A program made the position numbers and the translations under genes. Source: Nostoc punctiforme PCC 73102 (GTDB lineage: Bacteria > Cyanobacteriota > Cyanobacteriia > Cyanobacteriales > Nostocaceae). Taken from it: a DNA stretch of 32,000 bases. The notes under the pieces were generated by a model. That model searched no databases, was not told where the DNA came from, and saw nothing but the letters and a program-made list of their open reading frames with translations. Positions 1-32,000 of the stretch are shown here, in pieces (positions within the stretch are counted from its first letter, which is position 1; the number at the start of each line of letters is the position of its first letter). The DNA is taken from the NCBI RefSeq assembly GCF_000020025.1, contig NC_010628.1:7950001-7982000 (forward strand), written 5' to 3'.

Positions 1-273
1 TCGATCGATACAGTCAGAATCGAGACTATTAAAGGGCACATTTTGATGAATATAGTCGAGAAATTGAGTTATGGTCTGACCAGAACCACATTGAGAGATG
101 TAATGCACGTCAGCACAAAAATGGTATTCTCCGTAATCAAAGGTGTGACAGCATCCGCCAGGTAAATAATGTTGCTCTAGAACTACTACCCGATAGCCTT
201 GTCGAGTTAAACAGGCTGCGGCCGAAAGCCCACCTAGTCCGGCTCCCAGAATCACATAGTCGAAGATTTCCAT
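1..273 (-). CDS. FAD/NAD(P)-binding oxidoreductase, N-terminal part (gene runs off the window start)
   Basis: Manual minus-strand translation from the ATG at 271-273 gives MEIFDYVILGAGLGGLSAAACLTRQGYRVVVLEQHYLPGGCCHTF..., open to position 1. It shows a GxGxxG Rossmann motif followed by VLE, as in phytoene-desaturase/amine-oxidase-like flavoproteins. Not in the ORF track because it is truncated. Confidence 0.6.
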   Translation of the reverse strand, partial: MEIFDYVILGAGLGGLSAAACLTRQGYRVVVLEQHYLPGGCCHTFDYGEYHFCADVHYISQCGSGQTITQFLDYIHQNVPFNSLDSDCIDR

Positions 274-1198
274 ATCAGCCTCCTTTGGCAATTTTGATTT
301 CTATTGATTTCGGTGTTATGACTTTTTATCACCGTTCTTGTAGTTTTAGAAATGCCAAAATACTCAGCGTATCTTCACCTAGATTTGTAGATTTTATCTA
401 ATAAAAATTAGGTAGAAGAGCCATTCGATATAAGGTGTAAGGATTTTTCTCGGTGATAATGGTAATTCCTGCATCGCTAAATATCAAAAGATTTAGCGAA
501 TAATTTAGCTAACATTTAGATACCCTGAAAGATGTTTAAAGTAGCCACTTAACTTAGCTATGAATTCTTGTCAAGGCTTGCAGATAGTTAGCAGAAGATA
601 ATTTAAGAATCTCAGTCTTGTTAAGGAGCATCCTCAATTTTGCTATTGTGCTGCATTCAGACAGGAATGAGAGAATTAAAAAACGAACCGTAAATAACAC
701 AACATCAAGAGATTTATAAAGGATTTTTGCGTCAATTTAGTGATTTTTTGAAAAATTTGGATGCTCCCGTATTTTTATCCATCCTTTATTTATTCAGCTT
801 ATCGAAAACCAAAAAAATGTTTGATAATGTTTGCTTTTCTTAATGAATATTGGCTAAGGTTTAAATTACTTTAAAGTTTACTTGCTAGATAAGTGCAAGA
901 GCTAAAAAAAGATTATCTATTAGGAGCTGAATACCTAGGAAACAGCTATTAAATATCAAAAATTTATTGCTATTAACACAAGTATAAATGCACAACTTTA
1001 TACCCTATTCTATACACGTAATATCATTTCTCGAAATACCTGATACAAATGATTTGTTTCTAACTCTTTCTCCCTGCTACCTATTTGTACCAACTTTAAA
1101 GTGAAACAGTATAAGAGCTTCTCTCAAGGTATGAGATGAGAACTGCTTTGTATCCCAAAATCCTTGTAGAAGTGAGAATGTCACTCTACAATTAACTA

Positions 1199-2146
1199 AT
1201 GACTATTGACCCATTTGCAGCACTTGTAGGACAACCGCAAGCCATAGAATTACTGACTCAGGCTGTCAGACAAAACCGGGTTGCTCCAGCGTATCTATTT
1301 GTGGGGCCAGATGGTGTAGGAAGAAGTTTAGCAGCCAGGTGTTTTGTGGAATTGCTATTTTCTAGTGAGTTGGGAGTCACTGCAGCTTTACAAAACCGTT
1401 TGCGTCAGGGGAACCATCCAGCTTTGTTGTGGGTGCAACCGACGTACCAATACCAGGGACAACGATTAACAGCAGCAGAAGCGGCTGAGAAAGGACTGAA
1501 GCGTAAAGCACCACCTGTAATTCGGCTAGAGCAAATTCGGGAAATTACCGAGTTTTTAAGTCGTCCGCCCTTGGAAGCACCAAGGAATGTGGTGGTGCTG
1601 GAAGAAGCCCAAACAATGGCAGAAGCCGCAGCCAATGCTTTACTTAAAACTTTGGAAGAACCGGGACAGGCGACGTTAATTTTAATTGCACCTACACCTG
1701 AGTCTGTTTTGCCAACTTTGGTGTCCCGCTGTCAACGCATTCCTTTTTATCGCTTAGATGCACAGTCTTTGGCTGTTGTACTTACACAAACAAGTCATCA
1801 AGAAATTTTGCAAAATCAGGCAGTGCTGAGTATAGCAGCTGGCAGTGCTGGAAGTGCGATCGCATCTTACGAGCAATTACAAACTATTCCCCCGGAGTTA
1901 CTCGAAGATTTGAAAAAAGCCCCTGCTTCCTACCGCAAAGCCTTGGAGTTAGCCAAGAAAATTGATAAGGATTTAGATACAGAAGCCCAACTGTGGTTAG
2001 TTGATTACCTTCAGCAATTCTACTGGCAGCGTTGGCATCAACCCAGTATTATTAATCATCTAGAAAAATCTCGTCAATACTTGCTTGCTTACGCTCAACC
2101 TAGGCTTGTTTGGGAATGCCTGCTTCTATCTATATGTCAAAAATAA
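1199..2146 (+). CDS. holB: DNA polymerase III subunit delta' (clamp loader)
   Basis: 315-aa ORF with LVGQPQAIELL...APAYLFVGPDGVGRSLAA (degenerate P-loop), VVVLEEAQ (Walker B-like), LKTLEEP and an SRCQ motif, all typical of delta'. Confidence 0.85.
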   Translation: MTIDPFAALVGQPQAIELLTQAVRQNRVAPAYLFVGPDGVGRSLAARCFVELLFSSELGVTAALQNRLRQGNHPALLWVQPTYQYQGQRLTAAEAAEKGLKRKAPPVIRLEQIREITEFLSRPPLEAPRNVVVLEEAQTMAEAAANALLKTLEEPGQATLILIAPTPESVLPTLVSRCQRIPFYRLDAQSLAVVLTQTSHQEILQNQAVLSIAAGSAGSAIASYEQLQTIPPELLEDLKKAPASYRKALELAKKIDKDLDTEAQLWLVDYLQQFYWQRWHQPSIINHLEKSRQYLLAYAQPRLVWECLLLSICQK

Positions 2147-2404
2147 AAATTGCACTCACAAACTTTTGTACAAATAGCAATATTAAATAATATTACTTAA
2201 GCGCCTGTAAATAATTAGTACTTGTGTATTATTGATATTAAGCTACGCAAAACGTCTTGTAGAGAATGCGGCGAGTTAAAAGACATTACCCAAAAACACT
2301 GTAATTTGCTTAATTTTTAAATCTTCATAGCAAACAAAAGTCTTGCGGAGGATGACTAATAAAGGCTGTCCGATTACTATCTTTGAAGATTGTACCCGTG
2401 ACTT

Positions 2405-3025
2405 ATGATGAAGTTATCGCAGACAATTCCAGTTCTTTTTTTAGGGGCAATTTTGGCTGTGCTTTCCCCTGAACTTTGTGCTGCTTTCAATGTTCAAGAG
2501 GTAGCTAGTCTTGGCCAAACATCAAGCGATTTACCAGTAGTCAAATCAGCAGGATTGTCCCCCGATATGGATGTCCCTTGGTCGAAAGCCGTGAGAATTG
2601 TTGATCCCTTTGAAGGGGAATTTCTTGGGGTTTTTGACCGCAACTCTTTAGATGGCTATTTGTACCGTGAAGGTTCAAAACAAGTTATTAGCTTGTGGAC
2701 TCCTTCAAGCATTCGAGTCCTTGTGACAGTAAATTCTGGTCAAGCAAAGTCTTCTTTCTATACCGCAGGTTATGTATATCCCAGACATGACTTTATTAGG
2801 TTTGTCACTACTAAGAAAGTCGATAAAATTTTGCTCAAAGTCAGAGAAAAAGTTTTTAAATTAGACGGTTCAATCGGTAGTTTTGCTGTCAGTCAAGAAT
2901 TAGCTACTGCTTTAAAAAATGCTCCAGATGAAAACTTAAACATCAGGCTAATCTTGGAAGGTGGTCAAACTGTTGATAGCGAAATTGGCAAAGGTACAGT
3001 GAAAGGTTGGCGAAGCATTTATTAA
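2405..3025 (+). CDS. hypothetical secreted protein
   Basis: 206-aa ORF with an ATG start and a signal-peptide-like N-terminus (MMKLSQTIPVLFLGAILAVLSPELCAA). No family recognised. Confidence 0.55.
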   Translation: MMKLSQTIPVLFLGAILAVLSPELCAAFNVQEVASLGQTSSDLPVVKSAGLSPDMDVPWSKAVRIVDPFEGEFLGVFDRNSLDGYLYREGSKQVISLWTPSSIRVLVTVNSGQAKSSFYTAGYVYPRHDFIRFVTTKKVDKILLKVREKVFKLDGSIGSFAVSQELATALKNAPDENLNIRLILEGGQTVDSEIGKGTVKGWRSIY

Positions 3026-3223
3026 GCAAACGCTCTTATATGGGACATAATTCTGATTCAAATAATGACCAAATAATTACTAATTTGTAATACTTCTAGA
3101 AAGTGCAAAGTGCTACTTAATTAGTAACTATATGAATGCTCGTGAGACATTGCTGGCGTTTAGAGGTCTAGTCTGAAACGCCCAATTGCATAGGTGTAGT
3201 CCGTCGTAGACATCGCTCTTTAA

Positions 3224-3532
3224 TTATCCAAGGCTTTGAGACTGCTGGTAGCGGCGTAAAGCAGATTGGATATTTTTTTTACAAACCTCTTCACCAATTA
3301 CCTGAGAAAGCGATATCTAACGAGAAGCCGCTACGCGTCTACGCTACAACTGAGAACCCACTTGTTTGATATAGTCGTGTTCATAACTTATATGAATCTG
3401 CTCCGCAATTTCCGCATAGGTGTGTCCTAGCCAACTTTCCAGCAAAACCACAGATTGAACATCATTGAGTCTTTGCCCAAAGGTAGAGCATAAAAGAGTA
3501 TCAACTAGATTCAGCGCCTCTTGTGCTGTCAT
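3224..3532 (-). pseudogene. small HTH-type module gene interrupted by a 30-nt in-frame repeat carrying two TAG codons
   Basis: The 62-aa ORF (3344-3532) ends ...YIKQVGSQL then TAG. The same frame continues after 3317-3346 (tag cgt aga cgc gta gcg gct tct cgt tag) as ISLSQVIGEEVCKKNIQSALRRYQQSQSLG then TAA at 3224-3226. The sequence resembles the N-terminal HTH module seen on many large cyanobacterial signalling/STAND proteins; this is recalled from memory, not searched. Confidence 0.45.
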
Positions 3533-3728
3533 GGGTGAGCCTGCTTTATTTCTACGTTGAACTTAAGAAATATCTCCTTGAAATAATATATTTACGTAAA
3601 ATGTCACATTTATTTACAGCAAAAACTCACTTTATCTCACCGACAGAGCGCTTATATTTAAGCTAATAATTAATACAGTGTAATTAAATTATGCTTACAT
3701 CTCAAAGTATAAAAAGGAAATCAGCAAG

Positions 3729-4490
3729 ATGAAATTTGGTATTGATATGGGACACAACTGTCCTCCAGATACAGGAGCAACAGGCATCAAACAAGAAGAT
3801 GCTTTAACTAAAGCAGTTGGTACACAATTGATACAAAAACTCAGAGCAGCAAATCATACCGCCATCGATTGCACTCCTACAAGTGCTAGTAGCGTAACCG
3901 ATTCTCTCAGACAAAGAACTAATAAAGCGAATGCCAATAACGTTAATGTCTATGTTTCGATTCACTTTAATAAATTTAACGCTAAAGCTCATGGCACAGA
4001 AATTTATGCCATTAGTAACGCATCACAAGGTATTGCTGAATCAGTTCTCAAAGAAATTGTTCAACTTGGTTTTTATAACAGAGGGGTGAAAGATACAGGT
4101 TTCTTTGTTCTAAAGAATACACAAATGCCAGCTATTTTAATTGAGTGCTGCTTTTGTGATGCCAAAGTAGATATGGATCTATTCGATGTTGAAAAAATGG
4201 CGGAGGCAATTAAAGATGGATTAATAGGTCAGCCAAAACCAAAGGAACCTAAAGCTGATAAGAAATACATTTTGGAAATAACAACAAAAACCTTCTTAAA
4301 GCCTTCTACAGAACAGGCATCAGACTTACCAAAAGATTCTATCTTTGAGATTGAGCCAGGAGATTACCCAGTTTTGGATGTCAGTTTTGAAGAAAATCAT
4401 TATTCAGTTAAGTGGCCCGATCAAAGTAAAGGAAACCGAAACGAGCATTTTGTTTATGCTGGGCATGCCAAAGTTATAGAAAAAGATTAA
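3729..4490 (+). CDS. N-acetylmuramoyl-L-alanine amidase (amidase_3 family) with C-terminal putative cell-wall-binding domain; no signal peptide
   Basis: 253-aa ORF with GIDMGHN, VYVSIHFN, GTEIY, FFVLKNTQMPAILIECCF motifs of zinc amidase_3 enzymes. The N-terminus is not hydrophobic. Confidence 0.85.
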   Translation: MKFGIDMGHNCPPDTGATGIKQEDALTKAVGTQLIQKLRAANHTAIDCTPTSASSVTDSLRQRTNKANANNVNVYVSIHFNKFNAKAHGTEIYAISNASQGIAESVLKEIVQLGFYNRGVKDTGFFVLKNTQMPAILIECCFCDAKVDMDLFDVEKMAEAIKDGLIGQPKPKEPKADKKYILEITTKTFLKPSTEQASDLPKDSIFEIEPGDYPVLDVSFEENHYSVKWPDQSKGNRNEHFVYAGHAKVIEKD

Positions 4491-4581
4491 CTAATTCTAT
4501 TTCAATCATTTGTTCACATTTGTAACCCCGGTTTATCTAACAAATTGGGGTTATATAAATAGTTTTTAAAAGGAAAACTCC

Positions 4582-6147
4582 ATGCCATTACTAGATGATT
4601 TAGTAAACAATTATTCTAACAAAGATTTAGTAAAAATATTTACACAAGTTGGTATTGAAAGTACAAAAATTACCGATATCAATCGGCAAATATTAAAAGA
4701 AGTTACCCTCGCTCAATGGTTACTAGAATCTACCAGAGCTAAAAGCGATCTTGCTGTCAAGGCTAATAATTTTGCGGGATTAAAATGGCGGATTCCTGAT
4801 ATGAAGGGGTTTGCTGAACCGTTGAAAATCAAGGTTCCTTCTGAGCCAAAAGAAGTTGAGTTCTGTAAATTTACGGATATAGACGCTTTTATTATTGGTT
4901 ATTGGAAGTTTTTAACTCGCACACAGTATAAAGGTTTAGAAGAGTATACTAATACACCAGAAAATTTTCTTGGCTTTCTCAAGGCTAAAGGCTATTCATC
5001 CGATCCTAAATATGTCAGTAAAGTTGTAGATTTGCTTCCAGAGGCACAAAAGTTACTGGCTAATGCAGGTGGAGTCACTATTCCCGCTTCAGTTGAACAA
5101 CTTCAGTTAATTCGTGTGCCAAAAGAAGTTGAATTAGGGCAAAATTTCAGGGTTGAAGGCGTAGCACCTTTAACCAATAGTGGCAAAGTTTTGTCGATTA
5201 CGAGTGACGATCAATTTCTAGCCCTAAGTGTAGCAATTAGTCAGGATGGCAAATGGCAATTTGATTTCGTTTTTAAACAAGAAGGCGATCGCCGGATGAT
5301 AATTACTGTTGACGATCAAACTTTAGAGATCCCCATTAAAGTTGTTGTTCCTTTTGATAACAAGGACGATGAGAACACTCAACAACCTACAGCATCCAGC
5401 TTCCCAGGTGCGAAGGTAATCAAACTCGATGGTAGTGTGGGAATTGGCGGAGTCAATAAATCTGCTGATGTTAAGGCTATTAAGGGGCGATTGTATGAGC
5501 TAGGCTACAAATGGGTAGGCGATCCTGACAGTGCAGACAGAGACAGAGGACTATTTGATGCGATCAAACTATTTCAATCAATTATTGCCGGTCGCAGTAC
5601 TGTTAATGGTGATGGTAGAGTTGATGTTGGTGGAATAACTCATCGATGGTTGCAAGCAGCTAATGCACCACGGTGGGAGTTGATGCCAAAAAGTGACCCG
5701 AATAATGGTTTAGTTAACGGTGAACTGGAAGATACTCAAGATAACCACGATTTTGGAACACACTGGTTAGCTGATGTGATTAAAAAAATTGCCCAAGATT
5801 ATCAAAAAAGTTATCGTAACACTCACCCCCTAGCTGCTCCATTCGCAATTAACGATGTTAGTCTTCCTCATGGAGGCGATACTCCCGATCATCATGGACA
5901 TGAAACTGGCATGATGTGCGATATTTATTTACCCCAAAAAAATGGGAATTTTGGTGGTATTGTTTGGTCAAGTTCTAACTACGATCGAGATGCTGCACGA
6001 GCTATTCTCAAGTCTATTACTAATCAAAAGCTGGTACGGGCAGTCTTTTTCAACGATCAACAGCTAATTAAAGAGGGACTTTGTGTTTCTCTAAATGGTC
6101 ACGACAATCATATTCATTTTGAAATTAACCCACCAGTAAGGAGCTAA
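4582..6147 (+). CDS. multidomain peptidoglycan hydrolase: N-terminal glucosaminidase, PG_binding_1-like repeat, C-terminal LAS/MepA-like metallo-endopeptidase
   Basis: 521-aa ORF. It has LAQWLLESTRAKSDLAVKANNFAGLKW (glucosaminidase signature), DVKAIKGRLYELGYKWVG...LFDAIKLFQ (PG-binding), and HHGHETGMMCDIYL plus HDNHIHFE (Hx6D and HxH zinc ligands of LAS peptidases). No signal peptide. Confidence 0.8.
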   Translation: MPLLDDLVNNYSNKDLVKIFTQVGIESTKITDINRQILKEVTLAQWLLESTRAKSDLAVKANNFAGLKWRIPDMKGFAEPLKIKVPSEPKEVEFCKFTDIDAFIIGYWKFLTRTQYKGLEEYTNTPENFLGFLKAKGYSSDPKYVSKVVDLLPEAQKLLANAGGVTIPASVEQLQLIRVPKEVELGQNFRVEGVAPLTNSGKVLSITSDDQFLALSVAISQDGKWQFDFVFKQEGDRRMIITVDDQTLEIPIKVVVPFDNKDDENTQQPTASSFPGAKVIKLDGSVGIGGVNKSADVKAIKGRLYELGYKWVGDPDSADRDRGLFDAIKLFQSIIAGRSTVNGDGRVDVGGITHRWLQAANAPRWELMPKSDPNNGLVNGELEDTQDNHDFGTHWLADVIKKIAQDYQKSYRNTHPLAAPFAINDVSLPHGGDTPDHHGHETGMMCDIYLPQKNGNFGGIVWSSSNYDRDAARAILKSITNQKLVRAVFFNDQQLIKEGLCVSLNGHDNHIHFEINPPVRS

Positions 6148-6174
6148 TTGTTGGTGAGTTAGATGCCTTAGATT

Positions 6175-7488
6175 TTACAACTTCTGCCCTGCATAAATGG
6201 ATCGCACTTCACCATTACGGCGGATGACGGCTTCGCCATTACTAACCTCTACCAATGTCCAACCGCTTTGGCCAATGCTTTCACCCATATTGATGCGGCG
6301 AGTTACGCCATCAATTTTAAACAAAGCGGCAGATTTGTTACCTAACTCTAGCAATCCTTCTAGGGTATTACTCGGAGCAACTGCGATCGCAGTTGCCGGA
6401 TATACTTGTTCCTGGGTAATAGTTGGTTCTGACTCTGGCGCAAGTGCTGCACGTAATGGAACCACTGGTAATGCAGGTAGAGGCTTGGGTGTTTGCCGCA
6501 CAGTAATAGGTGCAGTTCGTCCAGCTATAGGTTTAAGTTCTGCTCGTACAGCCGCCGCTAACATATTGACGGTTACAGGCTTGGCAGCTTGTCGCACCGT
6601 ATTTAGGGCACTTTTCACCATGTTAGGTGGATATGCCTGCAATGCATTGGCAACTTGTGGTAGAAGTGTGGGACTACCAGGAATTGCTGGCAGCGCGTAG
6701 CGCATTGGCGACGGTGCTTGATAAACAGGAACATAGATCCGTTCAACAACGCTGCCAGAACGGTTAGAGGCTGGTGGTGTATTATTGGCCAGAAGTGGAA
6801 GTGGTGGTAAATTACCAGTTATTTGCCCGTTACCAAGGGCTATTTGATTAGTATTTGTCTGACTGGAGAATCCCGAACTGAAAGATTTTTGATTGCCTTT
6901 TAATTCTTGCTTGTCTATAACTGCCAACGCTCCTAGCATATAGTCAACCAAATCTGCCTCAATTTCTGTTTTTCCAGGCAATTGTGATTGCGTTTGCGGC
7001 GCTAGAAGAGCTTGCTGGGTCAAGTTGGGATTTAAAAGATATACGACTCCAGACTGTACCAAGTAGAGAATACCAGTGATCGCCACACCTAAAGTTGTTC
7101 CGACAATCAGCAGTTTGCCCAAAGTCCGACTGCTTTTTTGACGCTTTCTACTAACTGGTTTAATGGTGGTGTTATCAAAGACAACGGTACTCAAGTGCTT
7201 GTTGTTATTTTGAGTAACTGACTGTCCGTTTGGTAAGATAATCTGCGGTATCGTAACTGTTTGCAAAGGCACGTATTCTGGAGGCGAGTCGCGTCGAGCT
7301 TTGTTCTGCCTACCATGCCTAACGGTTTGAGAAGGCAGATTATCACTAACATCCAGAATGTAGTCGATATCGGCAAAGAGTTCATCCATGAGACCATCAG
7401 CATAGTTTTCTATCGACCAAGGCTCGTTGGCGATTAAGTCTTCTGATGGTTCTGGTACTATGAGACGGGTACTGGCTTCTTGTAACAT
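6175..7488 (-). CDS. proline-rich membrane-anchored hypothetical protein
   Basis: 437-aa ORF with an ATG at 7486-7488, one hydrophobic helix (LLIVGTTLGVAITGILYLV), a long P/A/Q-rich linker and a compact C-terminal beta-rich domain (GWTLVEVSNGEAVIRRNGEVRSIY) reminiscent of PilP/GspC-like domains. Confidence 0.6.
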   Translation of the reverse strand: MLQEASTRLIVPEPSEDLIANEPWSIENYADGLMDELFADIDYILDVSDNLPSQTVRHGRQNKARRDSPPEYVPLQTVTIPQIILPNGQSVTQNNNKHLSTVVFDNTTIKPVSRKRQKSSRTLGKLLIVGTTLGVAITGILYLVQSGVVYLLNPNLTQQALLAPQTQSQLPGKTEIEADLVDYMLGALAVIDKQELKGNQKSFSSGFSSQTNTNQIALGNGQITGNLPPLPLLANNTPPASNRSGSVVERIYVPVYQAPSPMRYALPAIPGSPTLLPQVANALQAYPPNMVKSALNTVRQAAKPVTVNMLAAAVRAELKPIAGRTAPITVRQTPKPLPALPVVPLRAALAPESEPTITQEQVYPATAIAVAPSNTLEGLLELGNKSAALFKIDGVTRRINMGESIGQSGWTLVEVSNGEAVIRRNGEVRSIYAGQKL

Positions 7489-7718
7489 AGACGTTCTGGG
7501 TTATTGCTAGGACGAGGAAACGCCGCGCCTACTGCCTGGGAGTTAGGATTACAGATGAGATATCCAATCCGCCGTCTTATTGAGACGAGTTGGTTAAGCG
7601 TTGGTATTAAAATCAACTTTAATCTGGGGATTGTTAATGATAGCAGTACTAATAGTTATGTCATCTATCATACCAATCTCCCTCCCTACTACTATACTCA
7701 GTCTTTATCAAGTTTGTG

Positions 7719-9641
7719 TTAAGCTAACGCTGGAAACTCTTGCTGGCTATTGATTTTACGCAATTCTAAATATAATAATAAAGCGTTAACATCGGCTGGG
7801 TTTACACCACCAATACGTGCTGCTTGACCAAGAGTGAGTGGTTTTACGTGAGTCAGCTTTTCCCGTGCCTCTTTGGAAAGGGTATCAATTGTTGTATAGT
7901 CCAAATCCGCAGGTAATTGGCGGTGGGCTTGACGGGCAATTTGGTCAATCTGATTTTGTTGCCTAGCGAGATAGCCATAATACTTGATGTCAATTTCTGC
8001 GCCTTCTTTCTCGGCGCGGTTGAGGTTGGGGTTTCCTAGTCCGAACCTGTCGAGGTCAACGTAATGAAATCCCGGACGGCGCAGTAAGTCGTTGAGGGTA
8101 ATTGAACCTTTGATTGCTTGTTGGGTATCAGATGCGATCGCTATTCCCATTTCATCATGTTCTTTGACTCGTGTAGCTTGTAATCTTTGTTTTTCTGTGA
8201 TAATGTTCGCTTGTTTTTGGGTAAATAGATCCCATCTGCGATCGTCAATTAAACCAATTTCTCGTCCCAAGGTTGTCAAACGTTGGTCGGCATTGTCAGA
8301 ACGCAATAATAAGCGGTACTCCGATCTACTGGTGAGCATCCGGTAAGGTTCCCGTAAATCCTTTGTACACAGGTCATCAACTAGTGTTCCAATGTAACTT
8401 TGCTCGCGGGCAAAAACAATCATTTCTTGAGAATGAACAAATCGAGCGGCGTTAATTCCCGCCACCAGTCCTTGGGCTGCGGCTTCTTCATAACCTGTCG
8501 TGCCGTTAATCTGCCCAGCACAAAACAATCCAGCAACCTTTTTCGTCATCAGTGTGGGGTAACACTGAGTTGCAGGTAAATAGTCATATTCCACAGCATA
8601 AGCCGGACGCAGCATTACACATTTTTCTAAACCGGGAAGAGTCCGCAACATTTGTAGTTGCAAATTTTCTGGCAACCCTGTAGAAAAGCCTTGGATATAA
8701 AGTTCGGGTATATCTCGTCCTTCTGGTTCAATAAAGATTTGATGGCTTTCCTTATCAGCAAAGCGCACAATTTTATCTTCAATACTGGGACAATAACGCG
8801 GCCCTTTGGCTTCCACCCAACCGCCATAAACTGGCGACAGGTGCAAATTATCTTGAATTAGGCGATGGGTTTCGGTGGTGGTGCGGGTGATGTAGCAGGG
8901 CATTTGTTCTCGTTCTACCCATGCTTCTGGGTCAAAGCTAAACCAGCGCACATCCTCATCTCCTGGCTGGATGAGCATTTTACTATAATCCACCGATCGC
9001 TTATCTACCCGTGCTGGGGTTCCAGTTTTAAGTCTTCCGGTTTCAAATCCCAGGCGATTTAGGGTTTGTGTCAATCCCTCAGCCGCAAATTCCCCAGCGC
9101 GTCCAGCCGGCATTGATTTGTTGCCAACCCAGATTTTGCCCCCCAGGAAAGTGCCAGTTGTCAAGATGACAGCTTTACATCGGAACCCTACACCAAAATA
9201 AGTTTCAACGCCGATGACTTCATCATTAGCACCCAGCACCAAATCTGTCACCATGCTTTCGCGGATTGTCAAGTTTTCTTGGTTCTCGACAATATTCTTC
9301 ATCACTGCTGCATATTCGCGCTTGTCCGTCTGGGCGCGTAATGCCCAAACAGCAGGCCCCCGTGAAGAGTTGAGGATACGTTTTTGCAGGTAGGTGCGGT
9401 CTGCTACTTTACCGATTTCCCCGCCGAGGGCATCTACCTCATGAGTCAACTGGGATTTTGCCGGGCCACCCACTGCTGGATTACAGGGTTGCCAAGCGAT
9501 TCTATCCAAGTTGAGCGTCAATAACAGGGTACGACAACCGAGGCGTGCAGAGGCAAGAGCCGCTTCGCAACCGGAGTGACCTGCACCGACGACTATGACA
9601 TCAAAAGCGTCTTGGAATTCAACGGAATTGTGCATGGTCAT
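7719..9641 (-). CDS. mnmG: tRNA uridine 5-carboxymethylaminomethyl modification enzyme MnmG (GidA)
   Basis: Unmistakable MnmG sequence ([18 protein letters not shown]..., [27 protein letters not shown]). The ORF-track start at 9731 is a TTG. ATGs at 9641 and 9635 (MTMHNSVEF) fit orthologue N-termini better. Confidence 0.95.
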
Positions 9642-10029
9642 ACTTACAGGATCGGCAAGCTTAGAGTTCTTTTCAATTTTAGCTGTTCCAGTGGTTTCAT
9701 GGATGTAACTTTCTAATAAAAAAGTTATCAAATTTACTAGTACTCAATTCAGAGACAAGTTTCTATTTTTAAACTTGAGTATTCAGTAAAAAATATTATA
9801 TTTTTTAAAGTTTGTGACAATATTCCGGGTTGTTTATCAGAACTATTGTTCACATATTTAGCAATTAGCACGAATTATTTTGTTACTGGCACACATTAGA
9901 TACTTTACATAAATGTATAAACCTATAGCTCGACTCTCATAATTTTTTTGTGGTTTTAACTTATTAATAACAAATGTTTAAGTAAGGCTATTAAATTTAC
10001 TTTTGAATCAACCAAGTAATTATTTTAAA

Positions 10030-10902
10030 ATGAAACTCACTATCAGAAAGCAAAAAGATATTACTAGATTTATTAGAAAAGCAAGTTTCATCAGTATAGT
10101 TATCGGCATTATTTTTGTCTTAGTAGCTAGTAATGAGATTACCCACCACCAATTTGCTAGAACCTCTCAACCATTAAATGTATGCTCTACAACCATTTCA
10201 TCACCTTGTATAGATACCTCTAAAGAAATAACACCCAAACCATTTATTCCCAACCCAGAATTAAATAGTAAACAGCGTTTTTTATCTGCGATTAACCAGA
10301 AATTACCTACAATTCCCCAGTCTGGTACTTATGAATATACTTTACTGCGAGCTTATGGTGCAGTTTTTGTAAATCAAGATATCAGAATTAAACTGCCGCC
10401 AAAAGATATTTTTGTTAATGAACAAGAAACCCAAGAATTTCAAGCTAATTTAACAATGGGTCATGTTGATGGTACTAACGATTGTTATTTACAAAAGTCG
10501 GCGGCTGATGCTCTAAATAAAGCGCGAGTTCAACAACATATCCCGCTAAAATCTGGTTATGGCTCTGGTGATTGTACTCGCACTTTCAATACGAATTTAA
10601 GATTTTGGCAAAAATATGCTAATAATCAAGTTTTGGCAAAAGTTCAACAGGGAAAAGAAACAAAAATTCTCGGTTTAGTTGCACCTCCTGGAACCTCACA
10701 ACATCTCTGGGGATTAGCAATTGATTTACGGGTAGGTAGTAAAGAACAAAGAAAAGCTCTTAATCAAAATGGCTGGTTTCAAACTGTAGAAAATGATGTT
10801 CCACATTGGACTTATGTAGGTTTAACTGAAGATAACTTACCTTTGTTTGGTTTTAATAAACAAGTTGTTAGGGGTATTACTTATTGGATTACACCACTTT
10901 AA
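10030..10902 (+). CDS. M15-family (VanY-like) D-alanyl-D-alanine carboxypeptidase with N-terminal membrane anchor
   Basis: SQHLWGLAIDL (SxHxxGxAxD) and VPHWTY motifs, plus a TM helix (ASFISIVIGIIFVLVA). The ATG at 10030 is preferred over the TTG at 10003. Confidence 0.75.
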   Translation: MKLTIRKQKDITRFIRKASFISIVIGIIFVLVASNEITHHQFARTSQPLNVCSTTISSPCIDTSKEITPKPFIPNPELNSKQRFLSAINQKLPTIPQSGTYEYTLLRAYGAVFVNQDIRIKLPPKDIFVNEQETQEFQANLTMGHVDGTNDCYLQKSAADALNKARVQQHIPLKSGYGSGDCTRTFNTNLRFWQKYANNQVLAKVQQGKETKILGLVAPPGTSQHLWGLAIDLRVGSKEQRKALNQNGWFQTVENDVPHWTYVGLTEDNLPLFGFNKQVVRGITYWITPL

Positions 10903-10975
10903 TTGTTAGATAGTATGAAAATTTGGGAATACTAACCTACAAGATGTATTGTCAGGGTAAGGGATAGTATTTACA

Positions 10976-11779
10976 ATGGGACAGGCTTGGAACAACGTAC
11001 AGAAGCATAGGCAAGCAAAAGGGAAATTTTATGAGTTAATGAGTAAGGCCGATGATGTTATTGTTATTCACTACTCCTGTGAAAGTTTCTACGACAGACC
11101 TGATGGTTCATCACCGAGAATTACTTCTATTGCTGTTCGGAATCTAGAATCTGGTCAGACCACCTCTTTTTCAATTCATCAAGTAGCAGAAAGGAAAGGT
11201 TTTTCAGCAATTGCTTTGGAGCAACATTATGATGAACTCGAAAAACTTATGTTAGATGAATTTTATAATTATGTACGTCGTCATGCCTCTCATATTTGGC
11301 TACACTGGAATATGAGGGATATAAACTACGGTTTTCCAGCAATAGCTCATCGCTACAAGGTTCTTCAAGGCGAACCTGAAGAAATTAGTGAGTCCAAATT
11401 AGTTGATTTATCTCGATTACTTATCGCAATTTACGGTATTAGTTACATACAACATCCTCGATTAAATAGCTTAGTTGAAAAAAACTCTATCACATATAGA
11501 GATTTCTTAGATGGAAAGGGAGAAGCTGATGCTTTTATTAATAAAGAATACGTGAGACTTCATCAATCAACTCTAAGAAAAGTTGATGTTCTCGCCAATA
11601 TAGTTGAGCGTACTGCTAATGGCTCACTCAAGACAAATTCTAGTTCAAAAGATATTTATGGAAATTACTTTACAGCACTTATTGAACTCATCAAAGAAAA
11701 TCCTGTTATAAGTGGAGTGCTAGGACTAATAAGTTTTGTAAGTGCTGTGATTGGAATAATTTCTGTATTTATCAAGTAG
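10976..11779 (+). CDS. hypothetical tail-anchored protein, possible RNase H-like (PolB-exonuclease-like) fold
   Basis: 267-aa ORF with an ATG start and a C-terminal TM helix (ISGVLGLISFVSAVIGIISVFIK). IVIHYSCESF, WLHWNMRDINYGF and VDLSRLL loosely resemble Exo I/II/III-like motifs, with the first Asp replaced. Confidence 0.55.
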   Translation: MGQAWNNVQKHRQAKGKFYELMSKADDVIVIHYSCESFYDRPDGSSPRITSIAVRNLESGQTTSFSIHQVAERKGFSAIALEQHYDELEKLMLDEFYNYVRRHASHIWLHWNMRDINYGFPAIAHRYKVLQGEPEEISESKLVDLSRLLIAIYGISYIQHPRLNSLVEKNSITYRDFLDGKGEADAFINKEYVRLHQSTLRKVDVLANIVERTANGSLKTNSSSKDIYGNYFTALIELIKENPVISGVLGLISFVSAVIGIISVFIK

Positions 11780-11888
11780 CTTTGATGCAACTATAAATCA
11801 ACCAGTTTTAAATAATTTAATTTTTTAATCGCTCGCTATTGGCCTGTTTCCTTCCCTTAAAAATCAATACGGTTCAGTTAAGAAAAAT

Positions 11889-11964
11889 TGTAGGTTGGGT
11901 GAAGCAAAGCGCAACCCAACAAAGCTATGAAAATGTTGGGTTTCGTTCCTCAACTCAACCTACA
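11889..11964. repeat. hairpin repeat (Nostoc-type dispersed repeat)
   Basis: tgtaggttgggtgaagcaaagcgcaacccaac ... atgttgggtttcgttcctcaactcaacctaca: the two halves are imperfectly complementary. Confidence 0.6.
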
Positions 11965-12059
11965 TAACTACATAACTTGCGAGTAATTTGGAAATTGCGA
12001 TCGCTTTATACCTATACCTGCTCCCGAAGCAAAAATAAAAGAGATTGTTATAGCTATAA

Positions 12060-12146
12060 GACTTACGCAAAATATCTCTCAAACTCTAATTTCTCCGTGT
12101 ACTCTGCGCCTCTGTGGTTCGTTATTCCGTAACTCTTGCGTAAGTC
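12060..12146. repeat. 87-bp hairpin element with 11-bp perfect terminal inverted repeats
   Basis: gacttacgcaa (12060-12070) is the exact reverse complement of ttgcgtaagtc (12136-12146). The interior contains ctctgcgcctctgtggttcgtt, a motif also present inverted at about 12200-12225. Confidence 0.6.
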
Positions 12147-12152
12147 CTAAGC

Positions 12153-12263
12153 CAATACGGTTCAGTTAAGGCTAAAACTCTGTTACCAAAGTCATTTTTT
12201 AACGAACCGCCAAGGCGCAGAGAACGCAGAGAGAAGAAAGAGATGCTTAACTGAACTGTATTG
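12153..12263. mobile_element. 111-bp MITE with 18-bp terminal inverted repeats and 10-bp target-site duplication
   Basis: caatacggttcagttaag (12153-12170) versus cttaactgaactgtattg (12246-12263) matches 17/18 as an inverted repeat. Exact agtcctaagc copies flank it at 12143-12152 and 12264-12273. A further solo copy of the terminal repeat lies at 11865-11882. Confidence 0.65.
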
Positions 12264-12555
12264 AGTCCTAAGCTAGTAAAATTTAATAAAATTAATACTG
12301 AAATAAGCTAACTCTTACCTTAAAGAAAGAATTAGAAAATGGCTAAAGGGCAAAAGTAAAAATAGATTCTCATCTTCTTACCTTTGCCTTTTAACCTGAT
12401 TCTGCAATAACTCTAACGCCTTCTTGCAGAGGAATCAATCATACTTTTTCTAAGCCTTAGACGCGAAATGGTTTGTTATCAAATATCGCAACCTAGATGT
12501 AATCAAATAGCTCCTCTGGTTTTAGCAAAATATTAATTGAAAAGTGGATTTAGTA

Positions 12556-12918
12556 TTACTTCACTTCGCTGGGTTCAAACTTTGTCACCTTACCTTTCTT
12601 AATCGCTACAATCACATCGTAGTGAGAACAATAAGCGAATGTGACATTATTAGCTTTGTTATAAAGGTTAACTACATGACCTGCACCACCTACCTGGATA
12701 CCAATTGGTTCTAAGTCAGCAAAAAAGAAACGACGCAGTTGATCGCCACTACCAATTTGACCCTTACTTTTAGTAAGCAAATCTAGTTTCTGCGCTACAG
12801 ACAATTCTTCGGCTGCCGATGCCTGCACTAATGACGGATTGATCGCTTTTAATGGTACGTCCCAAACTGTAAAAAAACCAACTAAAGCAAAACTTGTAAG
12901 TAAGGGTGCGAGTTTCAT
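12556..12918 (-). CDS. hypothetical secreted protein
   Basis: ORF 12556-12960. The internal ATG at 12918 gives MKLAPLLTSFALVGFFTVW..., a signal-peptide-like N-terminus. No family recognised. Confidence 0.5.
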   Translation of the reverse strand: MKLAPLLTSFALVGFFTVWDVPLKAINPSLVQASAAEELSVAQKLDLLTKSKGQIGSGDQLRRFFFADLEPIGIQVGGAGHVVNLYNKANNVTFAYCSHYDVIVAIKKGKVTKFEPSEVK

Positions 12919-13122
12919 TTGTGACTCTCTTTTCTGTTTTATCCTGAACATCCCAAGCATCTCAGGTGGGAGTGAGAACTTATTGAAACTAAACCACTAT
13001 TTTCATGAATTTATCCTTTGAGAAAATTTAGTTGATTCTCAGCACTTTCTCAGGCAATGATGGTAACTCAAACTCACAGCATAATTTAAGTATTTTCTCA
13101 ACAAAACCTCATTCTGAACTAC

Positions 13123-14232
13123 GTGACAGCAACTTATAATGAGCAATGCTTTTGCTTTTATTGCAGTCGTGTTATTGTGACTAGGCCCAAAAGACCACAT
13201 CGCTTAATTCATAGAGTTTCAGGACAAACATATCTCTGGCTAGCAACGCTAATTTTTGCAGCATCTGGCGCAGTTACCCGAAGGCTAACAGAAATCGGTG
13301 CTGAACATTTTATCGGCGAACGTAATCCGATTTCTTTATGTAATGTTTTATTTGTGGGAAACCTTTGCGCCTTGATACTTTTGATCCTCATCTATGGGCG
13401 ACAGTGGAACAAAGCCACTTTGAAGCAACTCTCAAGGACGGATTGGGTCAGTTTAACAGCAGTCGCTATTTTATCGGGAGCGTTAGCCCCTGGCTTAATT
13501 TTCCAGGCACTTTCAGTCACAGGGGTAAATAATGTCATTTTGGTAGGACGTTTGGAACCGCCTCTAACTCTGGCTTTATCAGTCTGGTTGTTGAGGGAAC
13601 GGGTAAATATTTGGGAATTTATCGGAGCGATCGCAGCGTTTGCCGGTGTTATCCTAACTATCATCCTCCAGCCTCCAACAGAAGCCATGATGAATATGGG
13701 AGGTTTCAGTTTAGGCATAGGGGAACTTTTAGCAGCAGTAGGATCTATAGCTGCAACTGCTTCTACAATTATTGGTAAAAAATATCTTTCACAGATCCCT
13801 TTGGGAATCTATAGCATCTTTCGAACTGCACTAGGAACCATAATCTTTTTCTTCATTGCTTTAGTCCTCTATGGCAAAGATCATTTTGCTGATGTCCTCT
13901 CACCGTTCTTATGGCAATGGATGTTTCTCTACGGTGGGTTAATTGTGGTGCTAGGCCAGTCTTTTTTGATTAAAGGCTTGAAAACTTCTACTGTATCTAC
14001 GGCTTCCTTAATTGGCTCATTTGGCCCAATTGTGGGCATCTTAGCAGCCTATTTAATTTTGGGTGAAGCCCCTACCTTACCTCAATATATTGGCGGTAGC
14101 GTGATTTTAGTAGGTATATTTTTGAGCCAAGTTGGTAATTGGCGTAAGACTTCTAGCATTGCATCTGGCAAAGTGAGTTCGATTCCGGCACAGCAACAGG
14201 TAGAAACTGATATGGGATTCAAGGGGCTTTGA
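13123..14232 (+). CDS. DMT-superfamily (EamA-like) transporter
   Basis: 369-aa ORF with about 10 hydrophobic helices in two similar halves, typical of EamA. Only a GTG start is available at 13123, so the true start is uncertain. Confidence 0.75.
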   Translation: MTATYNEQCFCFYCSRVIVTRPKRPHRLIHRVSGQTYLWLATLIFAASGAVTRRLTEIGAEHFIGERNPISLCNVLFVGNLCALILLILIYGRQWNKATLKQLSRTDWVSLTAVAILSGALAPGLIFQALSVTGVNNVILVGRLEPPLTLALSVWLLRERVNIWEFIGAIAAFAGVILTIILQPPTEAMMNMGGFSLGIGELLAAVGSIAATASTIIGKKYLSQIPLGIYSIFRTALGTIIFFFIALVLYGKDHFADVLSPFLWQWMFLYGGLIVVLGQSFLIKGLKTSTVSTASLIGSFGPIVGILAAYLILGEAPTLPQYIGGSVILVGIFLSQVGNWRKTSSIASGKVSSIPAQQQVETDMGFKGL

Positions 14233-14445
14233 ATGAGGCAGAAGGATTTTGGATTGAAGAATCTAAAATCTAAAATTGAAGGGGTAGGGAACAGAAGGGA
14301 AGAAAGCTTATGCCCTATGCCTTTGCGTTATTTTTAACTGTACAGTTATTACTGCCTTGCTGCACTAGTATGTCAAAATAAAAATACCCGATACATCAAG
14401 GTGAGCGATCGCTCCCAAAGCTAGATTAAAGGATTGACCTGAGCA

Positions 14446-15126
14446 ATGGCAGACCAAACCAATCACAATCAAGCGGGAGAAGTAGCTCCCAGCACTGTTG
14501 ACAAGCAAGCTCCCAGTGTGGCTGAAGAGCACGCTCCGAGTACAGACTCACCTGAAGCCACAGACCTTCCTACTGCTAACACGCCAGATCCTAAAGCTGC
14601 AAATCCAGAAACTAACCCAAATGCTGCTAAAACAACCGCTACACCTCCCAAGCGAGAAAAACCCGCAGCTAAAGCCGCAGTAGGCGAAAAACCAGCCGCC
14701 GCAACAGAAGAAAAACCCGCAGCTAAAGCCGCCAAAAAGGAAAAAGCCCCAGCTGTTGAAGATAAGCCGTTTGTAGAGTTTATCGAGCAAGATTACTTGC
14801 CAGCTTTACAAAAAGCGATCGCTCAACAAGGTGTGCAAGATTTACAGGTGTCTTTTGCCAAGCAAAAAGTGCCAATTACTGGCTTTGAATCTGCTGAAGA
14901 ATGCTGGCAAATTATCGGCAGTTGGAAAGAAACTGGTGCGCGTCAGTTTAACCTGTATTTCCCCGAAGAAGATATTCAAGGGAAAAAGGGATTTTCCTGT
15001 AATGAAGGCAAAAAACCTAGCACTCTTGAGTCCTTCTTAATTGATGAGCGCAAAATTACCCTCGATTTGTTGGTATTTGGCTTAGTTCAGCGCTTGGACG
15101 GTCAAAAGTGGCTAGGTATAAATTAG
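14446..15126 (+). CDS. cyanobacterial DUF2996-like protein with P/A/K-rich N-terminal low-complexity region
   Basis: 226-aa ORF. EKPAAKAA-type repeats include an exact 23-nt duplication gaaaaacccgcagctaaagccgc. The conserved C-terminal part reads FVEFIEQDYLPALQKA...CWQIIGSW...FNLYFPEEDI. The family name is from memory. Confidence 0.6.
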   Translation: MADQTNHNQAGEVAPSTVDKQAPSVAEEHAPSTDSPEATDLPTANTPDPKAANPETNPNAAKTTATPPKREKPAAKAAVGEKPAAATEEKPAAKAAKKEKAPAVEDKPFVEFIEQDYLPALQKAIAQQGVQDLQVSFAKQKVPITGFESAEECWQIIGSWKETGARQFNLYFPEEDIQGKKGFSCNEGKKPSTLESFLIDERKITLDLLVFGLVQRLDGQKWLGIN

Positions 15127-15199
15127 TCATTGGTCATTAGTGATTAGTCATTGGTTTTTAACAAAGGACAAATGACAAAGGACAAATGACAAATGACAT
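15124..15199. repeat. STRR-like heptamer repeats forming an imperfect hairpin between convergent genes
   Basis: tagtcattggtcattagtgattagtcattgg followed by acaaaggacaaatgacaaaggacaaatgacaaatgaca. The gtcatt and aatgac units are complementary. Confidence 0.6.
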
Positions 15200-15694
15200 T
15201 TAAAGTTCGTGGAAATGGTAGATAACGGCTCCAGTATTGGGGTCGTTATCTATTTTTACATAACCTGATTTGTACATCTCATTGAGAGTAGCTTCCACTT
15301 CCGCAAAGCTGGCTCCCGTGAACTTCACGCCTTGAGTGACAGTTAAAATACCACCCTTGTTTTCCGCCGCTTCAATCAGTTTAATCATCAGTTGGTTGCC
15401 TGTTGGAGGGTGGACTTGAGAGGCAACCACTGCTTGATTCAACGGCACTCCAAAGGGAGATACACCTGCTTTTAGTCTCAACTTGTGTTCGTATTCGTCA
15501 ACCATGTTGGACATGAGAAACAAATCTACGAACTGCCCTATCCCAAACACACCACCAGTCAACAGCCACAACAAACCAGTCCCGATTTTGCCATTGTAGA
15601 AACGGTGCAGTCCTCCTAATCCGAAAAAGAATGCTGCACACAAAATGTAAGAGACAAGCAGTCGGTCTTTATGCTGATTGTTTTCAAGATTCAT
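15200..15694 (-). CDS. TM2 domain-containing membrane protein
   Basis: GGLHRFYNGKIGTGLLWLLTGGVFGIGQFVDLFLM is a classic TM2 two-helix motif. 164 aa. Confidence 0.8.
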   Translation of the reverse strand: MNLENNQHKDRLLVSYILCAAFFFGLGGLHRFYNGKIGTGLLWLLTGGVFGIGQFVDLFLMSNMVDEYEHKLRLKAGVSPFGVPLNQAVVASQVHPPTGNQLMIKLIEAAENKGGILTVTQGVKFTGASFAEVEATLNEMYKSGYVKIDNDPNTGAVIYHFHEL

Positions 15695-16022
15695 CTTGTT
15701 TTCAACCCTTTGGATTTGCTCTTGTTGTCTAAGATGGGTTTTCTATGTTGTAGTATTAACTACGTGAAAATACCGTCATTATGGCGATTTAGAATACAAA
15801 AAATGCGTGCTACTGCACTCGATCAAAACCCTGCTAATCACCGAACTACGTTTATTTGACTACTAATCCGCGATTTTTGATTCCGTAAACATTGAATGAT
15901 TGTTGCAACTCTTAATCTTTTACTTACAAATTTCTCACCCGCACCTTGGTAGACTGAACTTTATACAATTGGATTATTGTGGGCTGTTACGCTTTAACAG
16001 AACATTAACCTTGGCTTTCTGG

Positions 16023-16077
16023 TGAGACAGTCCGGTCTTGGGGGTTTCCCCCATGAGGAACTGCCGAACCCGAAGGG
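16023..16077 (+). repeat. 55-nt structured mini-element in the acsF 5' leader, same family as the one at 17553-17608
   Basis: tgagacagtccggtcttgggggtttcccccatgaggaactgccgaacccgaaggg. The first 12 nt match the IS630-borne copy 10/12 and the last 19 nt match 18/19. It contains a ggggg-ttt-ccccc hairpin. Confidence 0.55.
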
Positions 16078-16115
16078 TCTACTTAAGATAATAAAGACGA
16101 AAGAGCAATCAAGAC

Positions 16116-17192
16116 ATGGTAGATTCCCTCAAAAAACCAGGCTTTGAAGAAATCCGGCCAGGGATTAAAGTCCCGGCAAAAGAAACCCTGTTAACACCTC
16201 GGTTTTATACTACCGATTTTGATGAAATGGCGCGGATGGATATCTCCGTCAATGAAGACGAGTTACAAGCCATTCTCGAAGAGTTCCGCACTGACTACAA
16301 CCGCCATCACTTTGTTCGGGATGCGGAGTTTGAGCAATCCTGGGATCATATTGACGGGGAAACTCGCAAATTATTCGTTGAGTTTCTAGAACGTTCCTGT
16401 ACAGCAGAGTTTTCGGGCTTTTTGCTATATAAAGAACTTGGCCGTCGCTTGAAAGGAAAAAGCCCCGTCTTGGCAGAGTGCTTTAACCTGATGTCACGGG
16501 ATGAAGCACGTCACGCTGGCTTTTTGAACAAAGCTTTGTCGGACTTTAATCTGTCTTTAGATTTAGGGTTTTTGACTAAGAGCCGCAATTATACCTTCTT
16601 TAAACCGAAATTCATCTTTTACGCTACTTATCTTTCTGAGAAGATCGGTTATTGGCGCTACATCACCATTTACCGCCATTTAGAAGCACATCCCGAAGAC
16701 CGGGTTTATCCAATCTTCCGGTTCTTTGAAAACTGGTGTCAAGATGAAAACCGCCACGGCGATTTCTTTGATGCCATCATGAAATCCCAGCCACAAATAT
16801 TGAATGATTGGAAAGCACGGCTGTGGAGTCGGTTCTTCCTGTTGTCGGTATTTGCGACAATGTATCTCAATGACATCCAACGCAAAGACTTTTATGCCAC
16901 CTTGGGATTGGATGCACGAGAATACGACATTCATGTAATTCAGAAGACTAACGAAAACGCCGGTCGCGTGTTCCCGCTAATGCTGGATGTAGAGAATCCT
17001 GAGTTTTATCAGCGATTGGATACTTGTATCAGCAATAACGAGAAGCTGGGTGCGATCGCTAATTCCAACACTCCCAAATTCTTGCAATTATTCCAAAAAC
17101 TGCCACTTTACATCTCCAATGGCTGGCAGTTATTACGGCTGTACCTGATGAAACCGATTGATACTGTTTCTGCTCAAGGGGCAGTTCGTTAA
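16116..17192 (+). CDS. acsF: magnesium-protoporphyrin IX monomethyl ester (oxidative) cyclase
   Basis: 358-aa ORF collinear with known AcsF proteins ([33 protein letters not shown]..., diiron motifs [10 protein letters not shown] and [10 protein letters not shown]). Confidence 0.95.
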
Positions 17193-17218
17193 TTTATAAC
17201 AGATTTGCGAAAGCTTTA

Positions 17219-17249
17219 GTGGTTCTGCTGATTGCAGAGCCACTTTTTT
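17219..17249 (+). terminator. rho-independent terminator of acsF
   Basis: gtggttctgc-tgatt-gcagagccac stem-loop (one G.U pair) followed by tttttt. Confidence 0.6.
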
Positions 17250-17552
17250 GTCTTAAATATTAGAGGTTAGCCGATTAGTACTGCGATCGCTAATTTGCTG
17301 GCAGGCAAAAATCGAATCTAATCAAAAAACTAGTAGTCTGCCAAGCTAACTTTGCTATGTTAAATTTGGATATAAACGCTCCATTTTTCGGCGAGCATCT
17401 TTGGTTTGAAAACCCCAATAAACACTAGCTTTTTGCTGATTACGTTTTTTCTCCCAAGCGGCAATCTCAGAAGTTAATGTTTCTGCATTAGGAATACGCC
17501 GTTCTAAACATTGGCGAGATAAAACAGATAATTCGATTTCTACCTGATTCAG

Positions 17553-17608
17553 CCCTTCGGGTTCGCCAGTTGCTTCAAGTCGGGGAACCCGCCCAACGCA
17601 CTGGCTCA
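17553..17608 (-). repeat. 56-nt structured mini-insertion inside the transposase gene
   Basis: On the minus strand: tgagccagtgcgttgggcgggttccccgacttgaagcaactggcgaacccgaaggg. Internal complementary pairs are gccagt/actggc and cgggttc/gaacccg. It lies between the TGG (W) and CTG (L) codons. Confidence 0.6.
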
Positions 17609-18101
17609 CCAAGAAGCGTGTTTAGGAGTATAGTGAAACTCTAACTTTTGAATAATTCGACGTGCTTCTTCTGGTGGAAAAACTTCATATAATGCATTGG
17701 GTGTATGAATATTCAAGTTATCAACTACTAAACGAATAACATCGGCATCTCGGTAGGAAACATCTACTAAATTTTTCATTTGTTTAGCAAAATCGGCTTT
17801 AGTTCGACGTTCTGTAACTTCGATATGCCGCCATCCAGCCAAGGGTTGAAAACATGCGAATAAATTTACTGTCCCGTTACGTTTATACTCAAAATCATAA
17901 CGTTCAGGTTGCTCTGGCTGTGGTGGCAAAGGAAGTCTTACTTCTTCTACTAATTGGTATGGACGTTCATCAAAGCAGACTACAGGGCGTTTAGGATCAT
18001 AAGGCTCATTGTATAAATCCAGCACATCTTCCATTCGGAAAACATATTCTGCGTTAACTTCAGGAATACACCATTGTTCTTTCAACCAAGGCTTAATTTC
18101 A

Positions 18102-18109
18102 TTTTTTTT
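18102..18109 (-). other. A8 slippery run, programmed -1 ribosomal frameshift site of the IS630 transposase
   Basis: T8 on the plus strand. The zero frame reads tta aaa aaa atg and terminates 6 codons later. The -1 frame reads through as KKNEIKPW without stops. Confidence 0.6.
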
Positions 18110-18605
18110 AAAGTTTGACGTACTGTTTCATCTGAGATTGAATCTATGATACCAACGTTCACTAAATGATCTGCTAATAATTGCATTGTCCAACGCACTC
18201 TTCCTTCTGGCGGATTAGAACAAGCTGTTGCAATCAAAAATGCTTCTTGCTTTTCATCTAATTTTTTATGTTTTGGTGGATGAACTTCATCCTTTAAAGC
18301 AAAATCTAACCCTCCAATGACAAATTTTTCTCGTATTCGTTGCACTGTTGCAACATGCGCTCTAACTATGCTAGCGATCGCTTGATCCGTTTCTCCTTCG
18401 GAAGCCATCAAAAGAATGTTTGCACGGCTTATGGTTCTTGCCTTATGCTTACCTTTCTTAATTATCGATTGCAGTTGGGAAACTTCATCTTCATTCAAGT
18501 CAACAATGTACTTTTTTGCCATGTTACACCCCGTTTTTGGCTATTTTACCAATTAGAGGTTTTACTTAGCAAAGTTACCTTGGTACACTACTAGAGGACA
18601 ATAGA

Positions 18606-18930
18606 GTTACATCAGGTTACATCGGTTATAACTGGTGCAACCCATATATAGTAAGGCTTTCAGCTAGTGGTTATAGAAAAGGTTACATCAGGTTACATTT
18701 TAGTAGAACAAATGTAACCGCTAGGAGATATACAGGGTAAGGCTTATAGCCATTAGGTTACATAGTTACATCTATTTTAGAGAATAGATATCACCCAACT
18801 ATCTACATAACAACTAATCAGGATTTTGATGTAACTATGTAACCTAATGGCTATAACCTAGACAGGATAAGGGATATAGAGGTTACATTCAGATGTAACC
18901 GGGATGTAACCAAGTGCTAATAATGTAACT
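18606..18930. repeat. iteron/operator array: 13 copies of (G/A)GTTACAT, 7 forward and 6 reverse, often in pairs 8-11 bp apart
   Basis: Forward copies start at 18605/18606, 18615, 18681, 18691, 18756, 18764 and 18881. Reverse copies (ATGTAAC[CT]) lie at 18712, 18829, 18837, 18893, 18904 and 18923. A 29-bp perfect inverted repeat at 18744-18772 / 18828-18856 embeds four of them. Confidence 0.75.
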
Positions 18931-19057
18931 CAAGTAGAGTTAGATCCTGACAATATAGCCTCAAATCCTTACTTGGTAAGCCCTTACCCTTGAATAAGTA
19001 CAATAAAGGTGCTAAGATAACAAAAGGGTTAAGTAAAAACCACTACTCGAACATATA

Positions 19058-19564
19058 ATGAACCCTCAGAACTCCTTTACTAACCCCTATCCTCTACAAG
19101 TGGCCCTAACAGACGCTCAATGGTATGGGTTTCTGGCTGAGGATAAGCTGAATAATCCCCAGACCTTCTATGACATCCACCCGGCACTCAGAGCCATCAT
19201 CAGGGAATGGGTACGCCTAAAAGTCAAACCAACTAAAACCATCAGTAGTCAGAGATACCTAAATGGTATCAAGAGAGCCTTTGGTACTCAAACTAAACTC
19301 TACGTATGGACGGGGGTTATCCTGGGGGCACTGTTGGAGGCAGGATACCGGGCTGAGTTAAGAGGTAACGACTTATGCCTTAACTGTTCCATTAGGAAGC
19401 CAAGTAACCCGTATACGGCTTGGGAGAAATATCGCGCTATAGCCCCTATTTACTCTGAATGGGTACTGGATACCCCCAAAGGCTACTGGCTCCCTGAGCT
19501 TTACGAAGGTATGGATAACATAGCGGCTAAGTATGATCAGAGAACTAGCGCCATCCGCGCCTAA
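19058..19564 (+). CDS. hypothetical protein of the islet (possible iteron-binding/replication or regulatory protein)
   Basis: 168-aa ORF with an ATG start, located 128 bp downstream of the iteron array. No family recognised. Confidence 0.5.
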   Translation: MNPQNSFTNPYPLQVALTDAQWYGFLAEDKLNNPQTFYDIHPALRAIIREWVRLKVKPTKTISSQRYLNGIKRAFGTQTKLYVWTGVILGALLEAGYRAELRGNDLCLNCSIRKPSNPYTAWEKYRAIAPIYSEWVLDTPKGYWLPELYEGMDNIAAKYDQRTSAIRA

Positions 19565-19653
19565 GATGCCCGACAGCGATCGTGAGGTCATTCACCAGAC
19601 TTACCAATGCCTGTAGCCCCTAAAATCCACAGTAAATCCCAGAGGTCACTTAG

Positions 19654-20079
19654 TTATTTCCTTGGGTTTCTGACATGGGGCACTGTCTCTAAAACTTCGT
19701 CGATGACTCTGAGTTGCTTATCAGTGTATGCATAAGATTTGTTCTTGAAATCTCCATTAGGGCCCTTACGGTTAACTCGACGTGGTTTGATGCCATAGAG
19801 TTCTACGAACTTCTTAACCACACGGACGGCTAAAAGGTGGAAATCTCCTTTGGAAACTACTATGTTTTCTTTATCTAAATACTCATTCAGGGTCACTAAG
19901 TCCCTAGCTTCTTCTTTGTCTGCATCATTGAACACGGAATCTGCCACGGCTAGAACAAACACATGTTCTTTCTTCAGGAGGTCTTCCAAGCGATCGATAA
20001 TCTGCTTTTTGGTGAGGTTTTCCAATAAAAATAACTCGTTTACCTCTGTGCTTGATGGGATGTTTAAATAAACTTGCAC
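19654..20079 (-). CDS. hypothetical protein of the islet
   Basis: 141-aa ORF with a GTG start, convergent with 19058-19564. No family recognised. Confidence 0.45.
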   Translation of the reverse strand: MQVYLNIPSSTEVNELFLLENLTKKQIIDRLEDLLKKEHVFVLAVADSVFNDADKEEARDLVTLNEYLDKENIVVSKGDFHLLAVRVVKKFVELYGIKPRRVNRKGPNGDFKNKSYAYTDKQLRVIDEVLETVPHVRNPRK

Positions 20080-20346
20080 GATTTTGATAGCCCCTTGCTT
20101 ACTTTATTAAGTACTTGCTTGCATCAAGTTATACCTAATACTAGCCTGGTTAACCCCGTGTGTCCACTTTACTTTGTTCGACTTCATTTATTACCCACAG
20201 CAAGCAACTAGAGACCCAACGTCGGGTTATCCTGGGGCTTCTAGTGGGTTAAAAAACACTTATTAATACGGCATCCTAAATAAGGCTTTAGAGGCTAAGA
20301 AGCCCCAAGGATAGTACTTTAATGGCACTTGGCGATCGCCATTAGT

Positions 20347-20382
20347 GATGTTTTATCACTAACCGATGTTTTATCGCTAACC
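20347..20382 (+). repeat. two tandem 18-bp iterons gatgttttatc(a/g)ctaacc
   Basis: 20347-20364 and 20365-20382 are identical at 17/18 positions. The first overlaps an agtgat/atcact inverted repeat. Confidence 0.65.
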
Positions 20383-20680
20383 TTGACCTATAAGGGTTTC
20401 AGGGCACAGAGAAGAAGACTGTCAGCCTAGAGGTAAAACCCTTAACTGGTAAGGGTTCCAAGGGTGTCACCATGCGAACTTGAAGCAAAATCTAAGTCAA
20501 CTAATACTCGGCTGGGTCTAAGTCTTATCCTGTAACCATCCTGGGTGTCTTAGGGTTTATTTATCAGCCCCCTAAGTCAACTGAAAGTTATATTTACCCT
20601 CATTGGATGCTGCATATACTAACCCTTGCCCTGTAACCATCCTAGCGATTTTAAGGGTCATTTAGCTGTCATTAAGTGAA

Positions 20681-20701
20681 CTGGAGGTCTAAGACCTCCA
20701 G
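20681..20701. promoter_or_regulatory. 21-bp perfect palindrome ctggaggtct-a-agacctccag upstream of the first RHH gene
   Basis: The 10-bp arms are exact reverse complements, about 120 bp upstream of the ATG at 20820. Candidate operator or hairpin. Confidence 0.4.
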
Positions 20702-20819
20702 TAGCTCAGTTGCGCAATATTACCATCAGTTACCTAGCTGACCTCCCCTTGGCGATCGCACTTGGGCGTTTAGAAATAACTTGACTTATTTAGTTATAGA
20801 AGTAAGTTCTATAACTGAA

Positions 20820-21080
20820 ATGTCTAATCTGATTCAAATGGCTAGAGACGTTAACGGTTACACCAAGGGTAAATGTAGACCCGCAACTAACATCATCAGT
20901 ATCATCAATGACCAACCAAGGCTACAGAAGGACAAGCGCCTAATGGTTCCTATTAGCCATGAGGAACTAGAAGCCGCCCATAGCTTTGCTAGCTCCCTTG
21001 GTGTCTCTACCAGCTATCTGGTCAGACAGTTACTCAAGACCGCTATCGAGTCTCAATGTGAGGTTGGTTATGGCAGATAA
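20820..21080 (+). CDS. ribbon-helix-helix (CopG/Arc-like) protein
   Basis: The C-terminal KRLMVPISHEELEAAHSFASSLGVSTSYLVRQLLKTAI fits a strand-helix-helix pattern. The ATG at 20820 is preferred over the TTG at 20781. The stop overlaps the next gene by 11 nt. Confidence 0.5.
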   Translation: MSNLIQMARDVNGYTKGKCRPATNIISIINDQPRLQKDKRLMVPISHEELEAAHSFASSLGVSTSYLVRQLLKTAIESQCEVGYGR

Positions 21081-22890
21081 CAGAATCCAAGTCACCCTGA
21101 CGGCTAGGGATCTCCTTAGCCCCCAGCTAGGACAAATCAGAAGTAATATTGAGGCTCTAGGGGCTAGTGCTAATATCCGGGTAGGTCTTAGTGACATCAG
21201 GAACCTCGGTCAGGCTGACTTGACCAGATTAAGAACACAGATGGATTCCTTAAAGCCACCCGATAGCTCTCAGGGGTTCATGGGCGCTGCACTATTTGGT
21301 AACTTAGGAGCCTCAGCGATTACCCAGGGTATACAGATGGTAACTCAGGGTATCCAAGCATCTATAGGTGCTATCCAGTCAGCCGCTAGGACTCAAATAA
21401 ATGACTTGGCGCTAGCAGGGAACTTAGCAACGCAGTTGGGGGTAAACTTTGGTAAAGCCAAGGGGTTAGTTGCTGATACCTCTATTGAAATATCTAAAAT
21501 GGCTGAGGCTTTACCAGGGGAAAATGCTGATTACAATGCTATCTTTTCGCAGATATCCGCCACAGTTGCTGGTAATGCCAAAGGTGATGTAGGTAAGTTT
21601 AAAGAAGAGTCTATGGAGCTTACTAAGCGCTTTGGTGTTCTGTCTTCTATCCGTGGACTTGATGCCAATCAATCGGGGTCAGCAATCAACAGGGCGTTAG
21701 CTGGAACTATGGGGCTGTCTGAAGTATTTCAGATTGATATTTTCCAGAAATACCCAATGCTTCAAAGTAGCGTCAGAGATCAGCTAAAAGCCATTGGTAA
21801 AAGTACTGAAGACTGGAAAAGTTTATCAAATGATATGCGATCCAAAATATTACTAACCGGGGCTAAAGGTGCGGTTTCTGATGATACAGTAGCGTCATTT
21901 AGCGGTACTGTGGACTCAATGATCGCTGAGGCTAAATCATCGCTATTTGATGAACGTCGGGGTATCTTTGGGTTCTTAAGAACCTTGGGGTCAATGGGAG
22001 GAAGGTCAACCCTTGATAGCGTTCAAGGCGCTATGCAGTCCTTTAAAGCTTTATTAGAATCCTTGGGATCTATAAAAGGTTTCTCAGTTGACCCGATGGA
22101 AGGCGTAATCAGTGTAATGGACTGGTTCTCTGATCTTGCTGGGTCGGTTAATGGGGTATTAAATGGTGAAAACAGCAGCACTATAACTTCATTTTTAACT
22201 AATACGACTACCGGGTTCTTTGAGGGTTTTAACAACTTAGTAAACCTGGGGCTTAAGGGTATTTCTAATACTAACTGGGGAAACTTAGGTAAACAAGTTG
22301 GGGTCTATATAGGCGACGGGTTTACTAAGATTTTTACTAGGACAGACTGGGGCGCTATATCCCAAATCCTTGTCAAAAGTTTACAAGGTCTGGGCGATTT
22401 TACCTTGAACTTTATCATGGGAGCCGTTGAAGGCAACTTCAAAGAACTAGGGAATGCTTTCAACAGGGTCAAAGATGCGGTTATGACCTGGGCTAACGAT
22501 ACCCTGAAGGTTTTTAATAAACCTGGGGAACTTTTAGAAAACCTCAAAACTAGACCTTTGGCTGCTATTGGGGATACTTTAAAATCCGTAGGCGGTCGAT
22601 TAAATCCCTTGGGTGATAATGGGGTTGTAGGAGCCTTAAAGAACGGCGGAGGGTTCATAGGAGGGATGTTAAATAGTAACCCTATAACGCCTTTGAATCC
22701 TAACAGTTCTAACAGTCCTATTATACCCTTGGAAATCCCTAAACCTCCTGATAATAATAAACAGGCTTTTGTAGCACCCCACGTAATCATAAATGGCACT
22801 CATATGCAAAACCCCCAAGAAATAGCTAATGCTGTAATGGGAGCGATTAATGAGGCTTACGGAAAGTTTAAGGAGGGAAGTTTAGCCTAG
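21070..22890 (+). CDS. phage tail tape-measure-like protein (G/S/N/A-rich, predicted helical)
   Basis: 606 aa from the ATG at 21070 (gagg lies 6 nt upstream). The N-terminus MADNRIQVTLTARDLLSPQLGQIRSNIEAL and segments such as VLSSIRGLDANQSGSAINRALAGTMGL resemble TP901-type tape-measure cores. This is a similarity judgement from memory only. Confidence 0.45.
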   Translation: MADNRIQVTLTARDLLSPQLGQIRSNIEALGASANIRVGLSDIRNLGQADLTRLRTQMDSLKPPDSSQGFMGAALFGNLGASAITQGIQMVTQGIQASIGAIQSAARTQINDLALAGNLATQLGVNFGKAKGLVADTSIEISKMAEALPGENADYNAIFSQISATVAGNAKGDVGKFKEESMELTKRFGVLSSIRGLDANQSGSAINRALAGTMGLSEVFQIDIFQKYPMLQSSVRDQLKAIGKSTEDWKSLSNDMRSKILLTGAKGAVSDDTVASFSGTVDSMIAEAKSSLFDERRGIFGFLRTLGSMGGRSTLDSVQGAMQSFKALLESLGSIKGFSVDPMEGVISVMDWFSDLAGSVNGVLNGENSSTITSFLTNTTTGFFEGFNNLVNLGLKGISNTNWGNLGKQVGVYIGDGFTKIFTRTDWGAISQILVKSLQGLGDFTLNFIMGAVEGNFKELGNAFNRVKDAVMTWANDTLKVFNKPGELLENLKTRPLAAIGDTLKSVGGRLNPLGDNGVVGALKNGGGFIGGMLNSNPITPLNPNSSNSPIIPLEIPKPPDNNKQAFVAPHVIINGTHMQNPQEIANAVMGAINEAYGKFKEGSLA

Positions 22891-22960
22891 TCTAGATGCC
22901 CCCAATACTGCTGTTTGACTTTGGTTGACTTAATAAGTGATAAGGACAGAGACATTACCA

Positions 22961-23239
22961 ATGGAAAAGATTAAGAAGACCAAGCAAACAGCGGTTAGAT
23001 TTGACCAGTCTACCTGGGAATGGTTAGAGCAAGAATCCCTGAGAACTGGTAAGACTCCCTCGGCGTTACTTAGAGAAGGTGTTGAGTTACTTAAGGCTGA
23101 GGTGAGAGTACTGGCTGACCTCAAGGCACAGTTTGAGGCTTCTGGGGTTGCTTATCCGTCTATGAAGACCCAGACAGCCACAGGGATTAGACAGTTGCCA
23201 CTTAGGGGCTTTGAAGTTAACCAAACAGCCAACAGATGA
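22961..23239 (+). CDS. ribbon-helix-helix (CopG/Arc-like) protein
   Basis: MEKIKKTKQTAVRFDQSTWEWLEQESLRTGKTPSALLREGVELL fits a strand-helix-helix pattern and is followed by a coiled tail. The ATG at 22961 is preferred over the GTG at 22937. Confidence 0.5.
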   Translation: MEKIKKTKQTAVRFDQSTWEWLEQESLRTGKTPSALLREGVELLKAEVRVLADLKAQFEASGVAYPSMKTQTATGIRQLPLRGFEVNQTANR

Positions 23240-23320
23240 GACTAGGGGGCACATCGGTAGTAATACAGCCTAAAGTCAACTAATGTTTGACTGAATCTAG
23301 GAAACTCAATGTTTCCCTAG

Positions 23321-23482
23321 ATGGCTAAAGTTATCCGTAATGGTAAAGTAGTTACCTTTAATCCCAATAAGTACCCTAGAGGGTCACACGGTAGATTCAA
23401 AGAAACTCCTGATGCACCTAAAGTCACCCGTGGGGTTCAGTTAACTAGTAAATATTGGCTGAGTTATTGCCAAGCACCTTAA
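23321..23482 (+). CDS. possible 53-aa basic small protein
   Basis: Manual translation gives MAKVIRNGKVVTFNPNKYPRGSHGRFKETPDAPKVTRGVQLTSKYWLSYCQAP. It is preceded by the near-palindrome ctaggaaactcaatgtttccctag. It is below the ORF-track cutoff. Confidence 0.3.
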   Translation: MAKVIRNGKVVTFNPNKYPRGSHGRFKETPDAPKVTRGVQLTSKYWLSYCQAP

Positions 23483-23552
23483 AGTACCCTAAGCTTAAGG
23501 CAGCTTTAAGGCAGATTAAGTCAGTTTTAGACTACTAGATTTGTCTGGCCTA

Positions 23553-23624
23553 AGCCCGTGACGAGGATTGAACTCGTGACCTCACCCTTACCAAGGGTGT
23601 GCTCTACCACTGAGCCACACGGGC
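23553..23624 (-). tRNA. trnT: tRNA-Thr (anticodon GGU)
   Basis: The reverse complement GCCCGTGTGGCTCAGTGGTAGAGCACACCCTTGGTAAGGGTGAGGTCACGAGTTCAATCCTCGTCACGGGCT folds as a 72-nt cloverleaf with anticodon loop TTGGTAA. No encoded CCA. Confidence 0.9.
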
Positions 23625-23712
23625 GAAATTATGATTTTGAGTTTTCAGCTAAAAGTTAAAATGCTGGGAGTTTTGATGCTTACCCAGACATTATAACTTA
23701 TAACTTCGTAAG

Positions 23713-23798
23713 TGGTGGGCCGGGCTGGATTTGAACCAGCGTAGGCGCTAGCCAACGGATTTACAGTCCGTCTCCATTAACCACTCGGACACCGACCC
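23713..23798 (-). tRNA. trnY: tRNA-Tyr (anticodon GUA), long variable arm, CCA encoded
   Basis: The reverse complement GGGTCGGTGTCCGAGTGGTTAATGGAGACGGACTGTAAATCCGTTGGCTAGCGCCTACGCTGGTTCAAATCCAGCCCGGCCCACCA is 86 nt, with anticodon loop CTGTAAA. Confidence 0.9.
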
Positions 23799-23922
23799 GA
23801 TTTGTCTCACGATTTAAAATCTTAGCACCACCTTTTATAATTAGCAAGTGGTTAGAAAAAATAACTTGTGGGTAGAGATCGCGACAAAACTGCGTCTCTA
23901 CCATCTGGATAAAAAATACTGG

Positions 23923-24897
23923 TTATACGCTCATCTCCAGCATTCGTTGCATTGGTCGTAGTGCAGCAAGGCGAATATCCTCTAACATGGTAATTTCGGG
24001 AGTGCGATTTTTCATTGCCCAGTAGAGCTTTTCTAAGGTGTTTAACCGCATAAACGGACATTCGTTACAAGCACAGTTATTCATCGGCGGTGCAGGAATA
24101 AAATGCTTGTCAGGAGCTAGTTTTTGCATTTGGTGAATGATTCCAGGCTCCGTAGCAACGATAAATTCTTTGGTGGGGCTGTTTTGACAATACTTGAGTA
24201 AGGCGGCTGTGGAGCCAATAAAGCTGGCGTGACGCAATACACTACTTTCACATTCTGGATGTGCGATCGCCTCTGCTTCGGGGTGGGCAATTTTTAACTG
24301 AACAATTTTCTTTTCTGAAAAGGTTTCATGAACAACACAGCTACCTTGCCATAGCACCAAATCTCGTCCAGTCTGTTCCATGACGTACCGCCCCAAATTC
24401 CGATCTGGGGCAAAAATAATCGGCTGTTCCTTTGGTATCTGCTGCACAATTTTCACAGCGTTGGAGCTAGTACAAATAATATCGCTCATTGCCTTGATAT
24501 CAGCAGAGCAGTTGATGTAAGACACCACCAAATGATCTGGATGCGCTGCCTTAAAAGCTGCAAATGCCTCTGGTGGACAACTGTCGGCTAAAGAACAACC
24601 AGCATTCAAATCTGGTAAAAGTACTAATTTATCGGGATTAAGTATCTTTGCTGTTTCTGCCATGAAGTGAACGCCAGCAAAGACGATCACATCCGCATTG
24701 GTTTTTTCGGCGGCTCTTGCTAGTTGTAATGAATCCCCAATAAAGTCTGCAATATCCTGAATATCTGGCTCTTGATAATAATGCGCCAGGATAACGGCGT
24801 TGAGTTCTTTTTTAAGACTCTGAATCGCGGCAAACAAATCTAGTGGTAGTTCACCCAGTTGGGTGTTTTCTCGTTGAGCTAGTGCAGTGGTAAACAC
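23923..24897 (-). CDS. nadA: quinolinate synthase
   Basis: 324-aa ORF with [34 protein letters not shown], conserved Cys residues and HPEC, all typical of NadA. Confidence 0.95.
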
Positions 24898-25046
24898 AGT
24901 TTAGGGGTGCTTTATGTTGCAAATGTATATGCTGTGGATTCAATTATAGTAGTTTTTACCAAAAATAGTGGACGGTTGATATTTTGGGGTTGTGTCCAAA
25001 TCGGGCTGAGTTTCATATCCTGGAGATAGACGGCAAGGAAAGTGGC

Positions 25047-25976
25047 ATGACCAGTCAAGAAACTCAATCGATAAACCTCAAAATTGCTGTAGTTGGAGAT
25101 ATTCACGACCAATGGGAAGTGAAAGATGGCGTTGCACTCAAGCATTTGGGTGTTGACTTAGTGCTGTTTGTCGGGGATTTTGGCAATGAATCGGTGGAAG
25201 TGGTCAGAGCGATCGCATCTCTCGATATTCCCAAAGCAGCCGTGATGGGCAACCACGATGCTTGGTACACCGCCACCGAATGGGGACGCAAAAAGGCTCC
25301 TTATGACCGCTCTAAGGAAGACTGGGTACAGGATCAACTCGATTTATTAGGTTCGTCCCATGTTGGTTACGGTAAGTTGGATTTTCCCGCTTGGAATTTA
25401 ACTGTAGTGGGGGGTCGTCCCTTTACCTGGGGTGGCCCAGAGTGGAAATTCGCGGAAATCTGTAAAGAACGTTACGGTGTGACGAGTTTGGAAGAATCCG
25501 CCGATCGCATCTTCAAAGCAGTCAAAAGTGCCGCTTACGAGACGATTATATTTTTGGGTCACAATGGGCCTAGTGGGTTAGGCGATCGCCCCGAAGACCC
25601 CTGCGGCAAAGACTGGCACCCAATTGGCGGCGATTTTGGCGATCCAGATTTGGGCGAGGCGATTTCTCAAGCCTTGACTGCTGGTAAAACCATTCCTCTG
25701 GTGACATTTGGTCACATGCACCGCGATTTACGCCATACCAAGAAGGTGCAGCGCAAGCCCATCTTTAGAAGTCCAGAGGGGACAATTTACTTGAATGCGG
25801 CTAGTGTCCCCAGGATTGTGGAAGATGGTGGCGAGAAGTTGCGTAACTTTTCCATTGTCACCGTAGAGGCGGGTGTGGTTTCGCAAGTTTCCCTAGTTTG
25901 GGTGGGGAATGACTTTCAGGTGGCTAAGGAGGAAATTTTGTATGAGCGATCGCATCCAGTAGTGCAATCTGCGTAG
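25047..25976 (+). CDS. calcineurin-like metallophosphoesterase (cyanobacterial TIGR04168-type)
   Basis: Motifs VVGDIHD, FVGDFGNE, MGNHDAWY, FLGHNGP and FGHMH are present. The ATG at 25047 (MTSQETQ...) is preferred over the upstream alternative start at 24984. Confidence 0.8.
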   Translation: MTSQETQSINLKIAVVGDIHDQWEVKDGVALKHLGVDLVLFVGDFGNESVEVVRAIASLDIPKAAVMGNHDAWYTATEWGRKKAPYDRSKEDWVQDQLDLLGSSHVGYGKLDFPAWNLTVVGGRPFTWGGPEWKFAEICKERYGVTSLEESADRIFKAVKSAAYETIIFLGHNGPSGLGDRPEDPCGKDWHPIGGDFGDPDLGEAISQALTAGKTIPLVTFGHMHRDLRHTKKVQRKPIFRSPEGTIYLNAASVPRIVEDGGEKLRNFSIVTVEAGVVSQVSLVWVGNDFQVAKEEILYERSHPVVQSA

Positions 25977-26076
25977 ATAATAGGGTATAGTATGATCTGT
26001 CAAGTTTAGTGCTAACCAACAAAAGCGCCTGAATAGCGTCTGAAACTAGGATAAGCACAAGTTTGACAGATTTACT

Positions 26077-26161
26077 GGAGAGGTGGCAGAGTGGTCGATT
26101 GCGTCCGACTTGAAATCGGATGAGGCTAAAACCTCCGGGAGTTCGAATCTCCCCCTCTCCG
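26077..26161 (+). tRNA. trnS: tRNA-Ser (anticodon UGA), long variable arm
   Basis: GGAGAGGTGGCAGAGTGGTCGATTGCGTCCGACTTGAAATCGGATGAGGCTAAAACCTCCGGGAGTTCGAATCTCCCCCTCTCCG is 85 nt, with anticodon loop CTTGAAA. No encoded CCA. Confidence 0.9.
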
Positions 26162-26535
26162 TTGAATACTTTGTGAATACTAGCAGCCAATATCATCATG
26201 ATTATATCTTGATGATATTGTTCAGTTGCCAGATGAAACCTAATATTTGACAAGAGCTTTAAATATATAGGTATTTTTTAACACATCTACTGATGCCGGG
26301 TTTTTGGCTGGTGTTACTAAGTATAGAAGGCGATAATAATTGCAAAAGGCTTAAGCTTGACTATATGTTTAGAAGCTTAAGTAATGTAAAGCACCTCACA
26401 CTTAAAAGGTTATTTATAATTTATACAATATAATTGAATTTTCCTATTGATACCAAGCCGCCACAAACAGGCTTTTCTACATATAAGGCAGATAGGAAAT
26501 TTTCAACTTTGTAAAATAAGGTAACAAATTTAAGT

Positions 26536-28545
26536 ATGCAAGAACAAATAAAACCTGGTTTCCACGAACAAGTGCAACGAAAATTATACATATTGACTAA
26601 CGAAGAACAGAAGATTCTTCAGAAATTTGGTAATGAATGGTTTGTAACTAGACTAGATGGTTTGAAAATTGGGGACAGAAGTGAATACAAGTATGCCTTG
26701 ATTAAAGCACCTAGAAATTATCAGGAGCTTTTTAATTTTGAAAGAGAGTTAATCATCATTTTTAGTGATTATGAATCTTTTCAGCCTAGATCAACTGACG
26801 CGATTGATGCTGTTTCAGATCAGCTTCAAGATTTAAGAATAGATAAAATCTGTAGTATTATGTTAAGTAAAGATGATAAAATAGAAGAAAAAATAAGAGA
26901 TATTTTAAAAGAATCTCAAGAATCTCAGGTTATAGTTCCAATATCTTATAGCGAAATCTTAAATAATCACAGTGATTCTTATTTTTTAAGGAATAAATTT
27001 AAAACCAATTTTTATACAAGGGACTTGTTTGATTTTCAATCTCCATTAAAAAAAGATTTATACTTTTTTGGGAGAAGCGATATTATTAATAAAATAGTAA
27101 ATAGACATTTTTCTAATGAAAACTCAGGGCTATTTGGATTACGGAAAACAGGAAAGACTTCTGTAATTTTTGGTATTCAAAGGGCACTAGATAAAATAGG
27201 CGCAAAATCAATTTTGATAAGTTGCGATGATACCAGTTTTCAACAAAGAAGATGGAATAAATGCTTACATTATATAATTGTAGAAATAAATAAAAAATAT
27301 AAATTAAATTTACCATTGCAAGCAGAAGATCAATATACAGAAGAAAATGCTTCTCAAATTTTTGCTGAAGAAATTTGTAAAATATATCATATTTTTCAAG
27401 AAAAAAGTATTTTAATCATATTTGATGAAATCGAACGTATAACTTTTAACATTTCTAGTGTTACACATTGGGAAAAGAAATTTGATTTTATATTTTTCTG
27501 GCAAACATTAAGAGCTAATTTTCAAAAATTAAATAATGTTTTCTCTTATTTAATAGTAGGTACTAACCCAGTCTGTATAGAACAATCAAGTATTTTTGGT
27601 AAAGATAATCCTATTTTTCACTCAATACCAATTGAATACTTGCCAAGATTTGATGTACCACAAACAAGAGATATGGTTAGAAAACTTGGTAGAATTATGG
27701 GATTGCAATTTGAGGAAATAATTTATTCAAAATTAACGGAAGATTATGGTGGACATCCATTTTTAATTAGACAAGTATGTAGTTTAATCCATAGGCTCAA
27801 CAATCAACATCTACCAATTACAGTAGATAGAATTACGTATGATAAGGCTAAAAATGAATTTGATAAAAATTATGCTTCTAAATATATTGAGATGATGGTT
27901 AGTGTCTTAAGCGAATTTTATCCTGACGAGTACGATTTACTAGAATATTTAGCCATTGGCGATCTTAACTTTTTTAATCAATATGCTATTGAGTCCACAG
28001 AATATACTAATCATTTGAAAGGTTATGGAATTATCAGTCAAACTAGAGATGAATATGATTTTAAAATAGATGCAGTCAAACAATATTTAATACAAAAAAA
28101 TAAATATAAAAAGGTTAATACAACCAATGAAGATATGTTAAATGAAATATCTCAAAGAAGAAATGCTTTAGAACCAAAGTTAAGAAAAATAGTGCGTACC
28201 CAGTTAAAGGCAAAATATGGAGAGAACCAAGCAAGAGATAAATTACTACTTTCTTTTGGTAAAGAAGAACAAAAAAAGTATAATCATTTAGCTTATAAAG
28301 ATTTGTTCGATCCTGATAAAGTAAATATATATTTTGAAAATCTAAAAAATATAATTAAAAAAGACTGGTCAACTTTTGAACACATTTTTTCAAGGAAACA
28401 AGAGGAGTTTAATTTGAAAATGGAAGCTATAAATAAGTATAGGGCTGATGCACATGCAAAACAGATGACACCGGATAGAATGGGTCACTTTAGAGACTGT
28501 ATGACATGGATTGAAAACCATGTAAACGATTTTTTAGAAGACTAA
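26536..28545 (+). CDS. P-loop NTPase (STAND/AAA, Arch_ATPase-like) with unknown N-terminal domain and C-terminal HEPN-like module
   Basis: 669-aa ORF. FFGRSDIINKIV...GLFGLRKTGKTSV is Walker A (G201-T208). SILIIFDEIE is Walker B (D297 E298). GGHPFLIRQV is a STAND/ORC-like motif. The C-terminal ...LEPKLRKIV...NIIKKDWSTFEHIF...INKYRADAHAKQMTPDRM... has an R-x3-H dyad, resembling Swt1-type HEPN. Confidence 0.75.
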   Translation: MQEQIKPGFHEQVQRKLYILTNEEQKILQKFGNEWFVTRLDGLKIGDRSEYKYALIKAPRNYQELFNFERELIIIFSDYESFQPRSTDAIDAVSDQLQDLRIDKICSIMLSKDDKIEEKIRDILKESQESQVIVPISYSEILNNHSDSYFLRNKFKTNFYTRDLFDFQSPLKKDLYFFGRSDIINKIVNRHFSNENSGLFGLRKTGKTSVIFGIQRALDKIGAKSILISCDDTSFQQRRWNKCLHYIIVEINKKYKLNLPLQAEDQYTEENASQIFAEEICKIYHIFQEKSILIIFDEIERITFNISSVTHWEKKFDFIFFWQTLRANFQKLNNVFSYLIVGTNPVCIEQSSIFGKDNPIFHSIPIEYLPRFDVPQTRDMVRKLGRIMGLQFEEIIYSKLTEDYGGHPFLIRQVCSLIHRLNNQHLPITVDRITYDKAKNEFDKNYASKYIEMMVSVLSEFYPDEYDLLEYLAIGDLNFFNQYAIESTEYTNHLKGYGIISQTRDEYDFKIDAVKQYLIQKNKYKKVNTTNEDMLNEISQRRNALEPKLRKIVRTQLKAKYGENQARDKLLLSFGKEEQKKYNHLAYKDLFDPDKVNIYFENLKNIIKKDWSTFEHIFSRKQEEFNLKMEAINKYRADAHAKQMTPDRMGHFRDCMTWIENHVNDFLED

Positions 28546-28612
28546 AACTTAACCTCTGTTATTAAATGTGGAATACTTTCTTATAAAGCAAAAAGCATGA
28601 TCGCTCCTCTCT

Positions 28613-28641
28613 CCTTATGCTTGCATCGTGCTAGCATAAGG
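28613..28641. promoter_or_regulatory. palindrome upstream of vapB (candidate antitoxin operator)
   Basis: ccttatgct (28613-28621) is complementary to agcataagg (28633-28641), with an 11-nt spacer and no T-tract. It lies 26 nt upstream of the vapB ATG. Confidence 0.35.
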
Positions 28642-28666
28642 ATAAATCCTGCTTGGAGGTAAAGCG

Positions 28667-28933
28667 ATGGCTACCCTTTATGTAAGAAATTTACCCGATG
28701 ATTTGTATGCAAAGCTGCAAGAGTTAGCGGCATCTGAACACCGTTCCATTAATGCCCAAGTTATAACTCTGTTAGAGCAAGCTTTGAAGACTGAAGCGCA
28801 GCAAGCAGAAGACCAGAAACGGCAGAATGTACTTAAAGTCCTAGAAGAAAGTTGCCAGCGTCGCCGTGTGAATCCAGCAGACTTCGCATTACCTGATAGT
28901 ACTGAAATGATTCGAGAAGACCGCAACAGATGA
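28667..28933 (+). CDS. vapB: RHH antitoxin (FitA/VapB-like)
   Basis: MATLYVRNLPDDLYAKLQELAASEHRSINAQVITLLEQAL is a canonical FitA-like ribbon-helix-helix. ggagg lies 7 nt upstream of the ATG. An ATGA overlap joins it to the next ORF. Confidence 0.8.
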   Translation: MATLYVRNLPDDLYAKLQELAASEHRSINAQVITLLEQALKTEAQQAEDQKRQNVLKVLEESCQRRRVNPADFALPDSTEMIREDRNR

Positions 28934-29387
28934 CCATTCCTCTTAGATGCGTGGTGGATACCAGTGTGTGCATCAAATATTTTATCTCTGATCCACTAAC
29001 CTCCAAAGTTAACCAACTGTTTGATCACCTTGCCAATCCACAGACAGAAATGTTTGTCCCAGACCTTTTTTACATTGAGTGTGCCAACGCCTTATGGAAG
29101 TATGTCCGTGCAAGGATGTACACTGGTGCTGAGGTTCAGGCAGATTTAGCTACTCTCAAAGCTTTTCCCTTGCGTGTTGTCTCTACGGCTGATTTGATGG
29201 CGGATGCAGTTGCGATCGCATTAAATTATGGAATCTCCGCCTACGATGGCTCTATGTAGCACTTTCACAGCAGGCAGGTGCTACTTTGTTGACTCTCGAC
29301 GGTAAGCTGGTGAAAGCTTTAAATGCCTCGTCTTACAGTGTTTCCTCGTTTAATGACTTCGAGATTCCGCCGTTAGAGTCAATGTAG
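28930..29387 (+). pseudogene. vapC: PIN-domain toxin (VapC/FitB-like) with a 1-nt frameshift
   Basis: Frame 1 reads VVDTS (D1), YIECAN (E) and SAYDGSM then TAG at 29257-29259. The -1 frame continues YVALSQQAGATLLTLDGKLVKAL... (D4 in LLTLD) to the TAG at 29385-29387. The join at gat ggc tc- tat gta gca implies one missing base. Confidence 0.75.
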
Positions 29388-29551
29388 AAGCGATCGCTTT
29401 TCCTCACCCCAAAGCATTAGATAAGACTAAACATCTCGATATAAACTCAGAATTGGGAGAATAGAATTTTTCTCACAGATTTATTTAGTTGCAATAAAAT
29501 TAATTTGTACAGGGGATAAACCTGCTATTTTTTAATATTCAATTGTCAAAA

Positions 29552-29998
29552 ATGTCTTTTACTTATAACCGCACGGTTCGTTTTCAAGATACTGATGCTG
29601 CTGGGGTAGTTTATTTTGCTAACGTTTTGGGTATTTGCCATGAAGCTTATGAAGAATCTTTAGAAGCATCAAGTATTAATCTCAAAGATTTTTTTACTAA
29701 TCCATCTGTAGCTTTTCCTATTGTTCATGCTAGTGTCGATTTTTTGCGTCCTATGTTTGTTGGGGACAAGTTACTGATTAGTTTAATACCGCAAAAAATA
29801 GGTGTTGAGAAGTTTGAAATTACTTATGAAGTAACAGTGGCTGAGGTGGTAGTTGCTAAGGCTATTACTAGGCACGTTTGTATTGATGCAAGTAGTAGAA
29901 GTAAGCAGGAATTACCTGATGAGATAGTTCAGTGGTTGGAGACGAACCGCAGAGACGCAGAGGGCGCAGAGAGAAGAAGGTCGAGGGAGATTATGTGA
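29552..29998 (+). CDS. 1,4-dihydroxy-2-naphthoyl-CoA thioesterase (hotdog/4HBT fold, phylloquinone pathway)
   Basis: [24 protein letters not shown]...[20 protein letters not shown] is typical of the cyanobacterial DHNA-CoA thioesterase, and the gene neighbours menE and menC. The ATG at 29552 is preferred over the TTG at 29543. The C-terminal tail is repeat-derived. Confidence 0.75.
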
Positions 29999-31463
29999 TG
30001 GGATTTTGGATGAATTCTGTGGCTATTTGTTGTAATTGTTGGCGGTTAATTTTACCTTGGGAGTTACGGGGTAAGTATTGCTGGGGAATCCAATATTTAG
30101 GAATTTTAAATTTGCTGAGTTTGTCTTTGAGTAGGGTTTGAATTTTTAAGGCGGAGATATCTGATTTTTTGGGAATGTAAATCGCTGTTAAGGCTTGTCC
30201 CCAGTGTTTATCTGGGATGCCGATGACACAAATATCGGCAACCATTTGAGTAGCTTGTATAGCTGATTCAATTTCTGCTGGATAAATATTTTCGCCACCT
30301 GTAATAATTTTATCGCTGTTACGTCCGACAATATTTAAATGACCTTGGTTGTCTAAAAAGCCTAAATCATCTACTTGAAAATCAGCTTGATTATCTCTGG
30401 TTATTGGATAGTAACCAAGAGATAAAGATTGAGCATGAATAGTGATATTTCCTATTTGATTAGAATTTAAAATCTCGCCTTGCTGATTGCGAATAGTTAC
30501 TTTGGCATGGGGAAGAATTTGACCACTGCTAATTTTACCACTCAGAAAATCATCTGGTTTAAGGGTGGCAATTTGAGAGGCGGTTTCTGTCATACCATAG
30601 GTCGGTGCTAACCGGATGCGATAAAATCGGGCTTTTTCTAAAAGTTCGTTCCATGCTGGCGCACCTCCCAAAAGTACAGTATTAAATTGGGATAACCATT
30701 TAGTTAATTCTGGATTTTGCAGCAGGCGTTGTAACTGCGTTGGTACTAAAGATATGAAAAATTCTGATTGTTTAATATTCAATATTTGACCAGATTCTAA
30801 TACTTTGAATGGCAGAATAGCTAGTTTACCTCCGGTGATGAAAGAGCGCATAAATTGCATTAAACCGCTAACGTGATATAGCGGCAATACACAAAGCGAA
30901 TTGACTTGGATTAGTTGAAAGTATTCTGTAAATCCTTGTACCGATGAGATGAGAGTTTCCCAGGTGTGGATGGAAAATTTAATTTGTCCTGATGAACCAC
31001 CTGTAGGAATCATAATGCTATTAGGAATTGGGCATTGGCTATTATTATTATGCCCATTCCCCATACTTCGACTTACCTCGACTTCTCTACGAGACGCTAC
31101 GCGAACGCTCGGCACAAGTCGCTCAGTACAAGTTCCCCATTCCCCATTCCCCATTCCCAAAACAATATCTGGGTGTACTAAATCAAAGACTTGTTGCCAT
31201 TCTTGTGTTCCCCAGTCGGGGTTACAAAGAAAAACTGGACAGTTAGCAGCACAAGCGGCAATAAAACTTGCTAAAAATCGTAATGGTTCGCGTTCGGCTA
31301 AGATAATTTTTGGTGGTGTTCCATACGCTGATAATTGTGTTAGTTCTAAATATAATTCTTGAGCTATTTGATTAAATTGACGGCTGTCATAACCGATAAG
31401 CCAATCATCATGAACCAGATTATTAAGGCAGTCTAGAGGTCGTTCCATAAAGTTTGAAACCAC
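29991..31463 (-). CDS. menE: 2-succinylbenzoate-CoA ligase
   Basis: 490-aa adenylate-forming enzyme with [11 protein letters not shown] (P-loop), YGMTE, GDLGFLD and [13 protein letters not shown] motifs, adjacent to menC. It contains a 30-codon repeat-derived insertion. Confidence 0.9.
31053..31154. repeat. 90-bp in-frame repeat insertion in menE, bounded by exact 12-bp direct repeats, with ccccatt heptamer run
   Basis: cccattccccat occurs at 31053-31064 and 31143-31154, exactly 90 bp apart. ccccatt x3 lies at 31135-31155. The core cttctctacgagacgctacgcgaacgc is related to the small repeat at 3317-3346. Confidence 0.7.
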
Positions 31464-32000
31464 GTTTCTTCTTGTTCAAAAAAATGGTCGATGCCAAAAC
31501 CAATTGCTCTATTATTTCGGGATAATTCGGCTGCTATTTGGAGTGCTGCAAGTCTACCGATCGCAGTTTCAAGTACTGATGAAAATACAGTATCAATTTG
31601 ATGCTGGTGGCAAAACTTTCTCAGACGAGATGGCGATCCGACTATCCCAGGCTTGATGACAAAAATCTCTCGCCAACCTTGTTGATGACAGGCGGCGAGT
31701 TGTTTAAGCGTGGCGACAGATTCATCTAAAGCGATCGCAGTTTCATAACTCGTACTCAATTCCAACATCTGCTGAAATTGTTCAACAGGTAGTGGTTGTT
31801 CGATAAATTCAATTTCTAGGGGTAGTTCTGCATTTGCCTTGAGATTGTCGCAAGTCCGCAGCCATAAGTTAGCTTCTTCATAGCTGAGTCCACCGTTAGC
31901 ATCTAATCGCAGTTTGGTAGAGGCTGGTAAGATGCGTGTTAGTGACTCAAAAATTTTTAGTTCATCAGCGATCGCATCCACACCAATTTTCCACTTAAAC
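31433..32000 (-). CDS. menC: o-succinylbenzoate synthase, C-terminal part (gene runs off the window end)
   Basis: Enolase-superfamily motifs LRLDANGGLSYEEA, IEFIEQPL and IALDES are present. The frame stays open from 31981 to 32000 (..KWKIGVDAIADE..). It overlaps the menE start by 31 nt. Confidence 0.85.
   Translation of the reverse strand, partial: FKWKIGVDAIADELKIFESLTRILPASTKLRLDANGGLSYEEANLWLRTCDNLKANAELPLEIEFIEQPLPVEQFQQMLELSTSYETAIALDESVATLKQLAACHQQGWREIFVIKPGIVGSPSRLRKFCHQHQIDTVFSSVLETAIGRLAALQIAAELSRNNRAIGFGIDHFFEQEETWFQTLWNDL

Follow-up and report, generated by a model that had tools for sequence, protein, structure and literature searches.

A probable remnant of a small tRNA-integrating element with a tape-measure homologue beside tRNA-Thr of Nostoc punctiforme

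Phage satellites that encode a tape-measure protein (TMP) have been recognized only in 2025-2026, with PLE11, the EPIPs, and some cf-PICIs (PMC12987554, PMC12822802). For PLE11 of Vibrio cholerae, it was shown experimentally that the satellite's own TMP replaces that of the helper in chimeric tails (Nature 2026, PMC12987554), and the same study also covers PLE-like elements and those cf-PICIs that carry a putative tmp gene (PMC12987554). EPIPs of Mycolicibacterium form a proposed satellite class encoding a TMP, with particles of altered tail length (bioRxiv 2025, PMC12822802). Among cyanobacteria, the tycheposons of Prochlorococcus target tRNA genes including Thr-ggt, Arg-tct, and Ser-tga (10.1101/2020.12.28.424599). 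In a limited literature check, filamentous cyanobacteria did not appear among the hosts described for phage satellites.

We analyzed a window of 32,000 nt of Nostoc punctiforme PCC 73102 (NC_010628.1:7950001-7982000; all positions are counted from its first letter). A sequence-only reading had described at 18595-23552 an integrase-less islet with an IS630 copy on one side and the tRNA-Thr 3' end on the other. The 606-aa protein encoded there is 100% identical to a protein from an 8.23-Mb contig of N. punctiforme. All the features that it listed are present, with coordinates exact or 1 nt off: from the IS630 copy to the tRNA 3' end, the islet contains 13 GTTACAT iterons, two convergent ORFs, an ORF-free spacer, a small ribbon-helix-helix-like gene (RHH1) overlapping a 606-aa gene, a second such gene (RHH2), and a 53-codon ORF. 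Domain searches (Pfam, PHROGs, PADLOC, and NCBIfam) found no integrase, terminase, or capsid gene in the islet, in agreement with that description. We consider, with a probability of roughly 80%, that the islet is what is left, degraded and immobile, of a Nostocales element of 10-15 kb belonging to a family that integrates into tRNA genes, or of two such elements in tandem.

On its left side, the islet abuts a housekeeping gene terminator (acsF, 17218-17244) and an insertion sequence (17330..18594, minus strand), which constitutes the present left border but is context outside the element. This sequence presents 35-bp inverted repeats (17330-17364 and 18560-18594, 86% complementary), minus-strand ORFs with the domains HTH_32 (E 9e-16) and DDE_3 (E 7e-17), and a TA inside CTAG at both junctions. 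A DDE_3 transposase with an N-terminal HTH, terminal inverted repeats, and a TA target duplication are the characters of the IS630 family; the transposase frame is interrupted twice and split into three ORFs. The TA on both sides of the copy is the pattern expected of a simple insertion, so that an IS-mediated deletion or inversion is no more than a possibility. The islet also contains two HIP1 sites (20332-20339 and 20752-20759), which had been reported one position off and taken as the mark of a cyanobacterium-adapted element. The sites are real but say little, because both fall inside a variable spacer and the islet, with 2 sites in 5 kb, is not richer in them than the flanks, with 19 in 27 kb.

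Complete elements of 11-15 kb occupy the tRNA-Thr/nadA locus in four other Nostoc genomes (L001, L006, L008, and L136), where "complete" is not cleanly delimited since L006, L008, and L136 hold two integrases and may be composites. These elements are bounded by direct repeats of 50-96 nt of the tRNA 3' part: 53 nt in L001 (1703-1755 and 12690-12742), 50 nt in L006 (14.8 kb apart), and 96 nt in L008. They contain a tyrosine integrase, a replication module, a homologue of the islet's ORF141 or another small gene, the RHH-TMP pair, and, beside the tRNA, a conserved right end with short repeats. In L001, the order is int, a 1039-aa replicase, ORF145 (the ORF141 homologue), RHH, and the 606-aa homologue, followed by tRNA-Thr/nadA. 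Related elements of 10-11 kb were found elsewhere, at tRNA-Val in L005 and at tRNA-Cys in L007, and L141 is a 10.5-kb contig that extends from att core to att core. Two att-core copies lie 10-15 kb apart in L001, L005, L006, L007, and L008, and Phage_integrase genes are present in these five as well as in L136 and L141. The tyrosine integrase adjoins attL in the complete relatives. The earlier reading had named as contrary to it a segment conserved across the genus without polymorphism, or the same gene order inside a complete conventional prophage. We observed that all five genomes differ at the tRNA-Thr locus, and that the complete element sharing the order does exist but is small and is no conventional prophage.

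The replication modules of these elements are exchangeable: one variant encodes a CyRepA1-type primase-helicase, another a VapE-type protein, and a third a 294-aa protein whose N-terminus is an RHH. Each variant adjoins its own iteron array where arrays were looked for (L005, L007, and L136). The 1039-aa replicase is common to L001 and L006, and the L001 copy scores 203.3 bits against the NCBIfam model NF042913 (CyRepA1; cut-off 200). For the VapE-type variant, the match to VapE has E=6e-63. The window contains no CyRepA1 homologue. The complete relatives also carry several small RHH regulators and present no capsid, terminase, or lysis genes. In one respect they resemble phage satellites in the broad sense (PICI, P4-like, or PLE): they are small and integrated, with their own integrase and replication module, and lack a full virion set. 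The co-occurrence in complete relatives of a CyRepA1 or VapE replicase and a phage tape-measure homologue fits the ideas, put forward for the islet, of a "phage/plasmid-like" element and of a satellite.

The gene order of the islet, from ORF141 through a spacer, RHH1, the 606-aa gene, RHH2, and a 464-aa gene to the right end and tRNA-Thr, recurs in complete integrase-bearing Nostoc elements. The limit of homology with these relatives lies in the 3' flank of ORF141 (19508..19653): window 19508-20167 aligns with L136 8899-9574 (70.6%) and 19561-20167 with L138 836-1459 (73%), and all the sequence to the left of ~19508 is unique to the N. punctiforme strain. ORF141 (20079-19654, minus strand) encodes a small protein conserved in the family and is convergent with ORF168 and divergent from the RHH1-TMP operon. 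Its homologues occupy the equivalent position in L001 (52%), L006, L136 (61%), and L005 (40%). Database relatives number eight, all from Nostoc, one of which is a further, truncated copy within the N. punctiforme genome itself; the AF2 model (pLDDT 69) gave no fold match. This arrangement characterizes the subtype of the window copy, in which an ORF141-family gene is divergent from the operon of a small RHH gene placed directly before the TMP gene and often overlapping it.

Between the two divergent transcription units lies a control region (20080..20822) that we aligned with those of L001 and L006. About 90 bp beside ORF141 and about 60 bp beside RHH1 are conserved, and the middle, with the two HIP1 sites and short repeats, is variable. 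A palindrome (TTTAGTTATAGAA/TTCTATAACTGAA, 20789-20819) falls within the conserved RHH1 side, and no Rfam family matched the region. Its description as a 700-bp ORF-free repeat region holds, as 20080-20780 contains one 45-codon ORF at most, together with an 18-bp tandem repeat (two copies) and a 46-nt repeat (two copies, 74%). RHH1 (20823..21080, plus strand) is 92-95% identical to its homologues in L136, L001, and L006, with the same ATG start, and its overlap of 11 nt with the 606-aa gene is as previously noted (stop at 21080, ATG at 21070). RHH2 (22961-23239, plus strand; alternative GTG start at 22937) has homologues in L136 (88%) and L006 (52%, opposite strand) and paralogues in L005, L007, and L008. 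Both are putative RHH proteins, an assignment that rests on sub-threshold Pfam matches (DUF6364, E=0.015, and DUF6290 for RHH1; NikA-like, E=0.09, for RHH2). The L006 homologue of RHH2 matches RHH_3 (E=0.009). The relatives' small genes at the RHH positions present precomputed matches to NikA-like (without qualifier) or RHH_5 (weak), and hmmscan matches to RHH_1 and RHH_3 below the Pfam cut-off.

At the right end of the islet, the 53-codon ORF (ORF53, 23321-23482, plus strand) exists but is not a gene: it is the truncated 5' end of a gene of 464-488 aa, and about 38 of its codons belong to the larger gene. By tblastn, it corresponds to the first 38 codons of the 464-aa gene of L136 and to 36 codons of the 488-aa gene of L006. 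Relative to L136, the window carries a deletion of ~3.56 kb with a junction at ~23436-23459 (window 20761-23435 corresponds to L136 9647-12430, and 23460-26163 to L136 15993-18714). The lost segment comprised a second integrase, two small genes, and the larger part of the 464-aa gene. Downstream of the junction, the conserved element right end (23460..23551) is 92-94% identical to those of L001, L006, and L136. It contains TTAAGGCAG-type tandem repeats at 23495-23527, which are putative integrase arm-type sites; the motif recurs beside attL in L136. The target of integration is tRNA-Thr(GGU) (23553..23624, minus strand; ARAGORN, Rfam tRNA 70.2 bits), whose 3' part forms the 49-nt att core (23552..23600, attR) at which the islet ends. 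Scanning down to 62-76% identity revealed no second att core in the 32-kb window.

At the other end, the ancestral left flank (tRNA-Arg, PDDEXK_5, and DUF7469) is located elsewhere in the same genome, beside a second and more decayed copy of the element (L138). In L138, this flank is 94% identical to L136 1-3650, and the terminal 30 nt are identical to window 23530-23559, with the same right-end/att junction. Judging from short Logan contigs, the element was probably cut when the chromosome was rearranged, or lost a segment, at or close to the IS630 copy. The window copy lacks attL and the integrase, its 464-aa gene is truncated, and its left border is broken; it keeps only a putative origin, regulators, and the TMP gene. 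The missing attL and integrase, the ~3.56-kb deletion, and the broken border indicate that "integrase-less" reflects decay and not design. The window copy presumably cannot excise, and its intact genes (ORF141, RHH1, TMP, and RHH2) may still be expressed.

The 606-aa gene (21070..22890, plus strand) could be aligned over its full length with 15 homologues, and its closest homologue among the complete elements is that of L136 (80% identical), the nearest relative of the window copy. A profile search defined a family of 523 representative proteins (E down to 1e-33). Of 38 sampled members, 11 distant ones match PHROG tape-measure families (E 1e-10 to 1e-20), and the annotated matches of the sample all fall within the tail/baseplate category. 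The window protein itself matched no tape-measure model in Pfam, PHROG, or NCBIfam, and its probable link to tape-measure proteins is indirect, by way of distant family members and of gene position. In the AF2 model, the protein is helical from end to end and contains no strand (pLDDT 48, low except for residues 150-270), and the best viral Foldseek matches are TMPs and minor tail proteins, none of them significant. Gene position points in the same direction. In the phage context L140, the TMP homologue is followed by a 218-aa gene, Phage_base_V, a 116-aa gene, and Baseplate_J, and a Phage_base_V gene also follows the TMP homologue in L004 and L002.

Two readings had been proposed for the islet: the decayed end of a prophage, or a compact element of the satellite or integrated-plasmid kind that depends on helpers. 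The first of these possibilities, namely that a conventional full-size tailed prophage once sat at tRNA-Thr and that the islet is its remaining end, after the loss of the head, tail, lysis, and lysogeny genes other than the TMP gene, would account for the evident decay. A 46.4-kb prophage (L004/L134), which also carries portal, major capsid, tail tube, gp10-like, and gpV-like genes, has in tape-measure position a gene whose product is 50% identical to the 606-aa protein. Moreover, the ORF53/464-aa family is represented in this prophage after the portal gene (37-40% identity). However, these two families are all that the islet's kin and the prophage have in common, and the order of the islet matches the small att-bounded elements and not the prophage, where baseplate genes come after the TMP gene and no RHH gene comes before it. 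Indeed, an RHH gene lies directly upstream of the TMP gene in all eight element copies (window, L001, L005, L006, L007, L008, L136, and L141) and in none of the three phage contexts. Capsid, terminase, and baseplate genes are missing from all of seven independent element copies of 10-15 kb, which are distributed over three tRNA targets and keep int, a replicase, and an intact TMP gene. A conventional prophage origin is thus very unlikely. In IMG/VR, only two contigs encode a relative: the 46-kb prophage itself and L135 (25% identical).

The second possibility is a compact element, functional as it stands, that would replicate from the iteron array. The window contains 16 GTTACAT motifs against 4.4 +/- 2.1 expected, and 13 exact copies lie within 18606..18929, the putative origin/operator array of the replication module. 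This array presents dyad symmetry: seven copies in the left half (six on the plus strand) and six in the right half (five on the minus strand), with perfect 29-bp inverted repeats (18744-18772 and 18828-18856) separated by a 55-bp spacer that is 70-73% A+T. Comparable arrays adjoin a replication gene in L005, L007, and L136; the sequence of the window array has no homologue in other strains and is unique to the N. punctiforme strain. Directly downstream lies ORF168 (19058-19564, plus strand), an orphan that matched only itself among 5.8 billion proteins, found nothing in Pfam, NCBIfam, PADLOC, or PDB, and weakly matched phrog_9576 (E=0.0012). Its last 19-27 codons overlap DNA that is conserved with, and unannotated in, L136. 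ORF168 is possibly the replication or iteron-binding gene of a module variant, or no real gene. The iterons and ORF168 probably represent a strain-specific variant of the family's replication module; as their homologues were found nowhere, they could also belong to something other than the element.

An integrase-less satellite or integrated plasmid could replicate from these iterons via ORF168 and depend on helpers for the rest, including excision. The symmetric iterons placed directly upstream of ORF168 resemble the iteron and replication-gene modules of the relatives, the right end and att core are intact, and so are ORF141, RHH1, TMP, and RHH2. The dN/dS of the TMP gene (0.13-0.17) indicates purifying selection and that of RHH1 is 0.11-0.26, but this ratio integrates past history and is no guide to present function. 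Against such an element, site-specific excision would have nothing to act on without a second att core, even if an integrase were supplied in trans, and the deletion that truncated the gene behind ORF53 removed an integrase. In addition, ORF168 has no detectable domain and its 3' end lies over conserved non-coding DNA, and the left border is formed by a housekeeping terminator and an IS. A working element of this kind is therefore highly improbable. Of the two original proposals, decay and a kinship with satellites or integrated plasmids stand, and the working compact element and the conventional prophage end do not.

With the islet read as a degraded member of the tRNA-integrating family, the lifestyle of that family can be considered. 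Gene content, size, and analogy suggest that its members are phage satellites or integrative plasmids. For a satellite, Int would excise the element from the tRNA gene, its own Rep would replicate the excised DNA from the iterons, and a tailed, baseplate-bearing helper phage such as those of L004 and L140 would package it; the element would supply its own TMP to the hijacked tail, as in Vibrio PLE11. Our tentative proposal, which we hold at somewhat less than even odds, is that Nostocales harbor undescribed 10-12 kb phage satellites in tRNA-Thr, -Val, and -Cys. These would use interchangeable CyRepA1/VapE initiators with cognate iterons, and their RHH-coupled TMP, the only virion-type hallmark, would rebuild or re-measure the helper tail; the N. 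punctiforme islet would be a fossil with the RHH-TMP cassette.

Alternatively, the family might not be transferred by phages at all. It could consist of integrative plasmids or defence islands whose TMP homologue acts against phages, for instance as a decoy that either spoils the assembly of tails or prevents injection of the genome, with the remnant kept as useful. Several observations are consistent with this scenario: type-A members use a true cyanobacterial plasmid replicase, CyRepA1 (PMC10079941), islands and satellites are known to interfere with tail assembly (PMC11364771, PMC12987554), and the TMP gene is intact in a copy without mobility. Packaging genes were not found either; Pfam, PHROGs, and NCBIfam revealed no small terminase, cos/pac, or capsid-size redirection gene (terS, sid/cpm-like) in the window or in the relatives examined, where many small ORFs are unannotated. 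On the other hand, no PADLOC defence model matches any gene tested, and the TMP is conserved with phage TMPs over its full length, both termini included, as expected of a structural substitute. We regard a defensive role as unlikely.

The islet itself is ordinary: a dead mobile element is routine in an 8-Mb Nostoc genome. What makes it useful is where it leads, namely to a group of small Nostocales elements that belong together, integrate into tRNA genes, and have, next to a plasmid replicase or VapE, a phage tape-measure gene as their sole virion gene. We consider this family of satellite-like elements moderately novel. The islet genes of N. punctiforme also gain an evolutionary annotation, as an element remnant, a truncated gene, and an attR. 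If the satellite reading is true, tail hijacking by TMP substitution would reach a new phylum, and RHH plus TMP would offer a minimal system open to study. It would also explain part of the strain-to-strain variation beside tRNA-Thr, tRNA-Arg, and tRNA-Ser in Nostoc.

Among described systems, PLE11 resembles the Nostoc elements in being a chromosomally integrated satellite with an integrase, its own replication functions, its own TMP, and a small protein gene functionally linked to the TMP. PLE11 differs by its tail assembly chaperone, its baseplate hub, and many more genes, and parasitises a lytic myovirus. The Nostoc elements carry only the TMP (some also the 464-aa family), their small upstream gene is RHH-like and not Rta-like, and they share no sequence similarity with PLE11. 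EPIPs are likewise a satellite class notable for its own tape-measure protein, but they are actinobacterial, unrelated in sequence, and equipped with a serine integrase and with small terminase, scaffold, and head-tail adaptor genes (PMC12822802). P4-like satellites and PICIs of the SaPI type are similar in their size of 10-15 kb, their tyrosine integrase at tRNA or conserved sites, their VapE/P4 alpha-like primase-helicase with an adjacent iteron origin, their small divergent regulators, and the lack of a full set of virion genes. In contrast, the Nostoc elements have no recognizable sid/psu/delta-type, terS, ppi, or cpm-type genes, present the TMP as sole structural-type hallmark, and in some cases use CyRepA1. 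The plasmids replicated by CyRepA1 (pSYSA Slr7037 and related; PMC10079941, PMC9978351) share their initiator with L001 and L006, but they are autonomous and without a tRNA-specific integrase or TMP, and the window copy has lost the CyRepA1 gene. Finally, tycheposons are cyanobacterial elements with tyrosine recombinases, primase/helicase modules, tandem arrays, and degenerated remnants that build islands by tRNA genes, and some of them are PICI-like. They belong to marine picocyanobacteria, are defined by a particular recombinase clade, and have no reported TMP hallmark; the likeness to the Nostoc elements is one of lifestyle and tRNA targets.

We put the probability at about 80% that the islet is the remnant of a decayed element, seated at tRNA-Thr, of a satellite-like family. 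Every feature that a sequence-only reading had listed was found in the window, small corrections apart. On the left, the acsF terminator (17218-17244) lies 86 bp before an IS630-family element (17330-18594) with 35-bp inverted repeats, HTH_32 and DDE_3 domains and TA at both junctions. It is followed by 13 exact GTTACAT heptamers (18606-18929), arranged with dyad symmetry about a 55-bp spacer (70-73% A+T) and with perfect 29-bp inverted repeats on both sides; the whole window contains 16 such heptamers against 4.4 expected. Then come the convergent ORF168 (+) and ORF141 (-), an ORF-poor spacer of 700 bp, the small gene RHH1, an ORF of 606 aa (21070-22890, +) whose ATG overlaps the RHH1 stop by 11 nt, RHH2, ORF53 and the 3' end of tRNA-Thr(GGU). 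As had been stated, Pfam, PHROGs, NCBIfam and PADLOC detected in the islet no domain of an integrase, a terminase, a capsid or a replication protein, and direct searches of the six islet proteins against these collections gave no match above threshold. Both genes read as ribbon-helix-helix (RHH) genes are present, and their assignment to RHH relies on sub-threshold matches. The two HIP1 sites are also present, with their starts corrected to 20332 and 20752, but we reject them as evidence of host adaptation because their density (2 sites in the 5-kb islet versus 19 in the 27-kb flanks) shows no enrichment.

An Rfam scan of the islet returned two tRNAs only, plus a spurious match to the let-7 precursor (38.5 bits against a gathering score of 53.5) at 18740-18859, on the perfect 29-bp inverted repeat of the iteron array; a let-7 RNA gene was rejected here as an artefact of the long hairpin. 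Promoter and terminator predictions were no more numerous than in shuffled sequence, the acsF terminator excepted. A match of about 10 nt between the IS630 terminal sequence and 23529-23542 was judged to be due to chance.

The window belongs to the chromosome of N. punctiforme, one of whose proteins is 100% identical to the 606-aa product. The whole islet had no blastn match among PLSDB plasmids and INPHARED phages, and the close homologues of the 606-aa protein (about 16) were found in Nostoc or Trichormus only. Complete relatives were identified at the same locus. The right flank of a 29-kb metagenome contig (L001) is that of the window (tRNA-Thr, tRNA-Tyr, nadA, metallophosphatase and tRNA-Ser), and a 53-nt direct repeat of the 3' part of tRNA-Thr is present at 1703-1755 and 12690-12742. 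The segment enclosed by these repeats contains, in this order, a tyrosine integrase, a gene of 143 aa, two RHH genes, a helicase-type protein of 1039 aa, a homologue of ORF141 encoded on the other strand, a spacer of about 900 bp, a homologue of RHH1 (95% identical), a homologue of the 606-aa protein and two small genes. Three further att-bounded elements occupy the tRNA-Thr locus in Nostoc sp. P12641 (L006; 50-nt repeats 14.8 kb apart), N. punctiforme NIES-2108 (L008; 96-nt repeats) and Nostoc sp. DedQUE04 (L136), the closest relative, whose 606-aa homologue is 80% identical. Related elements of 10-11 kb were found at tRNA-Val (L005) and tRNA-Cys (L007), and a 10.5-kb contig (L141) extends from att core to att core. 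An RHH or NikA-like small gene stands directly upstream of the 606-aa homologue in all eight element copies, overlapping it in five, and in none of three phage contexts. The divergent control region is conserved in the family and includes a palindrome spanning the start of RHH1. The family integrates into tRNA genes by tyrosine integrases, and its elements encode a replication initiator and possess iterons.

Comparison with these relatives marks the window copy as a fossil. The 49-nt att core (23552-23600) is present in a single copy. Two segments of the window, 20761-23435 and 23460-26163, align with L136 9647-12430 and 15993-18714, respectively, so that the window is 3.56 kb short. In L136, the absent stretch contains the greater part of a 464-aa gene, together with a 73-aa gene, a second integrase and two small genes, and ORF53 corresponds to the first ~38 codons of the 464-aa gene. 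On the other side, homology to L136 ends at about 19508, within the last codons of ORF168, and the left flank of L136, L001 and L008 (tRNA-Arg, PDDEXK_5, DUF7469 and neighbours) is absent from the window. Two Logan contigs from this organism (L138 and L139) do contain the flank, where it adjoins an integrase remnant of 47 codons, a truncated paralogue of ORF141 (P0167, which is also on the N. punctiforme chromosome), fragments of the 464-aa gene and the right end of an element, the final 30 nt of which equal window 23530-23559. L138 (1-1700) and L139 contain a second, more decayed copy beside tRNA-Arg(UCU)/PDDEXK_5/DUF7469, its ORF141 paralogue being 125 aa long and 74% identical. From these findings we infer that the genome contains two decayed copies and that the ancestral hotspot was split. 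The remaining genes of the islet are intact, as they would be in a functional element without an integrase; this reading is less likely, given the single att core and the missing segment, and as a unit the window copy is no longer mobile.

On its left, the islet now ends at IS630, with the acsF terminator beyond, and this edge is a breakpoint. IS630 may have caused it; the 2-bp target duplication is also what a simple insertion would leave. A search for an empty site by exact look-up of the acsF protein returned only short contigs ending at the IS; as the acsF-bearing Logan contigs end at the IS edge, IS630 is multicopy in the N. punctiforme genome. Its transposase is divided among three ORFs of 146, 159 and 85 aa that do not share a frame (17355-18522, -), so either frameshifting is programmed or this copy is inactive. 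The complete element of L001 also contains 55 codons of an IS630-type DDE transposase (7917-8084); such insertions are therefore recurrent in the family.

We then consider the identity of the 606-aa protein. It has no match to the curated tape measure protein (TMP) models of Pfam, PHROGs and NCBIfam. Its AF2 model, of low confidence, is helical throughout, and a Foldseek viral search with this model listed TMPs among the matches, none at E <= 0.001. Its profile recruited 523 cluster representatives at E<=1e-3. Nine of ten distant members tested match PHROG 'tail length tape measure protein' families (best E mostly ~1e-10 to 1e-20), as do 11 of 38 members sampled evenly across the family, and the annotated family matches are all in the tail/baseplate category. 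In phages, the homologue occupies the position expected of a tape measure gene. In one phage context (L140), the genes downstream of it are, in order, one of 218 aa, a Phage_base_V spike, one of 116 aa and Baseplate_J. In another (L004), it belongs to a prophage that also encodes portal, major head, tail-tube-like and HK97 gp10-like proteins; a 46.4-kb IMG/VR viral contig ending at tRNA-Ala is 100% identical to L004, whose protein shares 50% identity with the window protein over the full length. The assignment of the 606-aa protein to the TMPs is thus transitive and positional, yet in our view well supported. The NikA-like RHH gene upstream had suggested a relaxase; this was rejected, as the protein is all-helical, matches no relaxase family and has phage TMPs as relatives. 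The same relatives could point to plain prophage decay, as could the 37-40% identity between the 464-aa family and the gene that follows the portal gene of L004. This explanation is less likely: the complete, att-bounded elements encode a TMP homologue, and head, terminase and lysis genes could not be recognised in them.

The replication modules differ among elements. The 1039-aa protein of L001 scores 203.3 bits (cut-off 200) against the NCBIfam model of CyRepA1, a plasmid replication protein of cyanobacteria; this module is shared with L006. L005, L008 and L141 carry VapE (E=6e-63), and L136 and L007 carry a protein of 294-297 aa that is RHH-like at its N-terminus. Iteron arrays were found in three elements (L005, L007 and L136), each time adjoining the replication gene. 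Palindromic GGTATGATACC-type repeat arrays with 40-55-nt units lie upstream of the 294-297-aa gene (L136 6912-7673; L007 4469-5010) and, with this gene, constitute a putative third kind of replication or regulation module. In L005, 9-bp iterons (GATAGGACA / GATGGGACA, both orientations) occupy 6193-6459, immediately 3' of the VapE gene, which is the known arrangement of SaPI/PICI origins. None of the relatives matches the window iterons or, its last codons excepted, ORF168, an orphan for which no homologue was found. Scanning IMG/VR with the iteron pattern gave >120 chance-like, uninformative matches. PDB sequence searches with ORF141, ORF168 and the TMP profile returned no match, and an AF2 model of ORF141 (with 8 homologues; pLDDT 69) matched no PDB fold. 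The window iterons and ORF168 may represent a strain-specific variant of the replication module.

When the window is compared with L136, the TMP gene presents a dN/dS of 0.13 and a dS of 0.93, four times that of nadA (window 23923-24897; dS 0.23), whereas the dS of RHH1 (0.20) is close to that of nadA. This indicates mosaic, recombinational exchange rather than simple vertical descent with the locus. In L006 only, a KilA-N domain gene (11825-12532; E=2e-14) lies between the TMP and RHH2 homologues, and RHH2 is on the strand opposite to that in the window and L136, so local inversions or module swaps occur. Four elements contain an overlapping gene pair (L005 3398-4184; L007 10976-11726; L008 2332-3115; L141 2319-3102) encoding an 83-87-aa RHH2-family protein, then a 165-179-aa protein without Pfam or PADLOC match; this pair looks like a toxin-antitoxin-type cassette of VapE-type elements. 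Outside the islet, synteny with L001 is lost directly past the 3' end of tRNA-Ser(UGA) (26076-26162), at 26173, and regained at 28591. This 2.4-kb insert (25-29% G+C) contains a single 669-aa ORF (26536-28545) without Pfam match, and its L001 counterpart consists of three different genes; this is probably another variable spot seeded by a tRNA.

The earlier interpretation, as a decayed prophage end or a compact satellite or integrated-plasmid-like element, is partly supported. The family may consist of phage satellites, or of integrative plasmids behaving as such. The elements would excise and then replicate from their own origin; a helper phage bearing a baseplate would package them, with the elements contributing their own TMP, and the RHH gene would control the TMP or act together with it. 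We hold this satellite mechanism tentatively, at slightly under even odds. No packaging or redirection genes were found in the family, and the TMP homologue could instead be an anti-phage decoy, with the family being an integrative plasmid or a defence island.

A limited literature search turned up no account of elements like these in Nostoc; the islet itself is an ordinary remnant of the family. Membership of the family in the P4-type or PICI-type satellites, PLE11 or the tycheposons is not demonstrable. Its architecture would work like that of P4-type and PICI-type satellites. In Vibrio, the satellite PLE11 has been demonstrated to block the TMP of its helper with Rta and to assemble chimeric tails that contain the satellite's TMP (PMC12987554), and an own-TMP strategy has been proposed for mycobacterial EPIPs (PMC12822802); the Nostoc family is like PLE11 with respect to the TMP. 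Finally, it resembles the tycheposon model of Prochlorococcus, in which tRNA-seeded islands hold tandem and degenerate elements.

Follow-up and report, generated by a model that had tools for sequence, protein, structure and literature searches.

An iteron array beside a tRNA-Thr gene of Nostoc punctiforme, probably the orphaned replication origin of a truncated integrated element

Results

Organization of the tRNA-Thr islet

The window, i.e., the whole stretch of 32,000 nucleotides of Nostoc punctiforme PCC 73102 analyzed in this work, contains an islet of about 5 kb (18595-23552), whose left end is an array of short repeats and whose right end abuts the 3' end of a tRNA-Thr gene (Table 1); beyond the latter lie tRNA-Tyr and then nadA. 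Lying directly against the 3' end of a tRNA gene, the islet occupies the classical position of an integrated element. On its left it is preceded by an IS630-family insertion sequence and, further upstream, by an ORF of 358 aa. The array begins 11-12 bp after the IS630 end, and 128 bp separate its right end from the ATG at 19058, in line with the initial annotation. A stretch of 700 bp between the 141-aa gene and the 86-aa RHH-like gene is free of genes, and a small ORF lies between the 92-aa RHH-like gene and tRNA-Thr. The 86-aa product, which we take to be an RHH protein from reading its sequence, displayed no Pfam match at E <= 0.01.

Pfam domain searches revealed no integrase and no Rep-family match in the islet, and combined Pfam and phrog searches found in it no ParA, terminase, integrase or transposase other than that of IS630. 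Furthermore, a second copy of the 49-bp tRNA end (i.e., an attL) was not present within the window. All public contigs carrying the 168-aa gene were identical to the window.

Table 1. Coordinates of the features at the locus (positions within the window).
Feature	Coordinates	Strand	Remarks
ORF, 358 aa, upstream of IS630	16116-17192		presumably acsF, judged by reading its sequence
IS630-family insertion sequence	17330-18594	-	35-nt inverted repeats 17330-17364 and 18560-18594; HTH_32/HTH_29 and DDE_3 domains
Iteron array	18605-18930	.	13 RGTTACATY copies in five clusters; same order and spacing in L156 and L174
Non-iteron box RTAAGGSWTW	18651-18660; also 18737-18746, 18867-18876	+ (18651 copy)	between iteron clusters
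Inverted-repeat left arm	18744-18772	+	inner iteron pair 18757, 18765 facing the centre; iterons 100% conserved in L156
AT-rich spacer, 55 bp	18773-18827	.	candidate DNA-unwinding region; AT-rich centre also in analogous arrays
Inverted-repeat right arm	18828-18856	-	inner iteron pair 18829, 18837, opposite orientation
168-aa protein, phrog_9576 family	19058-19564	+	winged-helix-like core (predicted)
141-aa islet protein	19654-20079	-	kept in related Nostoc elements as 144-146 aa; no family assigned
86-aa RHH-like protein	20820-21080	+	gene call in Logan contigs; upstream of 606-aa gene; conserved with L007, L009, L010
606-aa all-alpha protein (low-confidence model)	21070-22890	+	marker gene of Nostoc tRNA-Thr elements
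92-aa RHH-like protein	22961-23239	+	weak phrog_4113 match
tRNA-Thr(GGT)	23552-23624	-	3' 49 bp (23552-23600) = attachment-site core, repeated at far end of intact relatives

Sites and geometry of the array

The initial annotation had described seven forward and six reverse sites in this region, mostly in pairs spaced 8-11 bp apart, at a density beyond chance. By exact counting, the GGTTACAT cluster comprises 13 copies of the heptamer GTTACAT within 18606-18929, with 7 on the + strand (starting at 18606, 18616, 18682, 18692, 18757, 18765 and 18882) and 6 on the - strand (18712, 18829, 18837, 18893, 18904 and 18923), as claimed; the pairs were also recovered as listed, with the earlier coordinates off by +/-1 and 7-mer and 8-mer starts mixed. 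Direct reading with one flanking base on each side gives the consensus RGTTACATY. The whole window holds 16 copies of GTTACAT, in comparison with 4.4 +/- 2.1 in 100 dinucleotide-preserving shuffles of the same window, none of which reached 16 (0/100), and only 3 copies lie in the 31.7 kb outside the array, so that the density is indeed far from random expectation.

The sites are arranged in five clusters (18606/18616; 18682/18692/18712; 18757/18765; 18829/18837; 18882/18893/18904/18923), whose centres follow one another at distances of 76, 74, 72 and 66 bp, and their orientations can be written as ++ / ++ - / ++ [AT-rich centre] -- / + -- -, with 7 iterons to the left and 6 to the right of 18773-18827. 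The centre is the most AT-rich part of the array (27-32% GC vs 37-42% on the flanks). The inner pairs, 18757+/18765+ on one side and 18829-/18837- on the other, face each other within an inverted repeat whose arms are 100% complementary over 29 nt and separated by 55 nt, exactly as the initial annotation had it. As single-stranded DNA, the array region has a predicted fold of -28.3 kcal/mol (z = -10.3 vs shuffles).

The array is not a CRISPR, a point on which the initial annotation was right: its units are of 8 bp, in mixed orientation and irregularly spaced, as opposed to direct repeats of 23-50 bp with uniform spacers. Two other candidates were discarded, namely an Rfam let-7 match (38.5 bits, below the gathering score of 53.5), which corresponds to the hairpin of the inverted repeat, and NtcA sites, since by eye the pairs read GTA-N8-TAA and not GTA-N8-TAC. 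A blastn search with 18590-20100 against plasmids and phages gave no match.

Related elements at the same locus in other Nostoc genomes

The 606-aa protein has 16 homologs, almost all of them in Nostocales; it had no match in a PDB profile search, and its model (pLDDT 47) was too poor for a structure search. Relatives in Nostoc sp. DedQUE04 (L007), a metagenome contig (L009) and Nostoc sp. GCA_036917535 (L010) are elements located at the same tRNA-Thr/nadA locus and bounded by a repeat of 49 bp, 100% identical to window 23552-23600, both att copies being seen in each of them. A tyrosine integrase lies just inside the far repeat, and the repeat coordinates give sizes of about 11-15 kb. Their middle parts differ, L009 and L010 carrying a NikA-like RHH gene and a 1040-aa ResIII/DEAD helicase, and L007 a 294-aa protein; thus, by comparison of their sequences, the tRNA-Thr element family has exchangeable replication modules. 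Neither GTTACAT sites nor a homolog of the 168-aa protein were present in L007, L009 or L010.

Orthologous arrays in two other Nostocales

An intact member of the tRNA-Thr element family was identified in Nostoc sp. DedQUE12b (L156), organized as a left flank like that of L007 and L009, a 49-bp attL, the integrase, a NikA-like region, a VapE-like helicase and the array; attL is the att copy seen in this case, and the fetched stretch ends before the tRNA. The helicase (542 aa; PF05272, E = 1.7e-45) ends at 6531, and the first of the 12 GTTACAT sites of the array (6561-6884) lies 30 bp after its stop, with a further GTTACAT at 6488, inside the 3' end of the helicase gene. The array of L156 is 77% identical to window 18614-18899 and displays the same site order and orientation. 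The same array is found in [Scytonema hofmanni] UTEX 2349 (L174), preceded there solely by the last 46 codons of the helicase, and it adjoins an ORF that we presume, from its sequence, to be CpcT-like. No phrog_9576 gene lies beside the arrays of L156 and L174.

Identity between the window and L156 is 93% at iteron positions, reaching 100% in the core 18680-18900, and 69-70% at spacer positions (iteron vs spacer, Fisher p = 3e-6). As the iterons are better conserved than the spacers, this substitution pattern indicates that they are under selection.

A helicase remnant was searched for in the window by tblastn and not found (E >= 1.6), and the left flank of IS630 consists of the 3' region of the presumed acsF, which is unrelated to L156. 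Given these two observations, the helicase/integrase side was lost by deletion or rearrangement and not simply interrupted, with IS630 located at the break. The window copy would therefore be a truncated remnant of a tRNA-Thr-integrated element.

The conservation of the sites bears on the least probable of the explanations considered, that of a dispersed genomic repeat or MITE devoid of a dedicated function. The 113-bp foldback 18744-18856 does resemble a MITE, and a scan of the genome collection with the paired motif GGTTACATN{0,3}GTTACATN{45,75}ATGTAAC returned 102 matches in comparison with about 8 expected by our own estimate. However, more than half of these matches (about 59/102, judged by title) come from a few MAGs of Verrucomicrobia, Omnitrophota, Binatia and Peribacteria type, and the sole array among such MAG-type matches that was read fully (L143) is a 9-bp tandem repeat, GTTACATGR, different in kind. 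Moreover, the GTTACAT sites are concentrated within the arrays (12/14 in L156 and 12/12 in L174, with the 3 outside copies in the window mentioned above), and selection on the iterons speaks against a repeat of this nature; hardly any weight is therefore left to this explanation.

Partition centromeres, packaging (pac/cos) sites, arm-type sites of recombinases and binding sites at transposon ends are likewise mixed-orientation clusters of short repeats. The resemblance of the array to such sites and the tRNA association of the islet would fit a function of this class. Conversely, the islet lacks the ParA, terminase, integrase and non-IS630 transposase that would act on them, and the att core of the intact relatives is the 49-bp tRNA repeat, which in L156 lies 3.7 kb from the array. 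On inspection, attP arm-type sites were rejected, the att core lying elsewhere, as were end sites of Tn7/CAST or Mu, with a wrong orientation pattern and no transposase present: the array is symmetric on both sides of an AT-rich centre, in contrast to the one-directional ends of Tn7 and Mu. A function of this class is thus highly improbable, only slightly less so than a dispersed repeat.

The 168-aa protein and the phrog_9576 family

An exhaustive, profile-free search among 1.8 billion representative proteins recovered 16 relatives of the 168-aa protein, and 15/17 of the aligned sequences matched the phrog_9576 profile (best E = 1.7e-23; window protein, E = 0.0012), which corresponds to a phage family without known function (PHROG profile annotation). 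The protein had no Pfam match and no match by tblastn against phages, a word-index search found only itself, and a search for related loci with alignment A2 in the genome and metagenome collections returned nothing.

Its AlphaFold2 model (pLDDT 79.7, pTM 0.75) has a core of helix-strand-helix-helix-hairpin topology. Foldseek gave no match at E <= 0.001; the low-scoring matches were winged-helix proteins, including RFX5 and the origin-binding domain of P4 alpha (1ka8, E = 0.96). P4 alpha and Rfx are two winged-helix references for SF3 replication proteins (PMC2777425). In the viral Foldseek library, about 80 residues matched phage and NCLDV primase-helicases with a probability of up to 0.99 and an rmsd of 2.3-3.6 A, these targets being annotated as DNA primase or D5-like helicase-primase, with the matched target region not specified. 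The model thus points weakly to a winged-helix fold resembling the C-terminal part of primases, and position and predicted fold together suggest an origin-related function. Conservation within the family is highest in the helix that occupies the recognition position (NGxFKGAMLxAGY), a segment devoid of basic residues. Since the arrays of L156 and L174 lack a family gene, the protein is not needed next to the origin and would be an accessory rather than a required partner. Regarding the 141-aa and RHH proteins, which the initial annotation had included among the possible binders of the array, nothing points to either, and they probably do not bind it.

Arrays next to helicase and family genes in other loci

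Arrays were also found beside homologs of the 168-aa protein, of which the three closest that have upstream sequence (L017, L018 and L019) were read. In L017 (49% identity) there are 15 AGTTACCT-type sites at -471 to -78, and in L019 (39% identity) 11 GTCACCCATCA sites at -447 to -143; both arrays have the same offsets as that of the window and other iterons, and the orientation order of the L019 sites is almost superimposable on that of the window. Upstream of the L017 array, an ORF fragment of 67 aa represents the C-terminus of a helicase belonging to the family of that of L156 (E = 1e-17, 64% identical over 42 aa); this fragment had no indexed homolog. The gene directly upstream in L019 is a divergent ORF of 85 aa and not a helicase, on a contig of just 1.4 kb. 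L018 displayed only three GAGACTAT sites, and its partial downstream ORF showed no similarity to the L009 helicase.

The non-iteron box RTAAGGSWTW occurs 6 times in the window vs 1.6 expected, and it is shared, as ATATATAGTAAGGGTTTC, with L019, whose iterons are unrelated; L156 has it as well. It is not general in the viral loci and is enriched only in cyanobacterial arrays, by which an AAGG box common to all origins of this type was rejected.

Scanning of viral contigs with a sub-alignment of the 168-aa family yielded 68 more loci. The densest 8-mer cluster comprised at least 4 copies in 34 viral loci, and in 25/34 it lay at most 600 bp upstream of the family gene; after removal of near-identical loci (own count), this applied to 13/21, in comparison with about 1.4 that a target of 600 bp within a locus of 9 kb would be expected to give. 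In about 41/70 loci the array is immediately preceded by the end of an ORF on the same strand measuring 300 aa or more, and the gene before the array is a primase-helicase in 9/10 sampled loci as well as in L014 and L020, including D5_N/DUF5906/Pox_D5, NrS-1-type, Prim-Pol+DUF927+HTH_56 and VapE-like types. Furthermore, the grammar ++ - ++ [AT] -- + --, i.e., outer pair, reverse site, inner pair, AT-rich stretch of 55-85 bp and then the mirror image, recurs in L087, L046, L070, L069 and L064.

L046 corresponds to S. pyogenes prophage 315.2/Javan501, and its array lies between a primase-helicase, whose annotation points to homology with gp506 of S. thermophilus phage Sfi19, and a gene of the phrog_9576 family. 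By tblastn, close homologs of this family gene were found only in S. pyogenes prophages and one Lacticaseibacillus phage, and none in Sfi21-type phage records. L046 and L070, both from Streptococcus, have the same TGTTCCA iterons with unrelated helicases (17% identity overall, 8% in the C-terminal domain), which calls for caution on a rule that would place iteron specificity in the helicase C-terminus only. Attempts to correlate the iterons with either the helicase C-terminus or the family protein gave conflicting cases.

These data bear on an alternative in which the array is an origin read by the adjacent 168-aa winged-helix protein, which would recruit any available helicase, so that in N. 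punctiforme array and gene would together still function as a recognition module. In the window, in L017 and L019 and in 25/34 viral loci, the array is followed first by the family gene, the iterons differ between family members of 39-49% identity, the helicases of L046 and L070 are unrelated despite their common iterons, and the AF2 topology with weak, recurrent Foldseek matches to primase-helicases, 1ka8 and RFX5 would suit such a reader. On the other hand, L156 and L174 have the GTTACAT origin without a family gene, in about 29/70 viral loci neither helicase nor array precedes the gene, and the family proteins of L046 and L070, at 40% identity, hardly exceed the background of the family (33-38%). 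The absence of basic residues from the most conserved, recognition-position helix is unexpected for a specificity determinant, and no Foldseek match attained E <= 0.001. We therefore regard the 168-aa protein as an unlikely reader of the array.

Still more doubtful, with a small probability in our estimation, is that the array is no origin but a multi-operator region serving transcriptional control by the 168-aa protein or an RHH protein of the islet. The array is upstream of the 168-aa gene, which reads away from it, arrays co-vary with family members, and RHH-like genes are present in the islet. Nevertheless, 128 bp separate the ATG from even the closest site, no sigma-70-like promoter was found on the + strand between array and gene, and the AT-rich dyad centre, the position directly after helicase genes and the arrays of L156 and L174, which lack the gene, all fit an origin better.

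Discussion

The array most likely represents the replication origin of a small Nostoc element integrated at tRNA-Thr, of the SaPI, P4 and Streptococcus-phage type. The assignment is based on position, anatomy and analogy: its ortholog directly follows a VapE-like helicase gene, the iterons are under selection as judged by their conservation, the layout in the window is that of SaPI origins, with the helicase as neighbor in the ortholog, and analogous arrays follow primase-helicase genes in other loci. The initial annotation had left the choice between an iteron origin of plasmid or phage kind and a multi-operator switch; the former gains from these lines of evidence, and the latter is weakened by the array occurring without the 168-aa gene in two other Nostocales genomes.

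According to the proposed mechanism, short iterons in opposite orientations flank an AT-rich centre and would be read by the C-terminal winged-helix domain of a self-loading SF3 helicase (VapE/D5/P4-alpha-like), as in characterised systems; helicase hexamers would then assemble on both sides and open the AT-rich centre. In intact relatives, the VapE-like helicase would fire the array in this way. The N. punctiforme copy would be silent in cis, acting only with a helicase of matching specificity supplied in trans. Since the window lacks the cognate helicase gene, the fragment 18595-20080 probably would not replicate autonomously, contrary to what the initial annotation had envisaged.

Some observations count against the origin reading, namely that the window is devoid of the defining neighbor, the helicase gene; that iterons of 7-8 bp exceed the penta- and hexanucleotides of SaPIs; that L046 and L070 have common iterons with unrelated helicases; and that the array and family gene of L019 have no helicase directly upstream, on its 1.4-kb contig.

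A further proposal, to which we assign a low probability, is that the origin relic and the neighboring winged-helix protein have been retained because they are useful, e.g., as a decoy that titrates replication proteins brought in by related elements or phages, in the manner of the Sfi21 'PER' origin, and that phrog_9576 proteins would generally act as accessory factors that bind origins (as regulator, competitor or loader), their genes immediately following SF3-helicase origins in the phages and satellites of several phyla.

With the origin reading, the repeat cluster of N. punctiforme would be explained as a decayed mobile-element origin at an IS630 breakpoint, and the Nostoc family of tRNA-Thr integrative elements obtains a concrete candidate origin. 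The modules swapped between strains contain a VapE-like helicase with the GTTACAT origin, an SF2-type helicase of 1040 aa, or a protein of 294 aa. One grammar, 'pair - reverse site - pair / AT-rich / mirror image', is common to putative origins from cyanobacteria through Firmicutes and could aid automatic origin annotation in phage satellites, and phrog_9576 is flagged as a widespread protein family beside such origins. What is modestly new is that the host is a cyanobacterium, that replication modules can be swapped, that the origin grammar extends across phyla and that the phrog_9576 family lies next to origins.

Comparison with known systems

SaPI origins consist of 6-12 iterons, penta- or hexanucleotides, located directly downstream of rep around an AT-rich centre, with about half of them on each side and at least 2 per side in opposite directions, and they are bound by the C-terminal winged-helix domain of Rep (PMC9371898). 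The array agrees in iteron number, its 13 heptamers in 325 bp being one more and slightly longer than in SaPIs, and the AT-rich centre with about half of the sites on each side and the opposed inner pairs are both found in the window. The position directly downstream of the helicase is found in L156 and L017, and not in the window, where IS630 lies 11-12 bp upstream. The likeness to SaPIs and PICIs extends to the host elements, which are integrated, have a tyrosine integrase and measure 11-15 kb, and to the variation of iterons between related elements. In contrast to SaPIs, the iterons are of 7-8 and not 5-6 bp, the VapE-like helicase is not closely related to SaPI Reps, the host is a cyanobacterium, the helicase is missing in the window, and neither a helper phage nor capsid or terS genes were identified.

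The iterons of the P4 origin are octamers (TGTTCACC) in both orientations. P4 alpha has its winged-helix domain C-terminal to the SF3 helicase (PMC2777425). The proposed helicase would share this design, in which a winged-helix domain for origin binding follows the SF3 helicase, and the 168-aa model weakly resembles 1ka8, at an E of 0.96 that is not significant. Unlike the array, P4 uses ori together with a distant crr, and alpha carries a DnaG-type primase.

In the replication module of S. thermophilus phage Sfi21, a non-coding element of 302 bp acts as origin, and in multicopy as a phage-resistance decoy (PMC6356513); in most Streptococcus phages, the predicted origin is located just after the replication module (PMC13575424). 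The array resembles this PER in being a non-coding, repeat-rich candidate origin of about 300 bp belonging to a replication module (PMC6356513, PMC13575424), and the homologous module of prophage 315.2 (L046) has an array with the same grammar as the window. The Streptococcus iterons, in turn, are TGTTCCA and belong to another phylum.

Tycheposons of Prochlorococcus target tRNA genes and have an inward-facing tyrosine integrase at one end, with a compact module for replication (primase/helicase, also of VirE type) beside it, and a cargo that varies (bioRxiv 10.1101/2020.12.28.424599). The Nostoc elements resemble tycheposons and PICI-like elements in general design, and in contrast to tycheposons their cargo consists of the 606-aa protein and RHH-like genes.

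Classical plasmid iterons are direct repeats of 17-22 bp on one side of the unwinding element, accompanied by DnaA boxes and a WH1-WH2 Rep gene, whereas the sites of the window are of 8 bp, in both orientations and symmetric about a centre. In such plasmid origins (RepA/TrfA/pi), repeated initiator sites lie beside an AT-rich unwinding region (PMC4980987). By analogy with these systems, the array is most likely a truncated origin of the SaPI/P4/Sfi21 kind, as opposed to a classical Rep-iteron origin, a CRISPR or an operator bank, and most likely constitutes a well-preserved relic of a known kind of origin and not a new kind of system.

Candidate replication origins and GTTACAT arrays in other loci

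In many of the phage or satellite contigs examined (L020-L087), a gene encoding an SF3 primase-helicase is followed by a candidate iteron origin and then by a member of the phrog_9576 family, to which the 168-aa protein of the islet belongs, as the first gene (examples in the table below). Despite differing iterons, the origins predicted in these viral loci display a common grammar, '++ - ++ [AT] -- + --'. Two Streptococcus-type loci have TGTTCCA iterons in common (L046 4632-4842 and L070 4367-4637), although the helicases of the two loci, at 17% identity, are not related and the phrog_9576 proteins share no more than 40% identity. A Firmicute array in Streptococcus sp. ST14 (L102 2105-2420) carries the GGTTACAT iteron, identical to that of the candidate Nostoc origin, and includes a AACCATTGATAT box also found in L064, L063, L087 and L070.

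A GTTACAT origin array like that of the window was observed in [Scytonema hofmanni] UTEX 2349 (NZ_KK073768.1; L174 4673-5163). In this locus the helicase is reduced to its last 46 codons and lies beside a CpcT-like chromosomal gene; this array is a second relic of the same candidate GTTACAT origin, independent of the relic in the window.

In the scan for paired GTTACAT sites (L089-L190), MAGs of Verrucomicrobia, Omnitrophota, Binatia and Peribacteria gave matches on many separate contigs each. In the single array of this set that was read from end to end (L143 7281-7450), a 9-bp unit, GTTACATGR, is repeated 19 times in tandem and gives way to CATGCAACC units; this array looks unrelated to the Nostoc origin, even though both have the heptamer in common.

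Other features of the islet and its surroundings

The 606-aa protein of the islet (21070-22890) is all-alpha, with a structure model of poor quality, and was found solely in Nostocales and metagenomes. In one locus (L012 3960-6327) the protein encoded next after its homolog matches Phage_base_V weakly, a neighborhood hinting at a possible phage-tail, tape-measure-like ancestry. The islet also includes a gene-free stretch with several repeats and further copies of the TAAGG box (RTAAGGSWTW), the second motif between the iteron clusters; an Rfam search of this stretch returned no matches, and it may have a regulatory role or encode an RNA.

Coordinates of features in the window and of example arrays in viral loci
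Feature	Sequence	Position	Remark
Stretch without genes, 700 bp	window	20080-20780	within islet
18-bp tandem repeat	window	20347-20382	in gene-free stretch
46-nt direct repeat	window	20518-20563, 20619-20664	in gene-free stretch
HIP1 sites (2)	window		in gene-free stretch
Further TAAGG boxes (2)	window	20280, 20390	in gene-free stretch
Very AT-rich stretch	window	26000-28545	GC 27-33%; contains 669-aa ORF
TGGGGAA heptamer run	window	31057-31208	
Iteron array	L046	4617-4955	helicase-origin-phrog_9576 order
Iteron array	L087	4685-4964	same order
Iteron array	L069	4725-4973	same order

The IS630 copy at the break of the islet may be frameshifted or inactive, since its transposase (17355-18522) is split into three ORFs of 146 aa (HTH), 159 aa (DDE_3) and 85 aa.

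The AT-rich stretch is probably a second islet gained horizontally. Its 669-aa ORF, for which no Pfam or PHROG matches were obtained, comes right after tRNA-Ser(TGA) (26076-26162). Finally, a TGGGGAA run is also present in the Scytonema locus (L174 1806-1849), and both runs resemble the short heptamer repeats that occur in tandem in heterocystous cyanobacteria.

Follow-up and report, generated by a model that had tools for sequence, protein, structure and literature searches.

STAND NTPases are the common chassis of bacterial Avs/bNACHT and of animal and plant NLR immunity, and to our knowledge all characterised bacterial examples carry a large sensor at the C-terminus and the effector at the N-terminus. 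The family to which the 669-aa protein studied here belongs (ACC84722.1 / WP_012412658.1) resembles Avs (AVAST) and bNACHT in that one polypeptide chain contains a STAND-type NTPase at its centre, a helical domain and a winged helix, and also in its modular immune effectors (TIR, nuclease, HEPN), its horizontal mobility and its presence in defence hotspots. Foldseek set the core of the family beside Avs3 and Avs4, and a TIR-NLR validated in the P4 hotspot also matches AAA_35. The order of the domains, however, is inverted with respect to Avs: the putative effector is short and C-terminal (~140 aa after the winged helix), and a TPR, WD40 or LRR sensor with a length of 400 aa or more is lacking, its place being taken by a conserved 145-aa N-terminal alpha/beta domain. 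Furthermore, no PADLOC Avs model matches, and no domain of the family is hypervariable. A 2026 census of STAND proteins was confined to C-terminal sensors with 400 aa or more.

A second point of comparison is provided by the HEPN-STAND proteins of the Swt1/Abi2 clade (PMC3710099; Npun_F6454, Bacillus cereus HEPN-STAND-CSD), which join a Swt1-like HEPN to a STAND ATPase, as our family probably does. Some members of our family carry cold-shock domains, and both groups share Ex3[KR] as well as an R/H pair where the penultimate helix ends. In PMC3710099, however, the HEPN is N-terminal and is followed by the STAND module, whereas here it would be C-terminal; in addition, the spacing is Rx3H rather than Rx4-6H, and on Pfam it is only the consensus that comes up to the cut-off, which it does not exceed. 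Npun_F6454, which comes from the same organism, may be the ACC84722.1 gene itself. For the core, the best structural match was 2qen, i.e., Pyrococcus abyssi PABY2304 / ATPase_2 (Arch_ATPase) / AAA_35, but proteins of this type (~350 aa) consist of the core only, with neither an N-terminal domain nor an effector tail, and are not known to act in defence. Finally, pSlfn and Shedu are likewise single proteins, built from one conserved module and partner domains that can be exchanged, and one branch of our family ends in an SLFN_AlbA_2 tail; bacterial Schlafens are phage-activated tRNases. In pSlfn and Shedu it is the nuclease that is constant and the sensor that varies, whereas here different effectors are attached to an unchanging chassis of putative sensor and NTPase.

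The reading that we prefer, and hold with moderate confidence, is that the gene is a horizontally acquired single-gene cassette in a Nostoc defence hotspot, and that its product is a stand-alone immune-type switch with a C-terminal RNase and an abortive outcome.

The NTPase core and the N-terminal domain

The P-loop NTPase core was delimited at 27076..27651 (+ strand, as are all features of the protein) from its motifs and from Foldseek. Motif conservation placed the Walker A motif (pattern GxxxxGK[ST]), GLRKTGKTS, at residues 201-209 (27136-27162) and the Walker B motif (pattern hhhhD[DE]), LIIFDE, at residues 293-298 (27412-27429), and a sensor-1-like GTN follows at 27559-27567. Residues G201, G206, K207, T208, S209, F296, D297 and E298 were invariant in 73 homologues. 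The AF2 model and conservation then defined a helical domain with a GxP motif and, after it, a winged-helix domain (27652..28098), modelled as helices at residues 374-421 followed by a helical bundle with a beta-hairpin at 432-509. In the GxP motif (GGHPF, residues 405-409, 27748-27762) G405, G406, H407 and P408 were invariant in the same 73 homologues. Within the winged helix, H493 (TNHL, 28006-28017) was near-invariant, and it seems to recall the STAND 'MHD' histidine. The motifs quoted by the first-pass annotation (Walker A, Walker B, GGHPF and, in the tail, NKYRADAH at residues 633-640) could all be recovered, and across the 73 homologues they are invariant or nearly so.

When the model was compared with the PDB by Foldseek, the matches were 2qen (E 7e-8, TMt 0.69), Avs3 (8dgc_B, 6e-7) and Avs4 (8dgf_B, 4e-5); the generic AAA+ proteins RuvB, ORC and RFC also matched the core, at 1e-5 to 1e-4. 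The full-length search reported the NTPase core only and is uninformative on the terminal domains. These fold matches, the invariant GxP motif and the winged helix bear out the earlier assignment of a STAND/Arch_ATPase core. At the sequence level the full-length protein gave nothing significant in Pfam, NCBIfam, PDB sequences or PADLOC (E up to 1). On nSTAND6 the protein scored 13.9 bits against a cut-off of 27.7, whereas two relatives exceeded their cut-offs, with 35.9 bits on AAA_35 (P0229; cut-off 27) and 33.9 bits on AAA_16 (P0243; cut-off 32.6). Family members also match PF01637 and PF14516.

The N-terminal alpha/beta domain (residues 1-145, 26536..26970) was delimited from the secondary structure of the AF2 model, which has a pLDDT of 89 for the full protein. 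In this domain R85 and R101 are invariant and D88, D113 and E71 near-invariant. PDB profile search, per-member Pfam scans and consensus scans gave no match, in agreement with the earlier view that this part has no assignable family. A PD-(D/E)xK or TOPRIM reading of its acidic residues was considered and rejected, because the conserved residues misfit the predicted strand and helix positions. The domain is retained in all effector variants of the family, and it is a putative sensor or regulatory/autoinhibitory module. It is joined to the core by a linker (residues 146-180, 26971..27075), defined by conservation, which is the most conserved segment of the protein (mean pairwise identity 0.72) and has N153, R162, L164 and Y176-R180 as invariants.

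Pairwise identity was 0.47-0.72 across all domains of the family. The lack of a hypervariable domain is unlike the fast-evolving sensors of characterised Avs, and it counts against the reading of the protein as a switch.

The C-terminal helical module

The C-terminal module (residues 531-669, 28126..28542) is all-helical and was tentatively classed as Swt1-like HEPN-type from a PF18731 match below the cut-off, its motifs and its model. It carries an Ex3R motif, EPKLR (E546-R550, 28171-28185), identified by conservation, and an NxxRx3H motif, NKYRADAH (28432-28455), with which the penultimate helix closes. On PF18731 (HEPN_Swt1, cut-off 27.5) the module of the window protein scored 19.0 bits (E 0.0018, profile positions 5-107/115). 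Thirteen of 47 members matched this profile, the best with 3.3e-5, and the family consensus reached 27.4 bits (E 4.4e-6, positions 6-102/115). Residue E546 is invariant and R550 nearly so, and R636 and H640 are invariant or nearly so. The Ex3[KR] motif was found in 175 of 191 members, and it is placed in the first long helix and not in helix 2, where the 2013 survey puts the HEPN acidic residue (PMC3710099). Around 170 members have Rx3H, as the window protein does (R636-ADA-H640), and ~13 have Rx4H; the residue after R is usually A, which is not polar. A divergent relative (P0197) carries FRNRIAHH, and some relatives have a canonical RNxxxH or Rx4H.

In HEPN domains as published (PMC3710099), Rx4-6H closes helix 3 and extends into the H3-H4 loop, and R is followed by a polar residue. 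The window protein fails the spacing and the polar residue, but the position of its motif does fit. Solved HEPN structures are up-down bundles of four helices with an insert; the model of the module consists of four long helices and a short helical insert (all-alpha, pLDDT 93). Searched with Foldseek against PDB and BFVD, it gave no match at E <1 (best E 1.1), and the HEPN protein 4nqf appeared at E 3.8 with a TM of 0.29, which is not significant; a profile of the module run against PDB sequences returned only noise, e.g., PF0246 and 14-3-3. Relatives that keep the N-terminal domain and the NTPase carry TIR_2 (E down to 6e-17) or SLFN_AlbA_2 (9e-14) instead of the tail, and a second tail class with a canonical RNxxxH is also found. 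Since the tail is swapped for TIR or Schlafen in relatives, it sits in the effector slot. The earlier description of the tail as HEPN-like gained support from the consensus score, a tenth of a bit below the cut-off, and from the effector slot, but the fold comparison, which retrieved no HEPN, and the Rx3H spacing did not bear it out. Some members are extended at the N-terminus by RNA-binding domains of the cold-shock and LOTUS types, and cold-shock domains associate with HEPN-STAND proteins (PMC3710099). The module is predicted to be an RNase effector, and it could widen the accepted HEPN active-site spacing to Rx3H.

The protein could also act in defence with a non-catalytic C-terminal module, i.e., one with an oligomerisation, regulatory or ligand-binding role, and kill through the N-terminal domain or through NTP depletion by the ATPase. 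The spacing and the non-polar residue after R, the score of the window protein (19 bits) below the PF18731 cut-off and the lack of a significant HEPN match in Foldseek all fit such a tail, as does the report of HEPN domains in the Swt1 clade that bind RNA but are inactive (PMC3710099); R85, R101, D88, D113 and E71 could then make an active or binding site in the N-terminal domain. We nevertheless consider this rather unlikely. Relatives hold bona fide effectors (TIR, Schlafen and the RNxxxH tail class) in the same C-terminal position, and the conservation of R636, H640, E546 and R550 is the pattern expected of catalytic residues, whereas the N-terminal domain is constant across effector variants, as expected of a chassis and not of an effector, and matches no nuclease or toxin family.

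In the preferred reading of an immune switch ending in an RNase, the N-terminal alpha/beta domain and the linker, as putative sensor or autoinhibitor, would govern the STAND-class NTPase. An infection cue would be sensed, nucleotide would be bound or exchanged, and the protein would oligomerise. The oligomers might then juxtapose the Swt1-like HEPN modules and thereby create an active, metal-independent RNase, and the degradation of RNA would halt the infected cell, by abortive infection or growth arrest. More tentatively, the family may be a compact class of STAND immune receptors in which a conserved cue is read by a small, highly conserved N-terminal sensor and the ultra-conserved linker, and not by a large repeat domain. 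The cue would not be a phage structural protein but might be a host factor, a nucleotide signal or a species of RNA, some members having CSD and LOTUS RNA-binding domains. The C-terminal effectors would be interchangeable, i.e., the atypical Rx3H HEPN, TIR, Schlafen, a second HEPN-like tail and a membrane-type tail; we regard this reading as possible, but doubtful.

Boundaries and composition of the cassette

The window, i.e., the whole 32-kb stretch of Nostoc punctiforme PCC 73102 DNA that was analysed, carries a tRNA-Ser gene (anticodon UGA) at 26076..26162 on the + strand (ARAGORN; Rfam RF00005, 59.9 bits). This gene is 99-100% identical across 80/80 Nostoc loci and is the conserved left anchor of the hotspot. 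The first-pass annotation had started the islet at the base after the tRNA and ended it at 28579. The tRNA does end at 26162, but junction alignment showed that the first six nucleotides of the leader (TTGAAT) are common to all relatives and that cassette-specific sequence begins only at ~26169, so that the left junction is 26168/26169. The right junction is ~20 bp beyond 28579, at a degenerate HIP1, ATGATCGC (28598..28605, no strand), where the conserved vapB-proximal backbone restarts in the alignment with loci L029, L035, L044, L063 and L074. Between these junctions lies a single ORF (26536..28545, + strand) behind an AT-rich, non-coding leader of 373 bp (26163..26535, + strand, GC 0.31), much as had been described (one long ORF and a leader of ~370 bp). 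On the right the cassette is flanked by vapB (RHH, 28667-28933) and vapC (PIN, from 28930 onward), which together span 28667..29388 on the + strand and were assigned with Pfam FitA-like_RHH and PIN; in N. punctiforme PCC 73102 vapC is frameshifted by a 1-bp deletion that was confirmed in independent assemblies.

The segment 26163-28579 has a GC content of 0.281 against 0.413 in the remaining window, and it is the lowest 2.4-kb stretch of the 32 kb, which confirms the striking AT-richness noted at first. The spot counts behind that remark could be reproduced (10/60 and 16/60 G+C in single lines inside the islet), with 38/60 being the maximum of the phosphoesterase gene used for comparison. The claim that the islet lacks HIP1 is also correct, in that GCGATCGC is absent from 25954-29211. 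Nevertheless, the window holds 21 sites per 32 kb, so that 1.6 would be expected in the islet and P(0) is ~0.20, and there are three larger HIP1-free gaps elsewhere in the window. The absence of HIP1 therefore adds almost nothing beyond the GC argument, and as a sign of foreign origin it was rejected as statistically empty.

In the window the islet takes the place of a ParE-type TA module that most relatives have directly 3' of the tRNA-Ser, and for this reason it is not a simple insertion at the tRNA. The cassette is flanked by a 9-12-nt direct repeat (26161-26172 and 28568-28579). A reading of this repeat as an att-type or target-site repeat was rejected, because the ORF contains the same 10-mer again, L019 has only a degenerate copy, and the backbone next to the tRNA has been lost, not displaced.

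The hotspot and other genomic contexts

Among 80 other Nostoc species genomes the gene was found at the tRNA-Ser/vapBC site in only two, L019 and L063. Both there and elsewhere it keeps its own composition, with a GC of 0.28-0.33 whatever the GC of the host, against 0.35-0.52 in the flanks, and it was more AT-rich than its flanks in 12/12 other loci; no copy with native GC was thus encountered, and the islet can be taken as foreign, as had been claimed. The gene is under purifying selection (dN/dS 0.08-0.14 for ACC84722.1 against the L019 and L063 copies). In the 80 Nostoc loci the distance from tRNA-Ser to vapB varied from 0.5 to 8.2 kb, and at least 25 different cassettes occupied it. The cargo included DruA (E 1e-96) with HerA, NACHT-NCH2, a KAP NTPase, an HNH-ResIII helicase and GmrSD-HNH, as well as AAA_15/21, a kinase, cytosine methyltransferases, mad8 and R-M. 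Nostoc genomes have a hypervariable defence hotspot between tRNA-Ser and vapBC.

Outside Nostoc the family is widespread. More than 2,600 full-length homologues or clusters with 50-56% identity were found in Firmicutes, Bacteroidota, Chloroflexi, Proteobacteria and Cyanobacteria; there are 1,621 family representatives at 50% identity. The E. coli KL53 homologue lies inside a P4-like satellite, between int and psu, an interval that is overwhelmingly occupied by defence systems (the hotspot was validated). Table S1A of Rousset 2022 names it among the hotspot cargo under the label 'AAA_35', but the tested-systems table of that study does not include the E. coli homologue, WP_021563882. Homologues are also present on Klebsiella IncF plasmids, the conjugative-plasmid copies adjoining replication and partition genes, on a mobilisable element of gut Bacteroides directly after two integrases, in TA-rich islets of Planktothrix and Methylobacter, and in temperate prophages. 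In 50,697 deposited phage genomes no copy was detected. The expectation that homologues would lie near defence or mobile genes was thus borne out by the Nostoc slot and the P4 int-psu hotspot, but it failed in roughly one in three of the contexts on chromosomes. The copies of Paenibacillus, Flavobacterium and two further genomes are solitary inserts surrounded by metabolic genes, and neither defence nor mobile genes adjoin them. Taken as a whole, the first-pass proposal of a defence function is supported computationally.

A selfish or accessory role is nevertheless conceivable, with the gene serving a mobile element (addiction, exclusion, regulation of a satellite, plasmid or prophage, or a stress ATPase) and hitch-hiking in variable regions. 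Its copies on conjugative plasmids, a P4-like satellite, prophages and the Bacteroides mobilisable element, the several chromosomal copies without defence neighbours, the lack of a PADLOC model match, and the fact that the E. coli homologue was catalogued, not validated, in the P4 study (Rousset 2022) would all suit it. However, the P4 int-psu interval and the Nostoc slot are overwhelmingly filled by defence systems, a STAND NTPase with a TIR, Schlafen or HEPN tail is a signature of immune effectors, and across the contexts the gene was not tied to any particular transposase, relaxase or replication gene; furthermore, addiction and anti-phage abortive infection can coexist. We therefore regard a role other than anti-phage defence as unlikely.

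The gene also appears to work alone, as first proposed, with no conserved partner in ~12 chromosomal/plasmid or 14 prophage contexts. It is highly improbable that the ATPase acts in a multi-gene system with neighbours such as the adjacent vapBC (RHH/PIN): TA modules are indeed frequent neighbours (vapBC here; ParE in L001 and Planktothrix; ParE, BrnT and MNT-HEPN in Methylobacter), the TIR variant follows a 1,055-aa ResIII protein at a distance of 7 bp and one E. coli locus is given as 'AAA_35 + hypothetical' (Rousset 2022 Table S1A), but the neighbouring TA type differs per genome, several contexts have no TA at all, vapC is frameshifted here while the ATPase is under purifying selection, and vapBC lies outside the cassette as the conserved right flank of the hotspot and is backbone, not partner, because hardly any of the 80 Nostoc loci lacks it, whichever cargo is there.

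For a solitary immune switch of this kind no description was found in the literature searched by family, AAA_35 label and accession numbers. The family is currently annotated only as 'AAA-like' or 'hypothetical', because it is missing from the defence-system libraries searched. With representatives on Klebsiella plasmids, E. coli P4 satellites and gut Bacteroides elements, in at least five phyla, it would, if validated, add a common single-gene system to the defence catalogues and reveal how infection is sensed by a minimal STAND switch. It is directly testable, because homologues occur in E. coli and because N. punctiforme PCC 73102, which also carries one, can be manipulated genetically.

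In the leader (26163..26535) promoter-like sites occurred only at chance level, and neither a terminator nor an Rfam match was detected. The repeat search and the junction alignment located a near-perfect inverted repeat with 15-nt arms and a 3-nt loop at 26188..26220 (no strand); this hairpin lies close behind the tRNA-Ser and is kept in L019 and L034.

The AT-rich segment behind tRNA-Ser

The tRNA-Ser(UGA) gene was placed at 26076-26162 on the plus strand by ARAGORN, with concordant Rfam results, and the first sizeable ORF after it (26536-28545, 669 aa) lies beyond a 373-bp leader, which agrees with the single long ORF and the leader of about 370 bp described by the first-pass annotation. 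The AT-richness that it had estimated from single 60-nt lines was borne out, since the GC content is 0.281 in 26163-28579 versus 0.413 elsewhere in the window, and this is the lowest-GC 2.4-kb stretch of the whole window; the line counts themselves (10/60 and 16/60 G+C inside the islet, 38/60 in the phosphoesterase gene) were reproduced. The islet had also been described as free of the HIP1 octamer, GCGATCGC. This octamer occurs 21 times in the window, versus 0.12 occurrences expected by chance, and none was found in 25954-29211; however, only 1.6 copies would be expected in the islet at window density (P(0) ~0.20), and the rest of the window has three HIP1-free gaps that are larger, so that the absence carries no weight. 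Further low-GC stretches (401-1200 and 9601-13200, GC 0.29-0.38), which include the ORFs at 10003-10902 and 10976-11779, may be additional acquired segments.

When the Nostoc loci were compared, the sequence TTGAAT was common to all of them after the tRNA and divergence was seen beyond it, which places the left junction at 26168/26169. The segment had been taken to begin right after the tRNA, which does end at 26162, but the divergence starts only after the shared TTGAAT. On the other side, the vapB-proximal backbone sets in again with a degenerate HIP1 at about 28598. A 12-nt near-repeat is found on either side of the cassette (26161-26172 and 28568-28579), but the same 10-mer recurs within the ORF, and the repeat is therefore compatible with chance. 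No integrase gene is present at the cassette. Most genomes carry a ParE-type toxin-antitoxin (TA) module behind the tRNA that N. punctiforme lacks, hence the cassette replaced sequence rather than being simply inserted. A hairpin with 15-nt arms (26188-26220), directly 3′ of tRNA-Ser, is kept in L019 and in L034, two other Nostoc loci, of which L034 has just the initial 80 nt of the cassette; the hairpin might serve as a signal for recombination or for termination.

The tRNA-Ser/vapB interval in Nostoc

The orthologous locus was taken from 80 Nostoc-group species genomes, with the flanking phosphoesterase as the anchor. The conserved flanks consist of this phosphoesterase, a tRNA-Ser that is 99-100% identical and, downstream, an RHH/PIN (vapBC) pair with a 4HBT thioesterase behind it, and the tRNA-to-vapB interval measures between 491 bp and 8.2 kb. 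In most Nostoc genomes, but not in PCC 73102, a small antitoxin and a ParE-type toxin come straight after tRNA-Ser (L001, 9269-9751; also L013, L029, L035 and L044), so that most strains have a TA module on either side of the hotspot. The ATPase cassette was found in only 2 of the 80 genomes, with a nucleotide identity of 89% in L019 and of 92% in L063 (the locus also designated L001).

Clustering of the ORFs revealed at least 25 different cassettes in the variable interval. The cargo includes DruA (Druantia, E 1e-96) with a HerA-like ATPase (4 genomes), NACHT-NCH2 STAND proteins (11 genomes), a KAP NTPase pair (12 genomes), an HNH-ResIII helicase with an Mrr_N-like protein (4 genomes), an AAA_15/AAA_21 ATPase (3 genomes), and also GmrSD-HNH, a second HerA pair, a Ser/Thr kinase and an AIG1 GTPase; cytosine methyltransferases, mad8 and HerA were further detected with PADLOC models. 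The tRNA-Ser/vapB interval is a defence hotspot in Nostoc, and within it the islet forms a genuine single-gene cassette with clear limits, acquired horizontally.

Several large cargo proteins of loci L008-L087 are Pfam-negative, namely a 688-aa partner of the KAP NTPase (12 genomes), a 378+255-aa pair (9 genomes), and 410-, 426- and 723-aa proteins that adjoin HerA or DruA; they could be new defence components. Downstream of the cassette, vapC (PIN; 28930-29388) has lost 1 bp near 29252 compared with its L063 orthologue, which shortens the product to 109 aa versus 152 aa in L001, while vapB is intact. Independent read-level N. punctiforme assemblies give the same 109-aa product, so that vapC is a real pseudogene. 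A near-perfect palindrome (TCCTTATGCTTGCA tcg TGCTAGCATAAGGA) at 28612-28642, about 25 bp upstream of vapB and in the backbone conserved across Nostoc, is plausibly a VapB (RHH) operator.

Architecture of the ATPase and its C-terminal module

The protein is identical to ACC84722.1/WP_012412658.1 (UniProt B2IYC3), annotated as 'AAA-like domain-containing protein', and all the motifs previously quoted for it were found at their residues. An AlphaFold2 model built with 73 homologues (pLDDT 89, pTM 0.73) comprises an alpha/beta domain (residues 1-145), a linker (146-180) that is the most conserved segment (mean pairwise identity 0.72), a P-loop core (181-372), a helical domain with an invariant GGHP (373-430), a winged helix with a near-invariant H493 (431-521) and a helical module (531-669). 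The protein is sub-threshold on every Pfam NTPase family; its relatives pass the AAA_35 and AAA_16 thresholds, and the top Foldseek matches in the PDB were 2qen (Arch_ATPase type, TMt 0.69) and Avs3/Avs4, followed by generic AAA+ proteins. The core was filed as STAND-class, in keeping with the STAND/Arch_ATPase type first proposed. The N-terminal domain, which the first-pass annotation could not assign, matched no family in a profile search of the PDB or in Pfam scans of members and consensus. In relatives of ~1,040 aa (P0138, P0153 and P0170) a cold-shock domain (CSD) and an OST-HTH/LOTUS domain precede this conserved domain, which hints at RNA sensing.

The tail is swapped in relatives that retain the N-domain and the NTPase: TIR_2 (4 representatives, E down to 6e-17), SLFN_AlbA_2 (2 representatives, 9e-14) or a second helical tail with canonical YRHxxxH or FRNYYQH (8 representatives). 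TIR and Schlafen domains are established defence effectors, and their presence at this position marks it as an effector slot. Two further representatives, P0254 and P0260, have glycine-rich hydrophobic tails with no Pfam match, which may be membrane-disrupting effectors. The gene for the TIR-tailed P0152 begins 7 bp behind that of a 1,055-aa ResIII-domain protein in the same orientation (L110, 211-5466), and the two may form a two-gene version of the system.

As for the HEPN-like tail of the first-pass annotation, the isolated C-domain matched PF18731 HEPN_Swt1 over nearly the full profile (E 0.0018); 13 of 47 members matched it independently, no other family recurring, and the family consensus scored 27.4 bits (E 4.4e-6) against a curated cut-off of 27.5. 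In the E546-x3-R550 motif, E546 is invariant in the family and R550 nearly so, and N633-x2-R636-x3-H640 coincides with the point where the penultimate helix ends. The Rx3H spacing, seen in ~170 members, is outside the published Rx4-6H (PMC3710099); ~13 members have Rx4H through a one-residue insertion, and the divergent P0197 carries FRNRIAHH. The confident model of the C-domain (pLDDT 93) gave no significant Foldseek match, and for this reason the module is graded as a probable, not a proven, Swt1-like HEPN. Genomic context and sequence both support the first interpretation, with RNase activity and an anti-phage role as predictions.

From what is established for STAND immune proteins and HEPN RNases, a three-step scheme seems most likely by analogy, in which the N-terminal domain and linker would keep the NTPase off until an infection cue is sensed, nucleotide-dependent oligomerisation would then juxtapose the HEPN tails, and these would cleave RNA, so that growth would stop. 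The lack of a hypervariable domain in the family and the CSD/LOTUS additions of some members suggest that the trigger is conserved and possibly of RNA type rather than a fast-evolving phage protein.

Family distribution and relation to known systems

The search yielded 2,633 homologous clusters at E ≤1e-3, nearly all of ~667 aa and 50-56% identical, in Paenibacillus, Bacteroides, Chloroflexi, Methylobacter, Flavobacterium, Victivallaceae and cyanobacteria, and an exhaustive search gave 1,621 representatives at 50% identity. The gene had 28-33% GC versus 35-52% in the flanks in every locus examined, and dN/dS among the three Nostoc copies was 0.08-0.14. Judged from these sequences, the gene is functional and mobile. 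The family gene lies directly behind two tyrosine integrases in a Bacteroides mobilisable element, in TA-rich islets of Planktothrix and Methylobacter, on ~16 Klebsiella IncF plasmids (38% identity) and among typical temperate-phage genes on 14 IMG/VR contigs; in four genomes, including Paenibacillus and Flavobacterium, it is a solitary insertion among metabolic genes. No partner gene recurred across the examined chromosomes, plasmids and IMG/VR contigs, and no copy was found in 50,697 deposited phage genomes.

Klebsiella carries the homologue WP_094716518, and among 5,426 complete E. coli genomes 5 have a gene of this type. The KL53 gene, which encodes WP_021563882, sits between int and psu of a P4-like satellite, in the arrangement tRNA-Sec, integrase, family gene, psu, delta, icd and primase. 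Rousset et al. (2022) showed that this int-psu interval serves as a reservoir for anti-phage systems. WP_021563882 is listed there as single-gene 'AAA_35' cargo (Table S1A), a label missing from the table of tested systems.

STAND-HEPN fusions were noted computationally in a 2013 survey (PMC3710099), whose N. punctiforme example, Npun_F6454, may be the gene studied here. The 2026 STAND census confined its analysis to sensors that are C-terminal and at least 400 aa long. PADLOC v2 holds no model for the family, and literature searches by family, AAA_35 label and accessions found no description of it. In contrast to Avs/bNACHT, its effector is C-terminal, it has a small conserved N-terminal domain and it lacks a repeat sensor; it is a novel architecture within the known STAND-effector kind.

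Split or shortened copies were observed in Komarekiella atlantica (338 aa), Nostoc flagelliforme CCNUN1 (354+324) and Nostoc sp. SerVER01 (290+348), hence the gene decays in some lineages. Uma2-family endonuclease genes adjoin or flank the family gene in two cyanobacteria, Planktothrix and the host of the Schlafen variant (L088, 12851-14065; L111, 6957-7514 and 10430-10999).
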